Below are positions 1 to 64,000 of a DNA stretch of 64,000 bases, one piece after another. Made by a program: the position numbers and the translations under genes. The DNA comes from an uncultured Parcubacteria group bacterium. Its GTDB lineage: Bacteria > Patescibacteriota > Patescibacteriia > UBA9934 > CAMTUG01. Under the pieces are notes generated by a model. It saw only the letters and a program-made list of their open reading frames with translations, was not told where the DNA came from and did no database searches. The stretch is from NCBI GenBank assembly GCA_947084965.1, contig CAMTUG010000001.1:276206-340205 (forward strand). The letters are read 5' to 3'. Position 1 is the first letter of the stretch; the number at the start of each line of letters is the position of its first letter.

Positions 1-907
1 AAAGATCAAGAAGCACGCCTTTCACCTGTTGATCTTTTCGATCCTTCTCCTGATCCTAGTTTTTATCCCAGGGATCGGATCGAGCTTTGGAACTTCGCAT
101 AGCTGGATTACGCTTGGCGGACTGTTTTCGATTCAGCCGGCCGAGATCGTCAAGCTGACCTTTTTGTTTTATCTCGCGGCCTGGCTGGAAAAGCGCGGCG
201 GGGTTGTCAAAGATCTGGATGGACTGATGCCGTTTCTGATCGCCCTTGGATCGGTGCTTTTTCTGATCGCCCTTCAGCCAGATACCGGCACCATGGCGGT
301 GATCGCGGGGATGTCGTTCATCGTCTACTTTGTCGCCGGCGCTCCGATTCTTCATTTGGCTGGACTTGGAGGGATTGGGGCGGTCTTTTTGCTCATCCTC
401 ATTAAATCATCGACCTATCGCGCCGAACGATTCATGGCTTTTTTACACCCCGAGCTTGATCCCCAGGGGATCGGGTATCATATTAACCAGGCACTTCTGG
501 CGATTGGCTCTGGTGGGTTATTCGGTTTGGGCTACGGCTTGTCGCGTCAAAAGTTCGAGTACCTGCCGGAAGTCGTCGGAGACTCGATCTTTGCAGTGAT
601 CGCTGAAGAGATGGGATTCGTGATCGCCGCCGGTTTGGTCGTTCTCTTCGTCGCCTTTTTGTGGCGCGGCATGAAAATCGCCAAAGCAGCGCCCGACGCT
701 TTTGGGAAATATTTGGTCGTCGGGGTTGTTTCGTGGATTACGATTCAGGCCTTTGTGAACATCGGTTCGATGACCTCGATCATGCCGATGACCGGAGTGA
801 CGCTGCCATTCGTCAGCTACGGCGGAACGTCGCTCGTAGTGTGTATGTCGGCGGTCGGGGTGGTGCTTAGTGTGTCACGTGGAAACTATGGGAATGCAAA
901 ATCCTAA
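1..907 (+). CDS. ftsW: FtsW/RodA (SEDS) family cell-division/elongation protein, 5'-truncated by the window edge
   Basis: Reading frame is open from position 2. C-terminal SEDS-like motifs are present (GYHINQALLAIGSGGLFGLGYGLS, PEVVGDSIFAVIAEE). It sits immediately upstream of murG, as in dcw clusters. Confidence 0.75.
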   Translation, partial: KIKKHAFHLLIFSILLLILVFIPGIGSSFGTSHSWITLGGLFSIQPAEIVKLTFLFYLAAWLEKRGGVVKDLDGLMPFLIALGSVLFLIALQPDTGTMAVIAGMSFIVYFVAGAPILHLAGLGGIGAVFLLILIKSSTYRAERFMAFLHPELDPQGIGYHINQALLAIGSGGLFGLGYGLSRQKFEYLPEVVGDSIFAVIAEEMGFVIAAGLVVLFVAFLWRGMKIAKAAPDAFGKYLVVGVVSWITIQAFVNIGSMTSIMPMTGVTLPFVSYGGTSLVVCMSAVGVVLSVSRGNYGNAKS

Positions 908-1018
908 ATACGAAACACGAAACACGAAACAATCGGAAAGTTCGAATAGGAAATGTTTGAATATTTTTGATTTACGATTTGATTTTGTTTCGTATTTCGT
1001 ATTTCGTATTTCGTATTT
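908..1018. repeat. Intergenic inverted array of heptamer repeats (ACGAAAC x3 ... TCGTATT x4) forming a long imperfect hairpin between ftsW stop and murG start
   Basis: Seen directly: aaatacgaaacacgaaacacgaaacaatcggaaag ... gttttgtttcgtatttcgtatttcgtatttcgtattt. It is related to the element at 6425-6545. Confidence 0.7.
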
Positions 1019-2098
1019 ATGAAAGTCATGCTCACAGGCGGAGGAACGCTCGGTCCGGTGACGCCGCTTTTGGCGATCGCCGAAGTCTGGCGTCGGGAAG
1101 ATATCCGTGCGGAGTTTGTCTGGATCGGCACACCTGGCGGACCGGAACGGAGCGTTGTCGAAGCGGCCGGGATCCCATTTCATCCTTTGTTTGTTCCTAA
1201 GCTTGATCGTTATGCTCCCGGGAAGTGGGTGTTCATTCCCTTTCGGTTGCTTTGGTCGATGAAGATGGCCCTGCACCTGATTCAACGCGAGCGGCCGGAT
1301 GTGGTGGTGACGGCTGGGGGGTATGTCAGCGTTCCGCTCCTGTGGGCCGCCAAGCTGTACGGCATCCCAACCTGGGTGCATCAGCAAGATGTGCGCGCCG
1401 GACTTGCCAATAAACTCATGGCGCCGTTTGCGACCAAGATTTCCGTCGCTTGGACGCGGTCGCTGCACGCGTTTGATGAGAAAAAGACGATCCATATCGG
1501 GAATCCGGTACGGGATTCTGTTTTGCACGGATCGCAGCAACGCGGGGCGGAGCGATTCGGATTTGATCTGTCGCGTCCAACGGTTCTGGTTTTTGGTGGT
1601 GGCACGGGCGCGGCCTGGATCAATCACGCGATCGCTCAGGTCGTTCCTGAATTGTGTATGACCGCGAATGTTCTGCATATCACCGGGCGAGGGAAGTTGA
1701 CGTCGGTCGAGCCTCGACCAAACTATCAGGCCGTAGAGTTACTCACGACCGAGATGCCGGATGCGCTCGCTCTCGCCGATCTGGTCGTCTGTCGTGCTGG
1801 CATGGCCACGATTTCCGAACTTGCCGCATTAGCCAAACCGGCGATGGTGATTCCGATCCCAGATTCGCACCAAGAAGATAACACCGCCGCCCTAGAAGAA
1901 CTCAGTGCTGCGGTGATTGTTCACCAGGCGCAGACAACGCCGCAGATGCTCTTGCAGCACATCCTTGGTTTTCTTGAGAATCCAGAAGAACGACGTAAGC
2001 TCGGTGCGCGACTGCACGCCGCGTTACCAACCACGGACGTTGCCCTCAAACTGGCGCATCATTTGGAAGCTATGGTAAAACAAGGATCCTCCCGCTAA
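1019..2098 (+). CDS. murG: UDP-N-acetylglucosamine--N-acetylmuramyl-(pentapeptide) pyrophosphoryl-undecaprenol GlcNAc transferase MurG
   Basis: N-terminus MKVMLTGGGTLGPVTPLLAIAE, GT28 architecture, 359 aa, adjacent to ftsW. Confidence 0.85.
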   Translation: MKVMLTGGGTLGPVTPLLAIAEVWRREDIRAEFVWIGTPGGPERSVVEAAGIPFHPLFVPKLDRYAPGKWVFIPFRLLWSMKMALHLIQRERPDVVVTAGGYVSVPLLWAAKLYGIPTWVHQQDVRAGLANKLMAPFATKISVAWTRSLHAFDEKKTIHIGNPVRDSVLHGSQQRGAERFGFDLSRPTVLVFGGGTGAAWINHAIAQVVPELCMTANVLHITGRGKLTSVEPRPNYQAVELLTTEMPDALALADLVVCRAGMATISELAALAKPAMVIPIPDSHQEDNTAALEELSAAVIVHQAQTTPQMLLQHILGFLENPEERRKLGARLHAALPTTDVALKLAHHLEAMVKQGSSR

Positions 2099-2154
2099 CC
2101 AGAAAAGCTCCCCATAAACATGAGAAGCTTTTCTGGTGCGCTGGGCGGGGATCG
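2092..2154. repeat. Copy 1 of a 63-nt direct repeat: murG 3' end, a bidirectional terminator hairpin and the last 21 nt of tRNA-Lys
   Basis: Identical 63-mer at 2092-2154 and 2266-2328: ccgctaaccagaaaagctccccataaacatgagaagcttttctggtgcgctgggcggggatcg. The hairpin is ccagaaaagct...agcttttctgg. Confidence 0.8.
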
Positions 2155-2307
2155 TCCGTCGTGAGCCTCCCCATAGGGGCTTCCGCCCCTCTGGTCGTCG
2201 CTTCGCTCCTGTCACCCCCGGCATGTAAGGGGAGTGCCTCCCCTTACCATCCCCTCGTCCGATCCCCGCTAACCAGAAAAGCTCCCCATAAACATGAGAA
2301 GCTTTTC

Positions 2308-2383
2308 TGGTGCGCTGGGCGGGGATCGGACCCGCGACCTTGGGCTTAAAAGGCCCCTGCTCTACCACTGAGCTACCAGCGCA
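2308..2383 (-). tRNA. tRNA-Lys (anticodon TTT), CCA encoded
   Basis: The reverse complement folds as a cloverleaf: acceptor GCGCTGG/CCAGCGC, D-arm GCTCAGTGGTAGAGC, anticodon loop CTTTTAA, T-arm GCGGG-TCCGATC-CCCGC, discriminator A plus CCA. Confidence 0.8.
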
Positions 2384-2433
2384 TGCGCCCGAGATTATCA
2401 GAAAATAATGTGATTGGCAAGTGAAAGACCTCT

Positions 2434-3114
2434 ATGGGACTCAAGCATTTAGCAATGATCCTGGACGGCAACCGTCGGTGGGCAAAATCTAAGGGCTTAC
2501 CGACGCTCGAAGGCCATCGCCGCGGGTACGATAATGTGAAGACGATCGGGCTCGCTGCCCTCGAACGTGGGGTTGAGCAGTTCACTGTTTTTGCCTTTTC
2601 CACGGAAAACTGGAAGCGCTCCGAAGAGGAGGTTGGTTATTTGATGGATCTGTTGCACCACGCCCTCACGGCCGAAGTTGATTTTTACATGAAGCACAAC
2701 GTGCGCTTACGCGTGGTCGGTCGGCGCGAAGGATTGTCGGAAAAGATGATCACGGCGATTGGTGCGGCAGAGGCAAAGACGGCAGGGAACACGGCAGGAC
2801 AGATCAATTTGTGTATCAATTACGGCGGGCGGCCAGAGATCGTCGATGCGGTCAAGGCGCTCGTGGCCGACGGGGTTAAGCCAGAGGACGTGACCGAGGA
2901 TTTGCTCGCTTCGAAGATGTGGATGGCCGGGATCCCGGACCCTGATCTGATCGTGCGTACTTCGGGTGAACAGCGTCTGTCTGGGTTTCTCACGTGGTCA
3001 GGGGTGTACAGCGAACTATTATTTGTAGATAAACACTGGCCGGATTTTTCCGTTGAAGATTTAGATGCTGCGCTTGCCGAGTTTGATCAGCGTGGACGAA
3101 GGTTTGGCAAGTAA
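2434..3114 (+). CDS. uppS: Isoprenyl transferase (undecaprenyl diphosphate synthase)
   Basis: MGLKHLAMILDGNRRWAKSKGLPTLEGHRRGY; length 226 aa, typical of cis-prenyltransferases. Confidence 0.85.
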   Translation: MGLKHLAMILDGNRRWAKSKGLPTLEGHRRGYDNVKTIGLAALERGVEQFTVFAFSTENWKRSEEEVGYLMDLLHHALTAEVDFYMKHNVRLRVVGRREGLSEKMITAIGAAEAKTAGNTAGQINLCINYGGRPEIVDAVKALVADGVKPEDVTEDLLASKMWMAGIPDPDLIVRTSGEQRLSGFLTWSGVYSELLFVDKHWPDFSVEDLDAALAEFDQRGRRFGK

Positions 3115-3119
3115 GGGGA

Positions 3120-3151
3120 CTTGTCAGTGCCAGTTGCTTTTGATACGTTCC
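3120..3151 (+). promoter_or_regulatory. Putative sigma70 promoter of the GC-rich cassette gene (TTGTCA-17-TACGTT)
   Basis: Hexamers read directly upstream of an AAGGAG SD and the ATG at 3172. Confidence 0.35.
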
Positions 3152-3171
3152 TGCCGTCCCAAAGGAGTCCC

Positions 3172-3741
3172 ATGCCCCCTCGTTCTTCCGCCCCCGCCGG
3201 TCTCTCCTGCTCCTTCTGCACCAAGGCCGCCAACACCCCTGAGGTGAAGAAGGTCATCGCCGGCGTAAACGTCTACATCTGTGACGTCTGCGTCAAGGGG
3301 ATGGTCGCGCTCGTCGTTGTCCAACGTCCGGCTGACGCATCCTACCTCCTGCGTCGGCCCGAGCTCGATCTGCGCACCTTCACCATGACCGTCACGGGGT
3401 CGACGACGCTCGGTGACGTGCTCGGCTGGTACCTGCGTGTCTACCGTACGTTCCCTCACCTCCCCAAGGAGACCGGGACGGTCATCACGAGTGCTGCCTG
3501 CCGATTCTGCAGCCGGGTCGACCAGGTCGTGATCAGCCGCCTCGCGGCCAACATCTGCCTCGACTGCCTGCGGGACGTCGCCAAGATCCTGCTCAAGGAC
3601 GACCCTGCGCCGTCCTACCTGGTGCGTGATGCGGTGCTCGACTTGTGCCCGTTCGCCACCCTCCGCCTCGACGTGGATGAGCCGCACACCATCGGCGATG
3701 TTCTCAACGCCTACACGACCGCATCTCCGCCGCTGAACTGA
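3172..3741 (+). CDS. Small protein with two ClpX-type C4 zinc-finger motifs and no AAA+ domain. Extreme GC3 codon usage unlike the backbone
   Basis: AAGGAG SD 5 nt upstream. Motifs LSCSFCTKAANTPEVKKVIAGVNVYICDVCV and CRFCSRVDQVVISRLAANICLDCL resemble the ClpX N-terminal zinc finger. Third codon positions are almost all G/C, whereas the antisense ORF (3124-3756) lacks that signature. Confidence 0.7.
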   Translation: MPPRSSAPAGLSCSFCTKAANTPEVKKVIAGVNVYICDVCVKGMVALVVVQRPADASYLLRRPELDLRTFTMTVTGSTTLGDVLGWYLRVYRTFPHLPKETGTVITSAACRFCSRVDQVVISRLAANICLDCLRDVAKILLKDDPAPSYLVRDAVLDLCPFATLRLDVDEPHTIGDVLNAYTTASPPLN

Positions 3742-3829
3742 TCTTCGGCAGCTCACCTCGGCCGCCGATCTATACGGAACGCCGCTCGGAATACTCCCGG
3801 GCGGCGTCTGAACTTAATTGAATTTCAAA

Positions 3830-3857
3830 CCGCGCTCGTCCAGGACGGAGAGCGCGG
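3830..3857. terminator. Bidirectional hairpin terminator between convergent genes
   Basis: ccgcgctc-gtccaggacgga-gagcgcgg, followed by atttgatt. Confidence 0.6.
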
Positions 3858-3863
3858 ATTTGA

Positions 3864-5048
3864 TTACGGTCGTTCCTTGGGGCGGAGGAAGTAGAGGACG
3901 ATCGCGAGAATGACGAGCAGTCCGCCGGAAGCGAGCCAGACGTCAGCGATGTTCGCCGGCGTGTCCTCGCGGCCGGACATGTAGAAGGCGAGTGAGAAGA
4001 GGACGATCGCGGCGCCGATCTCTTCCATCAGCGACTGCAACGATCCGAACGTCGAGCGGTATTCGCTCGTAACGTGGTGGTTGGTGTAGCTGTCGAGGAG
4101 CGGTCGGAACGCCCCGCGGCCGACTTCGTGCACCACGCCCATCACGAGGACCAGTCCAAGCCCAGGAACTTGCCCGATGAGCGCCAGGCCAACCCCAGCG
4201 ACGACGAGGGCGATCATCACGGCTTTGGCTTCGGCCCCTGAAGCGATCTTCGCTTTGCGAATGATCATCCCGGCGATGAAGAGCGCCAGATAGAGCGGGC
4301 TCCAGATCAGTCCGAGCTGGCTGGTGGCCACAAACTGCTCGAAGTACTTCGGCCAGTAGTGGTTGAACGCCACGACCAGACCGCTCACCATCCCTACCGC
4401 CACGGCCCAGCGCAGCGCCGAGCTGTTGCGCAGGGCATTGACGCTCCGCTTGAGCGCCTCTTTCTCGCTGACCTTTTCGTGGGCCAGTACTTCGCCGTCG
4501 CCGTTCATGTAGCGGGTGACGACAAAGAGTCCGACGAGAGCAAAGAACGCACTAGCGATCCACGGCCACCGAAGGCCGAAGGTCGATCCGATCCACGAGC
4601 CAAAGATCGCCGCCGGTGCGGCCAGCAATCCTTTGACGATCGCGGCGTTGGCGAACGTCTGCCCCTTTTCGTTTTCGCGATTGTGCAACTTCAAGGCGTC
4701 GACGATCCAGGCCTGCTGAATCCCCGAGAGGAAGGTGAAGGCCAAACCGTTGACCACTTCGGCCGCCAGCGCCCACCAGACGTTCTCTGCCAGGAAGTAG
4801 ATCGCGTTGCCCAGAGCGAAGATCAGGAAGCCGATGCGCAAGGACCAGGCGCGGGAGCGGGCGTCGGCCCACATCCCGGTCGGGACTTCGAAGAGGATGA
4901 TCGCCACCCAGAACCAACCGTTGACCATCGAAACCTGGCTCAAGGTGAGCCCGATCGAGGTGAGGAACGGAACGTAGGTCGCCGTGGTGACCATGAACAT
5001 CAGGCCCAGGGCGGCGGAGAAGAGGATGTAGGCGCGGGAAGGGGACAT
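3864..5048 (-). CDS. MFS-type transporter (12 predicted TM helices), GC-elevated
   Basis: Hydrophobic helices throughout, GGAGG SD upstream, ~60% GC with a high-GC3 5' half. Confidence 0.65.
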   Translation of the reverse strand: MSPSRAYILFSAALGLMFMVTTATYVPFLTSIGLTLSQVSMVNGWFWVAIILFEVPTGMWADARSRAWSLRIGFLIFALGNAIYFLAENVWWALAAEVVNGLAFTFLSGIQQAWIVDALKLHNRENEKGQTFANAAIVKGLLAAPAAIFGSWIGSTFGLRWPWIASAFFALVGLFVVTRYMNGDGEVLAHEKVSEKEALKRSVNALRNSSALRWAVAVGMVSGLVVAFNHYWPKYFEQFVATSQLGLIWSPLYLALFIAGMIIRKAKIASGAEAKAVMIALVVAGVGLALIGQVPGLGLVLVMGVVHEVGRGAFRPLLDSYTNHHVTSEYRSTFGSLQSLMEEIGAAIVLFSLAFYMSGREDTPANIADVWLASGGLLVILAIVLYFLRPKERP

Positions 5049-5311
5049 AGAGCCTCCGGAGAGTCAAAAAAAGAACACGACCCGGGATGATTCCCAGGTC
5101 GTGCGAGGACTCATTATGCAAAAAATCATGCAATCAGTGCTCGACCACCTGAGAAATACAACGCTTTCGGCATATCGCAGCCGACGAACGCGCGTCCGGT
5201 AATGTGGAGAGACTGATAATTCATACTGTTTTTAGTAGACAGGACTTTGTGAGTGATGTCAAGTGACGGAGTCTATATAAAAGCCAGCGGTTACGGTAAA
5301 CTGTCCCCAGT

Positions 5312-6424
5312 ATGAAAATCGCCTTTATTGGGCAGAAAGCAATGGGAGTTGGAGGGCGAGGGGGTGGCATTGAACGGCATGTGACCGAAATTGCTACGCG
5401 GTTGGTTCGGCGCGGGCACGAAGTAACGGTCTATGCACGCAAGCTGTACATGCCAGACAAGGTGCGTGAATTTCGTGGGGTGAGGATTGTGTATGTGCCG
5501 ACGATCTACACCAAAAATTTTGAAGCGATCATTCACACATTTTTTTCAACGCTCCACGCCCTGTTTAAAAATTTTGATGTCTATCACTATCACGGCGTCG
5601 GTCCGGCAACGCTTGCTTGGATGCCGCGGCTTTTTCGTCCTCACGCTCGGGTGGTCGTCACCTTTCATTCGCAAGATCGTTTTCACAAAAAGTGGGGATG
5701 GTTCGCACGGAACTATCTGCACTTCGGCGAATGGGCCAGTGTCTGGTTTCCGCACGCTTGCATCGCGGTGTCTCATGTGATTCAGGTTTATGCGCGTAAT
5801 GTGTATAAACGCCAGGTGATTTACATTCCAAACGGTGCAGATGTGCAGAGCGTTTCGTCTGATCGTGAACTGGAAACGTTCGGCCTGACCAAAGGCGAAT
5901 ACATCGTCAACGTTGGGCGCATCGTGCCGCAGAAAGGACTGCAGTATCTCCTTGCGGCGTATCAAAAACTCGAGACGCAGAAAAAGCTTGTGATTGTCGG
6001 GACTCCAAGTTTTTCTGAACGCTACGCCGATGAATTAAAACGGATGGCGGCAGGAAATCCGAACATCCTTTTTGTTGGACATCAAGTTGGGGAAGCATTG
6101 CGACAGCTTTACGGCCATGCGTATCTTTTCGTGCAGCCGTCTGAATCAGAAGGCCTTTCGATCGTCGTGTTAGAAGCGATGAGCTACGGCCTTGCTCCTT
6201 TGGTTAGCGACATCCCGGAAAATCTTGAAGCGATTAAGAATACGGGATTCACCTTTAGTAATCGTGACGCGGATGATTTAGCGATGCGGTTGCGACAGCT
6301 CCTGCAGCATCCTGAATTGGTTGTTGAGATGGGCGTCAAGGCGCGCGAGCTGGTGCGCACCGATTTTAATTGGGATGTTATTGCGGATCGCACGGAAGGG
6401 ATTTATGTTTCGATTCGGCATTAG
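5312..6424 (+). CDS. Glycosyltransferase family 4 (GT4/GT-B)
   Basis: N-terminus MKIAFIGQKAMGVGGRGGGIERHVTEIATRLVRRGHEV, plus an E-x7-E-like C-terminal region. Confidence 0.75.
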   Translation: MKIAFIGQKAMGVGGRGGGIERHVTEIATRLVRRGHEVTVYARKLYMPDKVREFRGVRIVYVPTIYTKNFEAIIHTFFSTLHALFKNFDVYHYHGVGPATLAWMPRLFRPHARVVVTFHSQDRFHKKWGWFARNYLHFGEWASVWFPHACIAVSHVIQVYARNVYKRQVIYIPNGADVQSVSSDRELETFGLTKGEYIVNVGRIVPQKGLQYLLAAYQKLETQKKLVIVGTPSFSERYADELKRMAAGNPNILFVGHQVGEALRQLYGHAYLFVQPSESEGLSIVVLEAMSYGLAPLVSDIPENLEAIKNTGFTFSNRDADDLAMRLRQLLQHPELVVEMGVKARELVRTDFNWDVIADRTEGIYVSIRH

Positions 6425-6545
6425 TATGAAAATACGAAATCCGGAAATCGAAATTCGAAACAAATCAGAATCGGAAAGGGAAAATTTCAAACCTTTCACT
6501 TTTTTCTCTTTTCCGATCGTTTCGAATTTCGATATTTGAATTTCG
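6425..6545. repeat. Intergenic inverted-repeat element with TTCGAA(A/T)-type units forming a long hairpin. Related to 908-1018
   Basis: aatcgaaattcgaaac ... gtttcgaatttcgat; tcggaaag ... cttttccga. It shares aatcggaaag and acgaaa units with the ftsW-murG element. Confidence 0.7.
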
Positions 6546-6550
6546 AATAT

Positions 6551-8998
6551 ATGAACAAGGAAGTCCTGTTAAAAAATGAGCTCCCCTCAACGCCTCCTCC
6601 GGGGTACGGCGTGTTAGTGCTGAATCAACTGAAGTCGCCCCTGGTTTATATTTTGCTCGTCGCGGCTGGGTTGTCGGTTGCCGTTCATGAATATTTTGAT
6701 GCCGGCGTTATCTTATTCGCGGTTTTATTGAATACATCGTTAGGGTTTTTACAAGAGTTTAAGGCTTCGCGAGCGCTCGATGCCTTAAAAGCACTGGTGC
6801 AACCGGAAGCTCGGGTCAAGCGAGATGGTAAGATCGTCACGATCGCGGCGCGTGATGTGGTTGTGGGCGACACGCTCGTGCTTGAGACGGGGGATCGTGT
6901 CGCTGCAGATGCAAGAGTTTCCGTCGCGGTTGAATTACAGGTCAACGAATCAACGCTGACCGGAGAATCGATGCCGGTCACCAAAGTTTTTGATGGAAAG
7001 GAACAGGTCTTCATGGGCACAACGATTGTGGCCGGGCGCGGAGAAGCCGTGGTGACAGAGATCGGGATCAATACGCGCCTTGGACAGACGGCGGAGCTGG
7101 TTGCATCGATGGAAGAAGAAGATACACCGCTGCAAACGGAACTTGGGCGACTGTCACAGACGTTGTCGATCGCGGTTTTGGTGATCGGGCTCGTAGTGAT
7201 CGTGATCGGGGTGTCCAAAGGGGGCGAGGTGATCGAGATGGTTACGCTCGCCGCCGCCCTCGCCGTGGCTGCGATTCCCGAAGGACTGCTCGTCGGGCTG
7301 ACCGTTATTTTAGCGATCGGCATGCAGCGGATGCTCAAAGCCAAGGCATTGACGCGGCGTCTCGTCGCGGCTGAAACGCTGGGGAGCGTCTCTGTTATTT
7401 GTACAGATAAAACAGGAACGATCACTAAAGGCGAAATGGAAGTGACCGTAATCGAATCCGAGGATCGAAAAAAAGCGCTCAGGGTTGCCGCGCTCTGCAA
7501 CAACGCCGAACTTGAAGGGATGCAGGTGCGTGGAACGATGACGGAAATGGCCTTACTTACCGCAGCCATGCATGAAGGGTTGGTCAAGGAAGCGCTCGAG
7601 GCAGATTATCCGCGTCTGGATGAACGACCGTTTTCTTCGTCCGCTAAGTTTATGGCGACGCTGCATCGTCACGGGAGTCATAACATGATTCTGTTAAAAG
7701 GGGCTCCAGAGGTCGTTGCCAGTTTTTGTTCGAAGGGAGGAGAGATTGTGTCGCATCATGCCCCGAAGATGACAGAAAAAGGATTGCGGGTGATCGCTTT
7801 GGCGATGAAAGAGGTAGGACAGACAACAACCACGCTGCGGGATGAAGATCTGCACGGGTTGACCTGCGTAGGATTGATCGGGCTCAGCGACCCGATTCGT
7901 CCTGAAGCAGCGCAAACGATCAAAGAAGCCAAGGTCGCCGGGGTGCGCACGATTATCATTACCGGAGATCATCCAAGGACGGCCCAAACGATCGCTGAAC
8001 AGGCGGGGTTTGGTCCAGAGAATAAGCGCGTGATCACAGGTGAGGAACTGGACGCCCTTTCTGAATCTGATTTTGCGCGGCGTCTTTCTTCGATCGATAT
8101 TTATGCCCGTGTGTTGCCGGCGCACAAAGTTCGTATCGTTCAGGCATGGCGTCACGCCGGGGCGTCTGTGGCCATGATCGGAGATGGGGTCAACGATGCG
8201 CCTGCCCTCAAAGCCGCCGACATCGGTGTCGCTTTGGGCAGTGGGACAGAGGTGGCCAAGCAGACAGGGGATATGGTTTTGCTCGATAATAATCTGTCGA
8301 CGTTGGTTCATGCGATCGCTCAGGGCCGAGTCATTTTTGACAACATCCGTAAGGTCGTTGCGTATCTGCTGACAGATAGCTTTACGGAACTGCTCCTGAT
8401 CATCGCCACGTTTCTCATCGGATTGCCGATCCCGATCTTTCCGGCGCAGATTTTGTGGATCAACTTGGTGACCGATGGATTTCCACACATGGCCCTGACG
8501 ATTGAAAAACCTGAACGCGGAATCATGAACGAACCGCCGCGGCCACGCACCGAGCGCGTCATAAACAAAGAGATGCGGGTCATTATTTCGCTCGTCGGTC
8601 TCACCACGGTCGTTCTGCTTCTCGGTCTGTATATCTACCTTCTTTCCACAGAGATGCCGATCGAAAAGATCCGCACGGTCATCTTCACGGCCCTCGGATT
8701 AAACTCGCTTCTGTACGTTCTTTCGATCCGGACCTTCCGTTCATCGATGTTCACCTCAAATCCGTTACAAAATCCTTGGCTCGTCGCATCGATGTTCGTT
8801 GGATTCCTCTTTTTGCTCGCCCCACTCGTGATCCCATCGTTCCGTACTCTGTTCGGTTTTGTGCCGCTGACCTTCCTAGAATTCGGGGCATTAGTTATGC
8901 TAGCCTTAGGACGCCAGCTCTTAACAGAAGCGATCAAGTTTTACTACCATTATGGAAAACGAAAAGAATCCCGAACCGGCATGGCTCTTTCAGCGTAA
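6551..8998 (+). CDS. P-type cation-transporting ATPase, type II Ca2+/Mg2+-like
   Basis: DKTGTIT phosphorylation motif, TGDHPRTA, GDGVNDAPALKAADIGVA, multiple TM segments. Start taken at ATG 6551; an in-frame TTG at 6536 is possible. Confidence 0.85.
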   Translation: MNKEVLLKNELPSTPPPGYGVLVLNQLKSPLVYILLVAAGLSVAVHEYFDAGVILFAVLLNTSLGFLQEFKASRALDALKALVQPEARVKRDGKIVTIAARDVVVGDTLVLETGDRVAADARVSVAVELQVNESTLTGESMPVTKVFDGKEQVFMGTTIVAGRGEAVVTEIGINTRLGQTAELVASMEEEDTPLQTELGRLSQTLSIAVLVIGLVVIVIGVSKGGEVIEMVTLAAALAVAAIPEGLLVGLTVILAIGMQRMLKAKALTRRLVAAETLGSVSVICTDKTGTITKGEMEVTVIESEDRKKALRVAALCNNAELEGMQVRGTMTEMALLTAAMHEGLVKEALEADYPRLDERPFSSSAKFMATLHRHGSHNMILLKGAPEVVASFCSKGGEIVSHHAPKMTEKGLRVIALAMKEVGQTTTTLRDEDLHGLTCVGLIGLSDPIRPEAAQTIKEAKVAGVRTIIITGDHPRTAQTIAEQAGFGPENKRVITGEELDALSESDFARRLSSIDIYARVLPAHKVRIVQAWRHAGASVAMIGDGVNDAPALKAADIGVALGSGTEVAKQTGDMVLLDNNLSTLVHAIAQGRVIFDNIRKVVAYLLTDSFTELLLIIATFLIGLPIPIFPAQILWINLVTDGFPHMALTIEKPERGIMNEPPRPRTERVINKEMRVIISLVGLTTVVLLLGLYIYLLSTEMPIEKIRTVIFTALGLNSLLYVLSIRTFRSSMFTSNPLQNPWLVASMFVGFLFLLAPLVIPSFRTLFGFVPLTFLEFGALVMLALGRQLLTEAIKFYYHYGKRKESRTGMALSA

Positions 8999-9638
8999 CG
9001 AACTTGATCTCCTGGAGCAGGATTTTCGTGCCGCCTGGGCGGATGCTCTTGGAGCGGAACGACCGTTGACCGAAGTCGAAGAAGAAGTCATGGCCGAAGT
9101 CGATCAAATAGATGGCGCAGCGCATGCTGATCTTGAAGTCCTGTTTGCTGAGGCGGGGGTGGAAGACGATCGCTGTCCGGTGCACGGTGCCGATTGCCAT
9201 GGGGGGGAGGGGGACGCTTCAATCGCCGAGATGTTGGATGCGACGATCACCCACGATCCTCTCTCGTCGCGAGCGTTTCAGTTGGAGCGCGCGGTAGCCG
9301 ATTGGTGTCGGACGGCGGCGGTCCCGCAACCGATGTATCGTGATCTCTTTCGTTTGCGAATCAATGCTCCGCTCTTTGCCGCGAAGATCGTCTTTGCTGC
9401 ACAGGAAGAAGCGGTAGGGGATGCTCTCTCTATTCGGGTGGCGATAAAAGAATTAGAGGTAGGGGTCGCTTATCTGCGCCGCGCGACCGATGCGTTGAAC
9501 GTCTTGATGCATGGTGAGGCGCTCTCGCAAGGGATCGGGAGTGAGTGGCTACGCGAAGCCGAGGCGTTGTTGGTGCAGGCGCAAGAAAGACAACAACGTC
9601 TGCAATGGTTCATTCGTTTTCGTGGCAATGCGTTATGA
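8952..9638 (+). CDS. Hypothetical acidic protein. Start uncertain, with an alternative ATG at 9090
   Basis: ORF with backbone codon usage. Its stop overlaps the next start (ATGA). The 5' 47 nt would overlap the ATPase. Confidence 0.4.
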   Translation: MENEKNPEPAWLFQRNELDLLEQDFRAAWADALGAERPLTEVEEEVMAEVDQIDGAAHADLEVLFAEAGVEDDRCPVHGADCHGGEGDASIAEMLDATITHDPLSSRAFQLERAVADWCRTAAVPQPMYRDLFRLRINAPLFAAKIVFAAQEEAVGDALSIRVAIKELEVGVAYLRRATDALNVLMHGEALSQGIGSEWLREAEALLVQAQERQQRLQWFIRFRGNAL

Positions 9639-10297
9639 CCAGTATTGCGGCGATCGTGCCGGCCTACAATGAAGCACAGACGATTGCGGACGTCGTAGCG
9701 ACGCTCCGTCAGAGTGTATTGGTGCAGGAGGTGATCGTCGTTTCTGACGGTTCAACCGATGATACGGAAGCGTTGGCGGCCTCTGCGGGGGCGCGGGTCA
9801 TTCGTCTGTCAAAAAAAGGAGGGAAGGGAGCGGCGATGCTCCATGGACTCACACAGACCGATGCCCAGATTATTCTGTTTACTGACGCGGATTTGATTGG
9901 ATTTACCACTGAGCATGTTGAACGCCTCTTACTTCCGATCCTAAACGGAGCGCGGGTTATGAACGTCGGTTTGCGTGACCGAGGGCGCTTGATTACGGCT
10001 CTGGGAAGGTTCTTGCCTCTCATTGGCGGCGAGCGGGCGATTCGGCGATCGGTCATTGAACAGATTCCTCCTCACTTTTTGCAAGGATTTATGATAGAAT
10101 CTGCTTTGAACTACTTCTGTCGATCGCGGCGCTTGGCGTACGGTTCCGTAGCCCTGCCTGGGCTTACCATTCGACGCAAGTATCAAAAAGTGGGTTGGAA
10201 GGAAGGATTTAAACAATATGCTCGGATGTCGGGCCAGATCGTGACCGCTATGGTTCGTGTCCGTATCGCCCATTTGACTGGAACATTTCACGTATGA
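9636..10297 (+). CDS. Glycosyltransferase family 2, polyprenyl-phosphate sugar transferase-like
   Basis: AIVPAYNEAQTIADVV...VIVVSDGSTDDTEALA (GT2 DxD region). Translationally coupled to murD by ATGA. Confidence 0.75.
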
Positions 10298-11733
10298 AGA
10301 TCGAAGATTTTAAAGATGCAGTCGTAACCGTGATGGGACTCGGTCGCTTTAAGCAAGGGAGCGGTGTTGGCGCCACCAAATGGTTGATGCGCCATGGGGC
10401 GCAGGTGATTATCACGGATCTGAAGTCTGAGGCTGAGCTGAAAGAATCCGTTGATGAAGTGACGAATTGGTACGAGCAGTATCGCAAAGATCATCCTGAT
10501 CGCGAGATTTACCATCCGTTGTTTGTGCTTGGGGAACATCGCGAGGAGGATTTCACCGAATGCGCCGCTGTGCTGCAAAATCCAGACGTCAAACGAGAAG
10601 ATAAATTCGTCGCTTTAGCTCGGGCACACAACATCCCGATCTTTTCCGACGTCAGTCTGTTTTTTCACTTCTGTCCGTTTCCGATCACTGGCGTAACCGG
10701 TACGCGCGGAAAGACCACGACCACAGCATTGATTGGCGAAATGTACAAAGCGATGGATCCGCGAGCGATTACGGCTGGCAACATCAAAGTGTCTCCGCTG
10801 GAATATTTGGACGAGATTTTGAAGGATGAAAAGCCGCGCCCGATCGTCCTTGAATTATCATCGTCATTGATTGAAAGTTTGGGGGATTCTGGTCGTGGAC
10901 CAGATATTGGAGTTTTGACCAACATGTTTCCGGACCACCTCAATCGTTACGGATCGTATGAAGAATACCGACTGGCCAAAGAGATGATGTTTAAGATGCA
11001 AAAGCCCGACGCCTTCGCCATTATCAACAAAGACAACCTAGATGCTTCGGCGATCGCCCCGCGTGTCCCGAGCAAGCTGTATTGGTTCACCCGCGGCGAG
11101 GATTTAGCGGGGGTCGGAGGGACGTTTGTCAAAGATGGAATGCTCTTTTTCCGTCAGGGAGGAACAGACGAAGCCATCATCTCCGTCGCCGACATTGCCC
11201 TGGAGGGCGAACATAACCTTGAGAATGTGTTAGCGGCCGTTTGTGCGGCCAAAGTGCACGGAACGCCAAATGCGGCGATCGTGACCGCACTGAAGACCTT
11301 TAATGGGATGCCAGAGCGTCAGGAGGTGGTACGCGAAGTGAACGGCGTGACGTATGTTGATGACACGACGGCGACGTCACCAGAGGGGGCGATGGCTGCC
11401 CTCAAGCGCTTCGGACAAAAGGGGAAGGTGGTGTTGCTTGCGGGGGGTGCGTCCAAGAATTTGCCGCTCGATGATCTGGGAAAGATGATCCGTACGACCT
11501 GCAAGTACGTCGTGTTGTTTGAAGGGACCGCGACCGATGATTTTATGAAAGCGATTGGAGATTCTGTCCCGACCGTGCGGGTGAATTCGATGGTCGAAGC
11601 GATGCAGGCCGCTTCGAGTGTGGCGCAGTCGGGTGACATCGTTTTGCTTTCACCGGGCACGGCCAGTTTCGGGATCTTCAAAAATGAATTTGACCGCGGG
11701 GCCCAGTTTAAAGACGCGGTTGCCAAGCTCTAA
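10294..11733 (+). CDS. murD: UDP-N-acetylmuramoylalanine--D-glutamate ligase
   Basis: MurD-like N-terminal Rossmann domain (VMGLGRFKQGSG), Mur ligase P-loop GVTGTRGKTTTTALIGEMY. Confidence 0.8.
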   Translation: MKIEDFKDAVVTVMGLGRFKQGSGVGATKWLMRHGAQVIITDLKSEAELKESVDEVTNWYEQYRKDHPDREIYHPLFVLGEHREEDFTECAAVLQNPDVKREDKFVALARAHNIPIFSDVSLFFHFCPFPITGVTGTRGKTTTTALIGEMYKAMDPRAITAGNIKVSPLEYLDEILKDEKPRPIVLELSSSLIESLGDSGRGPDIGVLTNMFPDHLNRYGSYEEYRLAKEMMFKMQKPDAFAIINKDNLDASAIAPRVPSKLYWFTRGEDLAGVGGTFVKDGMLFFRQGGTDEAIISVADIALEGEHNLENVLAAVCAAKVHGTPNAAIVTALKTFNGMPERQEVVREVNGVTYVDDTTATSPEGAMAALKRFGQKGKVVLLAGGASKNLPLDDLGKMIRTTCKYVVLFEGTATDDFMKAIGDSVPTVRVNSMVEAMQAASSVAQSGDIVLLSPGTASFGIFKNEFDRGAQFKDAVAKL

Positions 11734-11780
11734 TCGGGCTTTCTTTATCGATTGAACGTAAGGGGATTTTCTGCTAAGTT

Positions 11781-13073
11781 GTGATGGCTATGGTTAAAGC
11801 CTTGTTGCGAAAAGTCCTCCCAACATCGTTGCTGAGCCTCTATCACTTCTGCCTTGCTCGGGCGGCAGCGTTTGTTTATGGCAACCCTTCGGAAAAGATG
11901 ATTGTGATTGGTGTCACGGGAACGAGCGGTAAGTCCACCACCGTTTCATTTATCGGGCAGATTTTAGAGCATGCGGGTCATCGGGTGGGATGGACCTCCA
12001 CCGCGACCTTTAAAGTTGGCTCGAAGGAATGGGCCAATGATCGCAAGATGACGAGTCTCGGTCGCTTTCAAACACAAAAGTTGCTCAAGGAGATGGTCAA
12101 CGCGGGTTGCACCCACGCTATTGTCGAAGTGACGTCTCAGGGGATCGTGCAGCACCGCCATCAGGGGATTAATTTTGATGTCGCCGTTTTTACTAATTTG
12201 TGGCCAGAACATATTGAATCGCACGGAAGTTTTGAGAATTACAAGCAAGCCAAGCTGAAGTTATTTCAACACCTGACCGCTCGTCCGCATAAACATCTTT
12301 TCGGAAAAGAAATTCCAAAGGTGATCGTTGCGAACGGCAACGATCCGCACGCCAATGATTTTCTTGCTCATAAGGCCGATCGAAAAGTTGCGTTCGAGGT
12401 AGATCCGGATCTTGAACTTACCGCAGCCGGTGCATCCTTTAGCGCTCTTGGCGTTGAGATGGACCTGCCTATACTCGGCGCCTTCAATGTACAAAATGCT
12501 TTGGCAGCTGCTTCGGTGGCGATGGTGCTCGATGTGCCCGTTTCTATTATTAAAGATGCTGTGGCGCGTTTGCGCGGGGTTCCAGGACGGCTCGAAAGAA
12601 TCGACGAAGGCCAGTCGTTCGGGGTGATCGTTGACTATGCCTTTGAACCTGTGGCCATGAAACGCATCTATGAGACGCTTTCCCTTTTGCCCTACGAACG
12701 GTTGATTCATGTGTTTGGCAGTTGTGGGGGTGGACGGGATGCCGCTCGGCGCCCAATTTTGGGGCGTATGTCTGGGGAGTTTGCTGATATCTGCATCGTC
12801 ACCAACGAAGATCCGTATGATGATGATCCGATGCAGATTATTCGAGAGGTGGCAGCCGGAGCGCGAGAAGTGGGAAAGAAGGATGGCGAAGACCTTTTTG
12901 TGATCGAGGATCGCGGAGAGGCGATTAAGAAAGCGATCCAGATGGCTGCGTCAAATGACCTCGTGCTTGTGACGGGCAAGGGGAGCGAACCTGTTATGGC
13001 GGTCGCTCATGGTAAACTGATCCCGTGGGACGATCGCGTTGAGGTAAGAAAAGCATTGCATGAACGTCAGTAA
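11781..13073 (+). CDS. murE: UDP-N-acetylmuramoyl-tripeptide ligase (MurE-like)
   Basis: GVTGTSGKSTT; C-terminal GRLERIDEGQSFGVIVDYAFEP...FGSCGGGRDAARRP...VTNEDPYDDDP...LVTGKGSE matches the MurE C-terminus. Confidence 0.75.
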   Translation: MMAMVKALLRKVLPTSLLSLYHFCLARAAAFVYGNPSEKMIVIGVTGTSGKSTTVSFIGQILEHAGHRVGWTSTATFKVGSKEWANDRKMTSLGRFQTQKLLKEMVNAGCTHAIVEVTSQGIVQHRHQGINFDVAVFTNLWPEHIESHGSFENYKQAKLKLFQHLTARPHKHLFGKEIPKVIVANGNDPHANDFLAHKADRKVAFEVDPDLELTAAGASFSALGVEMDLPILGAFNVQNALAAASVAMVLDVPVSIIKDAVARLRGVPGRLERIDEGQSFGVIVDYAFEPVAMKRIYETLSLLPYERLIHVFGSCGGGRDAARRPILGRMSGEFADICIVTNEDPYDDDPMQIIREVAAGAREVGKKDGEDLFVIEDRGEAIKKAIQMAASNDLVLVTGKGSEPVMAVAHGKLIPWDDRVEVRKALHERQ

Positions 13074-13569
13074 ACTCGTCCAATTAAAGCCCGAAGAAGA
13101 GGTCATCCTGGTCGTCCATCAGTCGCTCATTCCTTGGTGGCCCAAGTTTTTGTTGGCGATATTGTGGGTGTTACTGCCGTTTTTTCTGCTTTTTCCCCTC
13201 TTTCAGATGCGCTTTTGGGGGGTGATGATCTTTCTTGCACTTCTGGCGAGCGGCGCGATCTACGCTTGGCGTACCTTTTTGGCTTGGCATCGATCCATTT
13301 TCATCATCACTGACCGCCGCATCATCGATCACGACCAGCGTGGACTATTCAGTCGTGTCGTTTCCGAAGCCCCCTTTTCGACCATTCAGGACGTCAGCTA
13401 TAAGATTAGCGGTTTCTGGCCGACCGTTCTGCGCTACGGCGATGTGACGGTGCAGATTCGCGGCAATGCGGTGAATCTGGAGATCTTTCATGTCCGACGA
13501 CCGCACCACGTCCATGATTTGCTCAATGATCTGCGTCTGGATCTCGAAGAAAATTCGGAAAACCCATAA
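13060..13569 (+). CDS. Membrane protein with bacterial PH-like (YdbT/DUF304-type) domain
   Basis: Two N-terminal TM helices followed by a soluble domain; the match is weak. Confidence 0.45.
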   Translation: MNVSKLVQLKPEEEVILVVHQSLIPWWPKFLLAILWVLLPFFLLFPLFQMRFWGVMIFLALLASGAIYAWRTFLAWHRSIFIITDRRIIDHDQRGLFSRVVSEAPFSTIQDVSYKISGFWPTVLRYGDVTVQIRGNAVNLEIFHVRRPHHVHDLLNDLRLDLEENSENP

Positions 13570-13572
13570 TCC

Positions 13573-14043
13573 ATGGCTACCACAAACTTCATTCGCCGCC
13601 TGCTCGAACTACGTCTCTTCCTTGTGATTAACTTGGTGGCGCTCTTTTTCCTTTCACTTTCGTTCGGCCGCGAATATCTCCGTAATGCATCGATTGAGTC
13701 AGAAATTGCTTCGCTTAAAGCAGAAGAGTCAGCTCTTTCTGCCCGTAACCTAGAAATCATTGCTCTCTCTGAGTCTGTCCAAACTCAGTATTTTGTCGAA
13801 GGTGAGGGACGGGTCAAATACGGTTTACGCAAACCGGGGGAGGAATTGGTCGTTGTGACTCAAACGGAAACCGCCCAGCCACAGGCAACGGTGACGGACG
13901 GCCAGTCGGCCACGTCGAGCGACACAGGACCGACGGAATCAGAGGGGGAGGAGAACCGGGTAGGCAATCCGACGCGTTGGTGGTATTTCTTGTTCGATCA
14001 CCCGGCTTACGATCAACTGATCACAGACTATGGAAACGGCTGA
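13573..14043 (+). CDS. Septum formation initiator (FtsB/DivIC/FtsL-like)
   Basis: N-terminal TM, coiled coil, conserved YFVEGEGRVKYGLRKPGEELVVV tail. Confidence 0.65.
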   Translation: MATTNFIRRLLELRLFLVINLVALFFLSLSFGREYLRNASIESEIASLKAEESALSARNLEIIALSESVQTQYFVEGEGRVKYGLRKPGEELVVVTQTETAQPQATVTDGQSATSSDTGPTESEGEENRVGNPTRWWYFLFDHPAYDQLITDYGNG

Positions 14044-14935
14044 AGTCATCATTCATCCAAAACAGAAAACGCGCGCGCCTCGCTGGCCCTTCGCGATTTT
14101 ATTCGCGATCGCCTGTGTCGTGTTTGTTTGGTACGGCATGATGTATGGCCATAAGAGTGGTTGGGTCACGCGGTTTATCAGTGTTGTTCTCCCTGTGCCG
14201 GCGGTTGTGGTGAATGATGATACGATCACCTATCGCGATCTGCTGGTGCGGACGGATACGCTGTTATGGTTGAAGGGGGAGGACGCCGATCGCGAAGAGA
14301 CCTTTGCTCAGGCGATTAATGTGCTGATCGAGCAAGCACTTATTGAACAGATCGCTCGTGATTACGACGTCGAAGTGACCCGGGATGATAAGGATGCGGC
14401 GCTCTTGATGCTTGCAGGAGAGCTCGATGAAGATGCGTTTGCAGAAAAGATTCGCGACGAGTTGGATATGAGCTTGCGTCAGTTTGCGCGGGTGGTGGTC
14501 GAACCGCTCGCCTTGGCACAGAAACTTGAAATAGCGATTCATGAAGACGAGGCGACGCAAGCCGAAGTCCAGGCTAAGGCTGAAGAGGCGAGGGATAAGG
14601 TGTTGGCAGGGATGAGTTTTTCTGAAGCAGCAGCGCTCTATTCGCAAGATCCTTCGGGAGCAGAGGGCGGGGATGTTGGCTATATCACCAAAGCGACATT
14701 ACCAGCCGGTTGGGATATGTTGCTGACGTTACCAGAGGAGGGGGTGAGTGGGGTGATTGAAACAGAAGGGGAGTTCGTAATTTTGAAAGTCGCCTGGTTG
14801 GTTGGGGTCGGCGAAGATACACAGATCCGCACTCAGGCGATTATTCTCAAAAAGAAGACACTGTCAGAGATTGTTGCGTCGCGCCGCGAAACGAGTGATA
14901 TTTCGTACGTGGTGAAAAATGTTGATGGGCTCTAG
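14030..14935 (+). CDS. SurA/PrsA-like protein with PpiC (parvulin) peptidyl-prolyl isomerase domain
   Basis: N-terminal TM. C-terminal parvulin-like LAGMSFSEAAALYSQDPSGAEGGDVGYITKATLPAGWDMLLTLPEEGVSGVIETEGEFVILKV. Confidence 0.6.
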   Translation: METAEVIIHPKQKTRAPRWPFAILFAIACVVFVWYGMMYGHKSGWVTRFISVVLPVPAVVVNDDTITYRDLLVRTDTLLWLKGEDADREETFAQAINVLIEQALIEQIARDYDVEVTRDDKDAALLMLAGELDEDAFAEKIRDELDMSLRQFARVVVEPLALAQKLEIAIHEDEATQAEVQAKAEEARDKVLAGMSFSEAAALYSQDPSGAEGGDVGYITKATLPAGWDMLLTLPEEGVSGVIETEGEFVILKVAWLVGVGEDTQIRTQAIILKKKTLSEIVASRRETSDISYVVKNVDGL

Positions 14936-15012
14936 TTGGAGGTGCTTCAAAATACTGTTTTACAGTTCGTTTGAGCACATAATGTCGTCAAACGAACTGT
15001 AAAAGTACTTTT
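14936..15012. repeat. ~77-nt intergenic hairpin element, copy 1. Copy 2 is at 59868-59945
   Basis: ttttacaGTTCGTTTGAgcacataatgtcgTCAAACGAACtgtaaaag: 12-13 bp stem, 13-nt loop. ~85% identical to copy 2, including the flanks. Confidence 0.75.
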
Positions 15013-15034
15013 TAAGACACCCAACCTCGCGCGT

Positions 15035-15451
15035 ATGAAATCCATTCTTTATTTTGACTTCTTTGGCACGATCTACGACGGCACCCGGATCCCTCCGTCT
15101 ATGATTGATGTCATTCGAGAGCTTTCTAAAAGCTCTACCCTTGTGATCGTTTCATCAGCAGGAACTTCGTACATACGTGCGATCGTTGAACGCGAAGGGA
15201 TCGCCAATCATTTCCTCCACATCATGGGCGGTGACACGGGCGGATCAAAGTCAGACAAAATGATCGCGGTCGGGGTGACAGATGCCGTCATGATTACGGA
15301 TACGGCTGGGGATATCCGCGAAGCCAAAAAGGCTGGGGTTCGCGCGATCGGTGTCACCTGGGGATCAGATGCCGCTGAAGACCTTCTGGTGGCGGGGGCG
15401 GATGCTCTTGCTTCGGATGTGAAGGATCTTGCGGGCCTCTTGGCAAAATAA
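15035..15451 (+). CDS. HAD-superfamily hydrolase-like protein, short, with a degenerate motif I
   Basis: FDFFGTIYDG in place of DxDGT. Motifs III/IV ITDTAGDIREAKKAGVRAIGVTWG are present. Confidence 0.5.
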   Translation: MKSILYFDFFGTIYDGTRIPPSMIDVIRELSKSSTLVIVSSAGTSYIRAIVEREGIANHFLHIMGGDTGGSKSDKMIAVGVTDAVMITDTAGDIREAKKAGVRAIGVTWGSDAAEDLLVAGADALASDVKDLAGLLAK

Positions 15452-15481
15452 GCGCCTCCCGATATACTGACGCCGCCGTAT

Positions 15482-15555
15482 GCGGGATTAGTACAGTGGT
15501 AGTATGCAAGCTTCCCAAGCTTGAGAGGCGAGTTCGATTCTCGTATCCCGCTCCA
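15482..15555 (+). tRNA. tRNA-Gly (anticodon CCC)
   Basis: GCGGGAT acceptor, D-arm GTACAGTGGTAGTAT, anticodon loop TTCCCAA, T-arm AGAGGCGAGTTCGATTCTCG, ATCCCGC-T-CCA. Confidence 0.85.
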
Positions 15556-15715
15556 GGAACATCGTAAATTTTGGAACACTGCTTTGTTGCGGGTCCCTGC
15601 CACCTTCGTCGACGCACCTTTCAGTGCGCCTCCTCGGATGGCATCCCGCGCCTCGCATTGTTCTCAAAATTGACGATGTTCCTGGAAGCCAGTCCCGATG
15701 ACTGTTGATTTTGAT

Positions 15716-15790
15716 GCCGATGTAGCTCAGTGGTAGAGCAATGCTTTCGTAAAGCAGAGGTCGCGAGTTCGACTCTCGCCATCGGCTCCA
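15716..15790 (+). tRNA. tRNA-Thr (anticodon CGT)
   Basis: GCCGATG acceptor, GCTCAGTGGTAGAGC, anticodon loop TTCGTAA, T-arm GCGAGTTCGACTCTCGC, CATCGGC-T-CCA. Confidence 0.85.
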
Positions 15791-15820
15791 AAAAATCTTC
15801 ACTTTGGTGGAGATTTTTTG
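15791..15820 (+). terminator. Rho-independent terminator after the tRNA-Gly/Thr pair
   Basis: aaaatcttcac-tttg-gtggagatttt, followed by a T-run. Confidence 0.6.
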
Positions 15821-15840
15821 TTGTGCTATACTGTTGGCGT

Positions 15841-16521
15841 GTGATTCACTTTAAGAACGTGACCAAAACATATCCACCGAACGTGGTGGGGCTGAAGGAC
15901 TGCTCCTTGCACATCAAACCAGGGGAGTTTGTTTGCATCGTCGGGAGGAGCGGAACGGGGAAGTCTACTCTCGCCAAATGTCTGTTTGCAGAAGAGCGCG
16001 CGGAGCGTGGAACGGTGGAGATTGGCGGCTGGGATATTACCAACATTAAAGCGAGTGAAGTTCCGTTGCTGCGTCGTCAGATCGGTGTCGTCTTCCAGGA
16101 CTTTAAATTATTGCCGAAAAAAACGGCGGAGGAGAACGTTTCCTTTGCCCTGGAAGTTGCCGGCGAACGTCCCAAGCGTATCCGCGAAGTGGTGCCGAAC
16201 GTGATGCGGATCGTCGGGCTGGGGGACAAAATGCACCGCTATCCACATCAGCTTTCCGGAGGGGAACAGCAGCGCATTTCAATCGCTCGTGCCTTGGTGC
16301 ATCGTCCGAAAGTGCTCGTCGCCGATGAACCAACGGGAAATTTAGACACGGTCAACACGCACGAAATCATCGAACTGCTCAAAAAGATTAACGACTTTGG
16401 GACAACGATCGTGCTCGTGACCCACAATCGCGAGGTAGTCAACAAGTTAAAAAAACGGGTCGTCACGCTCGAGGGGGGAAAGATCATCTCCGACGTTGAA
16501 GAAGGAAAATACAAACTGTGA
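15841..16521 (+). CDS. ftsE: Cell-division ABC transporter ATP-binding protein FtsE
   Basis: Walker A GRSGTGKST, ABC signature LSGGEQQRISIARAL, Walker B VLVADEPT. GTG start at 15841. The ORF-track extension back to 15730 would run into the tRNA-Thr. Confidence 0.8.
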   Translation: MIHFKNVTKTYPPNVVGLKDCSLHIKPGEFVCIVGRSGTGKSTLAKCLFAEERAERGTVEIGGWDITNIKASEVPLLRRQIGVVFQDFKLLPKKTAEENVSFALEVAGERPKRIREVVPNVMRIVGLGDKMHRYPHQLSGGEQQRISIARALVHRPKVLVADEPTGNLDTVNTHEIIELLKKINDFGTTIVLVTHNREVVNKLKKRVVTLEGGKIISDVEEGKYKL

Positions 16522-17429
16522 TTACAGTTTATCGCATCGGAAAATTTGCGTTCCAGAACTTCTGGAGGAATATCTGGCTCTCGATCATCACCGTGACCAT
16601 TTTGGTGTTGACGTTGCTCACCGTGAACATCCTTTTGGTGTTGAATGTGATCGGACAGACGGCGGTCAAGACGATTGAAGCGAAGATCGACGTCTCCGTG
16701 ACGTTCACTCCGGAGACGAGTACAACCCTGATCGGCAACGCTCGCGGATATTTGCTCTCCTTGCCGCAAGTTAAGGATGTGCGCACGCTCTCTCCAGAGG
16801 AGGTGTTGCGGGACTTCCGTGCAGACAACGCGGGGAATCCAGATGTCCTCGCTTCGCTCGATGAGGTCGAAGGCAATCCATTCGGTGGTCAGTTGGTGAT
16901 CCTCGCCAACAATCCGGAGGATTTCGATTTCATTCTGGAGGCGCTGGAAAGTCCAGAATACAAACCGTCTATCGCGGACAAAGATTTTGAAGATCATCAG
17001 GTGGTGATTCAGAACATCACGACGACCTTCGACAAGATTCGTACGGGGGGGATTATTCTCGGTGGAATCTTTTTGTTGATCACCGTTCTTATTATCGTGA
17101 ATACGATCCGGGTTGCTATTTATACCCACCGAGAAGAGATCGGCATTATGCGCCTCGTCGGTGCACCAAACTTCTTCATCCGCGCTCCATTCCTCGTCGA
17201 GGCGATGCTGTATACCTTGATCGCTGTGCTCGTAACGATCGCGATCGTCTATCCGACGATCAGCCTGATTGAGCCGGCTCTTGATGCCTTCTTCCAAACC
17301 ACGCCTACCGGTTTGCTGAGCTATTTCACCGCCAACTTTGAGCTTATTTTCGGCTTGCAGCTGGCGGCGCTCTGTATCATCAACATGGTTGCGACGGGGT
17401 TTGCTATGCGCAAGTACCTTCAGGTTTGA
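16518..17429 (+). CDS. ftsX: Cell-division permease FtsX
   Basis: FtsX topology of TM, large extracellular loop and 3 TM; overlaps ftsE by 4 nt. Confidence 0.8.
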   Translation: MITVYRIGKFAFQNFWRNIWLSIITVTILVLTLLTVNILLVLNVIGQTAVKTIEAKIDVSVTFTPETSTTLIGNARGYLLSLPQVKDVRTLSPEEVLRDFRADNAGNPDVLASLDEVEGNPFGGQLVILANNPEDFDFILEALESPEYKPSIADKDFEDHQVVIQNITTTFDKIRTGGIILGGIFLLITVLIIVNTIRVAIYTHREEIGIMRLVGAPNFFIRAPFLVEAMLYTLIAVLVTIAIVYPTISLIEPALDAFFQTTPTGLLSYFTANFELIFGLQLAALCIINMVATGFAMRKYLQV

Positions 17430-17556
17430 TGAAACGAGGTAAATTCCTCGATTTGCTGCGTTATGGGGCCCCGACGACTCCTCAACGTACCGGCCATGTA
17501 CGTCTTGATCGTCGTCCTCCCCATGCCTTGCAACTCGAGTTTTTACCTCGTTTCAT
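17429..17556. repeat. 128-nt imperfect palindromic long-hairpin element (REP/MITE-like), family copy E1
   Basis: Perfect 15-bp terminal inverted repeats atgaaacgaggtaaa / tttacctcgtttcat. Nested inner stems and an apical hairpin acgtac-cggccat-gtacgt. Related to the element at 27258-27379. Confidence 0.7.
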
Positions 17557-17593
17557 TGACTTAGCATCATCATTGTAGTACTATCCGATCCTT

Positions 17594-19048
17594 ATGACAG
17601 AGAACACGTTTTTCGGGTTAGGGATTGCGCCAAAGCTGCTCGACGTTTTGCAAGCCAATAAATACGTCACGCCAACGCCGATTCAGCAAAAGGCGATCCC
17701 GATCGCCATTGAAGGGAAGGATATCGTTGGAATCGCACAGACCGGAACGGGAAAGACGCTCGCTTTTTCCATCCCGATGCTTCAGCGACTGGCCGCCACC
17801 GGGGGAAAAGGGTTGGTGATTTTGCCAACCCGCGAATTAGCGTTGCAGGTCGAAGAAACGGTCATGAAGATCGGCCGCACGGCTGGGATTCGCACCGCTG
17901 TTTTAATTGGTGGTGCGTCGATGGGGTTACAGAAGAAGATGATCGAACGCAAGCCGCACGTGATCGTGGCCACCCCAGGTCGCTTGAATGATCATTTGCA
18001 GCAGGGGACGGTCAAGCTCGATGACGTCCGAGTTTTGGTGCTCGATGAAGCGGATCGCATGCTCGATATGGGCTTTGCTCCGCAGATCAACAAGATCATG
18101 GTCAAGTTGCCAAAGGATCGCCAGACGATGTTGTTTTCGGCAACGATGCCGCAGGAGATCGCCAAGATGGCCGCGGAATTTATGAAGCTCCCGTTGCGCG
18201 TCGAGATCGCCCGTCAAGGGACGACGGCTGAGCGGGTGGTGCAAGAAATGTTTGTGGTCAACAAAGAAGACAAGCAGCGTCTGCTCGAAAAATTACTCAC
18301 GGAATATAAAGGTACGGTTCTTGTCTTTTCACGCACCAAGCACGGGGCAAAAAAGATTTGCAAAGCGATCCAGACGATGGGGCACACCTCGGCCGAAATC
18401 CATTCCAATCGCTCACTTGCCCAGCGTAAAGAGGCGTTGAATGGATTTAAGAGCGGGAAGTATCGCGTCCTTGTAGCCACCGACATCGCTGCTCGCGGGA
18501 TCGACGTTACGGGGATTGAACTGGTCATCAACTTTGATCTTCCGGATGCTTCCGAAGACTACGTCCATCGCATCGGCCGCACCGGCCGCGCCGGCATGGC
18601 TGGTCGCGCTATTTCCTTTGCTACACCAGATCAACGCGGAGACATTCGCCAGATCGAGCGCTTAGTGCGTACCCAATTCAACTTGTTGAAACCAGAAGGG
18701 TTGCCAGAGCGCCGTGCTGCGCCGCCTGCTGATCCTAAGGATCAACGCACCCATGGCGGTCCTGCGCGTCATGGTGGAGGCCCATCACGCCACGGCCGTT
18801 CGCCACAAGGCGGCCGCCCGAATCGTGATGCTTCCCGTTTTGAACAAAAATCTCATCCAGCCCCACAGCATCACGCTTCGACCGGCGGATCGTCCGCTCC
18901 TCGTCGTGACGACGCTCGTCCACCGCGCCGAGACGATTCGCGTCCACCCCGCCGCGAAGGCGGTCACGGCCGCTCATCCGGCGCCGGCAATCCAAACCGC
19001 CCACCCAAGCGCGGCCCCAAGAAGTATTTTTACGGTTCAGCCTGGTAA
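17594..19048 (+). CDS. DEAD-box ATP-dependent RNA helicase with Arg/Gly/Pro-rich disordered C-terminal tail
   Basis: Q-motif, GTGKT, DEAD (VLDEADRML), SAT, HRIGRTGRAG; the tail carries RPPRRDD repeats. Confidence 0.85.
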   Translation: MTENTFFGLGIAPKLLDVLQANKYVTPTPIQQKAIPIAIEGKDIVGIAQTGTGKTLAFSIPMLQRLAATGGKGLVILPTRELALQVEETVMKIGRTAGIRTAVLIGGASMGLQKKMIERKPHVIVATPGRLNDHLQQGTVKLDDVRVLVLDEADRMLDMGFAPQINKIMVKLPKDRQTMLFSATMPQEIAKMAAEFMKLPLRVEIARQGTTAERVVQEMFVVNKEDKQRLLEKLLTEYKGTVLVFSRTKHGAKKICKAIQTMGHTSAEIHSNRSLAQRKEALNGFKSGKYRVLVATDIAARGIDVTGIELVINFDLPDASEDYVHRIGRTGRAGMAGRAISFATPDQRGDIRQIERLVRTQFNLLKPEGLPERRAAPPADPKDQRTHGGPARHGGGPSRHGRSPQGGRPNRDASRFEQKSHPAPQHHASTGGSSAPRRDDARPPRRDDSRPPRREGGHGRSSGAGNPNRPPKRGPKKYFYGSAW

Positions 19049-19060
19049 TCTCTGCTTCGT

Positions 19061-19384
19061 ATGCCCGTCATCCGCATTGATTTCGACAACGAAAAAGTTT
19101 CGGAGGCGGAGGTGAAATCGCTTTCAGAAGCGACGCGTATGATTGTCCTCGAGACGACCGGCACAGATGATGTGATGGTCTACGCCAACAGCGCACAGAT
19201 CAAAGTCAACGTGCACCCGATCGAGATCTTCGTACAAATGAGTGCGCATAAAGTGAAGGATCTCGAGGAACTCGTGGCCACCATCAAATCTCGCCTCGCG
19301 GAGTGGAAGCAAACAAACAACTTTACCCACCCGATCAATTTTACCTTCATGCCGATGCAGTGGAAGATCGAAATTGGGATTTAG
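19061..19384 (+). CDS. Hypothetical protein, possibly tautomerase/MIF-superfamily (N-terminal Met-Pro)
   Basis: Begins MPVIRIDF... and is ~107 aa; the assignment rests on weak resemblance only. Confidence 0.35.
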   Translation: MPVIRIDFDNEKVSEAEVKSLSEATRMIVLETTGTDDVMVYANSAQIKVNVHPIEIFVQMSAHKVKDLEELVATIKSRLAEWKQTNNFTHPINFTFMPMQWKIEIGI

Positions 19385-19529
19385 CCGATCTCTTGATCGA
19401 TTTAAGATTTTGTCGTACGATCCCCACGCATTCCGGGAGCCGACTGCATCGGCCCCGTCGTTCGCTCGGGAATGTCGAAGCGGTGAGTTTCTCCATTGCG
19501 CTCACTCACTCCGGGATCGTCTAATGGCA

Positions 19530-19603
19530 GGACAGCGGCCTTTGAAGCCGTGAATCGTGGTTCGAATCCACGTCCCGGAACCAAGAAAAATGACCAGCGC
19601 GTG
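19530..19603 (+). tRNA. tRNA-Gln (anticodon TTG)
   Basis: TCCGGGA acceptor, anticodon loop CTTTGAA, T-arm CGTGGTTCGAATCCACG, TCCCGGA-A-CCA. Confidence 0.8.
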
Positions 19604-19637
19604 CTGGTCGTTTTTCTTTGTCGACGTGGATTCGAAT
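19604..19637. terminator. Bidirectional terminator hairpin between tRNA-Gln and mscL
   Basis: aaaaat-gaccagc-gcgt-gctggtc-gttttt. Confidence 0.65.
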
Positions 19638-19662
19638 GGGAAGAGGTGCCTCGCCCTGGGCC

Positions 19663-20061
19663 TTACACAGCAACTTGTGTACAAAAAGAACACCGTTTTG
19701 CTTGGCGTGGAATTTCACTCAGGCATTCCTTGCATTTTTTTGTTGTAGGGTCTTCTGAAGGTTTGTTGCGAGATTTGGAAACGAGTAGATTCATGGGTTT
19801 GACCACGAAAAAGAAGACAGCGGTGGCTACAAGAAAGAATCCAATGAGGGCATTAATAAAGTGACCGTAAAGGAATTGACTGCCGTTAATCGTAAATGTG
19901 AGTTCACTAAAATCAGGTACTTTGGCAACAGCGGCGATGAGCGGAGTAAGGAGGTCATTTACGAGAGACGAGACCACTGTTCCAAATGCCGTACCTATGA
20001 TGACCCCAACCGCCAGGTCTACGACATTTCCCCTCAATAAAAACTGCTTAAATTCATGCAT
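19663..20061 (-). CDS. mscL: Large-conductance mechanosensitive channel MscL with a C-terminal CxxC...CxxC extension
   Basis: FKQFLLRGNVVDLAVGVIIGTAFGTVVSSLVNDLLTPLI. Tail CKECLSEIPRQAKRCSFC. Confidence 0.8.
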   Translation of the reverse strand: MHEFKQFLLRGNVVDLAVGVIIGTAFGTVVSSLVNDLLTPLIAAVAKVPDFSELTFTINGSQFLYGHFINALIGFFLVATAVFFFVVKPMNLLVSKSRNKPSEDPTTKKCKECLSEIPRQAKRCSFCTQVAV

Positions 20062-20155
20062 ATATTCTATGGTGTATAAGTAAACAACCCACATCCTAAT
20101 TATACAGGAGCTTCCTAAGTTTCAACACGTCTGTTTGTGTTATACTTCGATATAT

Positions 20156-20644
20156 ATGAAAAAAATTCTGCTTTTAACTCTTGCTGTTTTTATTCTTGCG
20201 GTGGCCTACTGGCTCTTGTCACCATTTTTTATCGATAAGCAGGTTTCAGAAGATTCTCCTCTGTTGGAGCAGGGGACAGTAGAGATAAGCGATGAGACGG
20301 ATCCAGAACGCGTTCTTCCGCAGCAAGTCGCCAGCGGGATGTTTGTCGGTTTTGATGACATTCATCACGGGAGTGGTACGGCATCGCTCATAAAAACTGA
20401 CAGCGGCTATGTGTTGCGTTTCGAGGAGGACTTTGTTGTGGCCAATGGCCCTGATCTGTACGTAGGATTGGGAACTGATGGTCAGTATGTGAAGGATTCC
20501 GAGATCTCAAAACTAAAAGGTAATATCGGATCTCAGAATTACGAGCTCCCACCAGATTTCGACATCACCACGACGAACGAAGTTTGGATTTGGTGCCGAG
20601 CGTTTTCAACCCCGTTTGCGAGAGCCGTTCTGGATCAAAGATGA
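20156..20644 (+). CDS. Secreted/membrane-anchored DM13-domain protein
   Basis: Signal/TM N-terminus; GFDDIHHGSGTASLIKTDSGYVLRFEEDFVVANGPDLYVGL matches the DM13 pattern. Confidence 0.55.
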   Translation: MKKILLLTLAVFILAVAYWLLSPFFIDKQVSEDSPLLEQGTVEISDETDPERVLPQQVASGMFVGFDDIHHGSGTASLIKTDSGYVLRFEEDFVVANGPDLYVGLGTDGQYVKDSEISKLKGNIGSQNYELPPDFDITTTNEVWIWCRAFSTPFARAVLDQR

Positions 20645-21124
20645 TTATTTTTTGCCCGGAGTCAGGGCGAGCATCCAGCGAATGCGTAATTGAGAAGATT
20701 TTTTGATCCAAGGGAAAGGAAAGTCAAACCAAATGCGCATGAACGTTTCGTGATCCAGGGATCGCCGCTTTCCATTTTCTGGATCAATAAAGATCACACG
20801 CAGATCCGTTACGCCGACAACGACAGAATAATGGCCTTCGTTAACAGAAAACCAGTTAAAAATAACAGGAACGCCTTTTTCACAGTACGCACGTATATCA
20901 GCGATCGTGGAGTGCTTTTTCCATCGCCCGCGAAAACCGTAGTGGTGTGCTGCGGTGAGCATCTGTGAAGGAGATGTTCCGTGGGAAACGGTCGTTTTGG
21001 CGAGGCGGCCAATTTCGCGTTGGGTAGCGACAACTCCATAATACGCGAAGACCATCTGCAGGCTTGCAGGACCACAATACGAGGGATATTGACGATAGGC
21101 GGGAACGTCTAGGTTTTTTGACAT
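20645..21124 (-). CDS. Papain-like C39-type peptidase-domain protein
   Basis: YPSYCGPASLQMVFAYYG catalytic Cys context, with downstream His/Asp-like residues. Confidence 0.5.
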   Translation of the reverse strand: MSKNLDVPAYRQYPSYCGPASLQMVFAYYGVVATQREIGRLAKTTVSHGTSPSQMLTAAHHYGFRGRWKKHSTIADIRAYCEKGVPVIFNWFSVNEGHYSVVVGVTDLRVIFIDPENGKRRSLDHETFMRIWFDFPFPWIKKSSQLRIRWMLALTPGKK

Positions 21125-21136
21125 ACGAAACTCAAA

Positions 21137-21730
21137 TTAGTGCAGTTGTTTCTTTCTGCCGAGGAGGATCGCGGCTACGACGGCAAAGTTACAGATGAAA
21201 ATATAGAACGGGTAGGCGAGGAGGGGGAGGTCAATGACGCCGACAGCTAACAGGCCAAAGAATCCTCCGGTGCCAGAAAGGGCCCAAGTGATTAACGTTT
21301 CGCTCTCTGGATGTTCGTAGGATTTGATGACGGTCAGCCAGGCGCCCATGGCGTCAATCAATACGGTTAAGTAGACGGCGATGACCGCATTATCGGTAAA
21401 GTACCAGATGAGCAACGTTACCGCGGCCGCAAGAAGGGTGATTACATCGCGTTTGAGGAGTCCGCCGAATCCGTAGCGGATCGAGAGGAGAAGAACAATG
21501 ATCACGCCGATCCCTTGAATGCCTGGGAGCCAGAGGGAATGGGTAGCACCCACGGCGAGTTGGGTAAAGAACCCCATGGCAGTGAGCACGCTCCAAATTA
21601 GCCACGACGCACGTTCTGGCCTCACAGTCCCTTTCACGATGGCGATGATGTACGGCGGATAGGAGATCGCACTAAAAACTCCTGCCAGGATGCCGAAAAT
21701 AGCGAGAATGTTCATATAGTTACAACCCAC
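21137..21730 (-). CDS. Hypothetical polytopic membrane protein (~6 TM)
   Basis: Hydrophobic throughout; overlaps the FemAB gene by 11 nt, consistent with an operon. Confidence 0.5.
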   Translation of the reverse strand: MGCNYMNILAIFGILAGVFSAISYPPYIIAIVKGTVRPERASWLIWSVLTAMGFFTQLAVGATHSLWLPGIQGIGVIIVLLLSIRYGFGGLLKRDVITLLAAAVTLLIWYFTDNAVIAVYLTVLIDAMGAWLTVIKSYEHPESETLITWALSGTGGFFGLLAVGVIDLPLLAYPFYIFICNFAVVAAILLGRKKQLH

Positions 21731-22739
21731 GCTTTAAGCGGCGGAACGTTTCGATGGCGAAGTTGAGCCAGTACTTTTTGGTGAGCGGCAGGTCTTGGGC
21801 GTGAACGTACTCTTCGGGGAATCCACCGAATCCTTTTTTGAAAAGCGACAGTCCGGCCCAGGGGTGTTTGGGTTTGTTGTCCGGGGAGATTCCCCAGAAG
21901 TTATAGAGCGTACAGCCCCGGCGCTTGGCTTCTTGAATCGCTCGCCATTGCAAAAGCGATGAGGCGTTCAAGTGAGGGAAGATCTGAAGTGAACCGCTGT
22001 GGTGATAGTAGGCGGAACCGTTGTAGAAGATAATGATCGAGGCGGCGATGATCGTCCCTTGATAGGTGCCAAAGAAAAAGGCGGCCTGGTTGTCTTTAGC
22101 AAAAAGGTCAAACTCTTGTTTGAGGTAGGACTTGCTGAACGGCGTGTAGTGCTGACGATCCGCTGTCGCTTTGTACACTTTCCAAAAATCTTCCATCGCT
22201 TCCGGGTCGGTGCGCATGGTGATTTCGATCCTGTCCTTTTCTGACTTTTTGATCAGGTAGCGTGTTGTTTTGCGCATCTCTTTCAATAGCGTTTCCTCAT
22301 CTTTGGTGATGTCGAGGAGCCAGGAGAGTTCTGGATGCATGTGAATCGGTGCAGGGCGGAATCCTAGTGATGCGTAGAGACTTTTTTCCGTCACGGGTTG
22401 TAGTGGACAGATGCGAATGAAATCGCAGCGCTCGCGTTGTCCGATGTTAAGGAGTTCCTCGACGAGCACCTTGAGAATCCCAGCTGCGTCTGCATCTCTG
22501 GCGACCGTCGGACCGTGTGGACAGAGCAAAAAGGCTCCACGACGGGCGTTAATCTTAATGAGCAGAGCTACAGCCATCAATTGCTCCGCGCGATACACAC
22601 CCAGGCGGAAGATCTTTGATCCTGAGTGCTCGTACTGCAACCCCCATTTCCAGGAATGCAAAAACGTATGCGGACGCTGTTCTTGCATGAACGCTTCCCA
22701 ACGTTGTTCATCCTTTATTTCTGCAACGGAATAGTTCAT
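21720..22739 (-). CDS. FemAB-family aminoacyl-tRNA-dependent peptidyltransferase (FemX/MurM-like)
   Basis: 339 aa with FemAB-like motifs (HSWKWG, LLQWRAIQEAKRRG). Confidence 0.65.
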   Translation of the reverse strand: MNYSVAEIKDEQRWEAFMQEQRPHTFLHSWKWGLQYEHSGSKIFRLGVYRAEQLMAVALLIKINARRGAFLLCPHGPTVARDADAAGILKVLVEELLNIGQRERCDFIRICPLQPVTEKSLYASLGFRPAPIHMHPELSWLLDITKDEETLLKEMRKTTRYLIKKSEKDRIEITMRTDPEAMEDFWKVYKATADRQHYTPFSKSYLKQEFDLFAKDNQAAFFFGTYQGTIIAASIIIFYNGSAYYHHSGSLQIFPHLNASSLLQWRAIQEAKRRGCTLYNFWGISPDNKPKHPWAGLSLFKKGFGGFPEEYVHAQDLPLTKKYWLNFAIETFRRLKRGL

Positions 22740-23935
22740 ACCTCGTGTTGAGTGGCAAACCAGGCGTTCACTTCGCGTACAATGCGCTCGGCGTCGGCCT
22801 TGGAGATCGAACGGTGCGTCGGTAAGTTGAGAATCTGCTCAGAAACGAACTCCGACTGCGGGCACGTCCCGGTATAATCGGTCAGGTACATGTATTTTTT
22901 AGGTGCGATTGGAGCATCGTACCAAATGTCGCTGATGTAGATACGGCGCTTGCGCAGATAGGTGATCAGACCTTCTCGCTGTTTTACGAGAATCGGGAAG
23001 CGCAGATAGATCGCATCGTTATGATTCGCGGCTAACATTAAAAGATCTTTGCTAAGACCTGATTGATATATTTCGGTAATCATCTTGCGATGCGTAATCA
23101 TCTTCGGAAGAACGGTGTATTCATGCATCGCTTGCACGGTGTACCAACTCGGAAGTTCGTGCGCTTCGACCGTCATGCCAGGAGGAAGAGGTTTGGAAAG
23201 CAGATGCAAGGATCGGCAGACTTTGTGAAGTAGTTTCCCAATACCTAGCGCATGAGTGAGCCGAATTTTATAGGTGAGGGTCGGATAAAAACGATCGCGC
23301 AGTTGCTGTGAGCGAGAGATCTGTTTTGCTGGAGCGTGCGTTTTGTCGCTGTACTGCTTCGAACGGGTGATCAGCGCGCCGCCGGAAACGGCATCAATCA
23401 CTTTGTCTTGGCTAAACGAAAGGATCGTGAAGTCGCCGATCGTTCCGGCTTCTTCACCAGATGTGTATTGAACGCCGATCGAATGAGCCAAGTCCTCGAT
23501 CAACACCAACTGTTTTGATCGACAGAACTCGGCGATCTCTCGCGCTTCACACGGCTCGCCAAGCGTATTTTGAATGATGACAACGGTGATATCTGGGTTT
23601 GCTTCCACGGCGGTTTTCAACGCATCAAGGGAGAAGTTCAGCGAACCTGGTTCAATATCGAGGAGCTCGGCACGATATCCGCTGTTCACAATGGCCTGAT
23701 AGACGGCATAACAGGTGAAGCCGTTGATGATGACCGTACTTCCAGGCTTAGTGATTTTATTCAGAGCGAGGGCGATCGCTTCGCGGCCTTTGTAGGTGAG
23801 GGTCACTTCGCCGCCATAGCGTGACGATAAGAAATCAATAAAGCGCTGGCGTCTGGCCGGTGTGCCAACAGCCAGAAACGTTCGCCAAGCGTCGAAGAAT
23901 CCGTAGTTTGATCCGAGAGAGTTGAAGATGCTCAT
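22736..23935 (-). CDS. DegT/DnrJ/EryC1/StrS-family PLP-dependent aminotransferase (nucleotide-sugar aminotransferase-like)
   Basis: ILSFSQDKVIDAVSGGALITRS (PLP-lysine context), DLAHSIG, overall DegT-like. Confidence 0.7.
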   Translation of the reverse strand: MSIFNSLGSNYGFFDAWRTFLAVGTPARRQRFIDFLSSRYGGEVTLTYKGREAIALALNKITKPGSTVIINGFTCYAVYQAIVNSGYRAELLDIEPGSLNFSLDALKTAVEANPDITVVIIQNTLGEPCEAREIAEFCRSKQLVLIEDLAHSIGVQYTSGEEAGTIGDFTILSFSQDKVIDAVSGGALITRSKQYSDKTHAPAKQISRSQQLRDRFYPTLTYKIRLTHALGIGKLLHKVCRSLHLLSKPLPPGMTVEAHELPSWYTVQAMHEYTVLPKMITHRKMITEIYQSGLSKDLLMLAANHNDAIYLRFPILVKQREGLITYLRKRRIYISDIWYDAPIAPKKYMYLTDYTGTCPQSEFVSEQILNLPTHRSISKADAERIVREVNAWFATQHEV

Positions 23936-23936
23936 A

Positions 23937-24623
23937 CTAGGCGAGCTCCTGAATGATCTGTTCAGCGACAACTTCCGGATGCGTAACGTGTGGGGAGTGT
24001 CGCGCATTTGGAATCACAAAAAGCTTTGAATTCTCAATCGATCGGTGCATCAACTCACCGTCACTAAGCGGGGTGCTGCCGTCGTTCGCGCCCCAAATGA
24101 GGAGTGTTGGTGCTTTGATGCTTGATAAAACGGAACGCAGATCAACGCCGATCAGGTTAGCCATCGTTTTGCGCATGGCGGGACTTGCCTTCTCATAATC
24201 GCGTTCGCGGGCGGCACGATAGAGAAGTTTGCGTAGGCGATCGGATGAACTGAAGAGCTTTCCGACTTTGGCGAGGAGCCAAAAGACGCTGCGCTTGATG
24301 CGAATTTTTAAACCGTTCGGATAGATCCCGGCGCTGTCGATCAAAATCAATCGCTCAACTTTTTCTGGATATCGTGAAGCAAAAGCGATCGAGATGCGCC
24401 CGCCGTTTGAGTGGCCGACTAAGATGACCTTCTCTTCGTCTTTGAGTTCTGACTTCAACCAATCAACGTAATCATCGAGCGTCCAGGTGCGATCGGTGCC
24501 GTCGGTTAAGCCCGGAACGGGCAACAATTGCGAATCAATCCCGCTTTGCTTAAGCAGGGCGATGAGCGGATTCCAGGTGTCGGTGGTGTACGTCCAACCG
24601 TGGAGGATGTAAATCTTTTTCAT
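23937..24623 (-). CDS. Alpha/beta-fold hydrolase
   Basis: HGW...VGHSNGG nucleophile elbow, with Asp and His in the C-terminal part. Confidence 0.65.
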   Translation of the reverse strand: MKKIYILHGWTYTTDTWNPLIALLKQSGIDSQLLPVPGLTDGTDRTWTLDDYVDWLKSELKDEEKVILVGHSNGGRISIAFASRYPEKVERLILIDSAGIYPNGLKIRIKRSVFWLLAKVGKLFSSSDRLRKLLYRAARERDYEKASPAMRKTMANLIGVDLRSVLSSIKAPTLLIWGANDGSTPLSDGELMHRSIENSKLFVIPNARHSPHVTHPEVVAEQIIQELA

Positions 24624-25894
24624 AATGACCACTGCTTACGGCGAATCTGCCAGATCTGTTCGCGGCGGCAGAGCTTGTTTACATCGTCAGGGGAGGCAAG
24701 GAGATGTTCGATGACCCCTTCGAGGAATCGCGCGCCCTTAAATAGCAAAACCTCATCGCCTTTGATCGCAGACGAAAGATAATCAAGTGCGTCCTTCGGT
24801 TGGATGAATGATTCAATGTGCACTCCACGTTCTTCAAGTTCAGCTAACTTTGGCAGAGTGTACTTGGTGAGGCGTGGACCGACAAGAATGATCTGTTCGA
24901 AGTCGCTATCCACCAGGAGTTCAGCGAGGCCTTCGTGCTCGGTTTGCTCCTGTTCACCTTGCTCGATCAGATCACCAAGGATCGCCCACTTTTTTTCTGC
25001 TCGAAGTTGATTGACCATCGATACAATGACAGAGACAGAAGCGAGGTTGGCGTTATAGCTGCTGTCGATGATCGTTGTGTTTTTGATTCCAGCAAACAAC
25101 GAGCTCCGTCCTGGGGGCATGACAAGGCGTGAGAAGTGTTCGTCCGTTTGCTGTCCAAAGTATTCACAAATAACAGGCGTGGCAGCGATCGCATAGAACG
25201 TTTCTTTTGGAAGAAGATAGGGGAGATGATACGCGCGCCCACTGATCACAAATCCTGTCCCGGTCGTGGCAACGGAATATTCTTCGAGGTGGTCATCCTC
25301 GCGCACTTCGCGCCATTCGGCGGTCGTGCGTTTTTTCTGATCAACGATTAGTTTGTTGTCACCGTTCGTGATAACGAGTTTTGATGCCTGTTCGACGAAA
25401 TACCCAAACTCGTAGGCGATCGCCTCGTCTACGTTAGTAAACTTTCCTGTGCGCAGTAATTTTTCAAACTGCTGGCTGTGCGTTCGAGCACAGCTGAGCC
25501 AGATAACAATTTCTGGCTTGAGTAAAGCACTCAGGAAGCGACCTTCTCCTGGACGTTCCGCATCGGCTTCGACAACATAGATTTTCTCTGTCGGCGGTTT
25601 TTTCCAGGCCCGAATCGGAGCGAGAAGAAAAAGACCGATCCACTCAACGGGAGAAAACGTCGTACGTTTCAACCCGAGAATATCAAACGGAATTCCGTAA
25701 GTGCTGTTAGCGTGATGAGAATACTTGGCCGCTGTCTGCAGCTGCGATTCGAGCAGATGGAGGGCGGTCGTCTTTCCGTTTGATCCGGTAACAACAACAA
25801 TGCGCGGCTTCCAGAGGTGCAATTGAATCAACGCGCAATACTTAAAATAATGCGCGATAAAAAAATACAGTTTGTGCTTGATTTTCCTGAACAT
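24620..25894 (-). CDS. murF: Mur-ligase-family protein, MurF-like (lacks N-terminal domain; hydrophobic N-terminus)
   Basis: VVTGSNGKTT P-loop. C-terminal IIDSSYNANLASV...ILGDLIEQGEQE...LLFKGARF resembles MurF DDSYNAN...GDMAELG. Confidence 0.55.
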   Translation of the reverse strand: MFRKIKHKLYFFIAHYFKYCALIQLHLWKPRIVVVTGSNGKTTALHLLESQLQTAAKYSHHANSTYGIPFDILGLKRTTFSPVEWIGLFLLAPIRAWKKPPTEKIYVVEADAERPGEGRFLSALLKPEIVIWLSCARTHSQQFEKLLRTGKFTNVDEAIAYEFGYFVEQASKLVITNGDNKLIVDQKKRTTAEWREVREDDHLEEYSVATTGTGFVISGRAYHLPYLLPKETFYAIAATPVICEYFGQQTDEHFSRLVMPPGRSSLFAGIKNTTIIDSSYNANLASVSVIVSMVNQLRAEKKWAILGDLIEQGEQEQTEHEGLAELLVDSDFEQIILVGPRLTKYTLPKLAELEERGVHIESFIQPKDALDYLSSAIKGDEVLLFKGARFLEGVIEHLLASPDDVNKLCRREQIWQIRRKQWSL

Positions 25895-25967
25895 TTCGGC
25901 TGGTTATAGCCCCCCCGTGAACACCCTAAACCTTTCAGAGAATAACAGAATTCGAGCATTTTGACCA

Positions 25968-26025
25968 CAAAAATCAGAAGCCGCCCTCGGGAGAGTGTGT
26001 CGCGAAGGCGACTTCCGAGAGCGGC
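25968..26025 (-). terminator. Rho-independent terminator of the GC-rich Zn-ribbon cassette gene
   Basis: On the minus strand, gccgctctcgg...ccgagggcggc followed by ttctgatttttg. Confidence 0.55.
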
Positions 26026-26035
26026 GTGAGCCGGG

Positions 26036-26329
26036 TCAGTGGTAGAGGATGGTCGGATCGTCCGAACCGTCCGTGCCGGTGGTGGCGACCCTCCAGGCTC
26101 GGAGGATGCGTTGTAGTACCTCGTCTGGTTCGGCGGCCTTCGGCGTGACCGGAGGGTTCGAGGGCGTCATCGCGGCGTATCGATGACCGCAGTCCTCGCA
26201 GACGTACTCCGTCGTTGGGCGATCCGCCCCGAAGTTCACGATCTCCACGAGCTGGGTGTTCCGTCGCGGGCACCAGTCGCAGTCGCCGGTACACAGAGGG
26301 TTGCTCTGAAGCAGGCGGGTCTTAGACAT
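26036..26329 (-). CDS. Small Cys-rich zinc-ribbon protein, extreme GC3, inserted inside the operon
   Basis: GGAG SD 5 nt upstream. CTGDCDWC...CEDCGHRY forms two CxxC pairs. Almost all third positions are G/C. A putative TTGACG-17-TATTCC promoter lies in the 3' end of the RimK gene. Confidence 0.65.
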   Translation of the reverse strand: MSKTRLLQSNPLCTGDCDWCPRRNTQLVEIVNFGADRPTTEYVCEDCGHRYAAMTPSNPPVTPKAAEPDEVLQRILRAWRVATTGTDGSDDPTILYH

Positions 26330-26355
26330 GAGGTCTCCTGGTTGAACTAGGAATA

Positions 26356-27252
26356 TCAGTTTCGATTGAGGCCGTCAACTGTTTTGACAGCAAAGTCAAC
26401 GATCGCGCCAGCGACATCGACGCCCGATGCGCGTTCTAATTCTTCAAATCCTGGATTGGCGTTGACTTCGATCACCAGCGGTCCTCGTTTTGAGCGAAGG
26501 ATATCGACGCCGGCGATTTCAAGGCTGAACGCTTTTGCCGCCTCGATCGCCATGCGCATCTCTTCTTCTGTCAGTTCAACCGCTGTGCCAACTCCACCAA
26601 GCGACGCGTTGGCACGAACGTCACCGATGATTGCGGTGCGTTCCATCGCTGCAATCACTTGGTCACCAACAACAAAGGCGCGCAGATCTTTGCGACCCGC
26701 TTCGGCGATAAACTCCTCAACGATGATCGGGTTTTTGTCACGAATATGTAAATATTCAACGATCGGGGAGAGCGTTTCCACGTTCTCGGCGTAAAAAATC
26801 CCTTTGCCGTGGGTACCGAAGGCAACTTTTAAAATGATCGGATAGCCGATTTTGGCCGCCTCCGCTCGGGCATGATCCGAGGTGCGGCAGATCGCCCAGC
26901 GCGGCATGGCCACGCCAGCACGCGAGAGAATGAAATGTTGCGCCAGCTTATTTTTGGCGATCCCTCCGAGCGGGGAGTGGTTGATCACGCGAAAACCAAG
27001 AGCAACGAGCGCGTCCGTCGTAACGGCGTGCAAGCTCGGCTCTTCGACGAACCCTGGTCGGTTAATAATCACATCGAGCTTCGGTAACTCAGCTCCCATG
27101 TGCGTGACGATGCCTCCGGCGATGACGATCTCCGGCTCATGGAGCATCGTCACCTCGTGTCCCATCGCTCGTGCGGCCTGAATCAACCGCGGTGCGAGCG
27201 CTGGGTCGTCGATCTGTTTTGGGCGGCCGCTGGTTAAGATTCCAATGTGCAT
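26356..27252 (-). CDS. RimK-family ATP-grasp ligase (alpha-L-glutamate ligase-like)
   Basis: ATP-grasp motifs (GYPIILKVAFGTHGKGIFY, EEFI...GRKDLRAFVVGDQVIAAMER, GVDILRSKRGPLVIEVNANPGF). Confidence 0.75.
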   Translation of the reverse strand: MHIGILTSGRPKQIDDPALAPRLIQAARAMGHEVTMLHEPEIVIAGGIVTHMGAELPKLDVIINRPGFVEEPSLHAVTTDALVALGFRVINHSPLGGIAKNKLAQHFILSRAGVAMPRWAICRTSDHARAEAAKIGYPIILKVAFGTHGKGIFYAENVETLSPIVEYLHIRDKNPIIVEEFIAEAGRKDLRAFVVGDQVIAAMERTAIIGDVRANASLGGVGTAVELTEEEMRMAIEAAKAFSLEIAGVDILRSKRGPLVIEVNANPGFEELERASGVDVAGAIVDFAVKTVDGLNRN

Positions 27253-27257
27253 AATGT

Positions 27258-27379
27258 GGATCTTTAGAAAACTGCGTCTTTTCGTTTCACGGGTCCCGTC
27301 GACCCACTCAACGTAGAATCCCTACGTCTCGCGGGCTCGACACCCGTTCAACGAAAATACATCAGTTTTCTAAAGATCC
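27258..27379. repeat. 122-nt imperfect palindromic long-hairpin element, family copy E2
   Basis: Perfect 17-bp terminal inverted repeats ggatctttagaaaactg / cagttttctaaagatcc. Apical hairpin acgtag-aatcc-ctacgt. Inner motif ccgtcgacccactcaacgta is similar to E1 ccccgacgactcctcaacgta. Confidence 0.7.
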
Positions 27380-28324
27380 AAGAGCTAGTTCGAGATCTTC
27401 GATCGTCGAGATCGCGTGGAGTTTTTCGCGCATCATTTTGGCTCCGGGCAGGCCTTTGAAGTACCACATCAAATGCTTCCGGAAAGAGACGATCCCTTTG
27501 GGGCCGTACTGTTCAACGTGAAGTTCTGCATGACGGCGGATGACGCGCAGGCGTTCTTCAAAGCTCACTGGTGTTGGTGTTTTCCCATTCAATATTTCGT
27601 GCATCTGCGAAAAGATCCACGGATTGCCGAGCGCTCCGCGGGCGATCAGTACGCCGTCGCAGCCGGACGCTCTGAGCGCTTCGGGCATCAACTCGGCTTT
27701 ATGAATGTCACCGTTACACAATACAGGAATCGACACGGCAGACTTTACCTTACCAACCTGCACCCAATCAGCGGTACCAGAATAGCCTTGCATTTTCGTG
27801 CGTCCATGAACGGTGATCAGATCAGCTCCGGCCGCTTCAAGCACCTTAGCAAACTCCACGCACTGTTCAGGGTCGTTCCATCCAAGACGGATTTTGACTG
27901 AAAGTGGAACGTTGATCACCGCCTTCATCGCTTTTATAATCTCGCCGGCTAACTTTGGTTCTTTCATCAGCGCCGCGCCATTAAAGTTGTGGACGATTTT
28001 ATACACCGGGCATCCCATGTTGATGTCGAACCCTTCCGGGTTATGCTCAGCCGCGATGATCCGTGCCGACTCGGCCATCGTGGCCGGGTCGCTTCCAAAG
28101 ATCTGCTGCACCAAAGGCCGTTCCGCTGGGTGAATCTCGGTCATCCCGAGCGTTTTGTCCGATCCGCGTACCACCGCTTCGGCCGAAACCATCTCACGAA
28201 ATTCAACCAAGTTCACTTCCGGAGGAGTGACTTCGCGCACCACGCGACAAAAGGCCGAGTCGGTCATGTCGGCCATCGGCGAAAGCGCAATGATCGGGCG
28301 TGGGAGAGATTTCCAATCGAGCAT
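27362..28324 (-). CDS. tRNA-dihydrouridine synthase (DusB-like)
   Basis: ALSPMADMTDSAFCRV, TIM-barrel FMN motifs, catalytic-Cys region NMGCPV. Confidence 0.8.
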   Translation of the reverse strand: MLDWKSLPRPIIALSPMADMTDSAFCRVVREVTPPEVNLVEFREMVSAEAVVRGSDKTLGMTEIHPAERPLVQQIFGSDPATMAESARIIAAEHNPEGFDINMGCPVYKIVHNFNGAALMKEPKLAGEIIKAMKAVINVPLSVKIRLGWNDPEQCVEFAKVLEAAGADLITVHGRTKMQGYSGTADWVQVGKVKSAVSIPVLCNGDIHKAELMPEALRASGCDGVLIARGALGNPWIFSQMHEILNGKTPTPVSFEERLRVIRRHAELHVEQYGPKGIVSFRKHLMWYFKGLPGAKMMREKLHAISTIEDLELALGSLEN

Positions 28325-28405
28325 AGCAAGGCAGGATGATACATCCACAGGACGCGTCAGTCAATTCTGTGCTATACTTTTAGCAATTAATCTAACGTCA
28401 TTTTT

Positions 28406-29245
28406 ATGCGTACGCGAGGCATGACAAACGGCGGCAACGGGGGATGCCCCGAATGCCCCGAGCATAAATCATTTTGGCCGAGCTGGCACGGCAACACGCC
28501 GTTCGCCCTCGTCCTTCTTCTGATCGGTGCGTTCACCGTCGTTTACTTGATGGCACGCATCACTCAGATTCAGACCGAAACAAAAGAGATCGGTAAGCCG
28601 ATGCCGTATGAACATCAGATTACCGTTGATGGTCAGGGTCGCGTTGTTGGTACGCCAGACGTGGCAACGGTGAGCATGTCGGTGGAAACAAAGGGTGATG
28701 ACGTGGCGGCTACACAAACGCAGAACTCAGCAACGATGACGGCATTGATCGAAAAGATCAAAGCGCTCGGCGTCGCCGCGGCGGACGTGCAGACCAGTTC
28801 CTACAGTGTCTACGAAAACACAGTTTGGAACGCGGAGACACAGACGTATGATGCAAACGGTTGGGTCGTCAGTCAGTCGCTGACCGTCAAGGTACGCGAC
28901 ACGGCCAAGATCGCTTCGGTTCTTGAAACAGCTGGTCAGAACGGCGCGACGAACATCTACGGTCCGAATTTCGAGATCGATGACACCACAGCGTTGAAGA
29001 ATGAGGCCCGCGAGGAAGCGATGCAAAAAGCGCAGGAGAAGGCGATGATGCTTGCAAGCAAACTCGGTGTCCGCTTGGAAAAAGTGGTTGGCTACAGTGA
29101 ATGGGAAGACATGGGACCTTATCCGTACTACGATGGTTACATGGTGGGAGAATCGAGCGCGTCATTGAAAGCCGCTCCAGCGATCGAAGCCGGTTCGCAG
29201 GAGGTGACGCTGAACGTTTCGATCACCTACAAGTTGGTGGACTAG
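28406..29245 (+). CDS. SIMPL/DUF541 (BP26/OMP28-like) periplasmic protein
   Basis: N-terminal TM, then SIMPL-like YSVYENTVWNAETQTYDANGWVVSQSLTVKVRD... Confidence 0.6.
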   Translation: MRTRGMTNGGNGGCPECPEHKSFWPSWHGNTPFALVLLLIGAFTVVYLMARITQIQTETKEIGKPMPYEHQITVDGQGRVVGTPDVATVSMSVETKGDDVAATQTQNSATMTALIEKIKALGVAAADVQTSSYSVYENTVWNAETQTYDANGWVVSQSLTVKVRDTAKIASVLETAGQNGATNIYGPNFEIDDTTALKNEAREEAMQKAQEKAMMLASKLGVRLEKVVGYSEWEDMGPYPYYDGYMVGESSASLKAAPAIEAGSQEVTLNVSITYKLVD

Positions 29246-29456
29246 CGAACAGGATTCAATAAGGCGGGGCACATTTGATGTCGCTCCGTCTTTTGATTTT
29301 GTATCTCGCGCATGTCTGAGTGTCTCAAAGTACTCGCATTCAAAATTTTTGAGCACGAAAAGTAGTCAAAAAGTTTGAAATCAACAATTTTTAAAGTCCA
29401 CATTTCCTTGCACTACACACAACGATCGACTACCCTATGAGTAATTAATTATCACT

Positions 29457-30290
29457 ATGAAAAATATTGGCTTGTGGATCGTGCTTGTCCTCGCTGTGGT
29501 TCTTGGTGCCTGGGTGTGGATGGAAACGTCGGACACCACGGAGGATCAGGAGGTCCAGGAAATGGTGTTGAATGAAACCGAGGACAGGGTCGAAGATGAG
29601 GAAGACGTGGCACCACAGGAGGCTGTCTGTACGCCATCGGATGCTAAGGTGGTCGTTGTGTCGAATGATGACATGACCTCACACACGGTGATGGTAAACG
29701 GAACGGCGGTTGGCACGCTTAGGGCGAGTGACAACGAATGGACAGAGTCCGCGGCCGAAGTTTGGCGCCAGACAGATTGCTACACGTTCATTGACTTCTC
29801 CCCAACCGGTCTCGGTGGCGCCATTTATTATGGCGGGCCATTCCGTCTGTACGTCGTAGATAAAGCCGAAGGAACGATGCGTTCTATTCCGACCGAAGGA
29901 TTCGTTGCCGACATTTCTCCAGACGGGCAGTGGGTGGCGGCGCGGGCGGAGTTCGACGGAAAGCAGTCTGTTGTTGGTGTGCAAATCGTCGGGACGGCTG
30001 CCGGGAGCGTCGCTCAACTGATCGCTCCGCCGGATGATTCCGGATTCGATGACGGGATCAGTGCGAAGTTTTCTCCGGACGGGACGAAACTTGCATATAC
30101 GGTAGCCGCACGCTGGAGTTGTGTTGAAGGAGATGGTGTTGATGTCTGTGATGTGGGTGCCTATATCATTGATTTAGACACCGGTTTGCAGACGGAATTA
30201 GAGATCAGTTCAACGATTCGAGATGGCTATCCTGTTTACGTCAGTGGTTGGAGTGATAACAACACCCCAATGATCACAGACGAGATGTAA
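29457..30290 (+). CDS. Secreted protein with TolB/PD40-like beta-propeller repeats
   Basis: Signal/TM, then ISPDGQWVA and FSPDGTKLAY repeats. Confidence 0.5.
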   Translation: MKNIGLWIVLVLAVVLGAWVWMETSDTTEDQEVQEMVLNETEDRVEDEEDVAPQEAVCTPSDAKVVVVSNDDMTSHTVMVNGTAVGTLRASDNEWTESAAEVWRQTDCYTFIDFSPTGLGGAIYYGGPFRLYVVDKAEGTMRSIPTEGFVADISPDGQWVAARAEFDGKQSVVGVQIVGTAAGSVAQLIAPPDDSGFDDGISAKFSPDGTKLAYTVAARWSCVEGDGVDVCDVGAYIIDLDTGLQTELEISSTIRDGYPVYVSGWSDNNTPMITDEM

Positions 30291-30307
30291 GATTTTGAAA
30301 TGCCGAA

Positions 30308-30333
30308 CCCCACCTGCGTTCCAGGTGGGGTTT
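30308..30333. terminator. Bidirectional terminator hairpin
   Basis: ccccacctg-cgttc-caggtgggg followed by ttt. Confidence 0.6.
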
Positions 30334-30348
30334 CGTGCGTCAGGTCGG

Positions 30349-30726
30349 CTAGCGTGCGACGACCACGTAGATGCCGTCGCGGTACTGACCGAGGAGGTAG
30401 AAGATCAGACCCTCGACCGTGATCCGCAGCGGGCGCAAGTGCGGCTCGAGCGGGACCGTGCCAAGGAGCATCCTTTCGACCGTGGCGGTGGTGCCGCCCA
30501 GCCGCAGGATGTGCACGGCGCTGATGGCGGGGTGGACCTGGGCCTGCAGCGTCCGGATGATCGCTGTGATGATCGGGTTGGGCGTGCCAGGCTTCGTGCC
30601 GGCCAGCTCGCCAGACGCGAGCTCCTCGCGCCGGATCGCGAGGGTGACCATGATCGGTCGGATGCGCAGCTCGGCCTCGGGCCCGAGCGTGGTACGAAGG
30701 TGGTTGCGCAGTCGGGCGGTGTCCAT
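30349..30726 (-). CDS. Hypothetical 125-aa protein, extreme GC3 (cassette gene)
   Basis: GGAG SD 9 nt upstream; putative promoter TTGACG-17-TATGAT. About 93% G/C at third positions but ~45% at second positions. Overlapping antisense ORFs were rejected. Confidence 0.6.
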   Translation of the reverse strand: MDTARLRNHLRTTLGPEAELRIRPIMVTLAIRREELASGELAGTKPGTPNPIITAIIRTLQAQVHPAISAVHILRLGGTTATVERMLLGTVPLEPHLRPLRITVEGLIFYLLGQYRDGIYVVVAR

Positions 30727-30791
30727 GGCAGATCTCCGTTGGGGACCCTGGATCATATGCGTTTTTGACGTTCGCGTCAAGGATTGCTAGG

Positions 30792-31313
30792 ATGAAAACA
30801 TCAATTATGTCGAACACCTGTCTTTTTATCGGTCGCTTCCAGCCCTTTCATCGCGGGCATTTGATGGTCGTGCAAGGGATGCGCAAAGTGTGCGGGCGGA
30901 TTATTATCGGCGTTGGTTCGGTTCATGCGCCAGAATCGGCGGCAGATCCGTTTAATGTTCAGGAACGTCACGAAATGATCAGTGCTGCGTTGCTTGACGC
31001 GGACATCCCAGACGCCGACATTTACGATATTCCAGATATTGAACACGACCAGGAATGGGTCGATCATGTGGTGAAGATCACGGGCCCGATCGACACGGTT
31101 TGGACCGGAAATGATCAGGTGGAGAAGTTGTTTGTTGAGAAGGGGATCAACGTCCAAAAAATCAAAGAGGTGCCGGGAATTAGTTCCACCGAAATCCGCG
31201 CTCGGTTGCTGAACGGTGATGATTGGCGCGAACTCGTTCCAGACGGTGTGGCCAGTGTGTTATCGAAGATCGCAGCGATGGATCGCATGCGCACGTTAGC
31301 AAAGCGCGGCTAG
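30792..31313 (+). CDS. Archaeal-type nicotinamide-nucleotide adenylyltransferase / cytidylyltransferase-like (NadM-like)
   Basis: CLFIGRFQPFHRGHLMVVQ nucleotidyltransferase motif; AAGGA SD upstream of ATG 30792. Confidence 0.65.
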   Translation: MKTSIMSNTCLFIGRFQPFHRGHLMVVQGMRKVCGRIIIGVGSVHAPESAADPFNVQERHEMISAALLDADIPDADIYDIPDIEHDQEWVDHVVKITGPIDTVWTGNDQVEKLFVEKGINVQKIKEVPGISSTEIRARLLNGDDWRELVPDGVASVLSKIAAMDRMRTLAKRG

Positions 31314-31322
31314 CTCGCGTGT

Positions 31323-32132
31323 ATGAAGATCGTCTCGTTGAACTGTTTCATGGGGCACGTCTTCGAGTCCCTGTTAGATTTTTTAGTACGTGAGTCGGCA
31401 ACAACCGACGTTTTTTGTTTGCAGGAGATGCAGAGTAATCCGAAAGGGGACCTGTCCGTACTCCCAAGACACGGCCGGGCCGATATTCTAGAGCAGATTA
31501 AAAAACGATTGCCGGGATTCGTCTGTTATTTCGCTCCGGCGCAGGATGATTTTGATATAGAACCGGCCTATCGAGGACAGATGCAGCTTGGCAACGCGAC
31601 CTTTTATCGTCCGTCGCTTCCTGTGTCTGAAGCAGGGAGCTTTTTTATCTACAACGGATTCAATACGTACACCGGAGCAAAGCAGTGGGAAACGCTCGGG
31701 CACGTCGCCATCTCCCTTTCCATCGACGGACCAACACCGTTGACGATCGTCAATGTGCACGGTAATTCTCAGCCGGCAGACAAACTTGATTCGCCGAAGC
31801 GTTTGGAACAGTCACAAAAGATTATTGATTTCTTGGCAGAGCGAACGGGCGAAAAGATCGTCATGGGGGATTTTAATTTGCTCCCGGATACAGAGAGTGT
31901 GCGGGTGTTTGAACGCTCGGGATATCGCAACTTGGTGGCGGAATATAAGATTTCGACGACACGCGGTTCACATATGCGCAAGCTCTTCCCGGAGTATGAG
32001 CACGGGCCGTACGGGTTCCAGGAATTTGCAGATTATACGTTTGTTTCTCCAGGGATAAATGTGTCCAAATTTGAAGTTCCAGACGTTCCGATCTCCGATC
32101 ATCTTCCGATGATCCTAGAGATTGATGGTTGA
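31323..32132 (+). CDS. Endonuclease/exonuclease/phosphatase (EEP) family protein
   Basis: VSLNCF...CLQEM N-terminus, SDHLP C-terminal motif. Confidence 0.6.
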   Translation: MKIVSLNCFMGHVFESLLDFLVRESATTDVFCLQEMQSNPKGDLSVLPRHGRADILEQIKKRLPGFVCYFAPAQDDFDIEPAYRGQMQLGNATFYRPSLPVSEAGSFFIYNGFNTYTGAKQWETLGHVAISLSIDGPTPLTIVNVHGNSQPADKLDSPKRLEQSQKIIDFLAERTGEKIVMGDFNLLPDTESVRVFERSGYRNLVAEYKISTTRGSHMRKLFPEYEHGPYGFQEFADYTFVSPGINVSKFEVPDVPISDHLPMILEIDG

Positions 32133-32213
32133 CCCTGGTCTCTCTTTTTGTTACTGTGGCCTTACAATTTGCTTATGACCCCCTAGAGCGCACGCTCTCG
32201 GGGCATTTGCTGT

Positions 32214-34304
32214 ATGGAGTTTAAAATCCATTCGAAATACAAGCCGGCGGGGGATCAGCCAGTAGCGATTGCGCAATTGGTTGATGGGGTGAATAAAGGT
32301 CTCAACATGCAGACCTTGCTTGGTGTTACCGGTTCGGGGAAGACGTTTACGATGGCGAACGTGATTGAAAAGACGCAAAAACCAACGCTGATCATCGCGC
32401 ACAACAAAACGCTCGCCGCCCAGCTATGCAATGAGTTTCGCGAGTTTTTTCCGGAGAACGTCGTGGAATACTTTGTTTCGTACTACGACTACTACCAGCC
32501 GGAGGCGTACATGCCGCGGACGGACACATATATTGAGAAAGAAGCGATGATCAACGACGAGATCGATCGGCTGCGTCACGCCGCGTCCCAGGCGTTGTTG
32601 ACCCGGCGCGACGTGATCATCGTTGCCTCTGTTTCGTGTATTTACGGTTTGGGCTCGCCAGTAGAGTATGAACGCTCGGTGTTGCATTTAGTGTCCGCGA
32701 AAGAGGAAAGAGGTGAGAGGAAAGAGGAAGGACTCGGACGTGCCGAACTATTGCATCGTCTGATCGATATGCAGTTTGAGCGGACGAATGCAGATTTAAA
32801 GCGCGGAAGTTTCCGTGCTCGTGGGGAGGTGATTGAAATCATGCCGATGCAAGAGGAGGTCGTCTATCGATTGATTTTCGAAGGCGATGTTATTCGCGAG
32901 ATCTTTTTGCTTGATCCTGTGTCGCGAGCAGAAAAGAGCAAAACGCAAGATGTTTGGATCTTTCCTGCCAAGCATTATGTTGTTTCACCAAAACAGAAGT
33001 CCACGGCGTTAGCGCAAATTCGCGCCGAGTTAAAAGCTCAGCTGGAGAAGTTCGATAAAGAAGGCAAGGTGCTGGAAGCCGAACGTCTGTCGCGTCGCAC
33101 TCGTTATGACATCGAAATGATTGAACAGGTCGGCTACTGCAACGGGATCGAAAATTACTCGCGCCATTTTGATGGTCGTGCTCCGGGCGAACCACCGTTT
33201 ACGTTAATGGATTATTTCCCGGATGACTTTTTGACGATCATCGACGAATCACATGTGACGGTGTCACAAGTTGGTGGGATGTTTAACGGCGACCAGGCGC
33301 GCAAAAACATGCTGATCGAGCACGGATTTCGTTTGCCGTCGGCGCGCGATAACCGTCCGCTCAAGTTTGAAGAGTTTGAAGAGCGCTTGGGGCAGACGAT
33401 CTTTACCTCAGCAACACCTGGGGAATACGAAGGAGAGCATTCTGAACAGATCGTTGAGCAGATTATTCGTCCAACAGGGTTGGTTGATCCAGAAGTAGAC
33501 GTGCGACCGGTAACTGGGATCGGCGGGAAAAAGGGGCAGGTGGATGACTTGATCGGTGAAATCGAAGAGCGGGTCAAGCTCGGCGAGCGCACGTTGGTCA
33601 CCACACTCACCAAAAAGATGGCCGAAGATCTGACGACGTTTTTGATTGAGAGGAAGATCAAGGTGCAATATCTGCACTCAGACGTCGACACATTGGAGCG
33701 CATTACCGTTCTGACCGATCTACGCAAAGGGAAGTACGACGTGCTCGTTGGAGTCAACTTGTTGCGCGAAGGGCTCGACTTACCAGAAGTTACGCTGGTG
33801 GCGATTCTTGACGCGGATAAAGAAGGGTTCTTGCGTTCAGACACGTCGATCATTCAGACGATCGGGCGTGCGGCGCGCAACGTCAAAGGGAAAGTTATTC
33901 TGTACGCGGACGTGATGACCGGTTCGATGAAGCGAGCGATCAAAGAAACGGATCGTCGTCGTGTCAAACAATTGGCGTATAACAAGGAACACGGCATTAC
34001 GCCGAAGAGCGTTGAAAAGGGGATCAAAGATATTCGCGCCATGCTCGGGGTCAGCGAGGAGGTTGATATCAAGTCCATTCTCAAACTGGAATTGACTGTA
34101 GAGCCACATGAGATTGACGAGGTGATCAAGCAGAAGGGGATCGAGATGCGATTAGCGGCCCGCGATTTGGACTTTGAACTGGCGGCGCTTCTACGTGATG
34201 AGATCGAGCTCTTAAAAAACGAACAGAAACAAAAAAAACGCACGGGCGCGAAAGATAAGGAGACTGCCACCCCGAAGAAGTTTTCCTCGGGGGGCAGGGA
34301 GTGA
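32214..34304 (+). CDS. uvrB: Excinuclease ABC subunit B
   Basis: [15 protein letters not shown], helicase motifs, C-terminal UVR domain; a small lineage-specific insertion ([11 protein letters not shown]). Confidence 0.9.
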
Positions 34305-34501
34305 TGTAGTGAGTCGATCTTGCACTCAGTCAGACGCCTTCGGGGCCTGGAGTCAGTTCCAGATGACGGGCGGTGCCGGGACCTTGCGGCCGCTGCTCTG
34401 CTCGTTCGGACGATTCTTCCTCTTCGGCCACCAGTCGGGAAATCCGCCTGGACACTTGATCGGCTCCGCCGGAAGGTGGGAACTTGCGCCCCCGCCGCCG
34501 A

Positions 34502-34518
34502 CGTGAACGCTGTTCACG
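34502..34518. promoter_or_regulatory. Palindrome CGTGAAC-GCT-GTTCACG ~85 nt upstream of uvrA (candidate operator; LexA-like GAAC...GTTC half-sites with atypical 3-nt spacer)
   Basis: Seen directly; location between the SOS-type genes uvrB and uvrA. Confidence 0.3.
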
Positions 34519-34605
34519 GTACTCTCTCCTCACCCAACGGAAGGGTTGGGCTACACCTAATTACATCAAAAAAATTCATCTTCGAAAAATTGTTTGTGGA
34601 TAAGT

Positions 34606-37128
34606 ATGCACGATAAGATCACCATCAAAGGCGCGCGCGAGCACAACCTAAAAAACATCTCGCTTGAGATGCCACGCAATAAACTTGTGTGCATCACCGG
34701 GCTTTCTGGATCAGGAAAGTCGAGTTTAGCGTTCGATACAATCTTTGCCGAAGGCCAGCGTCGTTACGTGGAGTCGTTGTCGGCCTACGCTCGGCAGTTT
34801 TTGGGACAGATGCAGAAGCCAGATGTCGATGAAATCGAAGGGTTATCCCCGGCGATTTCTATCGATCAAAAGGCGCATTCCGCCAACCCGCGTTCGACCG
34901 TGGCGACGATCACCGAAGTGTACGACTATCTGCGTGTGTTATTTGCGCGCGTCGGTCATCCCCACTGTCCCATCTGCAAGCGCGAGATTCAGAAGCTGAC
35001 CGTGGATGAGATGGTTGATTTGGTTATTGAAGAAAGTGGTAAGCAGAAAGGAGTAAGGACAGACACAAAAGGAAAGGAACTTCTCGTCCTGGCGCCGGTC
35101 GTGCGTGGTCGCAAAGGGAATTACTTTCAGTTGCTCTACGATCTTTATAACTCTGGGTTTGCTCGCGTCCGCATCGATGGCAAGGTTTTTTCTTTGTCCG
35201 AACGTATTGATCTCGCTCGATTTAAACAGCACACGATTGAAGTGATCGTCGACACGATCCCGGTGGTTGATCTTGCCACCAAGGAAGGTCGTCAGCGCTT
35301 GGCCGAAGCGATCGAAACGTCGATCAAGCACGGCGAAGATACGGTGCAAGTCATCTTCCCTGACAAAACTGAGCGCTTACTGTCAGCTAAGTTTTCTTGT
35401 CCGGATGATGGATTCTCGTTCCCGGAAATCGAACCGCGCCTGTTCAGTTTCAACTCACCGTATGGAGCCTGTCCTGATTGCACCGGGCTCGGCACGAAGG
35501 AGCTTTTTTCTGAGGACCTGTGCCCGAGCTGTCTTGGGATGCGTCTGCGTCGCGAATCGATGTTCGTGTGGCTTCCAGGTAATCGCTCGATTGTGGACGT
35601 GACGTTCATGTCGATAGACGAAGCGGTCAAATACTTTGATGAACTGACACTTAGCGAAAAGGAGATGGAGATCGCCACGACGATCTTAAAAGAGATCCGC
35701 AATCGTTTGCAATTCATGCTTTCGGTCGGGTTGCACTATCTGACACTCAATCGTATGGCTGGAACGCTTTCGGGTGGAGAAGCACAGCGTATTCGTTTGG
35801 CTTCACAAGTTGGAACGCGCCTGACAGGAGCGATGTATGTCCTTGATGAACCGACGATCGGCCTGCATCAGCGCGATAACGAACGGTTAATCGAAACGCT
35901 TCTCGAACTGCGCGACTTGGGCAACACCGTGATCGTTGTCGAACATGATGAAGACACGATTCGCGCTTCGGATTACATGATCGAAATCGGTCCGGGTGCT
36001 GGCGTCCACGGTGGGAATGTCATGGCGAGCGGCACCGTGCCGGAGATTTTTAAGGATAAAAAGTCGTTGACGGCGGCCTATTTGCGCGGGGACAAAAAGA
36101 TCCCAGTTCCAGAAAAGCGCCGCGCGCCGGGGCATGATGCGATCAGGATCCAGGGAGCGAAAGAAAATAACTTGAAGAATATCGACGTGGAAATTCCATT
36201 GCGTCGGTTTGTCTGCATCACCGGCGTCTCTGGTTCAGGGAAGTCGTCGTTGACCCGCGATATTTTGTATCGCGAACTGTCGCGTCGTTTGTACAGCTCG
36301 CGCGAAAAGCCTGGGGAGCACAAAGCCGTATTCGGAACGGATTACATCGATAAGTGTATTCTTGTGGACCAGTCAGCGATCGGCCGCACGCCGCGTTCAA
36401 ATCCAGCGACCTACACCGGTGCCTGGGGCCCGATTCGCGATATCTTTGCTGCTACGGCTGAAGCACGCTACCGCGGCTACAAGCCAGGACGGTTTAGTTT
36501 TAACACTCCGGGTGGACGCTGTGAAAACTGCGAAGGTCACGGGCTAATCGCCATTGAAATGCACTTCTTGCCAACGGTCTATGTGACCTGCGAGGTCTGC
36601 AAGGGCAAGCGCTTTGATCGTGAAACACTCGAGATCGAGTTCAAAGAAAAAAATATTCACGATATTTTGGAGATGACGATCGAAGAAGCCGAAGTTTTTT
36701 TCCGCGAGATTCCGTTGGTGCACGACAAACTCAAGACGCTCGTTGAAGTCGGACTCGGTTATCTGAAAGTCGGTCAAGGGGCGCCAACGCTTTCCGGTGG
36801 GGAAGCACAGCGTGTTAAACTCGCGGCGGAATTATCAAAGCGCCAAACGGGGCGGACGTTATATTTGCTCGATGAGCCGACGACCGGTCTGCACTTCGAG
36901 GACGTTAAGAATCTTCTGGAGGTGTTGCACAAGTTAGTCGATAAAGGAAATTCCGTCTTGGTGATCGAACACAACTTGGACGTGATCAAAACCGCGGACT
37001 GGATTATCGACCTCGGCCCCGAGGGGGGCGATCGCGGGGGCGAATTGGTTGCCTTCGGCACACCAGAAGATATTGTGCGATCTGCGCGATCGCACACGGG
37101 ACGCTATTTGAAGAAGTATCTAGCTTAG
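34606..37128 (+). CDS. uvrA: Excinuclease ABC subunit A (short form, 841 aa)
   Basis: Two ABC modules (GLSGSGKSS / GVSGSGKSS, two LSGGE signatures), zinc-finger Cys pairs. Confidence 0.9.
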
Positions 37129-37340
37129 CAACGTCGGCGGCGGAGGTGCGAGCTGACGAGTTCTCTTTTCGCGCGCAGTCGTGTCCTTTCTTAGAGACGA
37201 GCACGAAAAGAGTGTCAGCGAGACCGAGTACGACGACGTTTGGTCGCCCTCTCCACGCGCTTCGCAGAATCCCGCCGCGACATAGATTCTTGGCCATTAA
37301 TGTCGCGGACGTGATCCTGCTTCGCGGTGGATCGGGCGAC

Positions 37341-37736
37341 TTAGCTCGTTTTTGCTTTGTGCTTGAGCATTGTTTTGTGTCTTTCCGGCAGCGATTGCCA
37401 GAACAGAGCGATCGTTCCGGTGGCGAGTCCGATGTCGCGGACAGTAATTTCGTTGATACCAGAAACAATCAGAATGCCGACGAGATGCACGGTGGCGAGA
37501 AGGGCGACGACCCACGGCAACAGGTTGATGAGCATCATGAATCCGAGGATGATATCAAAAACCGCTGTGCCGAGAATCGTTTGCACCGGATCGATTGGGA
37601 TCAGTTCACGCACCCAAGGATTGATGAACGCGGCCCAAGTTTGTGGATCGCGGAAGATCAACACCCCGATCCAGATAAAGGTGATCCCCATCCCGACCCG
37701 CAAGATGTGATACGACGCGTTTGGTTTACCGTCCAT
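37341..37736 (-). CDS. DoxX-family membrane protein
   Basis: 4-TM DoxX-like small membrane protein. Confidence 0.55.
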   Translation of the reverse strand: MDGKPNASYHILRVGMGITFIWIGVLIFRDPQTWAAFINPWVRELIPIDPVQTILGTAVFDIILGFMMLINLLPWVVALLATVHLVGILIVSGINEITVRDIGLATGTIALFWQSLPERHKTMLKHKAKTS

Positions 37737-37742
37737 AATATG

Positions 37743-38177
37743 TTAGATGCGTGAAGTTAGAGCGGCGACGTCAAAGCCGCTGATGATAATGATCAGAGCC
37801 ATCAGACCGACGGTGAGCGAAGACATCAAGCACCAAAAGCACCAGTGTTTGACAATCTTCCATTGGATAAAGATGAGGACGAGCGACATGATCGCCGAGC
37901 CACCGACCATGAGTATCAGAAGTTTATTCCACAGATCTGTTGGTCCAACTTGGACGACGAACAGGCCGGAGATGATGCAGACGGCGACATAAAACCCAAA
38001 TCCGAGGATGTCGTTATGCACCCCGAACATACGGTTATACTTGCTTTCCAGGACCGCACGGCATCCGCCGCCGATCGGGCAGACCGGTTTCTCAGATGCG
38101 TAGCGTTTCTCGATAAGGTATGCTGTTTCTGCGATCCCGAACGCGGCCAGGGTGAAAAGAAGGGCGAGTGATGTCAT
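37743..38177 (-). CDS. Vitamin K epoxide reductase (VKOR)-family protein
   Basis: CPIGGGC loop cysteines and CFWC active-site CxxC within a TM helix. Confidence 0.65.
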   Translation of the reverse strand: MTSLALLFTLAAFGIAETAYLIEKRYASEKPVCPIGGGCRAVLESKYNRMFGVHNDILGFGFYVAVCIISGLFVVQVGPTDLWNKLLILMVGGSAIMSLVLIFIQWKIVKHWCFWCLMSSLTVGLMALIIIISGFDVAALTSRI

Positions 38178-38197
38178 AATGGGCTTATTGTAACACT

Positions 38198-38635
38198 ATG
38201 GAAGATGTACGAAAACTCGTGACCGAAGTTCTTGATGCTGGCTATTTGATGAGTTTAGCAACGATCGATGCATCCGGAGCGTGGGCGAGTGTCGTCGTTT
38301 TTATCCACGATGCGGATTTTAATTTGTACTGGTTGTCTCTCCCAACGCGCCGTCATTCCGTTGCTGTTGAGAACGATCCCCGTGCCGCGGCGACGATCAC
38401 GTTGGCTCAAAAACATGGCGACGAAAAAATCGGTTTGCAAGTTTCTGGTCGTGCGGAGCGACTCAGTTCTGCTCCAGCGGAGATCGTGGAAGCATATGGG
38501 CGTCGCATGCAAAAGACCTCGATCGACGGACAAGTTTTCGCGCCGGGTCAAGCTTGGTACGTCCTTCGCCCAACAAAGATCGACCTTATCCATCAACCGC
38601 TCTTCGGGTACGAAAAAAAGTTTCTTGAGCTGTGA
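38198..38635 (+). CDS. Pyridoxamine 5'-phosphate oxidase-like FMN-binding split-barrel protein
   Basis: YLMSLATIDASGAWASVVVFIHD..NLYWLS pattern. Confidence 0.6.
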   Translation: MEDVRKLVTEVLDAGYLMSLATIDASGAWASVVVFIHDADFNLYWLSLPTRRHSVAVENDPRAAATITLAQKHGDEKIGLQVSGRAERLSSAPAEIVEAYGRRMQKTSIDGQVFAPGQAWYVLRPTKIDLIHQPLFGYEKKFLEL

Positions 38636-39627
38636 TTGAATTTGTTTCACAACGCGCTGTGAGTGATTGGCTCCAAGACCATGTTGCGAAGTCAAAGGTT
38701 GTGTTGAAGCCTCTAACCGGCGGATTGTTAAATCAAAACTTGTTGGCGGACGTCGGTGATTCTCGTGTGGTGGTAAAAGTTTACGACGTCATGATGGACA
38801 CAGTAAAGGTGAAAGAGCTTCATCGAATGCTTGCCCACGCAGTGAAGGACGGTATTCCCGTCGCTCAACCAATTTTGGAAGGAAAGATTGATCGTCATGT
38901 TGTGGCCGTCTATCCGTTTATCAATGGAAAGCACCCGCCGCGTTATCGAAATACGCAATCAAGGATTCGAACGATGGGTGCGATGCTTGGAAAGATCGAT
39001 ACTTCACTCGAGTCGTTTCACTCTAAGGTGGAGCAGACAGATCGAGCGAAGCTTTTGCTGAGAATTAATCCTGAACGTTTTTTGTCGGAGATCAAAGACG
39101 TGCGAGCTTCACTGCGGGGCAAGCCGTCGTCATTGCAACGCATCGTGCGAGAAAATCTTGATCGACTTCAGAGAATCGCGGAAACGCATGACTGGCTGGA
39201 GCAGGGGATGGATAAGCTCCCGTTGCGGATGTGTCACGGTGATTATCACATCAAAAATGTGTTGATGCGCGGCGAGGAGATTACGGCGGTCCTCGATTGG
39301 GATAAAGCCGGGAAGGACTGGCGTGGCTTCGAGATCATGCGTTCGGTGATGTTTAATTGTCGACGTGACGACTCACATTTAAGCTGGCCGTTGGTCGAAA
39401 CGTATCTCAAGAGCTACAAGCGTCACGCACCTGCGCTCAGTGAGCTCGAGAAAGTTCTGGTTTTTGAATGTGGATTTCGCCGCGCGTTGTTTTCTTTGTG
39501 GTCGGTCAAGCAATACATTGCCGGAGAACAGAGCGTAGTCAGTAACTTTATCCGTCGCGTGCATTTGTTTCAGTCACTGGCAGAACATCGTGCTGAATAC
39601 GCCGAACGCATCGCGAAGTTGCTTTGA
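38632..39627 (+). CDS. Aminoglycoside/choline-kinase-like phosphotransferase (APH family)
   Basis: Brenner motif HGDYHIKNVL and LDWDKAG (DFG-equivalent). Confidence 0.7.
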   Translation: MIEFVSQRAVSDWLQDHVAKSKVVLKPLTGGLLNQNLLADVGDSRVVVKVYDVMMDTVKVKELHRMLAHAVKDGIPVAQPILEGKIDRHVVAVYPFINGKHPPRYRNTQSRIRTMGAMLGKIDTSLESFHSKVEQTDRAKLLLRINPERFLSEIKDVRASLRGKPSSLQRIVRENLDRLQRIAETHDWLEQGMDKLPLRMCHGDYHIKNVLMRGEEITAVLDWDKAGKDWRGFEIMRSVMFNCRRDDSHLSWPLVETYLKSYKRHAPALSELEKVLVFECGFRRALFSLWSVKQYIAGEQSVVSNFIRRVHLFQSLAEHRAEYAERIAKLL

Positions 39628-39644
39628 TTGTGCACAATTTACAA

Positions 39645-39673
39645 TTGACAAATGGAGTTTTTTCTGGTTAAAT
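39645..39673 (+). promoter_or_regulatory. Near-consensus sigma70 promoter (TTGACA-17-TTAAAT) driving the candidate ncRNA
   Basis: Hexamers read directly. Confidence 0.45.
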
Positions 39674-39679
39674 AGAGTG

Positions 39680-39944
39680 ACAATAAGGTAGTAGGGTGCA
39701 AAGGAAGACCCTCGAAATCATTTGATGATCTCGGGGGATTTTGTTTGTCGAGACTTGGGATCCGTGGGCCCTGATACGGTTATCCTGCTGAACCTCATCA
39801 ATTCGGCACGAGGGGTTCGACTCCCCTAGGGTCCACGGCTTCAGGTCTTGACCAAATGTCACTTTTTCTAGTAGGTTTAAATCGATGAGGTTCAGCTGAT
39901 GATACCTATCAGAAACAAAACAGAGCGCAATGGCGCTCTGTTTT
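39680..39944 (+). ncRNA. Candidate structured ncRNA (~265 nt) with a tRNA-like acceptor/T-arm module. Identity unresolved (tmRNA-like, tRNA-derived or novel)
   Basis: Promoter upstream and a strong terminator at 39917-39944 (aaaacagagcgc-aatg-gcgctctgtttt). A perfect T-arm AGGGG-TTCGACT-CCCCT is followed by the acceptor 3' strand AGGGTCC; the 5' strand GGGCCCT (39766-39772) pairs with it. A 13-nt long-range inverted repeat (gctgaacctcatc at 39787-39799, gatgaggttcagc at 39884-39896) is present, plus several local hairpins. Confidence 0.35.
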
Positions 39945-39968
39945 GCAACTCCGTGATAAAATAGTTTC

Positions 39969-41294
39969 ATGATTCCCAAATTCATCACCACCAAAAACGC
40001 TGAGCTTCCGGATAATCCGGGGGTGTATTTTTACTATGATACGAAAGGGAAGTTGCTGTACATCGGCAAGGCGACGAGTTTGAAAAAACGCGTGGGATCA
40101 TATTTCACCAAAGCGCATGATAATCGCATCGCCGATTTGGTAACGAAGATTGCGCGGATTGATTACATCGAAACACCGACCGTTATCGAAGCGCTAGTGC
40201 TTGAAGCGAATCAGATCAAAGCGCATACGCCGCCGTACAATGTTTTGCAGCGCGATGACAAAAGTTTTCTGTATGTGGCGATCACCAATGAAGACTTTCC
40301 CAAGCCGACGTTGCTTCGCGGGTTGGAGTTGCAGCGCATGGGAGTTGATCCGTTTGCGCCGACGCTCTCGCTCAAAGCCAAGCGCAAGTTCAAGGCGATT
40401 TATGGTCCGTACACCAGCGGGCATTCGTTGAAGATCGCTCTCGATCTGATTCGTAAGAGCATTCCTTGGACAACCTGTGAACCGCCAGAAGTGACGGGAG
40501 TAGCCAAAGCCTGTTTTTATCGCCACCTTGGCCAGTGTCCAGGAGTTTGTACAGGAGAGATCACCAAGCGTGATTATGCGAAGATTATTCGCAGTCTGAT
40601 GCTGTTTTTTGAGGGCAAAAAGGAACAGATCATACGCCAGATGCGTCGGGAGATGAAGTCTGCGGCGAATGATTTAGATTTTGAACGCGCCGCGGAATTG
40701 AAGCGTAAGACTTTCGCGTTAACGCATATTCAAGACGTGGCGTTGGTGAGTCACGAAGAGCCGTTGCCGTACAATCGCGAGTCGAAGCCGTACATTGATA
40801 TTCTCGGGCGCATCGAAGCGTACGACATCAGTAATATTTCTGGCACCTCCGCAGTTGGATCGATGGTTGTGTTTGATGACGGGAAGCCAGCCAAACAGCA
40901 CTATCGCAAGTTTAAAATCAAAACCGTGGTTGGCGCGAACGACGTGGCGTGTTTAGAGGAGGTGATGCGTCGTCGTTTGGCGCGTGCGGAGCTGCAGCCA
41001 AAAGCTTGGCCGTTGCCAGAGCTGATGGTGATTGATGGCGGCAAGCCGCAAGTCAATCGGGTGCAAGAAGTGCTCGATGAGTTGCAGGTTGCACTGCCGA
41101 TTGTTGGGCTGGCCAAAGGATTTGATCGCAAGCAGGACGTGTTGATTTTTGATCCTGCCAATCGCGAGTTAAAGCGTGTCGTCGAAACGAACAAAGAGAT
41201 CCTCCAGCGCGCCCGCGACGAAGCGCATCGCTTTGCTATCAGCTACCATCGTAAACTACGAGGAAAACGCTCATTATTGGGCCCTCATACTTGA
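39969..41294 (+). CDS. uvrC: Excinuclease ABC subunit C (short form, 441 aa, lacks C-terminal HhH region)
   Basis: GIY-YIG N-terminus (GVYFYYDTKGKLLYIGKATSLKKR), Cys-rich region, UVR domain, RNase H-like endonuclease domain. Confidence 0.85.
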   Translation: MIPKFITTKNAELPDNPGVYFYYDTKGKLLYIGKATSLKKRVGSYFTKAHDNRIADLVTKIARIDYIETPTVIEALVLEANQIKAHTPPYNVLQRDDKSFLYVAITNEDFPKPTLLRGLELQRMGVDPFAPTLSLKAKRKFKAIYGPYTSGHSLKIALDLIRKSIPWTTCEPPEVTGVAKACFYRHLGQCPGVCTGEITKRDYAKIIRSLMLFFEGKKEQIIRQMRREMKSAANDLDFERAAELKRKTFALTHIQDVALVSHEEPLPYNRESKPYIDILGRIEAYDISNISGTSAVGSMVVFDDGKPAKQHYRKFKIKTVVGANDVACLEEVMRRRLARAELQPKAWPLPELMVIDGGKPQVNRVQEVLDELQVALPIVGLAKGFDRKQDVLIFDPANRELKRVVETNKEILQRARDEAHRFAISYHRKLRGKRSLLGPHT

Positions 41295-41319
41295 CAGGGA
41301 TCGATTTTTGCTTTATCTT
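41291..41319 (+). promoter_or_regulatory. Putative sigma70 promoter of cassette gene (TTGACA-17-TATCTT), overlapping the uvrC stop
   Basis: Read directly. Confidence 0.4.
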
Positions 41320-41343
41320 TACCCTCCACCCCAAGGAGTCTCA

Positions 41344-41688
41344 ATGTCCGAGTCCGTCACCGCCTTCCGTCCCGATCCGGCCAAGATCTACGAGATCACG
41401 CTCCTCGAGGGCGACGTGGATCAGATCTGGAACCTCGCCCACGAAGGGGGTCGTTCGATCCTGCTTCTCGTGCGAGACCAGGCCGATCCCGCCGCGCCCG
41501 AGCAGGGGCTCTCCCTCATCCTCTACTCCGTCGCCTGGGAGGGCGGCGACAAGGAAAACCACCCGAACGAGGTCGTCGTCCGCGGCCGCATCCACGGCCG
41601 TACCGCGGACGAGCCGAACCCGGTGATCGGGTTTTGCTGGGACGACAAGTCCCGGACCGGTCTCCTCAACGTGGTCCTCCCGGTCTAG
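41344..41688 (+). CDS. Hypothetical 114-aa protein, extreme GC3 (cassette gene)
   Basis: AAGGAG SD 5 nt upstream of ATG 41344. G/C-ending codons dominate. Followed by terminator 41744-41802. Confidence 0.6.
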   Translation: MSESVTAFRPDPAKIYEITLLEGDVDQIWNLAHEGGRSILLLVRDQADPAAPEQGLSLILYSVAWEGGDKENHPNEVVVRGRIHGRTADEPNPVIGFCWDDKSRTGLLNVVLPV

Positions 41689-41743
41689 ACGTCCGGGCCT
41701 CGCCCTGCACGTCCGACCGGCTGCGATTCTCGCACCCGCCCCG

Positions 41744-41802
41744 GCATGAGCCCCTCGCTCACACTGCCGCGGTGGGTGCTCATGCTTTTATCGTCTTTTT
41801 TT
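41744..41802 (+). terminator. Rho-independent terminator of cassette gene
   Basis: gcatgagc...gctcatgc stem followed by ttttatcgtcttttttt. Confidence 0.55.
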
Positions 41803-41804
41803 GA

Positions 41805-42983
41805 ATGCCGTGTTACATTGTCCCTACTATGAAACATTATCTTTCTGGTCCGTTATTTTTGGGACTTATCGTGACTATGGGCTTTATTCCAATGTCGGTT
41901 TGGGCGGCGAGTGCCTGGCCGGCGTCCACGCAAGGGACGAGTATTGGCGGAGGGTTTGCGGGGATGACTCCGGCATTTGAACCGAGTGGGATTGAATGGT
42001 TGAGTGGGCGTTCTCAATTTGTCGTGGTCGGGGACGAAGGTCAGGTGGCGACGATGAATGCGGACGGAAGTGCTGCCAAGGTCTGGGATCTCGGTCGCAG
42101 CTATGACTTAGAAGGGGTCGCCGTAGCAGATGGGAATTCGAGCCGCGTCTATCTACTCGATGAAAACACCAGCTCGGCATTGGAGTTTGATTTGACGACC
42201 GGAACGCTGACCGGAAAAGTTTGGAGCTTTGCTGACAAACTTTCTGAAATCGACGGTTCTGGAGCGGAAGCTCTCGCTTATGCCAACGGCGCTTTCTATG
42301 TTGGCTGGCAGTACGACGGCGACATTTACGTCTATCCCGCAGATTTGGCGGTTAGTGGCTCGCAAGTTTTTGAACGCGAAATTCACATGACCTCTGGATA
42401 CGTTGATCTTGCTGGACTCACCTACAACAGCGACACCCAAAGACTCTACGCGCTATATGACGGGCTTAACTTGATCGAAGAGCGCTCGCTTAGTGGGGAA
42501 TTGCTCGCTTCCTACACAGCCCCTGGTGTGAATCAGGAGGGTATTGCTTTTGTGAACAACTGCGCTGGATCAAATGCAACGGTGGCGATCGCGGAAGATT
42601 CGGGGAATGTGGTGAGTTACGCGGGGTATCCGATCTCCTGTATTTCTCCGGCCCCAGCTCCTGCCCCTGCACCAGAACCTACGCCAGAGCCAACCCCGGA
42701 GCCAGCTCCTGAACCAGAGCTCATTACGATCACCTCCGTTTCCGGCGTGCGCGATGGGGACATTCTCGTTGCTTACTCCGACGGATCAACGGTGCGTTAC
42801 TCGATCTGGAGCAAAACAACTCGCACCAAGACCTCTGTTCAGCCGCTCACAGATCCGACCCATTACTTAGTGATCCTTGGGAAACAGGTCGCGGTCGTTG
42901 ATGCGATGGATGGTACGATTCTTGGTACGCGCAGCAAACCGCGATCCTCGTCAGTGCTGTACAGCTGGGCCAATTCGTTCTAA
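41805..42983 (+). CDS. Secreted hypothetical protein with beta-propeller-like N-domain, (PAPAPEPTPEP) linker and C-terminal domain
   Basis: Signal peptide, Pro/Ala/Glu linker. Alternative start at 41829. Confidence 0.45.
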   Translation: MPCYIVPTMKHYLSGPLFLGLIVTMGFIPMSVWAASAWPASTQGTSIGGGFAGMTPAFEPSGIEWLSGRSQFVVVGDEGQVATMNADGSAAKVWDLGRSYDLEGVAVADGNSSRVYLLDENTSSALEFDLTTGTLTGKVWSFADKLSEIDGSGAEALAYANGAFYVGWQYDGDIYVYPADLAVSGSQVFEREIHMTSGYVDLAGLTYNSDTQRLYALYDGLNLIEERSLSGELLASYTAPGVNQEGIAFVNNCAGSNATVAIAEDSGNVVSYAGYPISCISPAPAPAPAPEPTPEPTPEPAPEPELITITSVSGVRDGDILVAYSDGSTVRYSIWSKTTRTKTSVQPLTDPTHYLVILGKQVAVVDAMDGTILGTRSKPRSSSVLYSWANSF

Positions 42984-43011
42984 AGAAATTCAAGAGAAAC
43001 AAATCCGGCTC

Positions 43012-43045
43012 ACGGGGCCGGATTTGTGTTTTGGAGTTATCCACA
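43012..43045 (+). terminator. Rho-independent terminator
   Basis: aatccggc-tcacgggg-gccggatt followed by tgtgttttgg. Confidence 0.6.
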
Positions 43046-43074
43046 TTTTGCAACTTTTCTAAGGGAAAAAGGTG

Positions 43075-43103
43075 TTGACGCGTGTCACTGAGTGGAATAG
43101 AAT
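43075..43103 (+). promoter_or_regulatory. dcw-type promoter upstream of mraZ (TTGACG-17-TAGAAT), with a ~145-nt leader carrying GTGGG(G) direct repeats (candidate MraZ boxes)
   Basis: Hexamers read directly. GTGGG at 43122 and GTGGGG at 43133 are spaced ~10 nt apart; a third GTGGGG is at 43189. Confidence 0.5.
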
Positions 43104-43247
43104 GGGGTTACAGGGAACGAAGTGGGTAACTGTGGGGAAGGTCGATCAACGCGTCGGCGTCCTCATTTTTATTCTCCTGTGGGGTACAAAGCAATCGCAA
43201 AACAAAAACAAAAAGTGCCTGCTAAGTAACGTGACCGTGAGTCCACT

Positions 43248-43679
43248 ATGTTTCTCGGAGAATATCATCACTCCATAGACGAGAAAGGCCGACTGGCAGT
43301 GCCAGTGAAGTTTCGGGCTGACTTGTCGAAGGGGGCGGTGATCACTCGGGGACTCGACGGCGCGTTATTCTTGTTTCCCCAGGAGGAGTGGGGAAAGCTT
43401 GCAGAGAAATTGGCAAGCTTGCCCTTGGGGCGAGCAAACTCACGTGCATTCGCCCGGCTCATGCTTGCGGGCGCAATGGACGCTTCACTCGATAAACAAG
43501 GCCGCGTCGTCGTCCCCGAGTTCCTCCGGGAGTATGCGGGTATTGCCAAAACGGTGGTAATCGCTGGTCTCTATAACCGTCTGGAAATTTGGGATGAAGC
43601 GAAGTGGGCTTTATACAAAACCGAAACAGAAGGGGAGGCAGGCGGGATTGCAGAACAGTTGGGTGAGCTTGGGCTCTAG
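43248..43679 (+). CDS. mraZ: Transcriptional regulator MraZ
   Basis: MFLGEYHHSIDEKGRLAVPVKFR..., two MraZ repeats, 143 aa. Confidence 0.85.
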   Translation: MFLGEYHHSIDEKGRLAVPVKFRADLSKGAVITRGLDGALFLFPQEEWGKLAEKLASLPLGRANSRAFARLMLAGAMDASLDKQGRVVVPEFLREYAGIAKTVVIAGLYNRLEIWDEAKWALYKTETEGEAGGIAEQLGELGL

Positions 43680-43681
43680 CT

Positions 43682-44614
43682 ATGCAACACATCCCCGTTT
43701 TAGCCGAAGAAGTCCTCCGCGCCCTGCATCCAGAACCTGGGCAGGATTTTATCGACGGTACGGTCGGACTTGGTGGACATGCCAAGCTGATCCTCGAAGC
43801 CACGGCCCCGAACGGACGATTGCTCGCCTTTGATAAGGATGCGGCCAATCTGGCGACCGCGAAAGAACATCTGAAATCGTTTGGCGACCGTGTCGTTTTT
43901 GTAAACGCCTCGTACGCCACTTTGAAAGAAAACGTGTATGTACATGGATTTGGTGAAGCTCGCGGTTTACTCTTGGACCTTGGCTTCAGCTCAGTTCACA
44001 TCGAAGATCCAGAACGCGGATTTTCTTTCCAAAGTGCAGGACCTTTGGACATGAGGTATGACCTCCGCCAGGAACTCACAGCCGAAACGATTGTGAATTC
44101 ATGGCGGGCGGAAGATCTGACCGATATCTTCCGTGTCTACGGAGAGGAACGACATGCCGGGAAGATTGCCAGACGCCTCGTGGAGGAACGCCGACGCGAA
44201 CGGATCCAAACAACGGATCGTCTCGCCCAAATCATCTCAAGCGTCGTGCCACGCAGCGGAAAAATTCATCCAGCCACTCGCGTTTTCCAAGCGCTCCGCA
44301 TTGCGGTAAATGACGAGCTCAATGAGCTCGAAACAGTACTGCCTGAGACGCTAGACGTATTACCGGCTGGGGCAACCCTTGCCGTCATATCGTTCCACTC
44401 CCTCGAAGACCGCATCGTCAAGCAATTCATGAAGGCGCATGCGGGGAACGGGTTGGAGGTGAAGACAAAAAGACCGATCGAACCGAGCGAAGCAGAAATC
44501 AAAAAAAATCCGCGGGCACGGAGCGCTAAGCTTCGGGTCGCGGAAGTCACTGGGGGATATGAACGCGCAAACAAAAATCAACACATCGAGAATCGTCCTC
44601 CTGAACACTGTTAG
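43682..44614 (+). CDS. rsmH: 16S rRNA (cytosine1402-N4)-methyltransferase RsmH (MraW)
   Basis: HIPVL, DGTVGLGGH, FHSLEDRIVK motifs. Confidence 0.85.
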   Translation: MQHIPVLAEEVLRALHPEPGQDFIDGTVGLGGHAKLILEATAPNGRLLAFDKDAANLATAKEHLKSFGDRVVFVNASYATLKENVYVHGFGEARGLLLDLGFSSVHIEDPERGFSFQSAGPLDMRYDLRQELTAETIVNSWRAEDLTDIFRVYGEERHAGKIARRLVEERRRERIQTTDRLAQIISSVVPRSGKIHPATRVFQALRIAVNDELNELETVLPETLDVLPAGATLAVISFHSLEDRIVKQFMKAHAGNGLEVKTKRPIEPSEAEIKKNPRARSAKLRVAEVTGGYERANKNQHIENRPPEHC

Positions 44615-44870
44615 CTTCTGTCTTGTCATTGTGATGGGGGTCGGCTATATTGCTCAAATCAACCGGAGCGCCAGTCACGGGTTCGAGATGAAGGCGCTTG
44701 AGGAACGGATTGCCGCACTGAACGTAGAGAACGAAGGACTGGAATTTGCGGTTGCAGAACATCAAAGTGTGGACACGGTGACGCGCAAATTAAAGATGCT
44801 CGGGATGGTCCCCGTTGACCAGATCGCCTATACGAGCGGCGCAACGTCTTCCGTTGCCATCAATCGATAA
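44559..44870 (+). CDS. Cell-division protein FtsL-like (TM + coiled coil)
   Basis: Position after rsmH, single TM, leucine-zipper-like region. Overlaps rsmH by 56 nt, so the start is uncertain. Confidence 0.5.
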   Translation: MNAQTKINTSRIVLLNTVSFCLVIVMGVGYIAQINRSASHGFEMKALEERIAALNVENEGLEFAVAEHQSVDTVTRKLKMLGMVPVDQIAYTSGATSSVAINR

Positions 44871-44872
44871 AC

Positions 44873-45910
44873 ATGAAATCGTTTACTACTTCGCACGGGA
44901 CAATTCAGTTTCCAGAGTTCATGCCGATCGCCACCAAAGGCGCGGTCAAAACGCTGGATGTGGGGGATCTGCGACACTTAGGTGCGCAGATCATTTTGTC
45001 GAATACGTATCATTTGCTGTTGCGTCCTGGGCTTGAAGGGATGAAGAAACTTGGCGGTCTGCATCGTTTTATGGGTTGGGATGGGCCGATCTTAACGGAT
45101 AGCGGTGGATACCAAGTATTTTCTCTGCCCAACAAAACGACCGAAGAAGGGGTGGAGTTTAAATCCCCGATCGACGGAGCCAAGATTTTTTTGACTCCGG
45201 AATTGTCGATGGAGATGCAGACCGCGATCGGTTCAGACATTGTGATGCAGTTTGATGACGTTGCGGCAGGAGATTCTGATCGTGTGCGCTACGAAGAAGC
45301 GATGCAGCGATCACTGCGATGGGCCAAGCGATGCAGAGAATCGTACAACGGTCCTGGAAAACTGTTTGGGATTGTTCAAGGGGGGACGCATGAAGATTTG
45401 CGCGAGAGATCAGCGACAGAGTTGATGAAGATCGGCTTTGATGGCTACGCCATCGGCGGTCTTTCCGTAGGGGAAAAACGCGAGGATGCATTTCGTATTG
45501 CCAAGCACGTGGCGGCGATGCTTCCGGCGGACAAGCCGCGGTATTTTATGGGCGGCGGGTTTCCGGAGGAGATCGTCTATTATGTTTCTGTTGGCATCGA
45601 CATGTTTGATTGTGTTCTCCCGACGCGTAATGCACGGCACGGAACGTTATTTGTGTGGAAAGGGGAGCCAGGAGAGTGTGTGCGAAAGGCGTATGATTTG
45701 GCGTTGTCGGGGGGACCAGATAAAGAAATAGCGGCCGTTTTGTACGAACAGTTGCATGTGACGAACGAAAAGTTCGCGTTCGATGAACAATGGGGCTACT
45801 TGCGGCATCTGTTTATGGTCGGGGAGCCGCTGGCGATGCGATTGGCCACTCTCCACAACCTGAAGTTTTATTTGCAGCTGATGGAAGAGTTGAGAGGTAT
45901 CAAAAAATAA
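44873..45910 (+). CDS. tgt: Queuine tRNA-ribosyltransferase (tRNA-guanine transglycosylase)
   Basis: ILTDSGGYQVFSL catalytic-Asp motif, TIM-barrel TGT pattern. Confidence 0.8.
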   Translation: MKSFTTSHGTIQFPEFMPIATKGAVKTLDVGDLRHLGAQIILSNTYHLLLRPGLEGMKKLGGLHRFMGWDGPILTDSGGYQVFSLPNKTTEEGVEFKSPIDGAKIFLTPELSMEMQTAIGSDIVMQFDDVAAGDSDRVRYEEAMQRSLRWAKRCRESYNGPGKLFGIVQGGTHEDLRERSATELMKIGFDGYAIGGLSVGEKREDAFRIAKHVAAMLPADKPRYFMGGGFPEEIVYYVSVGIDMFDCVLPTRNARHGTLFVWKGEPGECVRKAYDLALSGGPDKEIAAVLYEQLHVTNEKFAFDEQWGYLRHLFMVGEPLAMRLATLHNLKFYLQLMEELRGIKK

Positions 45911-45920
45911 TGCCGAATCG

Positions 45921-45944
45921 AATATGCCTCTCGAGAGGCATATT
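45921..45944. terminator. Perfect 24-nt palindrome (aatatgcctctc|gagaggcatatt) between convergent genes
   Basis: Seen directly. Confidence 0.6.
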
Positions 45945-45955
45945 GCTATGGGCCA

Positions 45956-46624
45956 TTATTTTGCTACAGCCACCTCGGATTCGCGTTCAGAGTATTGGCG
46001 ATCACTAAGCCGTTTGAGTTCAAGGAGAAGGCGAGCGATTTTGGTCGCCTCTGGGACGAGCGCTTCTTCGAGTCCTTGAATCGATTTGGTGATGCGGGTA
46101 ACGGCGGCAGGGTCGTCTGACTTTTCTTTTAGGAGTTCACGCTTCATCTCTATTGCAGAAAGGATTGGGAAGTATCCGTTCAATTTCTGGGCGAGATAAT
46201 TTGTGATCGTTGGGAGATTGGCAGAGGTGCTGACATCGGCCAGTGAGGAATTGCGATAAAGTTCCTCGATCGATTTCGGATACGGAAGCGGATGACCGTG
46301 TTCGTCGTCGCGTTTAAAAAGCTCGAGATCTCGGGTGAAAAGTTGATCGATCTGTTCTTGGTCCATCAGTTCTGTTGAACGGAGGATTTCCTGAAAGAGC
46401 GGCTGGGCGAGGAGCGTTTCGAGGTTTGCTTGGAGCTGACGGGTGGTGAATTCTGTCCCTTCTTTTGCTCGCTCTATCTCCCAAACATGGTTAAGGGCCG
46501 GCAGGTGTGCATAATCAACCGGCGGCGCATTGGGTGCCTCTGGTGCTGTAAACATCTGTTCTGAAAAACCTTCTTCTCCGGACATAGTGTGGTGATTATC
46601 GCACAGGGATGGTAAAATAGGCAA
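45956..46624 (-). CDS. Hypothetical protein
   Basis: ORF with backbone codon usage; no recognisable motif. Confidence 0.4.
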   Translation of the reverse strand: MPILPSLCDNHHTMSGEEGFSEQMFTAPEAPNAPPVDYAHLPALNHVWEIERAKEGTEFTTRQLQANLETLLAQPLFQEILRSTELMDQEQIDQLFTRDLELFKRDDEHGHPLPYPKSIEELYRNSSLADVSTSANLPTITNYLAQKLNGYFPILSAIEMKRELLKEKSDDPAAVTRITKSIQGLEEALVPEATKIARLLLELKRLSDRQYSERESEVAVAK

Positions 46625-46627
46625 CGT

Positions 46628-47005
46628 ATGGCACAGAACGCGGTTGCCCTTAGTGCGAAGTATTTTGTGGTCGATCTCATCGGTGGGATCGTCCTTTTTC
46701 CGGTCTGGTGGTACACGCGCGGATTGGTGAAAATGGGGAGCGGTGTGTTGGACTTTTGGACAGCGGAGCGCAGTTCGCTAGCGATCGGTGTTTGGATCAA
46801 GAACATCTTCACCCCCATGTACGGTACGCACGATATCGCTGGGCGATTGATCAGCTTTTTCATGCGCATCGTGCAGATCATCGGTCGAACGATTGTGCTC
46901 CTGATTTGGACCGTGCTCTTGCTCCTCTTTTTTGTGGCCTATCTCGTTTTTCCTGCCTTTGTCGCTCTGGAAGTAGTCTATCACCTTGTTGGATCGCTTT
47001 TATGA
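46628..47005 (+). CDS. Small membrane protein (3-4 TM), translationally coupled (ATGA) to the ClpB-like gene
   Basis: Hydrophobic; stop overlaps ATG 47002. Confidence 0.5.
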   Translation: MAQNAVALSAKYFVVDLIGGIVLFPVWWYTRGLVKMGSGVLDFWTAERSSLAIGVWIKNIFTPMYGTHDIAGRLISFFMRIVQIIGRTIVLLIWTVLLLLFFVAYLVFPAFVALEVVYHLVGSLL

Positions 47006-49593
47006 AGGGACTTGTTGTAAACAGTAAGCCGTTCGCCTTCACGGAACGCGTCGATGAAGTATCTATCATGTTGAAGCACGCACGTGATGGGGTGCAGAAA
47101 CTGATCGATCTCGTTGTGTTAGCTGGTGTCGTGCTCCTTCTGGCAATTTTTGCTCTCGGTACATTCGTGCTTAGCGATCCGGCAGAGATGATTGAACTTC
47201 TCTTTTGGACGACCCCAAGCGCTTATCTGTTCTGCTTCTGGTCTGCCATCTTTTTGATTCTGTTCTTCATCTATCGTCGGCTTGAGGCACGCCGCGAACA
47301 CGCCGTTCTGCCGACGCTCGAGCCTGACGCCGCTGCAGCGCTCGCACCAACCGATCTTTCTCACGGCCACAATATTCGCCAGTTCATGGATGACGAGGCG
47401 GTCAAATCCGTTGAACAAGGATTTGAAACGGCGCATAAGTTCAAACATGGAAGCGTTGATGCCCTTCACCTGTTTATCGGATCGCTGACCACACGTGAGG
47501 CATCCATCGTCTTTGCGCGCCTCGGATTATCATTCGATACGATGCGTGATGCGGTTGTGCGTCGACTTGCTTCCTTGCCCGCGGCGGGTGGAACGACTCT
47601 CGGTGACAACGCGCAGAAGATTTTGGCGCAGGCCATGAAGTCCGCTATCGTCCATCGACGCCGTCACATTACCCCGGTTGAGCTGATGATCGCTGCGTAT
47701 GACGCAGACGAATTTTTACAGGAGTTATTGTACAGTAAAAAAATTGAACGCCAGGATTTCGAAAACGTCTTGCAGTGGATTCGCATCAACGACGAACAGC
47801 GCCGCCGGATCAAAGAGTTTTCTCGGGCCGCGTCCCTCAAGCCAAAGGGGCCGGTCAACCGTGCCTACACGTCGGTGGCGACACCGTTTCTTGATTCTGT
47901 TTCGGACGACCTGACGCGTGCCGCGGCTTGGGGGCAGTTGCCAATGCTGGTTGGACGCGCTCAGGAATTGACCTCTGTGTTTCGGGCGATCGAAGGGGGG
48001 AATCAGAGCGTTGTTTTGGTTGGGCTACCAGGAGTGGGAAAGGACGCGTTGATTTCGGGGATCGCCGAAGCGATGGTTGAAGAGCGCGTGCCAGAGATTT
48101 TACAAGACAAGCGCTTAGTGAAAATTTCTCTGCCACACATTATTGCCGGATCAAGCGGTACGCAGGCTGAGGCTAAGCTTCTGCAAGCTCTGCGCGAAAT
48201 TGCGATTTCTGGAAACATCGTTACGGTCATCACCGACATCGACCAGATGATCGGGCAGGGGCTCGATCTTTCGGCAATTTTGTCGCAAGAGCTGGATCGT
48301 CGCTACACGTTTGTGATCGCTACCACAACGCCGGAAGGGTATGCCAGCAAGGTGGAGCGCTCGGTGCTCGGACAGAAGCTGATTAAAATTGACGTTCAAG
48401 AGCCGAAGCAAAACGAAGCCATTCATATCCTTGAAGCCAAGATCGGATCGATTGAATATAAGCACAACGTCGTCTTTACGTATGAAGCGGTCAGCCGTGT
48501 CGTTTCCTTAACCGATCGCTACATGCACGATCGTCAGTTGCCAGAAAAGGCGATCGAAGTGGCTCAAGAAGTTGCCCTCGAGGTGCATAAAAAGAAGGGC
48601 GACGGAGCGCGGGTGGTTGGGGAAGATGTTGCCGCGATCATCAGCGAAAAAACGCGTGTGCCGGTGACCGAAGTCGCCAGCGAGGAAAAAGAGAAGTTGC
48701 TGCACTTGGAAGAGCGGATGCACGGCCGTGTCGTTGGTCAAGACGAGGCGGTCAAAGCGATTGCGGCGGCGTTGCGTCGCGCCCGTGCGGACTTGCGTTC
48801 CCAAGATCGTCCGATCGCCAACTTTTTGTTTCTTGGGCCAACCGGGGTCGGAAAAACGGAGCTGGCCAAAACGGTCAGTGAAGTGTACTTCGGCAGCGAA
48901 GGGGCGATGCTTCGCTTTGATATGTCGGAATATCAGGAGCAGGGGAGCATTAATCGTCTGATCGGTGCGGCCGGGCAAGGGGGGTTGATTACTGAAGCGG
49001 TGCGTAAAGCTCCGTTCTCTTTATTGCTCCTCGATGAACTTGAGAAGGCGCATCCAGATATTTTGAACCTCTTCCTGCAAGTGATGGATGACGGCCGTTT
49101 GACCGACGGCGCGGGTCGCACGATCGACTTTACCAACGTTATTTTGATCGCCACGTCAAACGCCGGGGCGCAGTATCTGCAGCAGGCGGTCCGTCAGAAC
49201 ATTCCAATGGAGCAGATCAAGGAGAACCTGATCGAAAACGAACTCAAGGGCATTTATCGTCCAGAGTTTTTGAACCGCTTCGATGGAATTATCGTTTTCA
49301 AGCCGCTTGGGATGGAAGAGGTTGTGCAGATCGCTTATCTCATGATTTCTAAAGTTACGGAACGATTGAAGGCGAAGGGGATTACGTTCCGCGCCAGCGA
49401 CGAAGCGGTGTACGAATTGGCGCAAAAAGGATTTGATCCAAAGTTTGGTGCGCGTCCGTTGCGCCGAGTGATTCAGGAAGAGGTCGACAACGCCGTGGCG
49501 ACCGTCCTTTTGAAAGGGGAAGTGGGACGTCGCGATACGCTGGTGCTTGAAGCAGGGGGCAAGATTCACGTCGAAAAGGCGGCCGAGCTGTAG
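47002..49593 (+). CDS. Membrane-anchored ClpB/ClpC-type AAA+ protein with Clp_N domain, degenerate D1 (GVGKD, no Walker-B Glu) and canonical D2
   Basis: Two N-terminal TM helices. Clp_N repeat (HLFIGSLTTREASIVFARLG). D1 GLPGVGKDALISGIAE / TVITDIDQ. D2 GPTGVGKTELAKTV / LLLLDELEKAHPD. The ORF-track N-extension from 46708 was rejected. Confidence 0.75.
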   Translation: MKGLVVNSKPFAFTERVDEVSIMLKHARDGVQKLIDLVVLAGVVLLLAIFALGTFVLSDPAEMIELLFWTTPSAYLFCFWSAIFLILFFIYRRLEARREHAVLPTLEPDAAAALAPTDLSHGHNIRQFMDDEAVKSVEQGFETAHKFKHGSVDALHLFIGSLTTREASIVFARLGLSFDTMRDAVVRRLASLPAAGGTTLGDNAQKILAQAMKSAIVHRRRHITPVELMIAAYDADEFLQELLYSKKIERQDFENVLQWIRINDEQRRRIKEFSRAASLKPKGPVNRAYTSVATPFLDSVSDDLTRAAAWGQLPMLVGRAQELTSVFRAIEGGNQSVVLVGLPGVGKDALISGIAEAMVEERVPEILQDKRLVKISLPHIIAGSSGTQAEAKLLQALREIAISGNIVTVITDIDQMIGQGLDLSAILSQELDRRYTFVIATTTPEGYASKVERSVLGQKLIKIDVQEPKQNEAIHILEAKIGSIEYKHNVVFTYEAVSRVVSLTDRYMHDRQLPEKAIEVAQEVALEVHKKKGDGARVVGEDVAAIISEKTRVPVTEVASEEKEKLLHLEERMHGRVVGQDEAVKAIAAALRRARADLRSQDRPIANFLFLGPTGVGKTELAKTVSEVYFGSEGAMLRFDMSEYQEQGSINRLIGAAGQGGLITEAVRKAPFSLLLLDELEKAHPDILNLFLQVMDDGRLTDGAGRTIDFTNVILIATSNAGAQYLQQAVRQNIPMEQIKENLIENELKGIYRPEFLNRFDGIIVFKPLGMEEVVQIAYLMISKVTERLKAKGITFRASDEAVYELAQKGFDPKFGARPLRRVIQEEVDNAVATVLLKGEVGRRDTLVLEAGGKIHVEKAAEL

Positions 49594-49594
49594 T

Positions 49595-50650
49595 ATGCAA
49601 TTCTTCTGGTTTCTTTGGGCGGGTCTCGGGTTTCTCGTTGCCTTCCTAGCGATCCCGTTGATCGCTAGGTTTGCCGAACGCGCCGGAGTGGTAGCTCGGC
49701 CTTCTGGACACCCCAAAGAGGTGCACAAAAGCCCCGTTCCATTGCTTGGTGGGCTCGCAGTTTTTTTAGGTGTCGGTGTGCCCCTCCTGTTGATCTTAGC
49801 GACGAGTGACGCTCTGACCGACGGATTGATCCATGCCAGTCACTATCTTGGGTTTCTTCTTGGCGGTGCGGTTCTCATGATCGGTGGATTTTTAGACGAC
49901 AAATACAACCTCCCTCCCAAGGTCACGATTCTTTTTCCCATGATCGCCGCGGCCACGGCCGTCCTTTTCGGGATCGGGGTTGATCGACTGACAAATCCCT
50001 TTGGTGAAACGCCGTTTTTTCTCGCAGACTGGCAATCTTCTTTGCTGACGTTTGTCTGGTTGATGGTCGTCATGTACACCACAAAGTTTCTTGATGGTCT
50101 CGACGGCTTAGCAAGTGGCGTCAGTGGGATCGGTGCGTTTATGATGTTCTTGCTGGCTGTCACGGTGACGTATTTTCAACCGGACGTGGCATTATTCTCG
50201 TTGATTGCGGTCGGGGCGCTGGCAGCATTTTTTGTCTGGAACTTTCATCCGGCCGTTATTTTTCTTGGTGAAGGCGGGAGTACGTATGTCGGATTTTTAC
50301 TCGGCGTGCTTTCGGTCATCGGTGGAGCCAAACTCGGTACACTCCTTCTCGTTCTGGCTATTCCGTTCCTTGATGTGTTGTGGGTCGTGTTGCGCCGTGT
50401 GTTCGTTGAGCATAAATCACCGACGTCCGGTGACCGCAAGCATCTTCATCATCGTCTGCTTGATCTTGGATTGTCTCAGCGTCAAGTGGTCGTCCTCTAC
50501 GTCGGTGTCGCTGCCGCGTCCGGTATGTCGACCCTTCTGCTTCAAAGTCGCGACAAGATTATTACCTTTGGCGTCATCGCTACGCTGATGATCATCGCCG
50601 CGACCTATATTGTTATCACCAGTCGCAAGCGCCTTGAGCACAACGTATGA
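49595..50650 (+). CDS. Polyprenyl-phosphate HexNAc-1-phosphate transferase family (MraY/WecA-like)
   Basis: 10-11 TM, DDKYNLPP and FLDGLDGLASG motifs; MraY versus WecA not resolved. Confidence 0.65.
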   Translation: MQFFWFLWAGLGFLVAFLAIPLIARFAERAGVVARPSGHPKEVHKSPVPLLGGLAVFLGVGVPLLLILATSDALTDGLIHASHYLGFLLGGAVLMIGGFLDDKYNLPPKVTILFPMIAAATAVLFGIGVDRLTNPFGETPFFLADWQSSLLTFVWLMVVMYTTKFLDGLDGLASGVSGIGAFMMFLLAVTVTYFQPDVALFSLIAVGALAAFFVWNFHPAVIFLGEGGSTYVGFLLGVLSVIGGAKLGTLLLVLAIPFLDVLWVVLRRVFVEHKSPTSGDRKHLHHRLLDLGLSQRQVVVLYVGVAAASGMSTLLLQSRDKIITFGVIATLMIIAATYIVITSRKRLEHNV

Positions 50651-51114
50651 TCAAACGCTCTTGGCGATTGTTGATTCTTCTCGCTGCTATCGTGATCATC
50701 GCGATCATGGTGATGAGGATGTCGTCGCCGTCGATCGGTGTGCCCGATGACGGATCTGTTGCATTCGAAGGTGGACCGATCGTTCCGGTGGAGATCTCGG
50801 ATTCACAAGACGAACAGGTTCGTGGACTCTCGGGGCGCGATGGGCTCGCTCCAGGATCAGGAATGCTCTTTGTCTACGATGATCAAAAGGTCCGGACATA
50901 TTGGATGAAAGAGATGCGTTTCTCGATCGATATTATTTGGATTGCGGACGGACAGGTGATCGGGTTTGTCGAGCGCGCTGTGCCGCCGATCGGTCCGGGC
51001 GACCCGCTTGATCTGTACCGGTCCCCAGAACCCGCTGATCGTGTTCTTGAAGTTGAGGCGGGTTTTATCGAAGAACACGGGGTCTTCATCGGGCAGACGG
51101 TGGTAACCAATTGA
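50647..51114 (+). CDS. DUF192-domain protein
   Basis: GLSGRDGLAPGSGMLFVY...SIDIIWIADGQVIG pattern. Confidence 0.55.
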   Translation: MIKRSWRLLILLAAIVIIAIMVMRMSSPSIGVPDDGSVAFEGGPIVPVEISDSQDEQVRGLSGRDGLAPGSGMLFVYDDQKVRTYWMKEMRFSIDIIWIADGQVIGFVERAVPPIGPGDPLDLYRSPEPADRVLEVEAGFIEEHGVFIGQTVVTN

Positions 51115-51215
51115 CGTTTTTCGTCTTCTTTGCTACTATTTTCGCGTCATTCACAGCGCTGGCCAATGGGTTTCAAGAGCTGAAAAGCCCCCAGGTGCCG
51201 CGGTAATTTAAGAGT

Positions 51216-51524
51216 ATGTTCGCAGTTATTAAGACGGGTGGTAAGCAGGAGATCGTCCGCGAAGGACAGCTTTTGACCACCGAAAAGCTCGAGATCGAAG
51301 TCGGTAAGCCCGTAGAATTCGAGGTATTGCTCACCGCCGAAGATGACGGATCGTCGGTCGAAGTCGGCAAGCCGGTGCTCAAAACGGTGGTCAAAGGGAC
51401 GGTCGTTGAACACGGTAAGGGCGATAAAGTGTCGGTTATCAAATACAAAGCCAAGTCGCGTTACCGCCGCAACGGCAGCCACCGACAGCCATTCACCAAA
51501 GTCAAAATCGAAAAGATCGGATAA
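51216..51524 (+). CDS. rplU: 50S ribosomal protein L21
   Basis: MFAVIKTGGKQEIVREGQLL...; 102 aa. Confidence 0.9.
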   Translation: MFAVIKTGGKQEIVREGQLLTTEKLEIEVGKPVEFEVLLTAEDDGSSVEVGKPVLKTVVKGTVVEHGKGDKVSVIKYKAKSRYRRNGSHRQPFTKVKIEKIG

Positions 51525-51528
51525 GGAG

Positions 51529-51556
51529 AGCGGGGTCATGCGCCCCGCTTTTTCGT
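51529..51556 (+). terminator. Rho-independent terminator after rplU
   Basis: agcgggg-tcatgcg-ccccgct followed by ttttcgtttc. Confidence 0.6.
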
Positions 51557-51632
51557 TTCAAAAACAGAAGCGCGCACCCGGAGAGAGCGGCTAGCCGGGT
51601 GGGCTTCTGCCGCGCTTCAGGTGCGCGTGACC

Positions 51633-52100
51633 TCAGCCGTAGAAGCCGAGGCGTTGGTAGAGGTGGGGTGGGAAGGAGACGCTGGGGGTCAGCGCCTGGT
51701 CCTCTGTGGTCGAGGTGGCGACGACCTGGTTGGTGCCGAGGTCCGTGTTCACGAAGAACTGGAACTCGACCGCTCCGGTCCCGAAGAAGGTGGAGATCAC
51801 GGCCACGCCCTGCTCGTTCGAGCGGACGTACCCGTAGTAGTCGAACCCGCTGTAGCCGATCAGCGGGATCTCGAGCTTGAACCCGACCAGCGCGCAGAAC
51901 GGTCGGTCGCCCCTGAGGACGATGTTCTGCATGCTGCGCTCGAGCCCTTCCGCCTTCGCACCGCGGTAGGTGTAGCGGACCATCTGGTTGGAGTACTTGA
52001 TGAAGTCGGCCATGAAGCCGAACTTCTTCAGGAATTCCTTGCTGAGGAAGACCGCCAGTGTGGTGGAGAGGACGAGGCAGGTGGTGAGGAGAACGGTCAT
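51633..52100 (-). CDS. Secreted/membrane-anchored hypothetical protein (155 aa), extreme GC3 (cassette gene)
   Basis: GGAAGG SD upstream. Near-consensus promoter TTGACT-17-TATATT, whose + strand reverse complement lies at 52146-52174. Terminator hairpin gaagcgcg...cgcgcttc plus T-run after the stop. The antisense ORFs 51621-52190(+) and 51502-52155(-) were rejected. Confidence 0.65.
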   Translation of the reverse strand: MTVLLTTCLVLSTTLAVFLSKEFLKKFGFMADFIKYSNQMVRYTYRGAKAEGLERSMQNIVLRGDRPFCALVGFKLEIPLIGYSGFDYYGYVRSNEQGVAVISTFFGTGAVEFQFFVNTDLGTNQVVATSTTEDQALTPSVSFPPHLYQRLGFYG

Positions 52101-52238
52101 CGGAACCTTCCTGTAAGCCGCGGCGGGGATGCCATGCGGGGGATGAATATAGCATATTTTGGGCAAAAAGTCAACGGTTCAGAAAGGTGATTTCTACAAA
52201 AAGTAACAAAAAACAGCCCTTTCTTAACGAAAGAACTG

Positions 52239-52841
52239 TTAAACTTCTTTTCTGCCAGTCAGTGATTCGCCTAACGTCACTTCGTCGGCGAATTCGAGCT
52301 CGGCGCCGAGCGGGAGACCGCGGGCGAGGCGAGTGACTTTGCGCCCGAGGGGACGCAGGAATTTTGATAAATAGTGGGTCGTCGTTTCGCCGTGGACGTT
52401 GGGAGAAACAGCAAGGATGATTTCGGTGATTCCCGGTTCGGCTTCAAGACGAACGACCAATTCACGGATATTCAAAACGTCAGGTGTGACCCCTTCGACA
52501 GGATTCAACAACCCACCAAGAACGAAGTAGCGGCCGCGGAATTCGCCGGTGTCTTCGATCGTGGCGATGTCGCGCGGTTCGGCGACCACACAGAGTGTCT
52601 GGGTTACGCGCTTAGGGTCACCGCAAATTTCGCACGGCGTGCGTTCGGAGTAGGTGCGACACAGATCGCAAACGGTGATGTCGCGTGTCAACGCCACAAG
52701 CGAACGGGCGAAGTGCTCAACTTCACCTTTGGGCTGGCGCAGCAAGGCAAAAACATACCGGAGGGCGGTTTTTGGACCGACCCCCGGAAGCGTGGAAAAT
52801 GCTGCCACGAGATTATGAATAGGAGCGGGAAACTTTCGCAT
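52239..52841 (-). CDS. recR: Recombination protein RecR
   Basis: HhH (LPGVGPKTALR), C4 zinc finger CDLC...CEIC, Toprim. Confidence 0.9.
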   Translation of the reverse strand: MRKFPAPIHNLVAAFSTLPGVGPKTALRYVFALLRQPKGEVEHFARSLVALTRDITVCDLCRTYSERTPCEICGDPKRVTQTLCVVAEPRDIATIEDTGEFRGRYFVLGGLLNPVEGVTPDVLNIRELVVRLEAEPGITEIILAVSPNVHGETTTHYLSKFLRPLGRKVTRLARGLPLGAELEFADEVTLGESLTGRKEV

Positions 52842-52870
52842 GTCGTTAACCTTTTTCTCTCACCTCTAAC

Positions 52871-53170
52871 TTATAATCCAAGATCCTTGAATGCATCAAG
52901 CCCTCCCATCTCTTTCATCTTGCCGGCGAGTTCTTTATGTAGCTTTTTGAGAGCGTCGTTGAAGGCGTCCTTGATCCCTTGCTGAAGTTTGACGACATCG
53001 TTCATCATCTCTGGGTCGATCTTTACATTTTCGACCTGTTGATTCCCGTCGATCATGACCGAAACTTTTCCCCAGCAGGCCGAGCCTTCGCAGTGAACTT
53101 CGGCGAGCACGGACTGCATGCCTTTGGCTTTGTCGCGTAAGTCCTTAATCGCTTTAATTTTGTTGAACAT
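52871..53170 (-). CDS. ybaB: Nucleoid-associated protein YbaB/EbfC
   Basis: 99 aa with the YbaB pattern. Confidence 0.8.
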   Translation of the reverse strand: MFNKIKAIKDLRDKAKGMQSVLAEVHCEGSACWGKVSVMIDGNQQVENVKIDPEMMNDVVKLQQGIKDAFNDALKKLHKELAGKMKEMGGLDAFKDLGL

Positions 53171-53179
53171 AGGTAGTGA

Positions 53180-54643
53180 TTAGAATGGGTGAGCTGGCGG
53201 GGCCGGTGGCGGTGGGGGCGGCGGTGGCAATGCACGTCCGCCGTTCGGCCCGATCCCCGCAGGGATCGCGGCACCTGGTGGCGGAGGGGTATTGCTTCGG
53301 CGTTCGAGATTTTTAAAGCTGGCGCGGGTAGAGTCAAAAAAGACGTTGACCACCCCGGTCGGGCCGTTACGATGTTTGCTGATATGGATTTCAGCCAAAT
53401 TTTTCTCTTCTGGGGCCAAATCTTCGAGCCGGAAGTTCTTATCCGCCGCTTTGCGGTAGATAAATAATACCACATCGGCGTCCTGTTCAATGGAACCGGA
53501 TTCACGCAAGTGAGCGAGTTTTGGAATGGCCGGTTTTACCAGTTCCACGGCACGGTTCAGCTGGGAGAGGCAGAGCACAGGGATGTTCAACTCACGAGCA
53601 AGTTGTTTGAGCGAACGGCTGATTTCAGAAACTTCTTGCACGCGGTTGTCACCCCCGTTGTACTTATGCGATTCCATCAGCTGTAAGTAGTCGATGATGA
53701 TCAATCCCAAGCCGTGTTCTGCCTGCAAACGTCGGGCTTTGGTGCGAATTTCAAGCGCCGTACAGCCGGCGGAGTCGTCGATGAAGATCGGTGCTTCGGA
53801 CAAAACCCCGAGCGCCTGGCCGATCCGCGGAAAATCATCATCGCGTTCGGAAAGTTTACCGGTGCGCAATCGCCACAAGTCGATTCCGGCTTCGGCACAG
53901 ATCATACGATCCACCAGCTGTTCTTTGGACATTTCCAGTGAAAAGATCCCCACCGCCTTTTTTGTTTTAACCGCGGCGTTGCGGGCAATGTCCAAAGCCA
54001 GCGACGTCTTTCCAACCGAAGGACGGGCAGCGAGAATAATCAGGTCCGAGTTTTGCAGACCGGCCAAAATATTGTCGAGTTCGGTGAATCCCGTTGTCAG
54101 GCCACGTAACTTGCCGCGTTCTTTGTGCAGTTCGTCGATGCGTTCGAAAGCGTCAGAAAGGACAGAGCGAATGGGGGAGAAGGACTGCTTCAAAAAGTTA
54201 CTGGAGACGTTGAAAAGTTTTTGTTCCGCCCCGTCAAGCAGAACGTCAGTGTCTTTTTCTTCATCATAGCCCATTTCGGTGATCTCGCTTGCGGTACGAA
54301 TCAACCGCCGCAGTGTCGCCTTCTTCTGAATAATTTTGGCGTAGTGGGCGCAGTTGCCAGACGTAGCCACGGCGTTCGCGAGCTCAGCGAGAAAAGACCG
54401 TCCGCCAATCTGGGTTAGCATCCCGCGTTCGTCCAAGCGGTTTCCCACAGATAGCAGATCGATCGGCTCGTGCCGTTCGAACAATTCAATAATCGTCTCA
54501 AAAACCATCCGGTGGGCGTCTTTATAAAAATCGTCCGCCCGCACCAGGTCGGCCACTTTAATGATCGCATCCGGATCGATCAAAATCGACCCGATCAGTG
54601 AGATCTCAGCTTCCAGGTTTTGTGGGGGGATGCGGTCTGCCAT
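53180..54643 (-). CDS. dnaB: Replicative DNA helicase DnaB with a Pro-rich C-terminal extension
   Basis: N-terminal IPPQNLEAEISLIGSIL, Walker A ARPSVGKTS, and an RecA-like core. The last ~45 aa are PPPPGAAIPAGIGPNGGRALPPPPPPPPAPPAHPF. Confidence 0.85.
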   Translation of the reverse strand: MADRIPPQNLEAEISLIGSILIDPDAIIKVADLVRADDFYKDAHRMVFETIIELFERHEPIDLLSVGNRLDERGMLTQIGGRSFLAELANAVATSGNCAHYAKIIQKKATLRRLIRTASEITEMGYDEEKDTDVLLDGAEQKLFNVSSNFLKQSFSPIRSVLSDAFERIDELHKERGKLRGLTTGFTELDNILAGLQNSDLIILAARPSVGKTSLALDIARNAAVKTKKAVGIFSLEMSKEQLVDRMICAEAGIDLWRLRTGKLSERDDDFPRIGQALGVLSEAPIFIDDSAGCTALEIRTKARRLQAEHGLGLIIIDYLQLMESHKYNGGDNRVQEVSEISRSLKQLARELNIPVLCLSQLNRAVELVKPAIPKLAHLRESGSIEQDADVVLFIYRKAADKNFRLEDLAPEEKNLAEIHISKHRNGPTGVVNVFFDSTRASFKNLERRSNTPPPPGAAIPAGIGPNGGRALPPPPPPPPAPPAHPF

Positions 54644-54717
54644 AAGCGACGGTATCTTACCACTGGCCCCTGCCGGGACAAGTGTAAAACGTGTGGGTAG
54701 TGTATACTGTGGTCATT

Positions 54718-55866
54718 ATGCTCAAGGTTTTGGAAGGTCGATCGTTTCGTGCTGTGCTACTGATGACGAGTGGGGTTGTTGGGGTGGGGGTTTTGGGTCT
54801 GCCGTACGTCATGAGTCAGTCCGGCTATTTGGTCGGATTTTTGCAGTTGGTCTTGATTACGATGGTGATGGTGATCATCGCCCTCATGTACGCTGAGATC
54901 ACCGTCCAGACAGAAGGGAAGCACCGGTTCGTCGCCTACATCGGTCGATTTTTAGGGGAACGTGGGAGAAAGGTCGCCACCTTTGCCTTTTTGTTCAGTA
55001 CGCTTGGGGGGTTGACCGCGTTCGTTATCCTTTCCGGAGAAGCACTTTCATCTGTCACCCACGGGGCGCTCACCCCCTTTTGGGCGTCGATCACGGTAAC
55101 GGTCGCTGTGGCGCTCATCGCCTTTCAAGGGCTTTTCTTCGTTTCAAAAATCGCCAGCTGGGCGATCGGATTCATCTTGATTTTTTACGTGGCACTCATC
55201 GTCGCTGCGTTGCCGTCGCTGCAGGTTCCTCACATGACAGTCATTGGCGAATCGTGGCGCGAACTGCTGATGCCCTACGGGGTGTTAATCTTTTCCCTGG
55301 CAGGGATGGGAGTTATTCCTGAAGTGCATGACCTGTTAGGCAGGCAGGTGAAAAAGCTTTCTGGAGCGATTATGGTGAGTTATGCCATGATCTTTGTGTT
55401 GTACGCCGTGTTTCCACTGGCGATGATCGGTGCACTCGGGGATCGTGTTTCTTCGGTAGCGTTGACGGATCTGCCGCAGATCGTTTCCGCACCGTTGGCC
55501 ACGGTCGGAACACTCCTCGGATGCCTGTCGGTCGCCTCGATCTTCCTCGTTCTTTCTTGGGAGTTGATCGCCACCTTGACGATCGATTTCAAACTGAGCA
55601 AACCGCTTGCTTGGTTGACGACCTTCGGCGTGCCCCTCATCCTCTTTTTCCTCGGCGTGCGGGAATTCATCGATACGATCGGGTTTGTTGGCAGTATCTT
55701 TGGTGGAACGACCGGTATCTTAGTGATCCTTGCGTACGAAAAGTTAAAGCGCACGCGCGGGTGTGAACAGCACAAGTGCTTCCGTCTCCCCACAAGTATT
55801 TCCATGATCGTCGGCGCGGCATTTCTTTTCGGCATCTTGATTGAAATTTGGTATACTCTTACCTAG
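54718..55866 (+). CDS. Amino-acid permease (aromatic/hydroxy amino acid transporter-like, 11 TM)
   Basis: Polytopic. The GVLGLPY motif is typical of the Tyr/Trp permease family. Confidence 0.6.
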   Translation: MLKVLEGRSFRAVLLMTSGVVGVGVLGLPYVMSQSGYLVGFLQLVLITMVMVIIALMYAEITVQTEGKHRFVAYIGRFLGERGRKVATFAFLFSTLGGLTAFVILSGEALSSVTHGALTPFWASITVTVAVALIAFQGLFFVSKIASWAIGFILIFYVALIVAALPSLQVPHMTVIGESWRELLMPYGVLIFSLAGMGVIPEVHDLLGRQVKKLSGAIMVSYAMIFVLYAVFPLAMIGALGDRVSSVALTDLPQIVSAPLATVGTLLGCLSVASIFLVLSWELIATLTIDFKLSKPLAWLTTFGVPLILFFLGVREFIDTIGFVGSIFGGTTGILVILAYEKLKRTRGCEQHKCFRLPTSISMIVGAAFLFGILIEIWYTLT

Positions 55867-56290
55867 TATGACAGCAAAACGTTTTGCCGCTTTTTGGGCC
55901 ATCGATTATGTCGTTGCCGGAGTGATCGTCTTCACCCTTGTGAATGGGGCTGTCCTTCTTGGCTTGCCGACGATCCTGCGACAGGCGATCGCTGTGTTTG
56001 TTCCGCTCTCAACGTTGTTTTTTGCCTGGGTCGCTTTTCATGGATCAACAAAAGAGCCCGCCCATCGTTATACGGTGGCGGCGCTTTGGCTCGGGCTCTC
56101 GATCTTCCTTGATGTGTTGACGGTCGCGCTTTTTTATCAAGCGTCGCCACTGGTGTTGTTCACTTCACCGCCGACGATCCTTGCCTATGGCTTTAAGTTT
56201 TTTGCGGTCGTTGGAGCCGGTACGCTTTCACGACGTTCAGCATCAGCATCGCTACCGTCACCGGACCTACTCCCCCCGGCACAGGCGTAA
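55841..56290 (+). CDS. Hypothetical membrane protein
   Basis: Hydrophobic ORF. Overlaps both neighbours, so it is uncertain. Confidence 0.3.
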   Translation: MKFGILLPSMTAKRFAAFWAIDYVVAGVIVFTLVNGAVLLGLPTILRQAIAVFVPLSTLFFAWVAFHGSTKEPAHRYTVAALWLGLSIFLDVLTVALFYQASPLVLFTSPPTILAYGFKFFAVVGAGTLSRRSASASLPSPDLLPPAQA

Positions 56291-57029
56291 GGGCGCCAGC
56301 CACCGGTTCAACGGACTCAAATTCCACGTCCCCGAGCACTTGATCGCCCACTTTGGTGGTGCCAACGTCAATGACGATGGCCCCTTTTTTGATCATCGAC
56401 CCTTTGATCCGTTTCGGCTGACCAACAGCGACGATCAGCACATCTGCTTCGAGGCAGATGGCTGCGAGCTCCGCTGAGTCGGGGTGCACGATCTTGCTTT
56501 CGATTCCACCTTCCTTCAACAAAGCGACGAGAGGCCGAGCGAAGATTTCGGAGCAGACGAGTGTGGCTCGCTTCACGTGTGTTTGATGCGCTGTATCGAT
56601 CAGCTTCATCACCCCCATCGCTACAGGTGAAATCAATCCTGGAAGCCCATGCTCCAATCGGCGTAGGTTTTCTGGATGAAATCCGTCAATATCTTTGTTG
56701 GGATCGATCGCGCGAATGACGTCATCTGGGTTTTGATGGGGGAGGGGGAGCTGAACTAAGATGCCCTGGATATCTTCGCGAGCGTTCAAGGCATGGATCT
56801 TTGCGATTAAATCAGTTTGAGAAATCGTGGCGTCAAATACGTGCTTCTCAAAGCGAATCCCAACTTCATTACACGCCTTTTCTTTTAATGACACGTACAG
56901 ATGTGACGCCGGATCGTCGCCAACTAAAAGCGCGGCCATGCCCGGGGTGTCGGGAGAGCCTTTAATCATCTCTTTGACTTTGTCGCGGATGCGCGCGGCG
57001 ATCTCGCGGCCGTTCAATATCTGCGCCAT
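56193..57029 (-). CDS. folD: Bifunctional methylene-THF dehydrogenase/methenyl-THF cyclohydrolase
   Basis: MAQILNGREIAARIR..., YVSLKEKA, GILVQLPLP. Confidence 0.9.
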   Translation of the reverse strand: MAQILNGREIAARIRDKVKEMIKGSPDTPGMAALLVGDDPASHLYVSLKEKACNEVGIRFEKHVFDATISQTDLIAKIHALNAREDIQGILVQLPLPHQNPDDVIRAIDPNKDIDGFHPENLRRLEHGLPGLISPVAMGVMKLIDTAHQTHVKRATLVCSEIFARPLVALLKEGGIESKIVHPDSAELAAICLEADVLIVAVGQPKRIKGSMIKKGAIVIDVGTTKVGDQVLGDVEFESVEPVAGALTPVPGGVGPVTVAMLMLNVVKAYRLQRPQKT

Positions 57030-57030
57030 G

Positions 57031-58272
57031 TTAGTAGGAAAGCCCGGGATAGAGCGGGAATTTCGAAGTCATCTCTTTAACCTGATTTCTGATTTCCGTC
57101 AATGCGGTTTCGTCGTTCGTGTGCGTGATGGCGAGGTCGATCCAAGCAGCAATCAATTTCATCTCTTCTTCCTTCATCCCGCGGGTGGTGAGCGCCGGCG
57201 TGCCGAGGCGGATGCCGGAAGGATCCATCGGTCCGCGTGGGTCGTCTGGAATCGCGTTTTTATTGACCGTGATTCCGGCGGCGTCGAGGGCGATCTGGGC
57301 TTGCTTACCCGTGACGTTTTTGTTGGTGAGGTCGAGCAAGAGCAAATGATTTTCTGTGTGACCAAAACAAATGGAGTATCCGCGGGCGATGAATTCTGCT
57401 TCAAGCACTTTGGCGTTTGCCTTGATCTGCCTTGCATACGCCTTGAATTCCGGCAAAAGGGCTTCTTTGAACGCCACGGCTTTGGCGGCGATAACATTTT
57501 CGTGCGGTCCGCCTTGTAATCCCGGGAAGACTGCCTTGTCGATCGCTTTGGCATGGATTGCCTTGCACATGATCATCCCGCCGCGAGGGCCGCGGAGTGT
57601 TTTGTGTGTGGTTGTTGAAACAACGTCGAAGATCGGCACCGGGTTGTTCATCTCACCCGCGGCGATGAGTCCAGCGATGTGGGCGATGTCGGCCATCGTC
57701 AGCGCGCCCACTTCATCAGCAATCTCTTTGACCCGGGCGTAGTTAATCTCGCGCGAATAAGCGCTGTAGCCGACCAGGATCAACTTCGGCTTATGCTCGA
57801 GCGCCATCTGACGTAAGTTGTCGTAATCAATCGAACCATCGGCCACTGTTTTGTAGCGGATGAAGTTGTAGATGCCTGCGCTGAACGTCACCGGGTGCCC
57901 GTGCGTTAAGTGGCCGCCGTGAGACAAGTCCATCCCGAGGACGGTATCGCCTGGGGAGAGAAGAGCGGCATAGACGGCGATGTTGGCTGGTGCACCGGAA
58001 AGCGGCTGGACGTTGACGTGTTCCGCACCAAATAATTGCTTGGCACGTTCAATCGCCAGGCCCTCCATCACATCGATGAATTCGCAGCCGCCGTAGTAGC
58101 GTTTGCTGATATACCCTTCAGAATATTTGTTTGTGGCGACGCTACCGAGGGCTTCAAGGACTGCTCGTGAAACGAAGTTTTCACTTGGAATCATCTCTAA
58201 TCCTTCACGTTCACGATCGAGTTCATTTTGTAATGCTCCAGCGATATCAGGATCAAATTGTTTCAAAAACAT
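57031..58272 (-). CDS. glyA: Serine hydroxymethyltransferase
   Basis: Tetrapeptide [14 protein letters not shown] around the PLP-lysine, plus the SHMT signature. Confidence 0.9.
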
Positions 58273-58646
58273 ACAAGCGTTAAAGATCATGGATTATCCG
58301 TTACAGTTTGTACATTCTACAACATATTCCTGACTTGCACCTGCAAATTTTCTGGCCGGTGACGTACTTCGTTGGCTTATTTAGGCCTCGGTTGAATGAA
58401 AGAAAATGTAAAAAAGTTGAGGCGGCCGCGCACGTGGGGCGGCCGCCTGGGAGCTGGCTTGGTATCTGCAGACGTGGGGACCGTGAAGCGGTCCCCGGGA
58501 CTCAGGCGACGCAGGTCGTCATGCGATCCTCCTTGCCGTTCGGCTCGGGGGTTGCTGGCTGCGGGTTGCACGCACCGAACAAGCTGTATTCGGTGCGATT
58601 TTTACTCTAGCAGGCGTTCGCAATTCTTGCTAGAGTTTGTGTGGAT

Positions 58647-59867
58647 ATGTTTGAGTCAGTACAAAAGGCCCATTTAATCGGTGTGGGAGGGATAGGCGTT
58701 TCGGCGCTCGGGAAGTTGTTTTTGCATTTGGGGAAAGTGGTTAGCGGATCGGATAGCTATCCAAACGAGCAGGTCGATGCCTTGCGTGCGCTTGGGGCAC
58801 ACGTGACGATCGGTCAGAGTGCAGACAACATCACCGAAGATATCGATCTGATTATTTACTCGCCGGCCGTGCCGGTTGATAATGCTGAACGTGCTCGAGG
58901 ACGAGAACTCGGGTTGATTGAGATGAGCTATCCAGAAGTGCTCGGCGAGATCTGCAAACAAAAACGTTGTGTGGCGATCGCGGGCACGCACGGCAAGTCG
59001 ACCACCACGGCGATGATCGGATTGGTCCTCGAAGCAGCTGGTCTCGATCCACTCGTGATCGTTGGATCAAAAGTGCCGACGTGGAAAGACGGCAACTTGC
59101 GCATGGGGCACGGCGAGATCTTCGTTGTCGAAGCGTGCGAGCACATGGCGAGCTTTCTGAAGCTGCATCCAGAGATCGCGGTCGTTACCAACATCGAAAT
59201 GGATCACCCAGATTTTTATCGCGACCTGGCGCATGTGCAGGAAACGTTTGCGAAATTTAAATTGCAATCTAAGCGCGTGATTGATGCTGGGACATGGTCT
59301 GGTAATCTGTCGCTCAAAGTTCCTGGTGCATTCAATATCGAAAATGCGCGACTGGCCGCGACCGTTGCCAAGGAATTTGATGTGCGTGATGAAGTCATCA
59401 CTGATGCGCTCAACACGTTTACTGGCTTGTGGCGCCGATTTGAGCGCGTCGGGCAGTATCGTGGTGCGGATGTCATCAGTGACTACGCCCATCACCCAAC
59501 GGCGATCGCGAAAACACTTCAAGCGACACGCGAGGCTTTTCCGAATCGACGCATCGTCCTTTGTTTCCAGCCACACCAACACGCTCGCACGAAGGAATTG
59601 TTCAATGCATTTGTTCCTGCGTTTGATAACGCGGATCGGATTATCCTGGTAGAGATTTACGCGGTTGCTGGACGGCTTGAGGTGGCAGGGGAGGTTTCCA
59701 GTAAGGACCTTGCTCGGTCCATTAAGGAACGGGGGAAGGATGTCTCATACGCAGTGGATCTCGTAGATGCGGAGAAACAAGTAAGAGATGTGGTCCAGGC
59801 GGGAGATGTCGTGCTGATCATGGGGGCGGGGGACGTCGATGATGTTGCGCGGAGGATCATAGAATAG
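58647..59867 (+). CDS. murC: UDP-N-acetylmuramate--L-alanine ligase
   Basis: HLIGVGGIGVSALG, GTHGKSTTTAMIG, DYAHHP. Confidence 0.8.
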   Translation: MFESVQKAHLIGVGGIGVSALGKLFLHLGKVVSGSDSYPNEQVDALRALGAHVTIGQSADNITEDIDLIIYSPAVPVDNAERARGRELGLIEMSYPEVLGEICKQKRCVAIAGTHGKSTTTAMIGLVLEAAGLDPLVIVGSKVPTWKDGNLRMGHGEIFVVEACEHMASFLKLHPEIAVVTNIEMDHPDFYRDLAHVQETFAKFKLQSKRVIDAGTWSGNLSLKVPGAFNIENARLAATVAKEFDVRDEVITDALNTFTGLWRRFERVGQYRGADVISDYAHHPTAIAKTLQATREAFPNRRIVLCFQPHQHARTKELFNAFVPAFDNADRIILVEIYAVAGRLEVAGEVSSKDLARSIKERGKDVSYAVDLVDAEKQVRDVVQAGDVVLIMGAGDVDDVARRIIE

Positions 59868-59945
59868 TTGGGTACGCAAAAATCACTTTTACAACTCGTT
59901 TGAGCACAAAATGTATTCAAACGAACTGAAAACTTACTTTATGGA
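59868..59945. repeat. ~78-nt intergenic hairpin element, copy 2 (see 14936-15012)
   Basis: ttttacaaCTCGTTTGAgcacaaaatgtatTCAAACGAactgaaaac. It starts right after a TAG stop, as copy 1 does. Confidence 0.75.
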
Positions 59946-60360
59946 CACACCCATCACTCTCTTCACAAAATTTCTTAATCGCGTCGGCGAGACGTCGGGT
60001 CAGCTTCTCTATCTTTCCTGCGGGGATGAACCGGCAATGAAGGAGCTTGCGGAAAAGGGGTATGACGTCGAAGCGTTCTGCCCGACCGTCACCGATGCGT
60101 GGCCGCAAAAAGATGACACCTACCATCTCGCGGTCGACACGTCGTTCTTCAAAAATCTTACGGATCCAGAAGAACGCGCTTACTGGCGCCGTGAGTTAAC
60201 CCGCGTTCTTCGAGAAGATTCTCTCGCTCTGGTTGTTCTTGGTGACATGATTGATCTCGATGATGCGGAAGCATTACTTGCTCCAGAGTTTAAAGTCGTC
60301 AACTACGATGGCCCGGCGTTCATCTTCAAAAAAGACGCGATCACCGTTTCTCAGGAGTAA
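59941..60360 (+). CDS. Hypothetical protein
   Basis: ORF. Start moved to ATG 59941 because the upstream ATG 59911 lies in the repeat hairpin loop. Confidence 0.4.
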   Translation: MDTPITLFTKFLNRVGETSGQLLYLSCGDEPAMKELAEKGYDVEAFCPTVTDAWPQKDDTYHLAVDTSFFKNLTDPEERAYWRRELTRVLREDSLALVVLGDMIDLDDAEALLAPEFKVVNYDGPAFIFKKDAITVSQE

Positions 60361-60362
60361 GT

Positions 60363-60794
60363 ATGGCAGACGAAACGATGCAGTTCGGTGAACCAAAAGG
60401 AGAGTACCCGACGCGGCGAAGCGCCTACGCGGTCGTGATCGATGACCGTAAGATTCTCTGCCTTTTGGTGCGCGGAAAGTACCATCTTCCAGGCGGGGGG
60501 ATTGATGAAAACGAAGATGCCGAGGAAGCGCTCAAACGCGAGATGCGGGAAGAGACGGGTTATCAGGTCATGGCACTGACAGAGATTGGTAAGGCGAATC
60601 AGTTTTTCGAAATGACAAAAGAAGGCCATCCACTCAACAAACTTGGTACGTTCTATACAGCGACCGTTGATCTTACGCACGTCGGACAAGGTCAGGAGGC
60701 AGATCATGAGCCGTGCTGGATTCCCGTTGATGCCTTTCTCAACTCGACCGCGGGCGACTTTCAGAAGTGGGCGGTTAAACAAGCGATGCTATGA
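60363..60794 (+). CDS. NUDIX hydrolase
   Basis: Nudix box GGGIDENEDAEEALKREMREETGY. Confidence 0.75.
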   Translation: MADETMQFGEPKGEYPTRRSAYAVVIDDRKILCLLVRGKYHLPGGGIDENEDAEEALKREMREETGYQVMALTEIGKANQFFEMTKEGHPLNKLGTFYTATVDLTHVGQGQEADHEPCWIPVDAFLNSTAGDFQKWAVKQAML

Positions 60795-61348
60795 AGCTCC
60801 CAGAATCAGCGGTGCGGGTGTTCAAAGGAGTTATCTTTGATGTCTATCAATGGCCGCAGAAGATGTTTGATGGAAGCACGGAAACGTTTGAGATGTTGAA
60901 GCGCCCGAGTACGGTCACCGTTCTGGCGACGCATGGAGAATCGATCATCGTTCACGAAGAAGAGCAGCCAGGGAAGCCGCCGTTTGTGACAATCCCTGGC
61001 GGACGGCGCGAGGAAGGGGAAGATCCGCTGGCTACAGCAAAGCGCGAGTTGCTCGAGGAGTCGGGGATGGAGTCAGACGATTGGGAAGAATTGCGTGTCT
61101 ACTCACCGGCGACGAAGATCGATTGGGAGATCTATGTTTTTGTTGCGCGTAACTGTCGTAAGGTGGCGGACCAGATGCTCGACGTTGGAGAGAAGATTCG
61201 TGTGCGCGAAGTAAGCTGGGAAGAGTTCTTGCAGATCGCTTGCGGAGAGCGGTTCTCGGAGACCGAGCTGGGCGCAGAGATCATGCGTCTGCGATTAGAT
61301 CCTGATCAGAGTAAGATGGACGCGTTCCGCAAAAAGATTTTTAGATAG
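60791..61348 (+). CDS. NUDIX hydrolase (ADP-ribose pyrophosphatase-like)
   Basis: Nudix box GGRREEGEDPLATAKRELLEESGM. Confidence 0.75.
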   Translation: MKLPESAVRVFKGVIFDVYQWPQKMFDGSTETFEMLKRPSTVTVLATHGESIIVHEEEQPGKPPFVTIPGGRREEGEDPLATAKRELLEESGMESDDWEELRVYSPATKIDWEIYVFVARNCRKVADQMLDVGEKIRVREVSWEEFLQIACGERFSETELGAEIMRLRLDPDQSKMDAFRKKIFR

Positions 61349-61349
61349 T

Positions 61350-62216
61350 ATGACGATCAAAGAAAACGAAGTGATGAGCAAACACACAACGTTCCGTATT
61401 GGCGGACCGGCGAGGTTGTATGTTGAGGTGGCGAACGTTGATGAGTTAAAGCAAGCGATCGCGTTAGCTGACGAAAAACAACTTCCATGGTTTGTACTCG
61501 GTGGCGGGAGCAACACCCTCGTGGCAGACAAAGGTTACGACGGCGTAGTGATCGCGATGGCCAATCGTGACGTGTCGATTGATGGTGATCGTGTGACGGC
61601 TGGTGCCGGAGCGATTTCGGTCGCTGTGGCGCGTGCCGCTGGTGGTGCAGATCTCGCAGGGATTGAATGGATGGTCTCTTTGCCAGGAACGATCGGCGGC
61701 GCGGTGCGCGGAAATGCTGGATGTTTTGGTGGGGAGATGCAGCAGGTCGTAGAGACAGTCCGCGTGTTTCGTAATGGGGAAGTTGTCGAGGTGTCTAACA
61801 GTGACTGTCAGTTTGGCTATCGCGAATCGATCTTTAAGCATAATGGCGACGTGGTGATCGATGTGACACTGAAACTTGCGAAGGGTGATCCTGCGGCGAT
61901 CAAAGCCAAGATGGACGAAGTGCTCAGCAAGCGTAAATCGACACAACCTACGGCGAGTGGCACAGCCGGATGCGCCTTCAAAAATCCTCTTGTCGACGGT
62001 AAATTGCAATCGTGTGGAAAAATTATCGACAACCTTGGTCTGAAAGGAACACAGATCGGCGGGATCAGTATTAGCGATGTGCACGGCAATTTTTTGATCA
62101 ACGACGGCACCGCCACGGCCGACCAAGTGCTTCAGCTCGTGAGCCTTATCAAAATGCGCGCTCGCGACGAACTTGGTGTACACTTACAAGAAGAGATTCA
62201 ATATCTAGGATTTTAG
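61350..62216 (+). CDS. murB: UDP-N-acetylenolpyruvoylglucosamine reductase
   Basis: FAD-binding N-terminus (HTTFRIGGPARLYVEV, VLGGGSNTL), MurB C-terminal domain. Confidence 0.8.
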   Translation: MTIKENEVMSKHTTFRIGGPARLYVEVANVDELKQAIALADEKQLPWFVLGGGSNTLVADKGYDGVVIAMANRDVSIDGDRVTAGAGAISVAVARAAGGADLAGIEWMVSLPGTIGGAVRGNAGCFGGEMQQVVETVRVFRNGEVVEVSNSDCQFGYRESIFKHNGDVVIDVTLKLAKGDPAAIKAKMDEVLSKRKSTQPTASGTAGCAFKNPLVDGKLQSCGKIIDNLGLKGTQIGGISISDVHGNFLINDGTATADQVLQLVSLIKMRARDELGVHLQEEIQYLGF

Positions 62217-62218
62217 CT

Positions 62219-63334
62219 ATGGAGCGCAGCGGCGAATTTCATACAGGGCAAGCAGATGAAGAACGTCGCCAGGCCGTTGGTGAACATCTTCGCGTGCTTC
62301 ACGAACATCCGATGATCAAAAAGTATCAACCGACCTTGTTGGGCGAAGGGATGCACCACGCCGTCTTTACAGTAGAAAATCAAAAAGGACTTCCTCGGAA
62401 CGTGGTAGCCAAAGTGCGTCGTTGGCACGCCATCAGGTCGATTGAAGAAGCCGGTAATGAAGATTTCCCCAAGGTACTTCAGGAAACGTTAGAACGAGAG
62501 AAAGAAAGCGTTCGTGTGTTTAAAGAGTACTTCGGTCGGGCGGCCCTTGCGGAAAAAGTAATGATACAGAACGTTCCGGTAACGGCAGAGCTTCTTCGGA
62601 CCGCTTCTCCGGAGGACGAGCCGATGGGACGCATCCCTGCCGGAGTGCATGAAGCAGCGACCTTGGTCACCATTCAGGAAAAGGCTCCCGCAGAAGCGTT
62701 TGGTGCCGAATCGATTGGAGTACAAACATTTTATTTGGAAGACCATCCGTATATCATTGATGGCACGGCCTTGGATGATTATCAGACGTTGAATCGTGCG
62801 TTTATCGATAATGTCCCACAGAATGATCCGGCGTTCGCTAGTTCACTTACCCCCGAGGAAGGGGACGCGGCGACGTTGTTTGAACAGATCGACCGTGAAC
62901 CGAAGTTGCGCGAGGCCCTGAGCGAAGTGGTGCGCAATGCTATTCAGTACAGCGCGGAAACAGGTGAGTATCTTGATTTTGTCGGCGATAATAATATTCG
63001 GGTGTATCCGGAGCAAAAAGATGGGGAGAAGCAGTGGAGGGTCGTGTTGATCGATGCACGCGTGTCAGGGAACGTTTTTGGAGAGGGGCGCGCAGCCCTC
63101 AAGAAAATGCTCAATCAGGAACCGCTTAGCGATCGGGAAATTGCGAAAGCCGAAATGGCGATGACGTACACCCGTTTTGTGAATGCTTTGGCGAGCCGAT
63201 TGGGGATGAGCGAACGTCTTACGATCAGCGATCGGCCGGTTGCTGAGCAAGGAGCGTTTTTGATGGGTTACTTCAATATGCTGCGAGAGCATCAGGAGGA
63301 AATGTTGAAAGAGGCCACCGCGCAAGGTGGGTAA
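62219..63334 (+). CDS. Hypothetical protein, possibly atypical protein-kinase-like fold
   Basis: GEGMHHAVFTV...VAKV is Gly-loop/Lys-like and VLIDARVSGN is DFG-like, but both matches are weak. Confidence 0.35.
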   Translation: MERSGEFHTGQADEERRQAVGEHLRVLHEHPMIKKYQPTLLGEGMHHAVFTVENQKGLPRNVVAKVRRWHAIRSIEEAGNEDFPKVLQETLEREKESVRVFKEYFGRAALAEKVMIQNVPVTAELLRTASPEDEPMGRIPAGVHEAATLVTIQEKAPAEAFGAESIGVQTFYLEDHPYIIDGTALDDYQTLNRAFIDNVPQNDPAFASSLTPEEGDAATLFEQIDREPKLREALSEVVRNAIQYSAETGEYLDFVGDNNIRVYPEQKDGEKQWRVVLIDARVSGNVFGEGRAALKKMLNQEPLSDREIAKAEMAMTYTRFVNALASRLGMSERLTISDRPVAEQGAFLMGYFNMLREHQEEMLKEATAQGG

Positions 63335-63361
63335 GGAGATTATTCTTAGGGGTACATCATT

Positions 63362-64000
63362 ATGCAACGCCTGTTCACCGTTCTCTGTATCTGCACGCCG
63401 CTCATGCTTGGTGGATTTGGATGTGAAACAGCGATCGAATCATCGAAGACGTTGACTTCAGATTTTGTGCCGCCAACCGGGAAGGCGAGCAACCCGCCGC
63501 CCGCCAGCGCGGGGGAACGTCGATTGCTCACAGCAACATCGACAGACGGTATGACATTTACTCCCACCGGCGAAGTTTTTACAGATCAGGCTAACGTTTC
63601 TGACATGGTCGTGGCGGATGATGGCACAATCTACGTTTATTACATTGGGCAAGGGGTCGGAATTGAACCGGAATGGACCGTTGTCGCTATCTCGACTGAC
63701 AACGGCGCAACTTGGGTGTACAAACATCTCGTTTTGGAAGATTGGCCATCACAACGTGCCCCGAGCGATCCGGATGTCGTTTTGCTCGAAGATGGCACGT
63801 TCCGTATGTACTACACCGGGGAAGTGAATCCGCGCCCCGACAATCAACTCGGCATCAATTACGGCACCTCAACCGACGGCATTCACTTTACGTACGGCGG
63901 CACAGCGCTCAAAATGGATTTCACCGTCATTGATTCAACAACGTTCTATTTTAATGGGATGTGGCACATGTACGTTCTCGACGAAAAACAGCCGCGGCAA
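63362..64000 (+). CDS. Lipoprotein with predicted beta-propeller (BNR/GH-like) domain, 3'-truncated by window end
   Basis: ATG 63362, signal plus lipobox-like LGGFGC, open to the window end. Repeated TDG/STDG motifs. Confidence 0.45.
   Translation, partial: MQRLFTVLCICTPLMLGGFGCETAIESSKTLTSDFVPPTGKASNPPPASAGERRLLTATSTDGMTFTPTGEVFTDQANVSDMVVADDGTIYVYYIGQGVGIEPEWTVVAISTDNGATWVYKHLVLEDWPSQRAPSDPDVVLLEDGTFRMYYTGEVNPRPDNQLGINYGTSTDGIHFTYGGTALKMDFTVIDSTTFYFNGMWHMYVLDEKQPRQ

What the first reader, a model, noticed from the sequence alone, without database searches (positions are those of the whole stretch)
46628..49593. Membrane-anchored ClpB/ClpC-like AAA+ protein with inactivated first ATPase domain, coupled to a small membrane protein
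The 863-aa protein starts with two TM helices and is then Clp_N-like. Its D1 Walker A is GVGKD (Thr replaced by Asp) and its Walker B lacks the catalytic Glu (TDIDQ). D2 is canonical.

It is translationally coupled (ATGA) to an upstream 125-aa polytopic membrane protein. It is followed by the MraY/WecA-family transferase and a DUF192 gene. A membrane-tethered unfoldase with one active ring suggests a dedicated envelope-associated disaggregase or secretion ATPase, and not a housekeeping ClpB.
Basis: partly seen in the sequence, partly recalled or inferred. Interest (0 to 1): 0.55.

Follow-up and report, generated by a model that had tools for sequence, protein, structure and literature searches.

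The report
Membrane-anchored pore-loop-less Clp ATPase operon
A four-gene operon conserved in hundreds of Patescibacteria (CPR) species encodes a membrane-anchored relative of the ClpB/ClpC protein-unfolding machines whose first ATPase ring is dead and whose substrate-gripping loops are gone from both rings, so it probably does something other than unfold proteins, most likely in cell-envelope assembly.

Summary
Window 47002-49593 encodes an 863-aa class-I Hsp100/Clp protein. Its order is TM hairpin, Clp_N, degenerate D1, canonical D2.

D1 has lost the Walker-A Thr (GVGKD) and the Walker-B Asp-Glu (VTVITD). It has also lost both Arg fingers and the pore-loop Tyr. D2 keeps every catalytic residue, but its GYVG pore loop is deleted. 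There is no M-domain and no ClpP-binding loop. These features hold across 74 species-level relatives.

The gene overlaps (ATGA) a 125-aa membrane-protein gene with no Pfam family. A WecA-like GT4 transferase gene follows after 1 nt, then a DUF192 gene (ATGA).

- The small gene was found in 386 species genomes. The AAA+ gene lies directly downstream in almost all loci that could be scored.
- GT4 follows in 61 of 69 loci. One MAG carries an in-frame AAA+::GT4 fusion.
- Relatives also carry a separate canonical ClpB with a CIRCE operator.

It is therefore not ClpB, ClpC, ClpA or ClpV. It is an undescribed Hsp100 subfamily. It most likely acts as a D2-driven, non-threading membrane remodeller tied to envelope glycan synthesis. 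That mechanism is inferred, not shown. No literature on the family was found.

The parts
46628..47005 (+). Gene for a 125-aa small membrane protein, the conserved partner, with no Pfam or NCBIfam family. Conserved motifs are FPVWWYTxG and VWIKNIFxPMYGQxDxxGRLISFFMR. The conserved, positively charged part (residues 30-87) is predicted to be cytoplasmic.
   Evidence: ORF and ATGA overlap. No family hits. 100 homologues. 591 clusters at 50% identity. Alignment invariants W27 W28 G32 W56 N59 P63 M64 S76 R80. AF2 pLDDT 90.5. Charge distribution.
47002..49593 (+). Gene for the 863-aa membrane-anchored class-I Hsp100/Clp paralogue.
   Evidence: Pfam AAA_2, ClpB_D2-small and AAA_lid_9. Full-length alignment to ClpA, ClpC and ClpB. 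More than 120 full-length homologues at 51-70% identity. AF2 pLDDT 84.7. Foldseek top hits are ClpC, ClpB and ClpC1.
47101..47277 (+). N-terminal TM hairpin (TM1 about residues 34-57, short acidic outer loop with near-invariant W69, TM2 about residues 74-92). Predicted topology is N-in, C-in.
47392..47736 (+). Clp_N-like N-domain (residues about 131-245).
   Evidence: Pfam Clp_N passes its gathering score in relatives.
47884..48606 (+). Degenerate D1 AAA+ module (residues about 295-535). Walker A is GLPGVGKD (341-348, nt 48022-48045). Walker B is VTVITD (407-412, nt 48220-48237). The pore loop AGSSGTQAEAK (382-392, nt 48145-48177) has no Tyr. The Arg fingers ERRFQ are replaced by GQKLI.
48682..49305 (+). 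Catalytically intact D2 AAA+ module (residues about 561-768). Walker A is GPTGVGKT (nt 48835-48858). Walker B is LLLLDE (nt 49021-49038). Sensor-1 is N720 and the Arg finger is R759. The pore-1 loop is truncated to GAAGQGG (655-661, nt 48964-48984), against GSPPGYVGYDEGG in ClpC. There is no IGF/VGF ClpP loop.
49306..49590 (+). D2-small (C-terminal) domain with sensor-2 GARPLRR.
   Evidence: Pfam ClpB_D2-small, E 1.1e-22..
49595..50650 (+). Gene for a WecA-like polyprenyl-phosphate sugar-1-phosphate transferase (GT4 / MraY-WecA superfamily). Its ATG lies 1 nt after the AAA+ stop codon.
   Evidence: Pfam PF00953. NCBIfam WecA 105.8 bits against MraY 42.2 bits, both below cut-off. Junction sequence. 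Downstream of the AAA+ gene in 61 of 69 loci.
50647..51114 (+). DUF192 gene with an N-terminal hydrophobic anchor or signal. It overlaps the GT4 stop as ATGA and is the last gene of the tightly packed block.
   Evidence: Pfam PF02643. Junction. Present in 23 of 80 loci and in 3 of 3 reverse look-ups.

Best explanation
This is a member of an undescribed, Patescibacteria-restricted subfamily of class-I Hsp100/Clp ATPases. It works as part of a membrane complex, not as a soluble disaggregase or a ClpP partner.

Shown:
- The protein is anchored by an N-terminal TM hairpin, with the whole Clp_N-D1-D2 body in the cytoplasm.
- D1 is a pseudo-ATPase. The P-loop Lys is kept, but the Walker-A Thr, the Walker-B acidic pair, both Arg fingers and the pore Tyr are lost.
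- D2 retains every catalytic residue under strong constraint.
- Both aromatic pore-1 loops, the M-domain and the ClpP loop are absent.
- It is encoded in a tightly packed, widely conserved operon: small membrane protein, AAA+, WecA-like GT4, then often DUF192.

Inferred:
- The protein forms a ring whose N-domain/D1 face sits against the membrane.
- D1 serves as a structural or nucleotide-sensing scaffold.
- D2 hydrolyses ATP.
- Because nothing remains to grip a polypeptide in the channel, the energy is not used for processive threading. It drives rigid-body movements passed through D1, Clp_N and the TM hairpin to the small partner protein.
- The result is to assemble, gate or regulate an envelope-biogenesis complex centred on the co-encoded WecA-like glycan-initiating transferase.

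Functionally it would resemble Torsin or an NSF-type remodeller more than ClpB.
For: - Architecture and motifs.
- Family-wide D1 degeneracy in 74 species-level sequences. The Walker-A Lys is kept in 72 of 74. The next residue varies (D, N, S, K, T, Q, R). The Walker-B Glu position is N in 55 of 74 and D in 15 of 74. D1 pore-loop aromatics occur in 0 of 74. The D2 loop is 6-9 residues shorter than canonical.
- Constraint. The D2 large domain has 67% mean pairwise identity. D1 has 48%, Clp_N 29% and the TM hairpin 24%. D2 is the conserved engine, and D1 is still under selection rather than decaying.
- Partner. A relative of the small protein was found in 386 species genomes. The AAA+ gene is directly downstream, usually at -26 to +25 nt, in essentially every locus with enough sequence. 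The reverse look-up from three AAA+ homologues finds the small gene in 3 of 3.
- GT4 linkage. GT4 is downstream in 61 of 69 loci and within 150 nt in 34. One MAG (L016) has an in-frame AAA+::GT4 fusion. It drops TM1 of GT4, so the cytoplasmic C-terminus of the AAA+ joins cytoplasmic loop 1 of GT4.
- Not the stress chaperone. Related genomes carry a separate canonical ClpB (M-domain, GKT, DE, aromatic pore loops) with a CIRCE operator. The window has no CIRCE.
- Precedent. Torsins are Clp/Hsp100 relatives that lack aromatic pore loops, are membrane-associated and depend on membrane cofactors (PMC5425593).
Against: - No experiment exists, and no multimer model could be run. Ring formation, orientation and contact with the small protein or GT4 are all inferred.
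- Loss of the D1 Arg fingers could impair hexamerisation. These are reported as essential for ClpB/Hsp104 oligomerisation (PMC4239642 abstract).
- The AAA+::GT4 fusion is a single MAG and is not in the protein collection.
- If that fusion is real, tethering both ends of the protein to the membrane is hard to reconcile with a ring whose axis is perpendicular to the membrane.
- Gene order in CPR genomes is unusually conserved even for unrelated genes (TGT, L21, RecR and DnaB also travel with the module). Neighbourhood is therefore weaker evidence than in other phyla.
- 22 of 74 relatives have a DnaJ-type CxxCxGxG zinc ribbon before TM1. That hints at binding of unfolded protein and favours the rival below.
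Confidence: 0.5

Rival explanations
1. It is still a true unfoldase or extractase. On this view it is a membrane-protein quality-control or extraction motor, like FtsH without the protease or like Msp1. It would pull substrates from the bilayer through its channel using non-canonical pore residues, powered by D2 alone.
For: - The N-terminal anchoring puts the channel entrance (N-domain/D1 face) next to the membrane, as in FtsH. This is an inference.
- Clp_N is retained.
- 22 of 74 relatives add a DnaJ-type zinc ribbon, weakly matching Pfam DnaJ_CXXCXGXG.
- D2 and its C-terminal domain are intact.
- In some relatives a Leu, or a Tyr just before the LTE helix, remains near the shortened D2 loop.
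Against: - D1 has no aromatic pore residue in 0 of 74 relatives. The D2 pore-1 loop is shortened by 6-9 residues to a Gly/Asp/Ala-rich turn.
- The AF2 model gives only a 7-residue loop between helices 649-654 and 662-669.
- There is no ClpP-docking loop and no fused protease, so extracted proteins would have no obvious fate.
Confidence: 0.25
2. It is an ordinary housekeeping ClpC/ClpB/ClpA, as public annotations say ('ATP-dependent Clp protease ATP-binding subunit'), that merely has an odd N-terminus.
For: Database names. The overall fold and best PDB hits are ClpC and ClpB.
Against: - All NCBIfam equivalog scores are far below cut-off: ClpB 512.9 against 1232.1, ClpA 469 against 993, ClpV 395.5 against 885.
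- The D1 catalytic residues, both pore Tyr, the M-domain and the ClpP loop are all missing.
- Relatives encode a separate canonical ClpB under CIRCE control.
Confidence: 0.02
3. It is a non-enzymatic scaffold, that is, a pseudo-AAA+ like plant SMAX1/D53 or the Torsin cofactors LAP1/LULL1. It would merely organise membrane proteins.
For: D1 is degenerate and the pore loops are lost.
Against: The D2 Walker A, Walker B, sensor-1, Arg finger and sensor-2 are invariant or nearly invariant across 56-120 homologues. D2 is the most conserved part of the protein. That pattern is expected only if ATP hydrolysis matters.
Confidence: 0.05
4. It is the energising ATPase of a secretion or defence system, analogous to ClpV (T6SS), EccA (T7SS) or the ClpB-like DolB of the Dodola defence system.
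For: PADLOC gives D2-only matches to DolB (106 bits) and PDC-M37B. The membrane location would suit a secretion system.
Against: - The PADLOC matches cover only the generic D2 domain. The small protein and DUF192 have no PADLOC hits.
- The operon sits in a fixed housekeeping neighbourhood (mraZ-rsmH-ftsL ... L21, recR, dnaB) across hundreds of species. It is not in variable islands, and no secretion-system genes are adjacent.
Confidence: 0.05

Closest known systems
ClpB / ClpC / ClpA (class-I Hsp100/Clp double-ring unfoldases)
   Same: Same superfamily and domain order: Clp_N, D1 with AAA_lid_9, D2 (AAA_2) and the D2-small domain. D2 is about 40% identical to ClpB and ClpC. The best sequence and fold matches in the PDB belong to these proteins. 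Like ClpA, it has no M-domain.
   Different: - It has an N-terminal TM hairpin.
- D1 lacks the Walker-A Thr, the Walker-B Asp-Glu, both Arg fingers and the pore Tyr.
- The D2 GYVG pore loop is deleted.
- It has no M-domain (ClpB and ClpC have one) and no IGF/IGL/VGF ClpP loop (ClpA and ClpC have one).
- It has an obligate small membrane partner and a GT4 operon context.
- All NCBIfam equivalog cut-offs are missed by a factor of about two.
Torsin ATPases with their membrane cofactors LAP1/LULL1 (eukaryotic ER and nuclear envelope)
   Same: [quoted passage not shown] They lack the aromatic pore loops, are membrane-associated through an N-terminal hydrophobic segment and depend functionally on membrane-protein partners. 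They are thought not to thread substrates (PMC5425593).
   Different: - Torsins have a single AAA+ module and lack the Arg finger, which the cofactor supplies. Here the D2 Arg finger (R759) is invariant and a second, degenerate ring is present.
- Torsins sit in the lumen, not the cytoplasm.
- The small partner here is not an AAA+-like protein.
- The resemblance is functional. No direct orthology is claimed.
Pex1/Pex6 and NSF (double-ring AAA proteins with one non-hydrolysing ring, recruited to membranes)
   Same: One ring is catalytically inactive and serves as a scaffold while the other does the work. These proteins act at a membrane through a small membrane-anchored partner (Pex15/Pex26) or adaptors. 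This rests on my own knowledge. PMC9265785 and the Pex1/Pex6 preprint surfaced but I did not read them in detail.
   Different: They belong to the classical AAA clade, not to Hsp100. The active ring of Pex1/Pex6 keeps its pore loops and threads substrate (abstract). They are recruited to the membrane rather than integrally anchored.
FtsH
   Same: It has two N-terminal TM helices followed by a cytoplasmic AAA+ module that faces the membrane.
   Different: FtsH has a single AAA module with an aromatic pore loop and a fused M41 protease. None of these is present here.
SMAX1 / D53 (plant double-Clp-N, ClpB-like repressors)
   Same: They are ClpB-derived proteins with degenerate ATPase features that have been given a non-chaperone role. 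One appears among the weak PDB hits (9kkx).
   Different: They are soluble nuclear proteins whose D2 is not a conserved active ATPase. Here D2 is fully canonical.

Membership tests
Class-I Hsp100/Clp superfamily | Clp_N, then AAA+ D1 with AAA_lid_9, then AAA_2-type D2, then the ClpB_D2-small domain | tested here: met
   Pfam AAA_2 1.7e-50, ClpB_D2-small 1.1e-22 and AAA_lid_9 3.7e-11. Clp_N is supported by alignment to ClpA and ClpC and by Pfam in relatives. The fold matches ClpC and ClpB.
ClpB (TIGR03346) | Score at or above the NCBIfam equivalog cut-off | tested here: not met
   512.9 bits against a cut-off of 1232.1.
ClpB | Long coiled-coil M-domain inserted in D1, needed for coupling to DnaK | tested here: not met
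   An insertion of about 120 residues is present in the canonical paralogue of L005 and absent here. D1 and D2 align contiguously to ClpA.
ClpB / ClpC / ClpA | Two hydrolysis-competent nucleotide sites (Walker A GKT, Walker B hhhhDE and Arg fingers in both rings) | tested here: not met
   D1 has GVGKD and VTVITD, and ERRFQ is replaced by GQKLI. D2 is canonical.
ClpB / ClpC / ClpA / ClpV | Aromatic pore-1 loops (KYRGEFE in D1, GYVG in D2) for substrate threading | tested here: not met
   D1 has SGTQAE, and 0 of 74 relatives have an aromatic residue there. The D2 loop is deleted, leaving GAAGQGG.
ClpC / ClpA / ClpE (ClpP partners) | IGF/IGL/VGF ClpP-docking loop in D2 | tested here: not met
   ClpC 'KYVGFNVQDE' aligns to 'AVRQNIPME'. 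The region is also 5 and 4 residues shorter than in the canonical paralogue.
ClpA (TIGR02639) | Score at or above the NCBIfam equivalog cut-off | tested here: not met
   469 bits against a cut-off of 993.15.
ClpV / TssH (TIGR03345) | Score at or above the equivalog cut-off, and a T6SS gene context | tested here: not met
   395.5 bits against 884.95. No T6SS genes occur in the conserved operon or its flanks.
FtsH | A single AAA module fused to an M41 zinc protease | tested here: not met
   No Peptidase_M41 hit. The architecture is a double-ring Hsp100.
Torsin (functional analogue only) | A single Clp-D2-like AAA+ module that lacks the Arg finger, which a cofactor supplies | tested here: not met
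   The Arg finger R759 (NRFD) is invariant and two AAA+ modules are present. The shared trait (no aromatic pore loops, membrane association) is met (PMC5425593).
The new subfamily itself (membrane-anchored, pore-loop-less Hsp100 of Patescibacteria) | TM hairpin, Clp_N, degenerate D1 and intact D2 with a truncated pore loop, encoded directly downstream of the WWY/KNIFxPMYG small membrane protein | tested here: met
The new subfamily itself | Hexameric ring and physical complex with the small protein and/or GT4 | not testable with these tools

The most novel reading that the evidence does not exclude
The small membrane protein, the pore-loop-less Hsp100 ring and the WecA-like transferase may form one ATP-driven membrane machine. 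ATP hydrolysis in D2 would gate or activate the first, lipid-linked step of a cell-surface glycan pathway, or move its lipid-linked product. That would be the first AAA+-controlled polyprenyl-phosphate glycosyltransferase. It would also be a bacterial counterpart of Torsin-type, non-threading Clp relatives.
Probability: 0.2. Interest if true: 0.8.

Novelty: new variant of a known kind. Interest (0 to 1): 0.6.

Why it matters
Hsp100/Clp proteins are textbook threading machines. This family shows that a bacterial lineage kept the D2 motor under strong selection while removing every element that grips a polypeptide. It also inactivated D1, and the protein carries an N-terminal membrane anchor next to a dedicated partner. 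The family therefore offers a natural test of what an Hsp100 ring can do without threading, a question so far raised mainly by eukaryotic Torsins.

The operon is a core, syntenic feature of a large group of Patescibacteria, whose cell-envelope biology is almost unknown. Its tight link to a WecA-like initiating transferase points to an unrecognised ATP-dependent step in envelope glycan synthesis.

There is also a practical consequence. Hundreds of database entries named 'ATP-dependent Clp protease ATP-binding subunit ClpC' are mis-annotated.

Tried and rejected
- The alternative start (GTG 46708, 961 aa) was rejected. It overlaps the small ORF in another frame, and homologues begin at the ATG.
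- The third homologue search, using the N-terminal alignment A3 to map the family's outer limits, returned only 2 hits and was uninformative.
- Exact look-ups found nothing. These covered the window's own AAA+ and small proteins and the L016 fusion protein.
- There is no CIRCE element in the window and no paralogous Clp gene in the window.
- PADLOC gave only generic D2 homology to DolB and PDC-M37B, so the defence reading was rejected.
- Seven literature searches on the AAA+ family found no description of it. A further search on DUF192 found nothing useful.
- The consensus promoter scan found no strong sigma-70 site in front of the small gene. An extended -10 was seen only by eye.
- MraY identity for the downstream GT4 was rejected in favour of a WecA-like enzyme. 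Peptidoglycan genes (FtsW, MurG, UppS, Mur ligases) lie elsewhere in the window.
Full report
**What is at the coordinates**

The + strand carries four tightly packed ORFs.
- A 125-aa ORF at 46628-47005.
- An 863-aa ORF at 47002-49593. Its ATG overlaps the stop of the first ORF as ATGA.
- A GT4-family ORF whose ATG (49595) lies 1 nt after the AAA+ stop codon.
- A DUF192 ORF at 50647-51114, which again overlaps as ATGA.

The longer reading of the AAA+ frame, from GTG 46708, is not supported. Homologues start at the ATG.

**Domain anatomy of the 863-aa protein**

Pfam finds AAA_2 (residues 603-761), ClpB_D2-small (769-846) and AAA_lid_9 (470-537). It finds only weak P-loop matches in D1.

Against the PDB the best matches are ClpC, ClpB, ClpC1 and ClpA. 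ClpA residues 5-725 align to 132-841 in one stretch, so an N-domain is present and an M-domain is absent.

An AF2 model built on 56 homologues is confident (pLDDT 84.7). It shows these elements in order:
- a short beta-hairpin (2-12);
- two long helices (19-57 and 74-98);
- a helical Clp_N-like domain (131-245);
- a long linker helix;
- D1 (about 295-532);
- D2 (about 560-860).

Foldseek places the model with ClpC and ClpB.

Hydropathy gives TM segments at about 34-57 and 74-92. Across 34 relatives the flanks are positive (+2.7 and +3.5) and the connecting loop is acidic. This gives N-in/C-in topology with the ATPase body in the cytoplasm.

**The D1 substitutions are real, and there is more**

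Residue-by-residue alignment was made to B. subtilis ClpC and to a canonical ClpB paralogue from a related genome.

| Feature | Canonical | Window protein |
|---|---|---|
| D1 Walker A | GEPGVGKT | GLPGVGKD |
| D1 Walker B | ILFIDE | VTVITD |
| D1 Arg fingers | ALERRFQ | VLGQKLI |
| D1 pore loop | AGTKYRGEFE | AGSSGTQAE |
| D2 pore-1 loop | GSPPGYVGYDEGG | GAAGQGG |
| ClpP-docking segment | KYVGFNVQDE | AVRQNIPME |

The coiled-coil M-domain of about 120 residues is absent.

D2 otherwise keeps GPTGVGKT, LLLLDE, sensor-1 TSN, the NRFD Arg finger and GARPLRR.

**These are family traits, not a one-off**

More than 120 full-length homologues at 51-70% identity exist. All are 855-905 aa and all come from Patescibacteria, Uhrbacteria or Parcubacteria. 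They are annotated only as 'ATP-dependent Clp protease ATP-binding subunit'.

In 74 species-level sequences recovered from genome loci:
- the D1 P-loop Lys is kept in 72 of 74;
- the following residue is free to vary (D, N, S, K, T, Q, R);
- the Walker-B Glu position is Asn in 55 and Asp in 15;
- no sequence has an aromatic residue in the D1 pore loop;
- the D2 loop is always 6-9 residues shorter than canonical.

D2 catalytic residues are invariant. Mean pairwise identity is 67% for the D2 large domain, 48% for D1, 29% for Clp_N and 24% for the TM hairpin. D2 is therefore a conserved engine. D1 is a constrained but non-catalytic module.

**The partner and the operon**

The 125-aa protein has no Pfam or NCBIfam family. 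It nevertheless defines a clear family.
- It has 100 hits in the 90% clusters.
- It has 591 clusters at 50% identity, almost all 105-135 aa.
- Its invariant residues are W27, W28, G32, W56, N59, P63, M64, S76 and R80.
- Its AF2 model is confident (pLDDT 90.5) and all-helical.

The conserved, positively charged stretch 30-87 is predicted to be cytoplasmic. It is followed by an uncharged hydrophobic helix from residue 88 onward.

A scan of one genome per species found a relative in 386 genomes. Results for the 80 loci kept:
- The AAA+ gene lies directly downstream on the same strand in essentially every locus with enough sequence, usually at -26 to +25 nt.
- The exceptions were L020, with no AAA+ gene, and L077, with a 1.8-kb insertion.
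- Starting instead from three AAA+ homologues, a Pfam-less gene of 124-127 aa lies immediately upstream in 3 of 3, directly abutting or overlapping the AAA+ start. GT4 and DUF192 follow.
- The GT4 gene is downstream in 61 of 69 loci with room. It is within 150 nt in 34 of them.

NCBIfam scores the GT4 as WecA-like (105.8 bits) rather than MraY (42.2 bits). Peptidoglycan genes (FtsW, MurG, UppS, Mur ligases) lie elsewhere in the window.

One MAG (L016) encodes an in-frame AAA+::GT4 protein of 1234 aa. The GT4 part lacks its first TM helix, so the cytoplasmic C-terminus of the AAA+ continues into cytoplasmic loop 1 of GT4. This arrangement is topologically sensible. It is a single case, however, and the sequence is not found elsewhere.

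**It is not the stress chaperone**

In about 17 related loci a canonical ClpB-like gene sits divergently upstream. It has an M-domain, GKT, DE and aromatic pore loops. In about a dozen of these loci the spacer carries a perfect or near-perfect CIRCE (TTAGCACTC-N9-GAGTGCTAA), beside the clpB start codon and downstream of a TTGACA-17-TATCAT promoter. The small gene has its own promoter-like site.

The window has no CIRCE and no second Clp gene. All NCBIfam equivalog scores for ClpB, ClpA and ClpV are roughly half their cut-offs.

**How it most likely works**

Shown:
- the protein is membrane-anchored;
- the AAA+ body is cytoplasmic;
- only D2 is catalytic;
- there are no threading loops, no Hsp70 coupling element and no ClpP coupling element;
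- there is an obligate small membrane partner;
- the genetic link to a WecA-like transferase is conserved.

Inferred:
- a ring forms with its N-domain/D1 face toward the bilayer;
- D1 acts as a scaffold or nucleotide sensor;
- the D2 ATPase cycles are transmitted to Clp_N, the TM hairpin and the small partner;
- the outcome is to assemble, gate or regulate an envelope complex around the GT4 enzyme.

Torsins are the nearest functional precedent. They are Clp/Hsp100 relatives without aromatic pore loops, they are membrane-associated and they are controlled by membrane cofactors (PMC5425593). I give this explanation about 0.5.

The main rival, at about 0.25, is a non-canonical extractase for membrane proteins. 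It is supported by the orientation of the protein. It is also supported by a DnaJ-type CxxCxGxG zinc ribbon that 22 of 74 relatives carry before TM1.

Readings as a pure scaffold, a housekeeping Clp, a secretion ATPase or a defence system are unlikely, for the reasons given under the rival explanations.

**Comparison and novelty**

The protein belongs to the class-I Hsp100/Clp superfamily. It fails the defining tests for ClpB, ClpC, ClpA and ClpV. Seven literature searches on the AAA+ family found no description of it. I rate it a new variant of a known kind.

**Caveats**

- All mechanistic steps are inferred.
- CPR genomes keep long-range synteny even among unrelated genes, so neighbourhood evidence is weaker here than in other phyla.
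- Loss of the D1 Arg fingers could affect oligomerisation (PMC4239642 abstract).
- The fusion protein is a single observation.

Noticed in passing
L005 5877-6000; also L033, L036, L045, L026, L073, L080, L079, L082, L067, L085, L038 (spacer between the canonical clpB and the small gene): A perfect or near-perfect CIRCE/HrcA operator (TTAGCACTC-N9-GAGTGCTAA) lies beside the start of a canonical ClpB-like gene that sits divergently upstream of the module. It is downstream of a TTGACA-17-TATCAT promoter on the clpB strand. So the canonical ClpB of these CPR bacteria looks HrcA-regulated, while the membrane paralogue has its own promoter. The window has no CIRCE.
   Followed up: partly
L024, L027, L030, L034, L035, L037, L039, L053, L055, L060, L066, L068, L081, L017 (first ~40 codons of the AAA+ gene): 22 of 74 family members carry a CxxC...CxxC zinc ribbon before TM1. 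In 14 of them it has the strict DnaJ-type form, CxxCxGxG twice. Pfam matches to DnaJ_CXXCXGXG are weak (E 0.0025-0.22 in the six tested). The window protein and its close relatives lack it and keep only the following beta-hairpin.
   Followed up: partly
L016 4231-7935 (CAYXZR010000015.1): This is an in-frame AAA+::GT4 fusion of 1234 aa. The GT4 part has lost its first TM helix, so the fusion is topologically consistent. It is a single MAG and the exact sequence is not in the protein collection. It could be real or an assembly artefact.
   Followed up: partly
P0251 (414 aa, metagenomic protein): The small-protein domain (158-257) continues in frame into the N-terminal tail and TM hairpin of the AAA+ protein. 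The last ~20 residues of the small protein are replaced. This is either a small::AAA+ fusion or a frameshift in the overlap region.
   Followed up: partly
Window 44873-45910 (TGT); L005 9531-11891 and 28 other loci (QueH): A queuosine-pathway gene flanks the module in 62 of 80 loci. TGT lies upstream in 33 loci. QueH lies downstream of GT4 in 29 other loci. The two sets do not overlap. In L005, GT4, QueH, TSP3 repeats and a YkuD L,D-transpeptidase form one 786-aa ORF. I have no explanation; it may reflect ancestral synteny.
   Followed up: partly
L005 3243-5876 (-): The canonical ClpB-like paralogue combines a long ClpB-type M-domain with an 'SIGFGD' segment at the position of the ClpP-docking IGF loop of ClpA and ClpC. 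This is an unusual combination.
   Followed up: no
Window 46610-46618: By eye, an extended -10 (TGgTAAAAT) ends 9 nt before the ATG of the small gene, and no Shine-Dalgarno sequence is visible. This suggests a leaderless or near-leaderless transcript. The consensus scan did not call it because the -35 is poor.
   Followed up: no
Window 45956-46624 (-): A 222-aa ORF on the minus strand has no Pfam or NCBIfam hit. It abuts the small-gene start and lies between TGT and the module. Its real start is probably the ATG at about 46585.
   Followed up: no
Window 53180-54643 (-): The DnaB helicase carries a proline-rich C-terminal tail (…PPPPGAAIPAGIGPNGGRALPPPPPPPPAPPAHPF).
   Followed up: no
L020 2869-3213: This is the only locus with ample downstream sequence (5.3 kb) that has a small-protein match but no AAA+ gene. 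The match is not listed as an ORF of at least 90 aa, so it may be a pseudogene or a different gene arrangement.
   Followed up: no
Record titles of L007, L010, L016, L018, L022 and many others: Many MAG records that carry this Patescibacteria-type operon are titled 'uncultured Gammaproteobacteria bacterium'. This is evidently a placeholder or a mislabel.
   Followed up: no
Window 1-14000 and 21700-27300: The window also holds a set of cell-wall genes: FtsW (cut), MurG, UppS, GT1, GT2, three Mur ligases, a FemAB-like protein, a DegT aminotransferase and a RimK-like ATP-grasp enzyme. The organism therefore makes peptidoglycan and probably a further surface glycan.
   Followed up: partly

What the first reader, a model, noticed from the sequence alone, without database searches (positions are those of the whole stretch)
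51560..52200. GC-rich secreted-protein cassette occupying the position downstream of rplU where rpmA is expected
The rplU-(ysxB)-rpmA arrangement is conserved across bacteria. Here rplU is followed by a terminator and then an antisense-oriented GC3-rich gene with a near-perfect promoter (TTGACT-17-TATATT). The gene encodes a 155-aa exported protein, and L27 is absent from the neighbourhood.
Basis: partly seen in the sequence, partly recalled or inferred. Interest (0 to 1): 0.5.

Follow-up and report, generated by a model that had tools for sequence, protein, structure and literature searches.

The report
Mobile GC-rich gene cassette beside rplU
A small self-contained gene of foreign, GC-rich composition sits in the spacer after the ribosomal gene rplU in a CPR (Patescibacteria) bacterium and encodes a membrane-anchored protein of unknown function seen so far only in that group; it has not displaced rpmA, because none of the sampled relatives has rpmA there.

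Summary
The sequence features are real. rplU (51216-51524) ends in a terminator. It is followed by a minus-strand unit: promoter TTGACT-17-TATATT, SD AGGAAGG, a 155-codon CDS (51633-52100) and its own terminator. The gene's GC3 is 0.93 against 0.59±0.06 for host ORFs.

The rpmA reading fails. No L27 lies in the 64 kb. All 20 CPR-like rplU loci lack rpmA within about 10 kb, and 17 show the same convergent rplU→←recR-(ybaB)-dnaB layout. In 59 of 60 non-CPR loci rpmA follows rplU.

"Secreted" is also unsupported. The N-terminus has no basic n-region and the charges follow the hydrophobic helix, which suggests an N-out/C-in anchor.

The protein belongs to an unannotated family of about 190 clusters; the named members are all Patescibacteria. 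It has a transmembrane helix plus a beta-sandwich (AlphaFold pLDDT 91) with no Pfam, PDB, phage or defence match.

Homologues sit at a different locus in nearly every genome and usually carry the same promoter/UTR/terminator layout. They are far GC-richer than their hosts in about 12 of 17 contexts. Their divergence is decoupled from that of neighbouring genes, and one lineage carries the gene in an integron-like cassette array.

Verdict: a horizontally acquired accessory cassette in a variable intergenic spot. Function and GC-rich source are unknown.

The parts
51216..51524 (+). rplU (ribosomal protein L21), 102 aa; the last gene of the plus-strand run ClpB-like / GT4 (MraY-like) / DUF192 / rplU
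   Evidence: Pfam PF00829, E 4e-31. The identical protein occurs on Logan contig ERR3478686_112959.
51525..51558 (+). rplU intrinsic terminator (GGAGAGCGGGGU-CAUGC-GCCCCGCUUUUU)
   Evidence: Fold -23.4 kcal/mol, z -3.7, 0 of 200 shuffles as stable. A similar hairpin follows rplU in the closest relative, L010.
51561..51627 (-). Terminator of the cassette: a long GC-rich hairpin (51571-51627) followed by the U-tract UGUUUUUG (51569-51562)
   Evidence: Fold of window:51545-51640(-) gives -42.4 kcal/mol, z -2.5; sequence. Homologous cassettes also end in a hairpin plus T-run 25-35 nt after the stop.
51633..52100 (-). CDS of the 155-aa protein (X155): TM helix at residues 2-20, amphipathic helix to residue 36, then a beta-sandwich with the conserved motifs GFDYYG and PPHxYQRLGFYG
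   Evidence: Translation. 24 homologues at E 1e-20 to 1e-57 and 188 cluster representatives by profile search. pN/pS is 0.13-0.29 in this frame for close homologue pairs. AlphaFold2 pLDDT 91, pTM 0.80. GC3 0.929.
52106..52112 (-). Shine-Dalgarno AGGAAGG, 5 nt upstream of the ATG
   Evidence: Read directly from the sequence. GGAGG sits at the same place in L104, L001, L093 and L094.
52146..52174 (-). Sigma-70-type promoter TTGACT-17-TATATT with an extended -10 TG; the predicted 5'UTR is about 39 nt and GC-rich
   Evidence: Consensus scan, 10 of 12 matches plus TG. The same TTGAC-N17-TAnnnT element ends 44-45 nt before the ATG in L104, L001 and L098, about 45-48 nt in L097 and 52 nt in L093. Not tested experimentally.
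52212..52240 (-). recR intrinsic terminator, which marks the right-hand edge of the spacer
   Evidence: Terminator scan, 12-bp stem plus T-run. Fold -17.7 kcal/mol, z -5.1.
52239..52841 (-). recR, followed by ybaB (52871-53170) and dnaB (53180-54643) on the minus strand; this is the conserved convergent partner of rplU in CPR genomes
   Evidence: Pfam RecR_HhH/Toprim_4/RecR_C and YbaB_DNA_bd. Synteny in 17 of 20 CPR-like loci.
51621..52190 (+). Antisense 189-aa ORF. It is not a gene but a by-product of A3 avoidance in the real CDS; the public Logan assembly calls it as the gene (187 aa)
   Evidence: Logan gene call at L007:8412-8975. The ORF has GC1 0.87, which mirrors the sense-strand GC3. 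The antisense frame is open only in the window copy and broken in the full-length homologues.

Best explanation
The region at about 51560-52180 is a horizontally acquired, self-contained single-gene transcription unit (own promoter, SD, 155-codon CDS, own terminator). It lies in the naturally variable spacer between the convergent terminators of rplU and recR in a CPR/Patescibacteria genome whose closest relatives are Candidatus Uhrbacteria.

It displaces nothing. rplU is a terminal gene with its own terminator in this lineage, and rpmA lies elsewhere in CPR genomes.

The product belongs to an uncharacterised family whose named members are all Patescibacteria. The proteins are small: an N-terminal transmembrane anchor plus a roughly 115-residue beta-sandwich. 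By the positive-inside rule the beta-sandwich is most likely tethered on the cytoplasmic face (N-out/C-in) and not secreted.

The family behaves as a mobile accessory gene. The whole transcribed unit travels together, lands at different loci, is usually much GC-richer than its host, and in one lineage is carried as a cassette in an integron-like array.

Shown: the anatomy, the coding strand, the family, the fold class, the CPR-wide synteny, the compositional anomaly, and the decoupling of cassette and host divergence among homologues.

Inferred: that the window copy itself arrived by transfer, the membrane topology, and promoter and terminator activity.

Unknown: the biochemical function. My guess is an accessory membrane-associated factor of the cell-envelope or phage/competitor-interaction class typical of such cassettes; I hold this with low confidence.
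For: Anatomy.

Foreign composition:
- GC3 is 0.929 against 0.586 +/- 0.057 for host ORFs (z = 6). T3 is 0.01, and Phe/Tyr/Asn/Asp/Ile/Lys codons are exclusively C- or G-ending.
- The 5'UTR and 3'UTR are also GC-rich, so the anomaly covers the whole transcribed unit and not only the codons.

Real gene on the minus strand:
- 24 homologues and 188 cluster representatives.
- pN/pS is 0.13-0.29.
- AlphaFold2 pLDDT 91.
- The antisense ORF is not conserved.

No displacement of rpmA: 20 of 20 CPR-like loci lack L27 near rplU, 17 of 20 have convergent recR-(ybaB)-dnaB, and 59 of 60 non-CPR loci have rplU-rpmA. L27 is reported as present in CPR genomes.

Variable spot: the rplU-recR gap ranges from 26 bp to 5.7 kb in relatives and holds unrelated ORFs or nothing. 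The closest relative, L010 (DnaB 81%, RecR 78% identical), has 306 bp without the cassette.

Mobility of the family:
- Nearly every genome carries it in a different context.
- L001 vs L102: cassette pS 0.13 and 3'UTR 96% identical, while the adjacent DUF1761 gene has pS 0.59 and 69% aa identity.
- L001 vs L104: neighbouring genes are 77-86% identical, but the X genes are 60% identical and sit at different loci.
- The promoter spacing and the terminator (AGGCCTCC..UUCG..GGAGGCCU, with a compensatory variant in L094) are conserved.
- BLAST similarity between loci stops at the cassette edges.
- In L089, L090 and L096 the gene sits in an attC-like cassette array beside a XerA/IntI-like recombinase.

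Topology.
Against: - No donor or GC-rich reservoir was found. Every homologue with readable flanks sits in a host of 0.53 GC or less.
- The GC-rich copies are only 45-65% identical to one another. Simple 'recent transfer plus amelioration' therefore needs a large unsampled GC-rich pool.
- GC1/GC2 (0.54/0.40) and the amino-acid make-up are those of a mid- or low-GC organism. That is odd for a gene long resident in a genome of about 70% GC.
- For the window copy itself there is no close relative genome with or without the cassette, no target-site duplication, no flanking repeat and no mobility gene. Its acquisition is inferred from composition and from how the family behaves elsewhere.
- No hit in IMG/VR, INPHARED phages, PLSDB plasmids, PHROGs or PADLOC, so no vector is known.
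Confidence: 0.75

Rival explanations
1. Displacement: the cassette inserted into, or replaced, the rpmA position of an rplU-(ysxB)-rpmA operon in this genome, so that L27 was lost or exiled locally.
For: rplU is followed by the cassette and no L27 is found in 64 kb. rplU-rpmA adjacency holds in 59 of 60 non-CPR loci.
Against: All 20 CPR-like loci lack rpmA near rplU, whether or not anything sits in the spacer. Seventeen have the same convergent recR-(ybaB)-dnaB. rplU has its own terminator both here and in L010. L27 is not among the proteins reported missing from CPR genomes.
Confidence: 0.03
2. Resident lineage gene whose high GC is maintained in place. The family would be native to CPR genomes, and the transcribed unit would be kept GC-rich by selection on the RNA (stability, structure, slow translation of a membrane protein) or by GC-biased gene conversion linked to frequent recombination, not by recent arrival from a GC-rich donor.
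For: The GC-rich state recurs in about 12 of 17 contexts, in hosts of 0.32-0.53 GC, among copies only 45-65% identical. No GC-rich host was found. GC1/GC2 and the amino-acid composition are CPR-like. The named members are all Patescibacteria.
Against: - Five contexts (L005, L089, L096, L099, L105) are host-like, so high GC is not required for function.
- Cassette divergence is decoupled from that of neighbouring genes in both directions.
- The locus differs in nearly every genome.
- All 19 differences between L001 and L102 are GC<->AT changes and none is C<->G. That looks like ordinary decay, not constrained GC sites, though the sample is small.
- A gBGC effect of this size (0.24 to 0.77) is far beyond what I know to be described in bacteria (my own knowledge, not tested here).
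Confidence: 0.15
3. The plus-strand ORF 51621-52190 (189 aa; 187 aa as called in the public assembly) is the real gene, co-directional with rplU.
For: It is the longest ORF in the region, and the gene caller chose it for Logan contig ERR3478686_112959.
Against: - No promoter or SD was identified for it, and it starts downstream of the rplU terminator.
- Its GC1 of 0.87 and GC3 of 0.54 are the mirror image of a GC3-rich gene on the other strand.
- The minus-strand frame has 24-188 homologues under purifying selection and a confident fold.
- The antisense frame is interrupted in the full-length homologues.
Confidence: 0.02
4. Topology rival: the N-terminal hydrophobic segment is a cleavable or uncleaved signal that places the beta-sandwich outside the cell, making this a surface or secreted CBM-like binding module.
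Against: There is no basic n-region (98 of 116 members have no K/R before the hydrophobic core), and 101 of 116 have a more positive C-terminal flank. The Cys pair is not conserved; the window protein has one Cys in the domain. The fold matches are at a generic jelly-roll level only.
Confidence: 0.25

Closest known systems
Autonomous accessory gene units of the 'moron' / genomic-islet type (promoter + single ORF + terminator, atypical composition)
   Same: A single ORF with its own sigma-70-like promoter and intrinsic terminator, lying between two unrelated transcription units. Its composition differs sharply from the surroundings, and its distribution across genomes is patchy.
   Different: It is not inside a prophage; the flanks are rplU and recR. 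No homologue was found in IMG/VR, INPHARED, PHROGs or BFVD. The composition is GC-richer than the host, whereas most foreign DNA in bacteria is AT-richer (my own knowledge).
Integron gene cassettes (ORF + attC; sedentary chromosomal integron arrays)
   Same: In L089, L090 and L096 a homologue is one unit of a same-strand array of small ORFs. The ORFs are separated by conserved 130-200-nt repeats ending in GTTRRRY-like cores. The cassette-specific inverse core is complementary to the cassette's own 5' boundary. The array lies next to a divergently oriented XerA/IntI-like tyrosine recombinase.
   Different: The window copy has its own promoter, no attC-like repeat and no recombinase among the neighbouring genes. 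The recombinase in L089 scores below the IntI cut-off (TIGR02249, 234 bits against 265). It is 70-92% identical to many database sequences, the named ones from Patescibacteria, so it may be the housekeeping Xer enzyme.
rplU-(ysxB)-rpmA ribosomal protein operon
   Same: rplU is present and intact, and a promoter-like site lies upstream (TTGACG-17-TACTAT at 51111-51139).
   Different: No rpmA or ysxB follows. rplU ends in its own terminator and faces recR. This is the arrangement in the sampled CPR-like genomes, not a peculiarity of this one.
Beta-sandwich / jelly-roll binding modules (for example Ruminococcus flavefaciens CBMs 5aot and 5fu2; PirA; HA70 D3)
   Different: The scores are at the level of generic fold resemblance. 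There is no sequence similarity (profile against PDB gives E > 0.6). The known modules are extracellular parts of larger enzymes, whereas this one is a stand-alone domain on an N-terminal anchor and is probably cytoplasmic.
Type IV pilins / pseudopilins (N-terminal hydrophobic helix + beta domain), common in CPR bacteria
   Same: A long N-terminal hydrophobic alpha-helix (residues 2-36) followed by a small beta-sheet domain.
   Different: There is no class III leader (no basic leader ending in Gly, no FTLIE-type +1 to +5 motif with Glu5). No pilin appears among the fold-search hits.

Membership tests
rplU-rpmA operon context | rpmA (L27) encoded immediately downstream of, and co-directional with, rplU | tested here: not met
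   tblastn with two L27 queries gives nothing in 64 kb (best E 0.74). The same holds for all 20 CPR-like loci, whereas 59 of 60 non-CPR loci meet the feature.
Sec-type signal peptide (secreted protein) | Positively charged n-region before the hydrophobic core | tested here: not met
   The window protein starts MTVLLTTCLVL with no K/R. Only 18 of 116 family members have any K/R before the core.
Sec-type signal peptide (secreted protein) | Hydrophobic h-region | tested here: met
   The best 19-residue window has a mean Kyte-Doolittle score of 2.56 across the family. AlphaFold predicts a helix over residues 2-36.
Sec-type signal peptide (secreted protein) | Signal peptidase cleavage site (AxA-type) scored by a trained predictor | not testable with these tools
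   SignalP and DeepTMHMM are not available. By eye, TLA/VF is a possible site but it is not conserved.
Integron gene cassette | attC recombination site (RYYYAAC ... GTTRRRY imperfect inverted repeat) at the 3' end of the ORF | tested here: not met
   For the window copy, the CPR attC-like consensus is absent and there are no flanking inverted or direct repeats beyond chance. The feature is met for the homologues in L089 and L096.
Integron gene cassette | Promoterless ORF expressed from the platform promoter, adjacent to intI/attI or within an attC array | tested here: not met
   The window copy has its own promoter-like site and lies between rplU and recR. The neighbouring ORFs are ClpB-like, GT4, DUF192, rplU, recR, ybaB and dnaB.
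Phage moron | Located inside a prophage, between phage genes | tested here: not met
   The flanks are housekeeping genes. No phage homologues were found.
Phage moron | Own promoter and terminator, and composition unlike the surroundings | tested here: met
   (by sequence criteria only).
Horizontally transferred gene | Composition and codon usage far outside the host distribution | tested here: met
   GC3 is 0.929 against 0.586 +/- 0.057 (z = 6).
Horizontally transferred gene | Gene history incongruent with host history | tested here: inconclusive
   Met for homologues: the L001/L102 cassette has pS 0.13 against 0.59 for the neighbouring gene, and L001/L104 neighbours are 77-86% identical against 60% for X at another locus. 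It could not be tested for the window copy, because the nearest homologue is 65% identical and no close relative genome is available.
Carbohydrate-binding module | Significant structural or sequence match to a CBM family, plus ligand-binding residues | tested here: inconclusive
Type IV pilin | Class III signal peptide (leader-Gly / Phe or Met at +1 / Glu at +5) | tested here: not met
   The alignment of 25 members shows no such motif.

The most novel reading that the evidence does not exclude
X155 may be one copy of a previously undescribed pool of promoter-to-terminator single-gene cassettes that circulate among Patescibacteria. They would keep a strongly GC-rich composition (GC3 0.66-0.93) inside AT-rich hosts (GC3 0.24-0.59) despite 40-55% protein divergence among copies. 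That implies either an unsampled GC-rich reservoir (an episome, a virus or a GC-rich CPR clade) or an unknown process that holds the transcribed unit GC-rich. The same gene pool would also feed integron-like arrays that sit next to the Xer/IntI-like recombinase found widely in Patescibacteria. Other GC-rich single-gene islets in this window (30349-30723, 3121-5048, 41176-41688) and in other CPR loci (for example L001 10271-10777) may be further members of such a pool.
Probability: 0.35. Interest if true: 0.55.

Novelty: new member of a known kind. Interest (0 to 1): 0.35.

Why it matters
For annotation:
- The public gene call at this locus is on the wrong strand. As a result this protein is missing from a collection of 15 billion proteins.
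- The family (about 190 clusters at 50% identity, confident fold, no Pfam entry) deserves a family definition.

For CPR biology:
- The result documents that rplU and rpmA are uncoupled across the sampled Patescibacteria, and that rplU→←recR-(ybaB)-dnaB is a conserved junction whose spacer accepts foreign DNA.

The more interesting lead is evolutionary. A small accessory gene moves as a complete transcription unit between ultra-small, host-dependent bacteria. It stays conspicuously GC-rich in AT-rich genomes, and in one lineage it sits in an integron-like array. If this is general, it would give a handle on how gene flow works in a group for which almost no mobile-element biology is known.

Tried and rejected
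- Family and function searches on X155 found nothing usable. Pfam gave no hit for the window protein; scanning all 25 aligned members gave only marginal, inconsistent hits (best E 0.0038). NCBIfam, PHROGs and PADLOC, and PDB by sequence and by profile, gave only chance-level or marginal, inconsistent hits.
- Searches for a vector were empty: an IMG/VR scan, and tblastn against phage and plasmid collections.
- The 4044-aa hit P0146 in the profile search is a CshA-repeat/Big_9 adhesin. It matches only 36 profile positions, repeatedly, and I rejected it as spurious.
- The antisense ORF as an overlapping gene: rejected, because it is open only in the window copy.
- RNA gene: Rfam finds only four tRNAs in the window and nothing at this locus.
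- Target-site duplications, TIRs and intergenic repeat families around the window cassette: none beyond chance. The CPR attC-like motif is absent from the window.
- Locating rpmA of this organism: not possible. I relied on synteny and on the literature.
- Looking for a GC-rich donor context: the member chosen for its GARP-rich sequence (P0047/L105) sits in a host of about 50% GC and shows no anomaly.
- GC-rich islets in other CPR loci are not known RNA families and are not homologous to one another.
- Literature searches for GC-rich genes or integrons in CPR bacteria found nothing relevant.
Full report
**1. What is in the sequence**

The plus strand carries a run of genes:
- a ClpB-like ATPase (about 47002-49593);
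- a Glycos_transf_4/MraY-like protein (to 50650);
- a DUF192 protein (50647-51114);
- rplU (51216-51524; Pfam Ribosomal_L21p, E 4e-31).

rplU ends in a strong hairpin plus T-run (51525-51558; -23.4 kcal/mol, z -3.7).

On the minus strand recR (52239-52841), ybaB (52871-53170) and dnaB (53180-54643) converge on rplU. recR has its own terminator at 52212-52240.

The 715-bp spacer holds a complete minus-strand unit:
- -35 TTGACT (52174-52169), a 17-nt spacer ending in TGc, and -10 TATATT (52151-52146);
- a GC-rich 5'UTR of about 39 nt;
- SD AGGAAGG (52112-52106);
- ATG at 52100 and a 155-codon ORF with its stop at 51635-51633;
- a long GC-rich hairpin (51627-51571) and a U-tract (51569-51562).

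The upstream TTG at 52166 (177 aa) lies inside the promoter, and the homologue alignment does not support it.

**2. Is the compositional anomaly more than chance?**

- The CDS has GC 0.62 and GC1/2/3 of 0.54/0.40/0.93.
- Forty-nine non-overlapping host ORFs of at least 150 aa have GC3 of 0.586 +/- 0.057, which puts the gene at z = 6.0.
- Third positions are C 0.63, G 0.29, A 0.06 and T 0.01.
- All 15 Phe, 9 Tyr, 5 Asn, 5 Asp, 5 Ile and 6 Lys codons end in C or G. Leu is only CTC or CTG, although the host's commonest Leu codon is TTG and it uses TTT more than TTC.
- The UTRs are GC-rich as well.

The overlapping 189-aa plus-strand ORF follows automatically from the avoidance of A at sense third positions. 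Its GC1 is 0.87, and the equivalent frame is interrupted in the full-length homologues. Even so, it is the ORF called as a gene on the public Logan contig of the same organism (L007). That explains why the real protein is absent from the large protein collection, where the best hit is 65% identical.

**3. The rpmA question**

- tblastn with E. coli and B. subtilis L27 finds nothing in the 64 kb.
- A genome-contig scan with L21 returned 80 loci.
- In 59 of the 60 non-CPR loci, L27 begins 20-700 nt after rplU. The exception is a contig end.
- All 20 CPR-like loci have no L27 within about 10 kb. These are Uhrbacteria, Yanofskybacteria, Jacksonbacteria, Komeilibacteria, Kerfeldbacteria, Sungiibacteriota, Saccharibacteria, 'Patescibacteria group', and several MAGs labelled 'uncultured Gammaproteobacteria' that share this window's synteny.
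- In 17 of those 20, rplU is followed by convergent recR-(ybaB)-dnaB.
- A survey of CPR ribosomal proteins lists L1, L9, L28, L29, L30, L32 and L33 (plus S21 and L25) as the ones commonly missing. It treats L27 as present and even enlarged (bioRxiv 10.1101/2022.01.07.475337).

rpmA is therefore simply elsewhere in this lineage, and nothing was displaced. I could not locate rpmA of this particular organism with the tools left.

**4. The spacer is a variable spot**

In the CPR-like loci the gap between the end of rplU and the end of recR ranges from 26 bp to 5.7 kb. It contains nothing, small unrelated ORFs (zinc-ribbon proteins in L009, a 136-aa ORF in L012), or several genes (L013). The closest relative, L010 (DnaB 81%, RecR 78%, YbaB 86% identical), has 306 non-coding bp and no cassette. 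No relative carries an X155 homologue at this position.

**5. The protein**

Sequence searches:
- Neither a single-sequence nor a profile search matches Pfam, NCBIfam, PDB, PHROGs or PADLOC at a meaningful level.
- The word-indexed search found 24 homologues (E 1e-20 to 1e-57; best identity 65%).
- A profile search of 1.84 billion cluster representatives found 188 (68 at E <= 1e-30), nearly all 145-165 aa.
- The only named members are from Candidatus Magasanikbacteria and 'Patescibacteria group bacterium'.

Conservation: the invariant positions are F33, L62, F68, L71, G73, F74, D87, G90, P145, H146 and Q149, within the motifs EFLKKFGFM, PFcALVGFkL, GFDYYG and PPHWYQRLGFYG. Close homologue pairs give pN/pS of 0.13-0.29 in this frame.

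Structure: AlphaFold2 on the 25-sequence alignment gives pLDDT 91 and pTM 0.80, with a helix over residues 2-36 followed by an eight-stranded beta-sandwich. The structure searches return only generic jelly-roll or CBM-like resemblance:
- Foldseek against the PDB, E >= 0.026;
- BFVD, E >= 0.005 with TM about 0.3.

Topology: in 116 full-length members the segment before the hydrophobic core has a median length of 2 residues, and only 18 contain K/R. The 15 residues after the core carry a mean of 3.4 K/R (net +1.9), and 101 of 116 have the more positive C-terminal flank. By the positive-inside rule (established knowledge) this predicts an N-out/C-in anchor with the beta-sandwich on the cytoplasmic side, and not a Sec-exported protein. 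This is an inference, because no trained topology predictor was available.

**6. The family behaves as a mobile cassette**

Seventeen independent genomic contexts were read. Apart from near-identical contigs and the L001/L102 pair, the flanking genes differ in each. Examples are DUF6498 and an HTH gene, NusA and YidC nearby, GIY-YIG and HlyIII, Dus and DUF8128, SnoaL and Dtd, and GIY-YIG and AbiEii.

In about 12 of the 17 the gene is far GC-richer than its host:

| Locus | Gene GC3 | Host GC3 |
|---|---|---|
| L097 | 0.765 | 0.244 +/- 0.02 |
| L104 | 0.79 | about 0.25 |
| L094 | 0.77 | 0.39 |
| L001 | 0.79 | about 0.33 |
| L102 | 0.84-0.85 | about 0.33 |
| L098 | 0.71 | 0.27 |

In the other five (L005, L089, L096, L099, L105) the gene is host-like.

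Similarity between loci stops at the cassette edges. The GC-rich copies share the whole layout:
- a TTGAC-N17-TAnnnT promoter ending 44-45 nt before the ATG in the window, L104, L001 and L098 (about 45-48 nt in L097, 52 nt in L093);
- a GGAGG SD;
- a 3' hairpin, AGGCCTCCaCGU-UUCG-ACGuUGGAGGCCU plus a U-run in L004, L097 and L098, with a compensatory AGAUCUCC/GGAGAUCU variant in L094 and a longer version in L001 and L104.

Cassette and host histories are decoupled in both directions:
- Between L001 and L102 the cassette has pS 0.13 and pN 0.04 and its 3'UTR is 96% identical. The adjacent DUF1761 gene has pS 0.59 and 69% aa identity.
- Between L001 and L104 the neighbouring genes are 77-86% identical, but the X genes are 60% identical and lie at different loci.

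All 19 differences between L001 and L102 are GC<->AT changes, 18 of them transitions. That looks like ordinary decay of GC-rich DNA in an AT-rich host. An NJ tree places the AT-rich copies as one clade nested among GC-rich lineages.

**7. Link to an integron-like array**

In L089, L090 and L096 the homologue is one of at least six same-strand small ORFs downstream of a divergently oriented tyrosine recombinase. By that recombinase, the organism is a CPR bacterium related to Moranbacteria.

The recombinase scores as follows:
- NF040815 'tyrosine recombinase/integron integrase': 233.8 bits, above the cut-off of 220;
- TIGR02249 (IntI): 234 bits, below the cut-off of 265.

The ORFs are separated by conserved repeats of 130-200 nt, with the pattern TACATCG-NNNN-AAC A.CGCATATCTGG ... 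AACTTCAGATGATGCG.AAAC GTT-NNNN-GAAAT. The variable core at the 3' end of each cassette is complementary to the GTT-NNNN core at its own 5' boundary. For the X gene a 33-nt inverted repeat, 94% complementary, abuts the ATG and the stop codon. This is the logic of attC-bounded integron cassettes.

The recombinase is 70-92% identical to many database sequences, and the named ones come from Patescibacteria. It may therefore be the housekeeping Xer enzyme. I did not find this motif in the window, so the window copy is a free-standing unit with its own promoter.

**8. Interpretation and what remains open**

The best-supported reading is a horizontally acquired, autonomous accessory gene that landed in a permissive spacer between two convergent terminators. 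It has no bearing on rpmA.

The GC-rich source remains unexplained:
- no family member was seen in a GC-rich replicon;
- the GC-rich copies are deeply diverged from one another;
- GC1/GC2 are unremarkable.

Either a large unsampled GC-rich reservoir exists, or some process keeps the transcribed unit GC-rich.

The window contains further GC-rich islets: a 125-aa antisense ORF with its own terminator at 30349-30723; a ClpX-zinc-finger protein plus an MFS transporter at 3121-5048, whose few homologues include the only named ones from Patescibacteria; and 41176-41688. Other CPR loci contain such islets too. They are not known RNA families.

The function of X155 is unknown. Its patchy distribution, mobility and cassette contexts suggest a dispensable accessory role at the membrane.

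Noticed in passing
L089:2300-8250 (ENA ERZ27284377 k119_318984); also L090 and L096:1-1400: An integron-like platform in a CPR (Moranbacteria-like) genome. A XerA/IntI-like tyrosine recombinase on the minus strand is followed by at least six same-strand small ORFs. These are separated by conserved 130-200-nt attC-like repeats (TACATCG-NNNN-AAC ... GTT-NNNN-GAAAT). Each ORF is bracketed by its own 24-42-nt inverted repeats, and one cassette is an X155 homologue. In a limited literature search I found no paper describing integrons in CPR bacteria.
   Followed up: partly
window:30349-30723 (minus strand; ATG 'MDTARL...' to stop, terminator hairpin just downstream): A second GC-rich islet (GC 0.67, GC3 0.86). 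It is a 125-aa antisense-oriented ORF lying between two plus-strand genes, with its own terminator. It has no Pfam or Rfam match, and the minus-strand RNA fold has z -3.2.
   Followed up: partly
window:3121-3741 (+) and 3864-5048 (-): Two adjacent GC3-rich genes (0.82 and 0.84 against a host value of 0.59): a ClpX-type zinc-finger protein and an MFS transporter. The MFS has only 21 database homologues, and the organism-named one is from Patescibacteria. Its identical copy (P0174) lies on an NCBI contig of 476,519 bp, which is the source assembly of this window.
   Followed up: partly
window:41176-41688 (+) and 18714-19115 (+): Further ORFs with raised GC3 (0.77 and 0.73) and no Pfam match.
   Followed up: no
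window:2091-2154 and 2265-2328: An exact 64-nt direct repeat 174 nt apart. The second copy overlaps the 3' end of tRNA-Lys(ttt) (2308-2382, minus strand). It looks like an att-type duplication left by an integration or excision event at the tRNA.
   Followed up: no
window:14948-15011 and 59877-59940: A 64-nt palindromic element (hairpin TTTACAGTTCGTTTGA...TCAAACGAACTGTAAA) present twice at 81% identity, 45 kb apart. It may be a shared terminator or a small repeat family.
   Followed up: no
L104:340-405 and 1163-1225; L001:1000-1147, 1911-1986, 3207-3250: A terminator-like intergenic repeat of about 70 nt (aatcgcttaaccaagcggttatttttt + accctttagctttggaacaa) recurs in several spacers of two related Magasanikbacteria-like genomes. 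In L104 it brackets the X cassette.
   Followed up: partly
L007:8412-8975 (= window 51627-52190, plus strand): The public gene call for this locus is the spurious antisense ORF (187 aa), so the real 155-aa protein is missing from the protein collections.
   Followed up: yes
L091/L092:6001-6735 (GCA_964374115.1; also Logan ERR3478686_130008): A degraded family member (P0022, 244 aa: internal deletion and an unrelated N-terminal extension) occurs in a different genome (GC 0.47) from the same sample as this window's organism. It is 83-84% identical in DNA to the L094 cassette.
   Followed up: partly
L010-L013, L016, L055, L061 (record titles 'uncultured Gammaproteobacteria'): These TPA MAGs share the CPR-type rplU/recR/dnaB synteny, and several (L010-L012) are among the closest relatives of this window (L21 up to 67%, DnaB up to 81% identical). 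Their taxonomic labels look wrong.
   Followed up: no
L001:10271-10777; L061:8514-8921; L101:4167-4993; L103:280-1233 and 15190-16215; L011:11616-12003: Other CPR loci also contain short GC-rich islets (up to +0.24 GC over the host) with no Pfam match for those tested (L001, L101, L103) and no Rfam match. They are not homologous to one another.
   Followed up: partly
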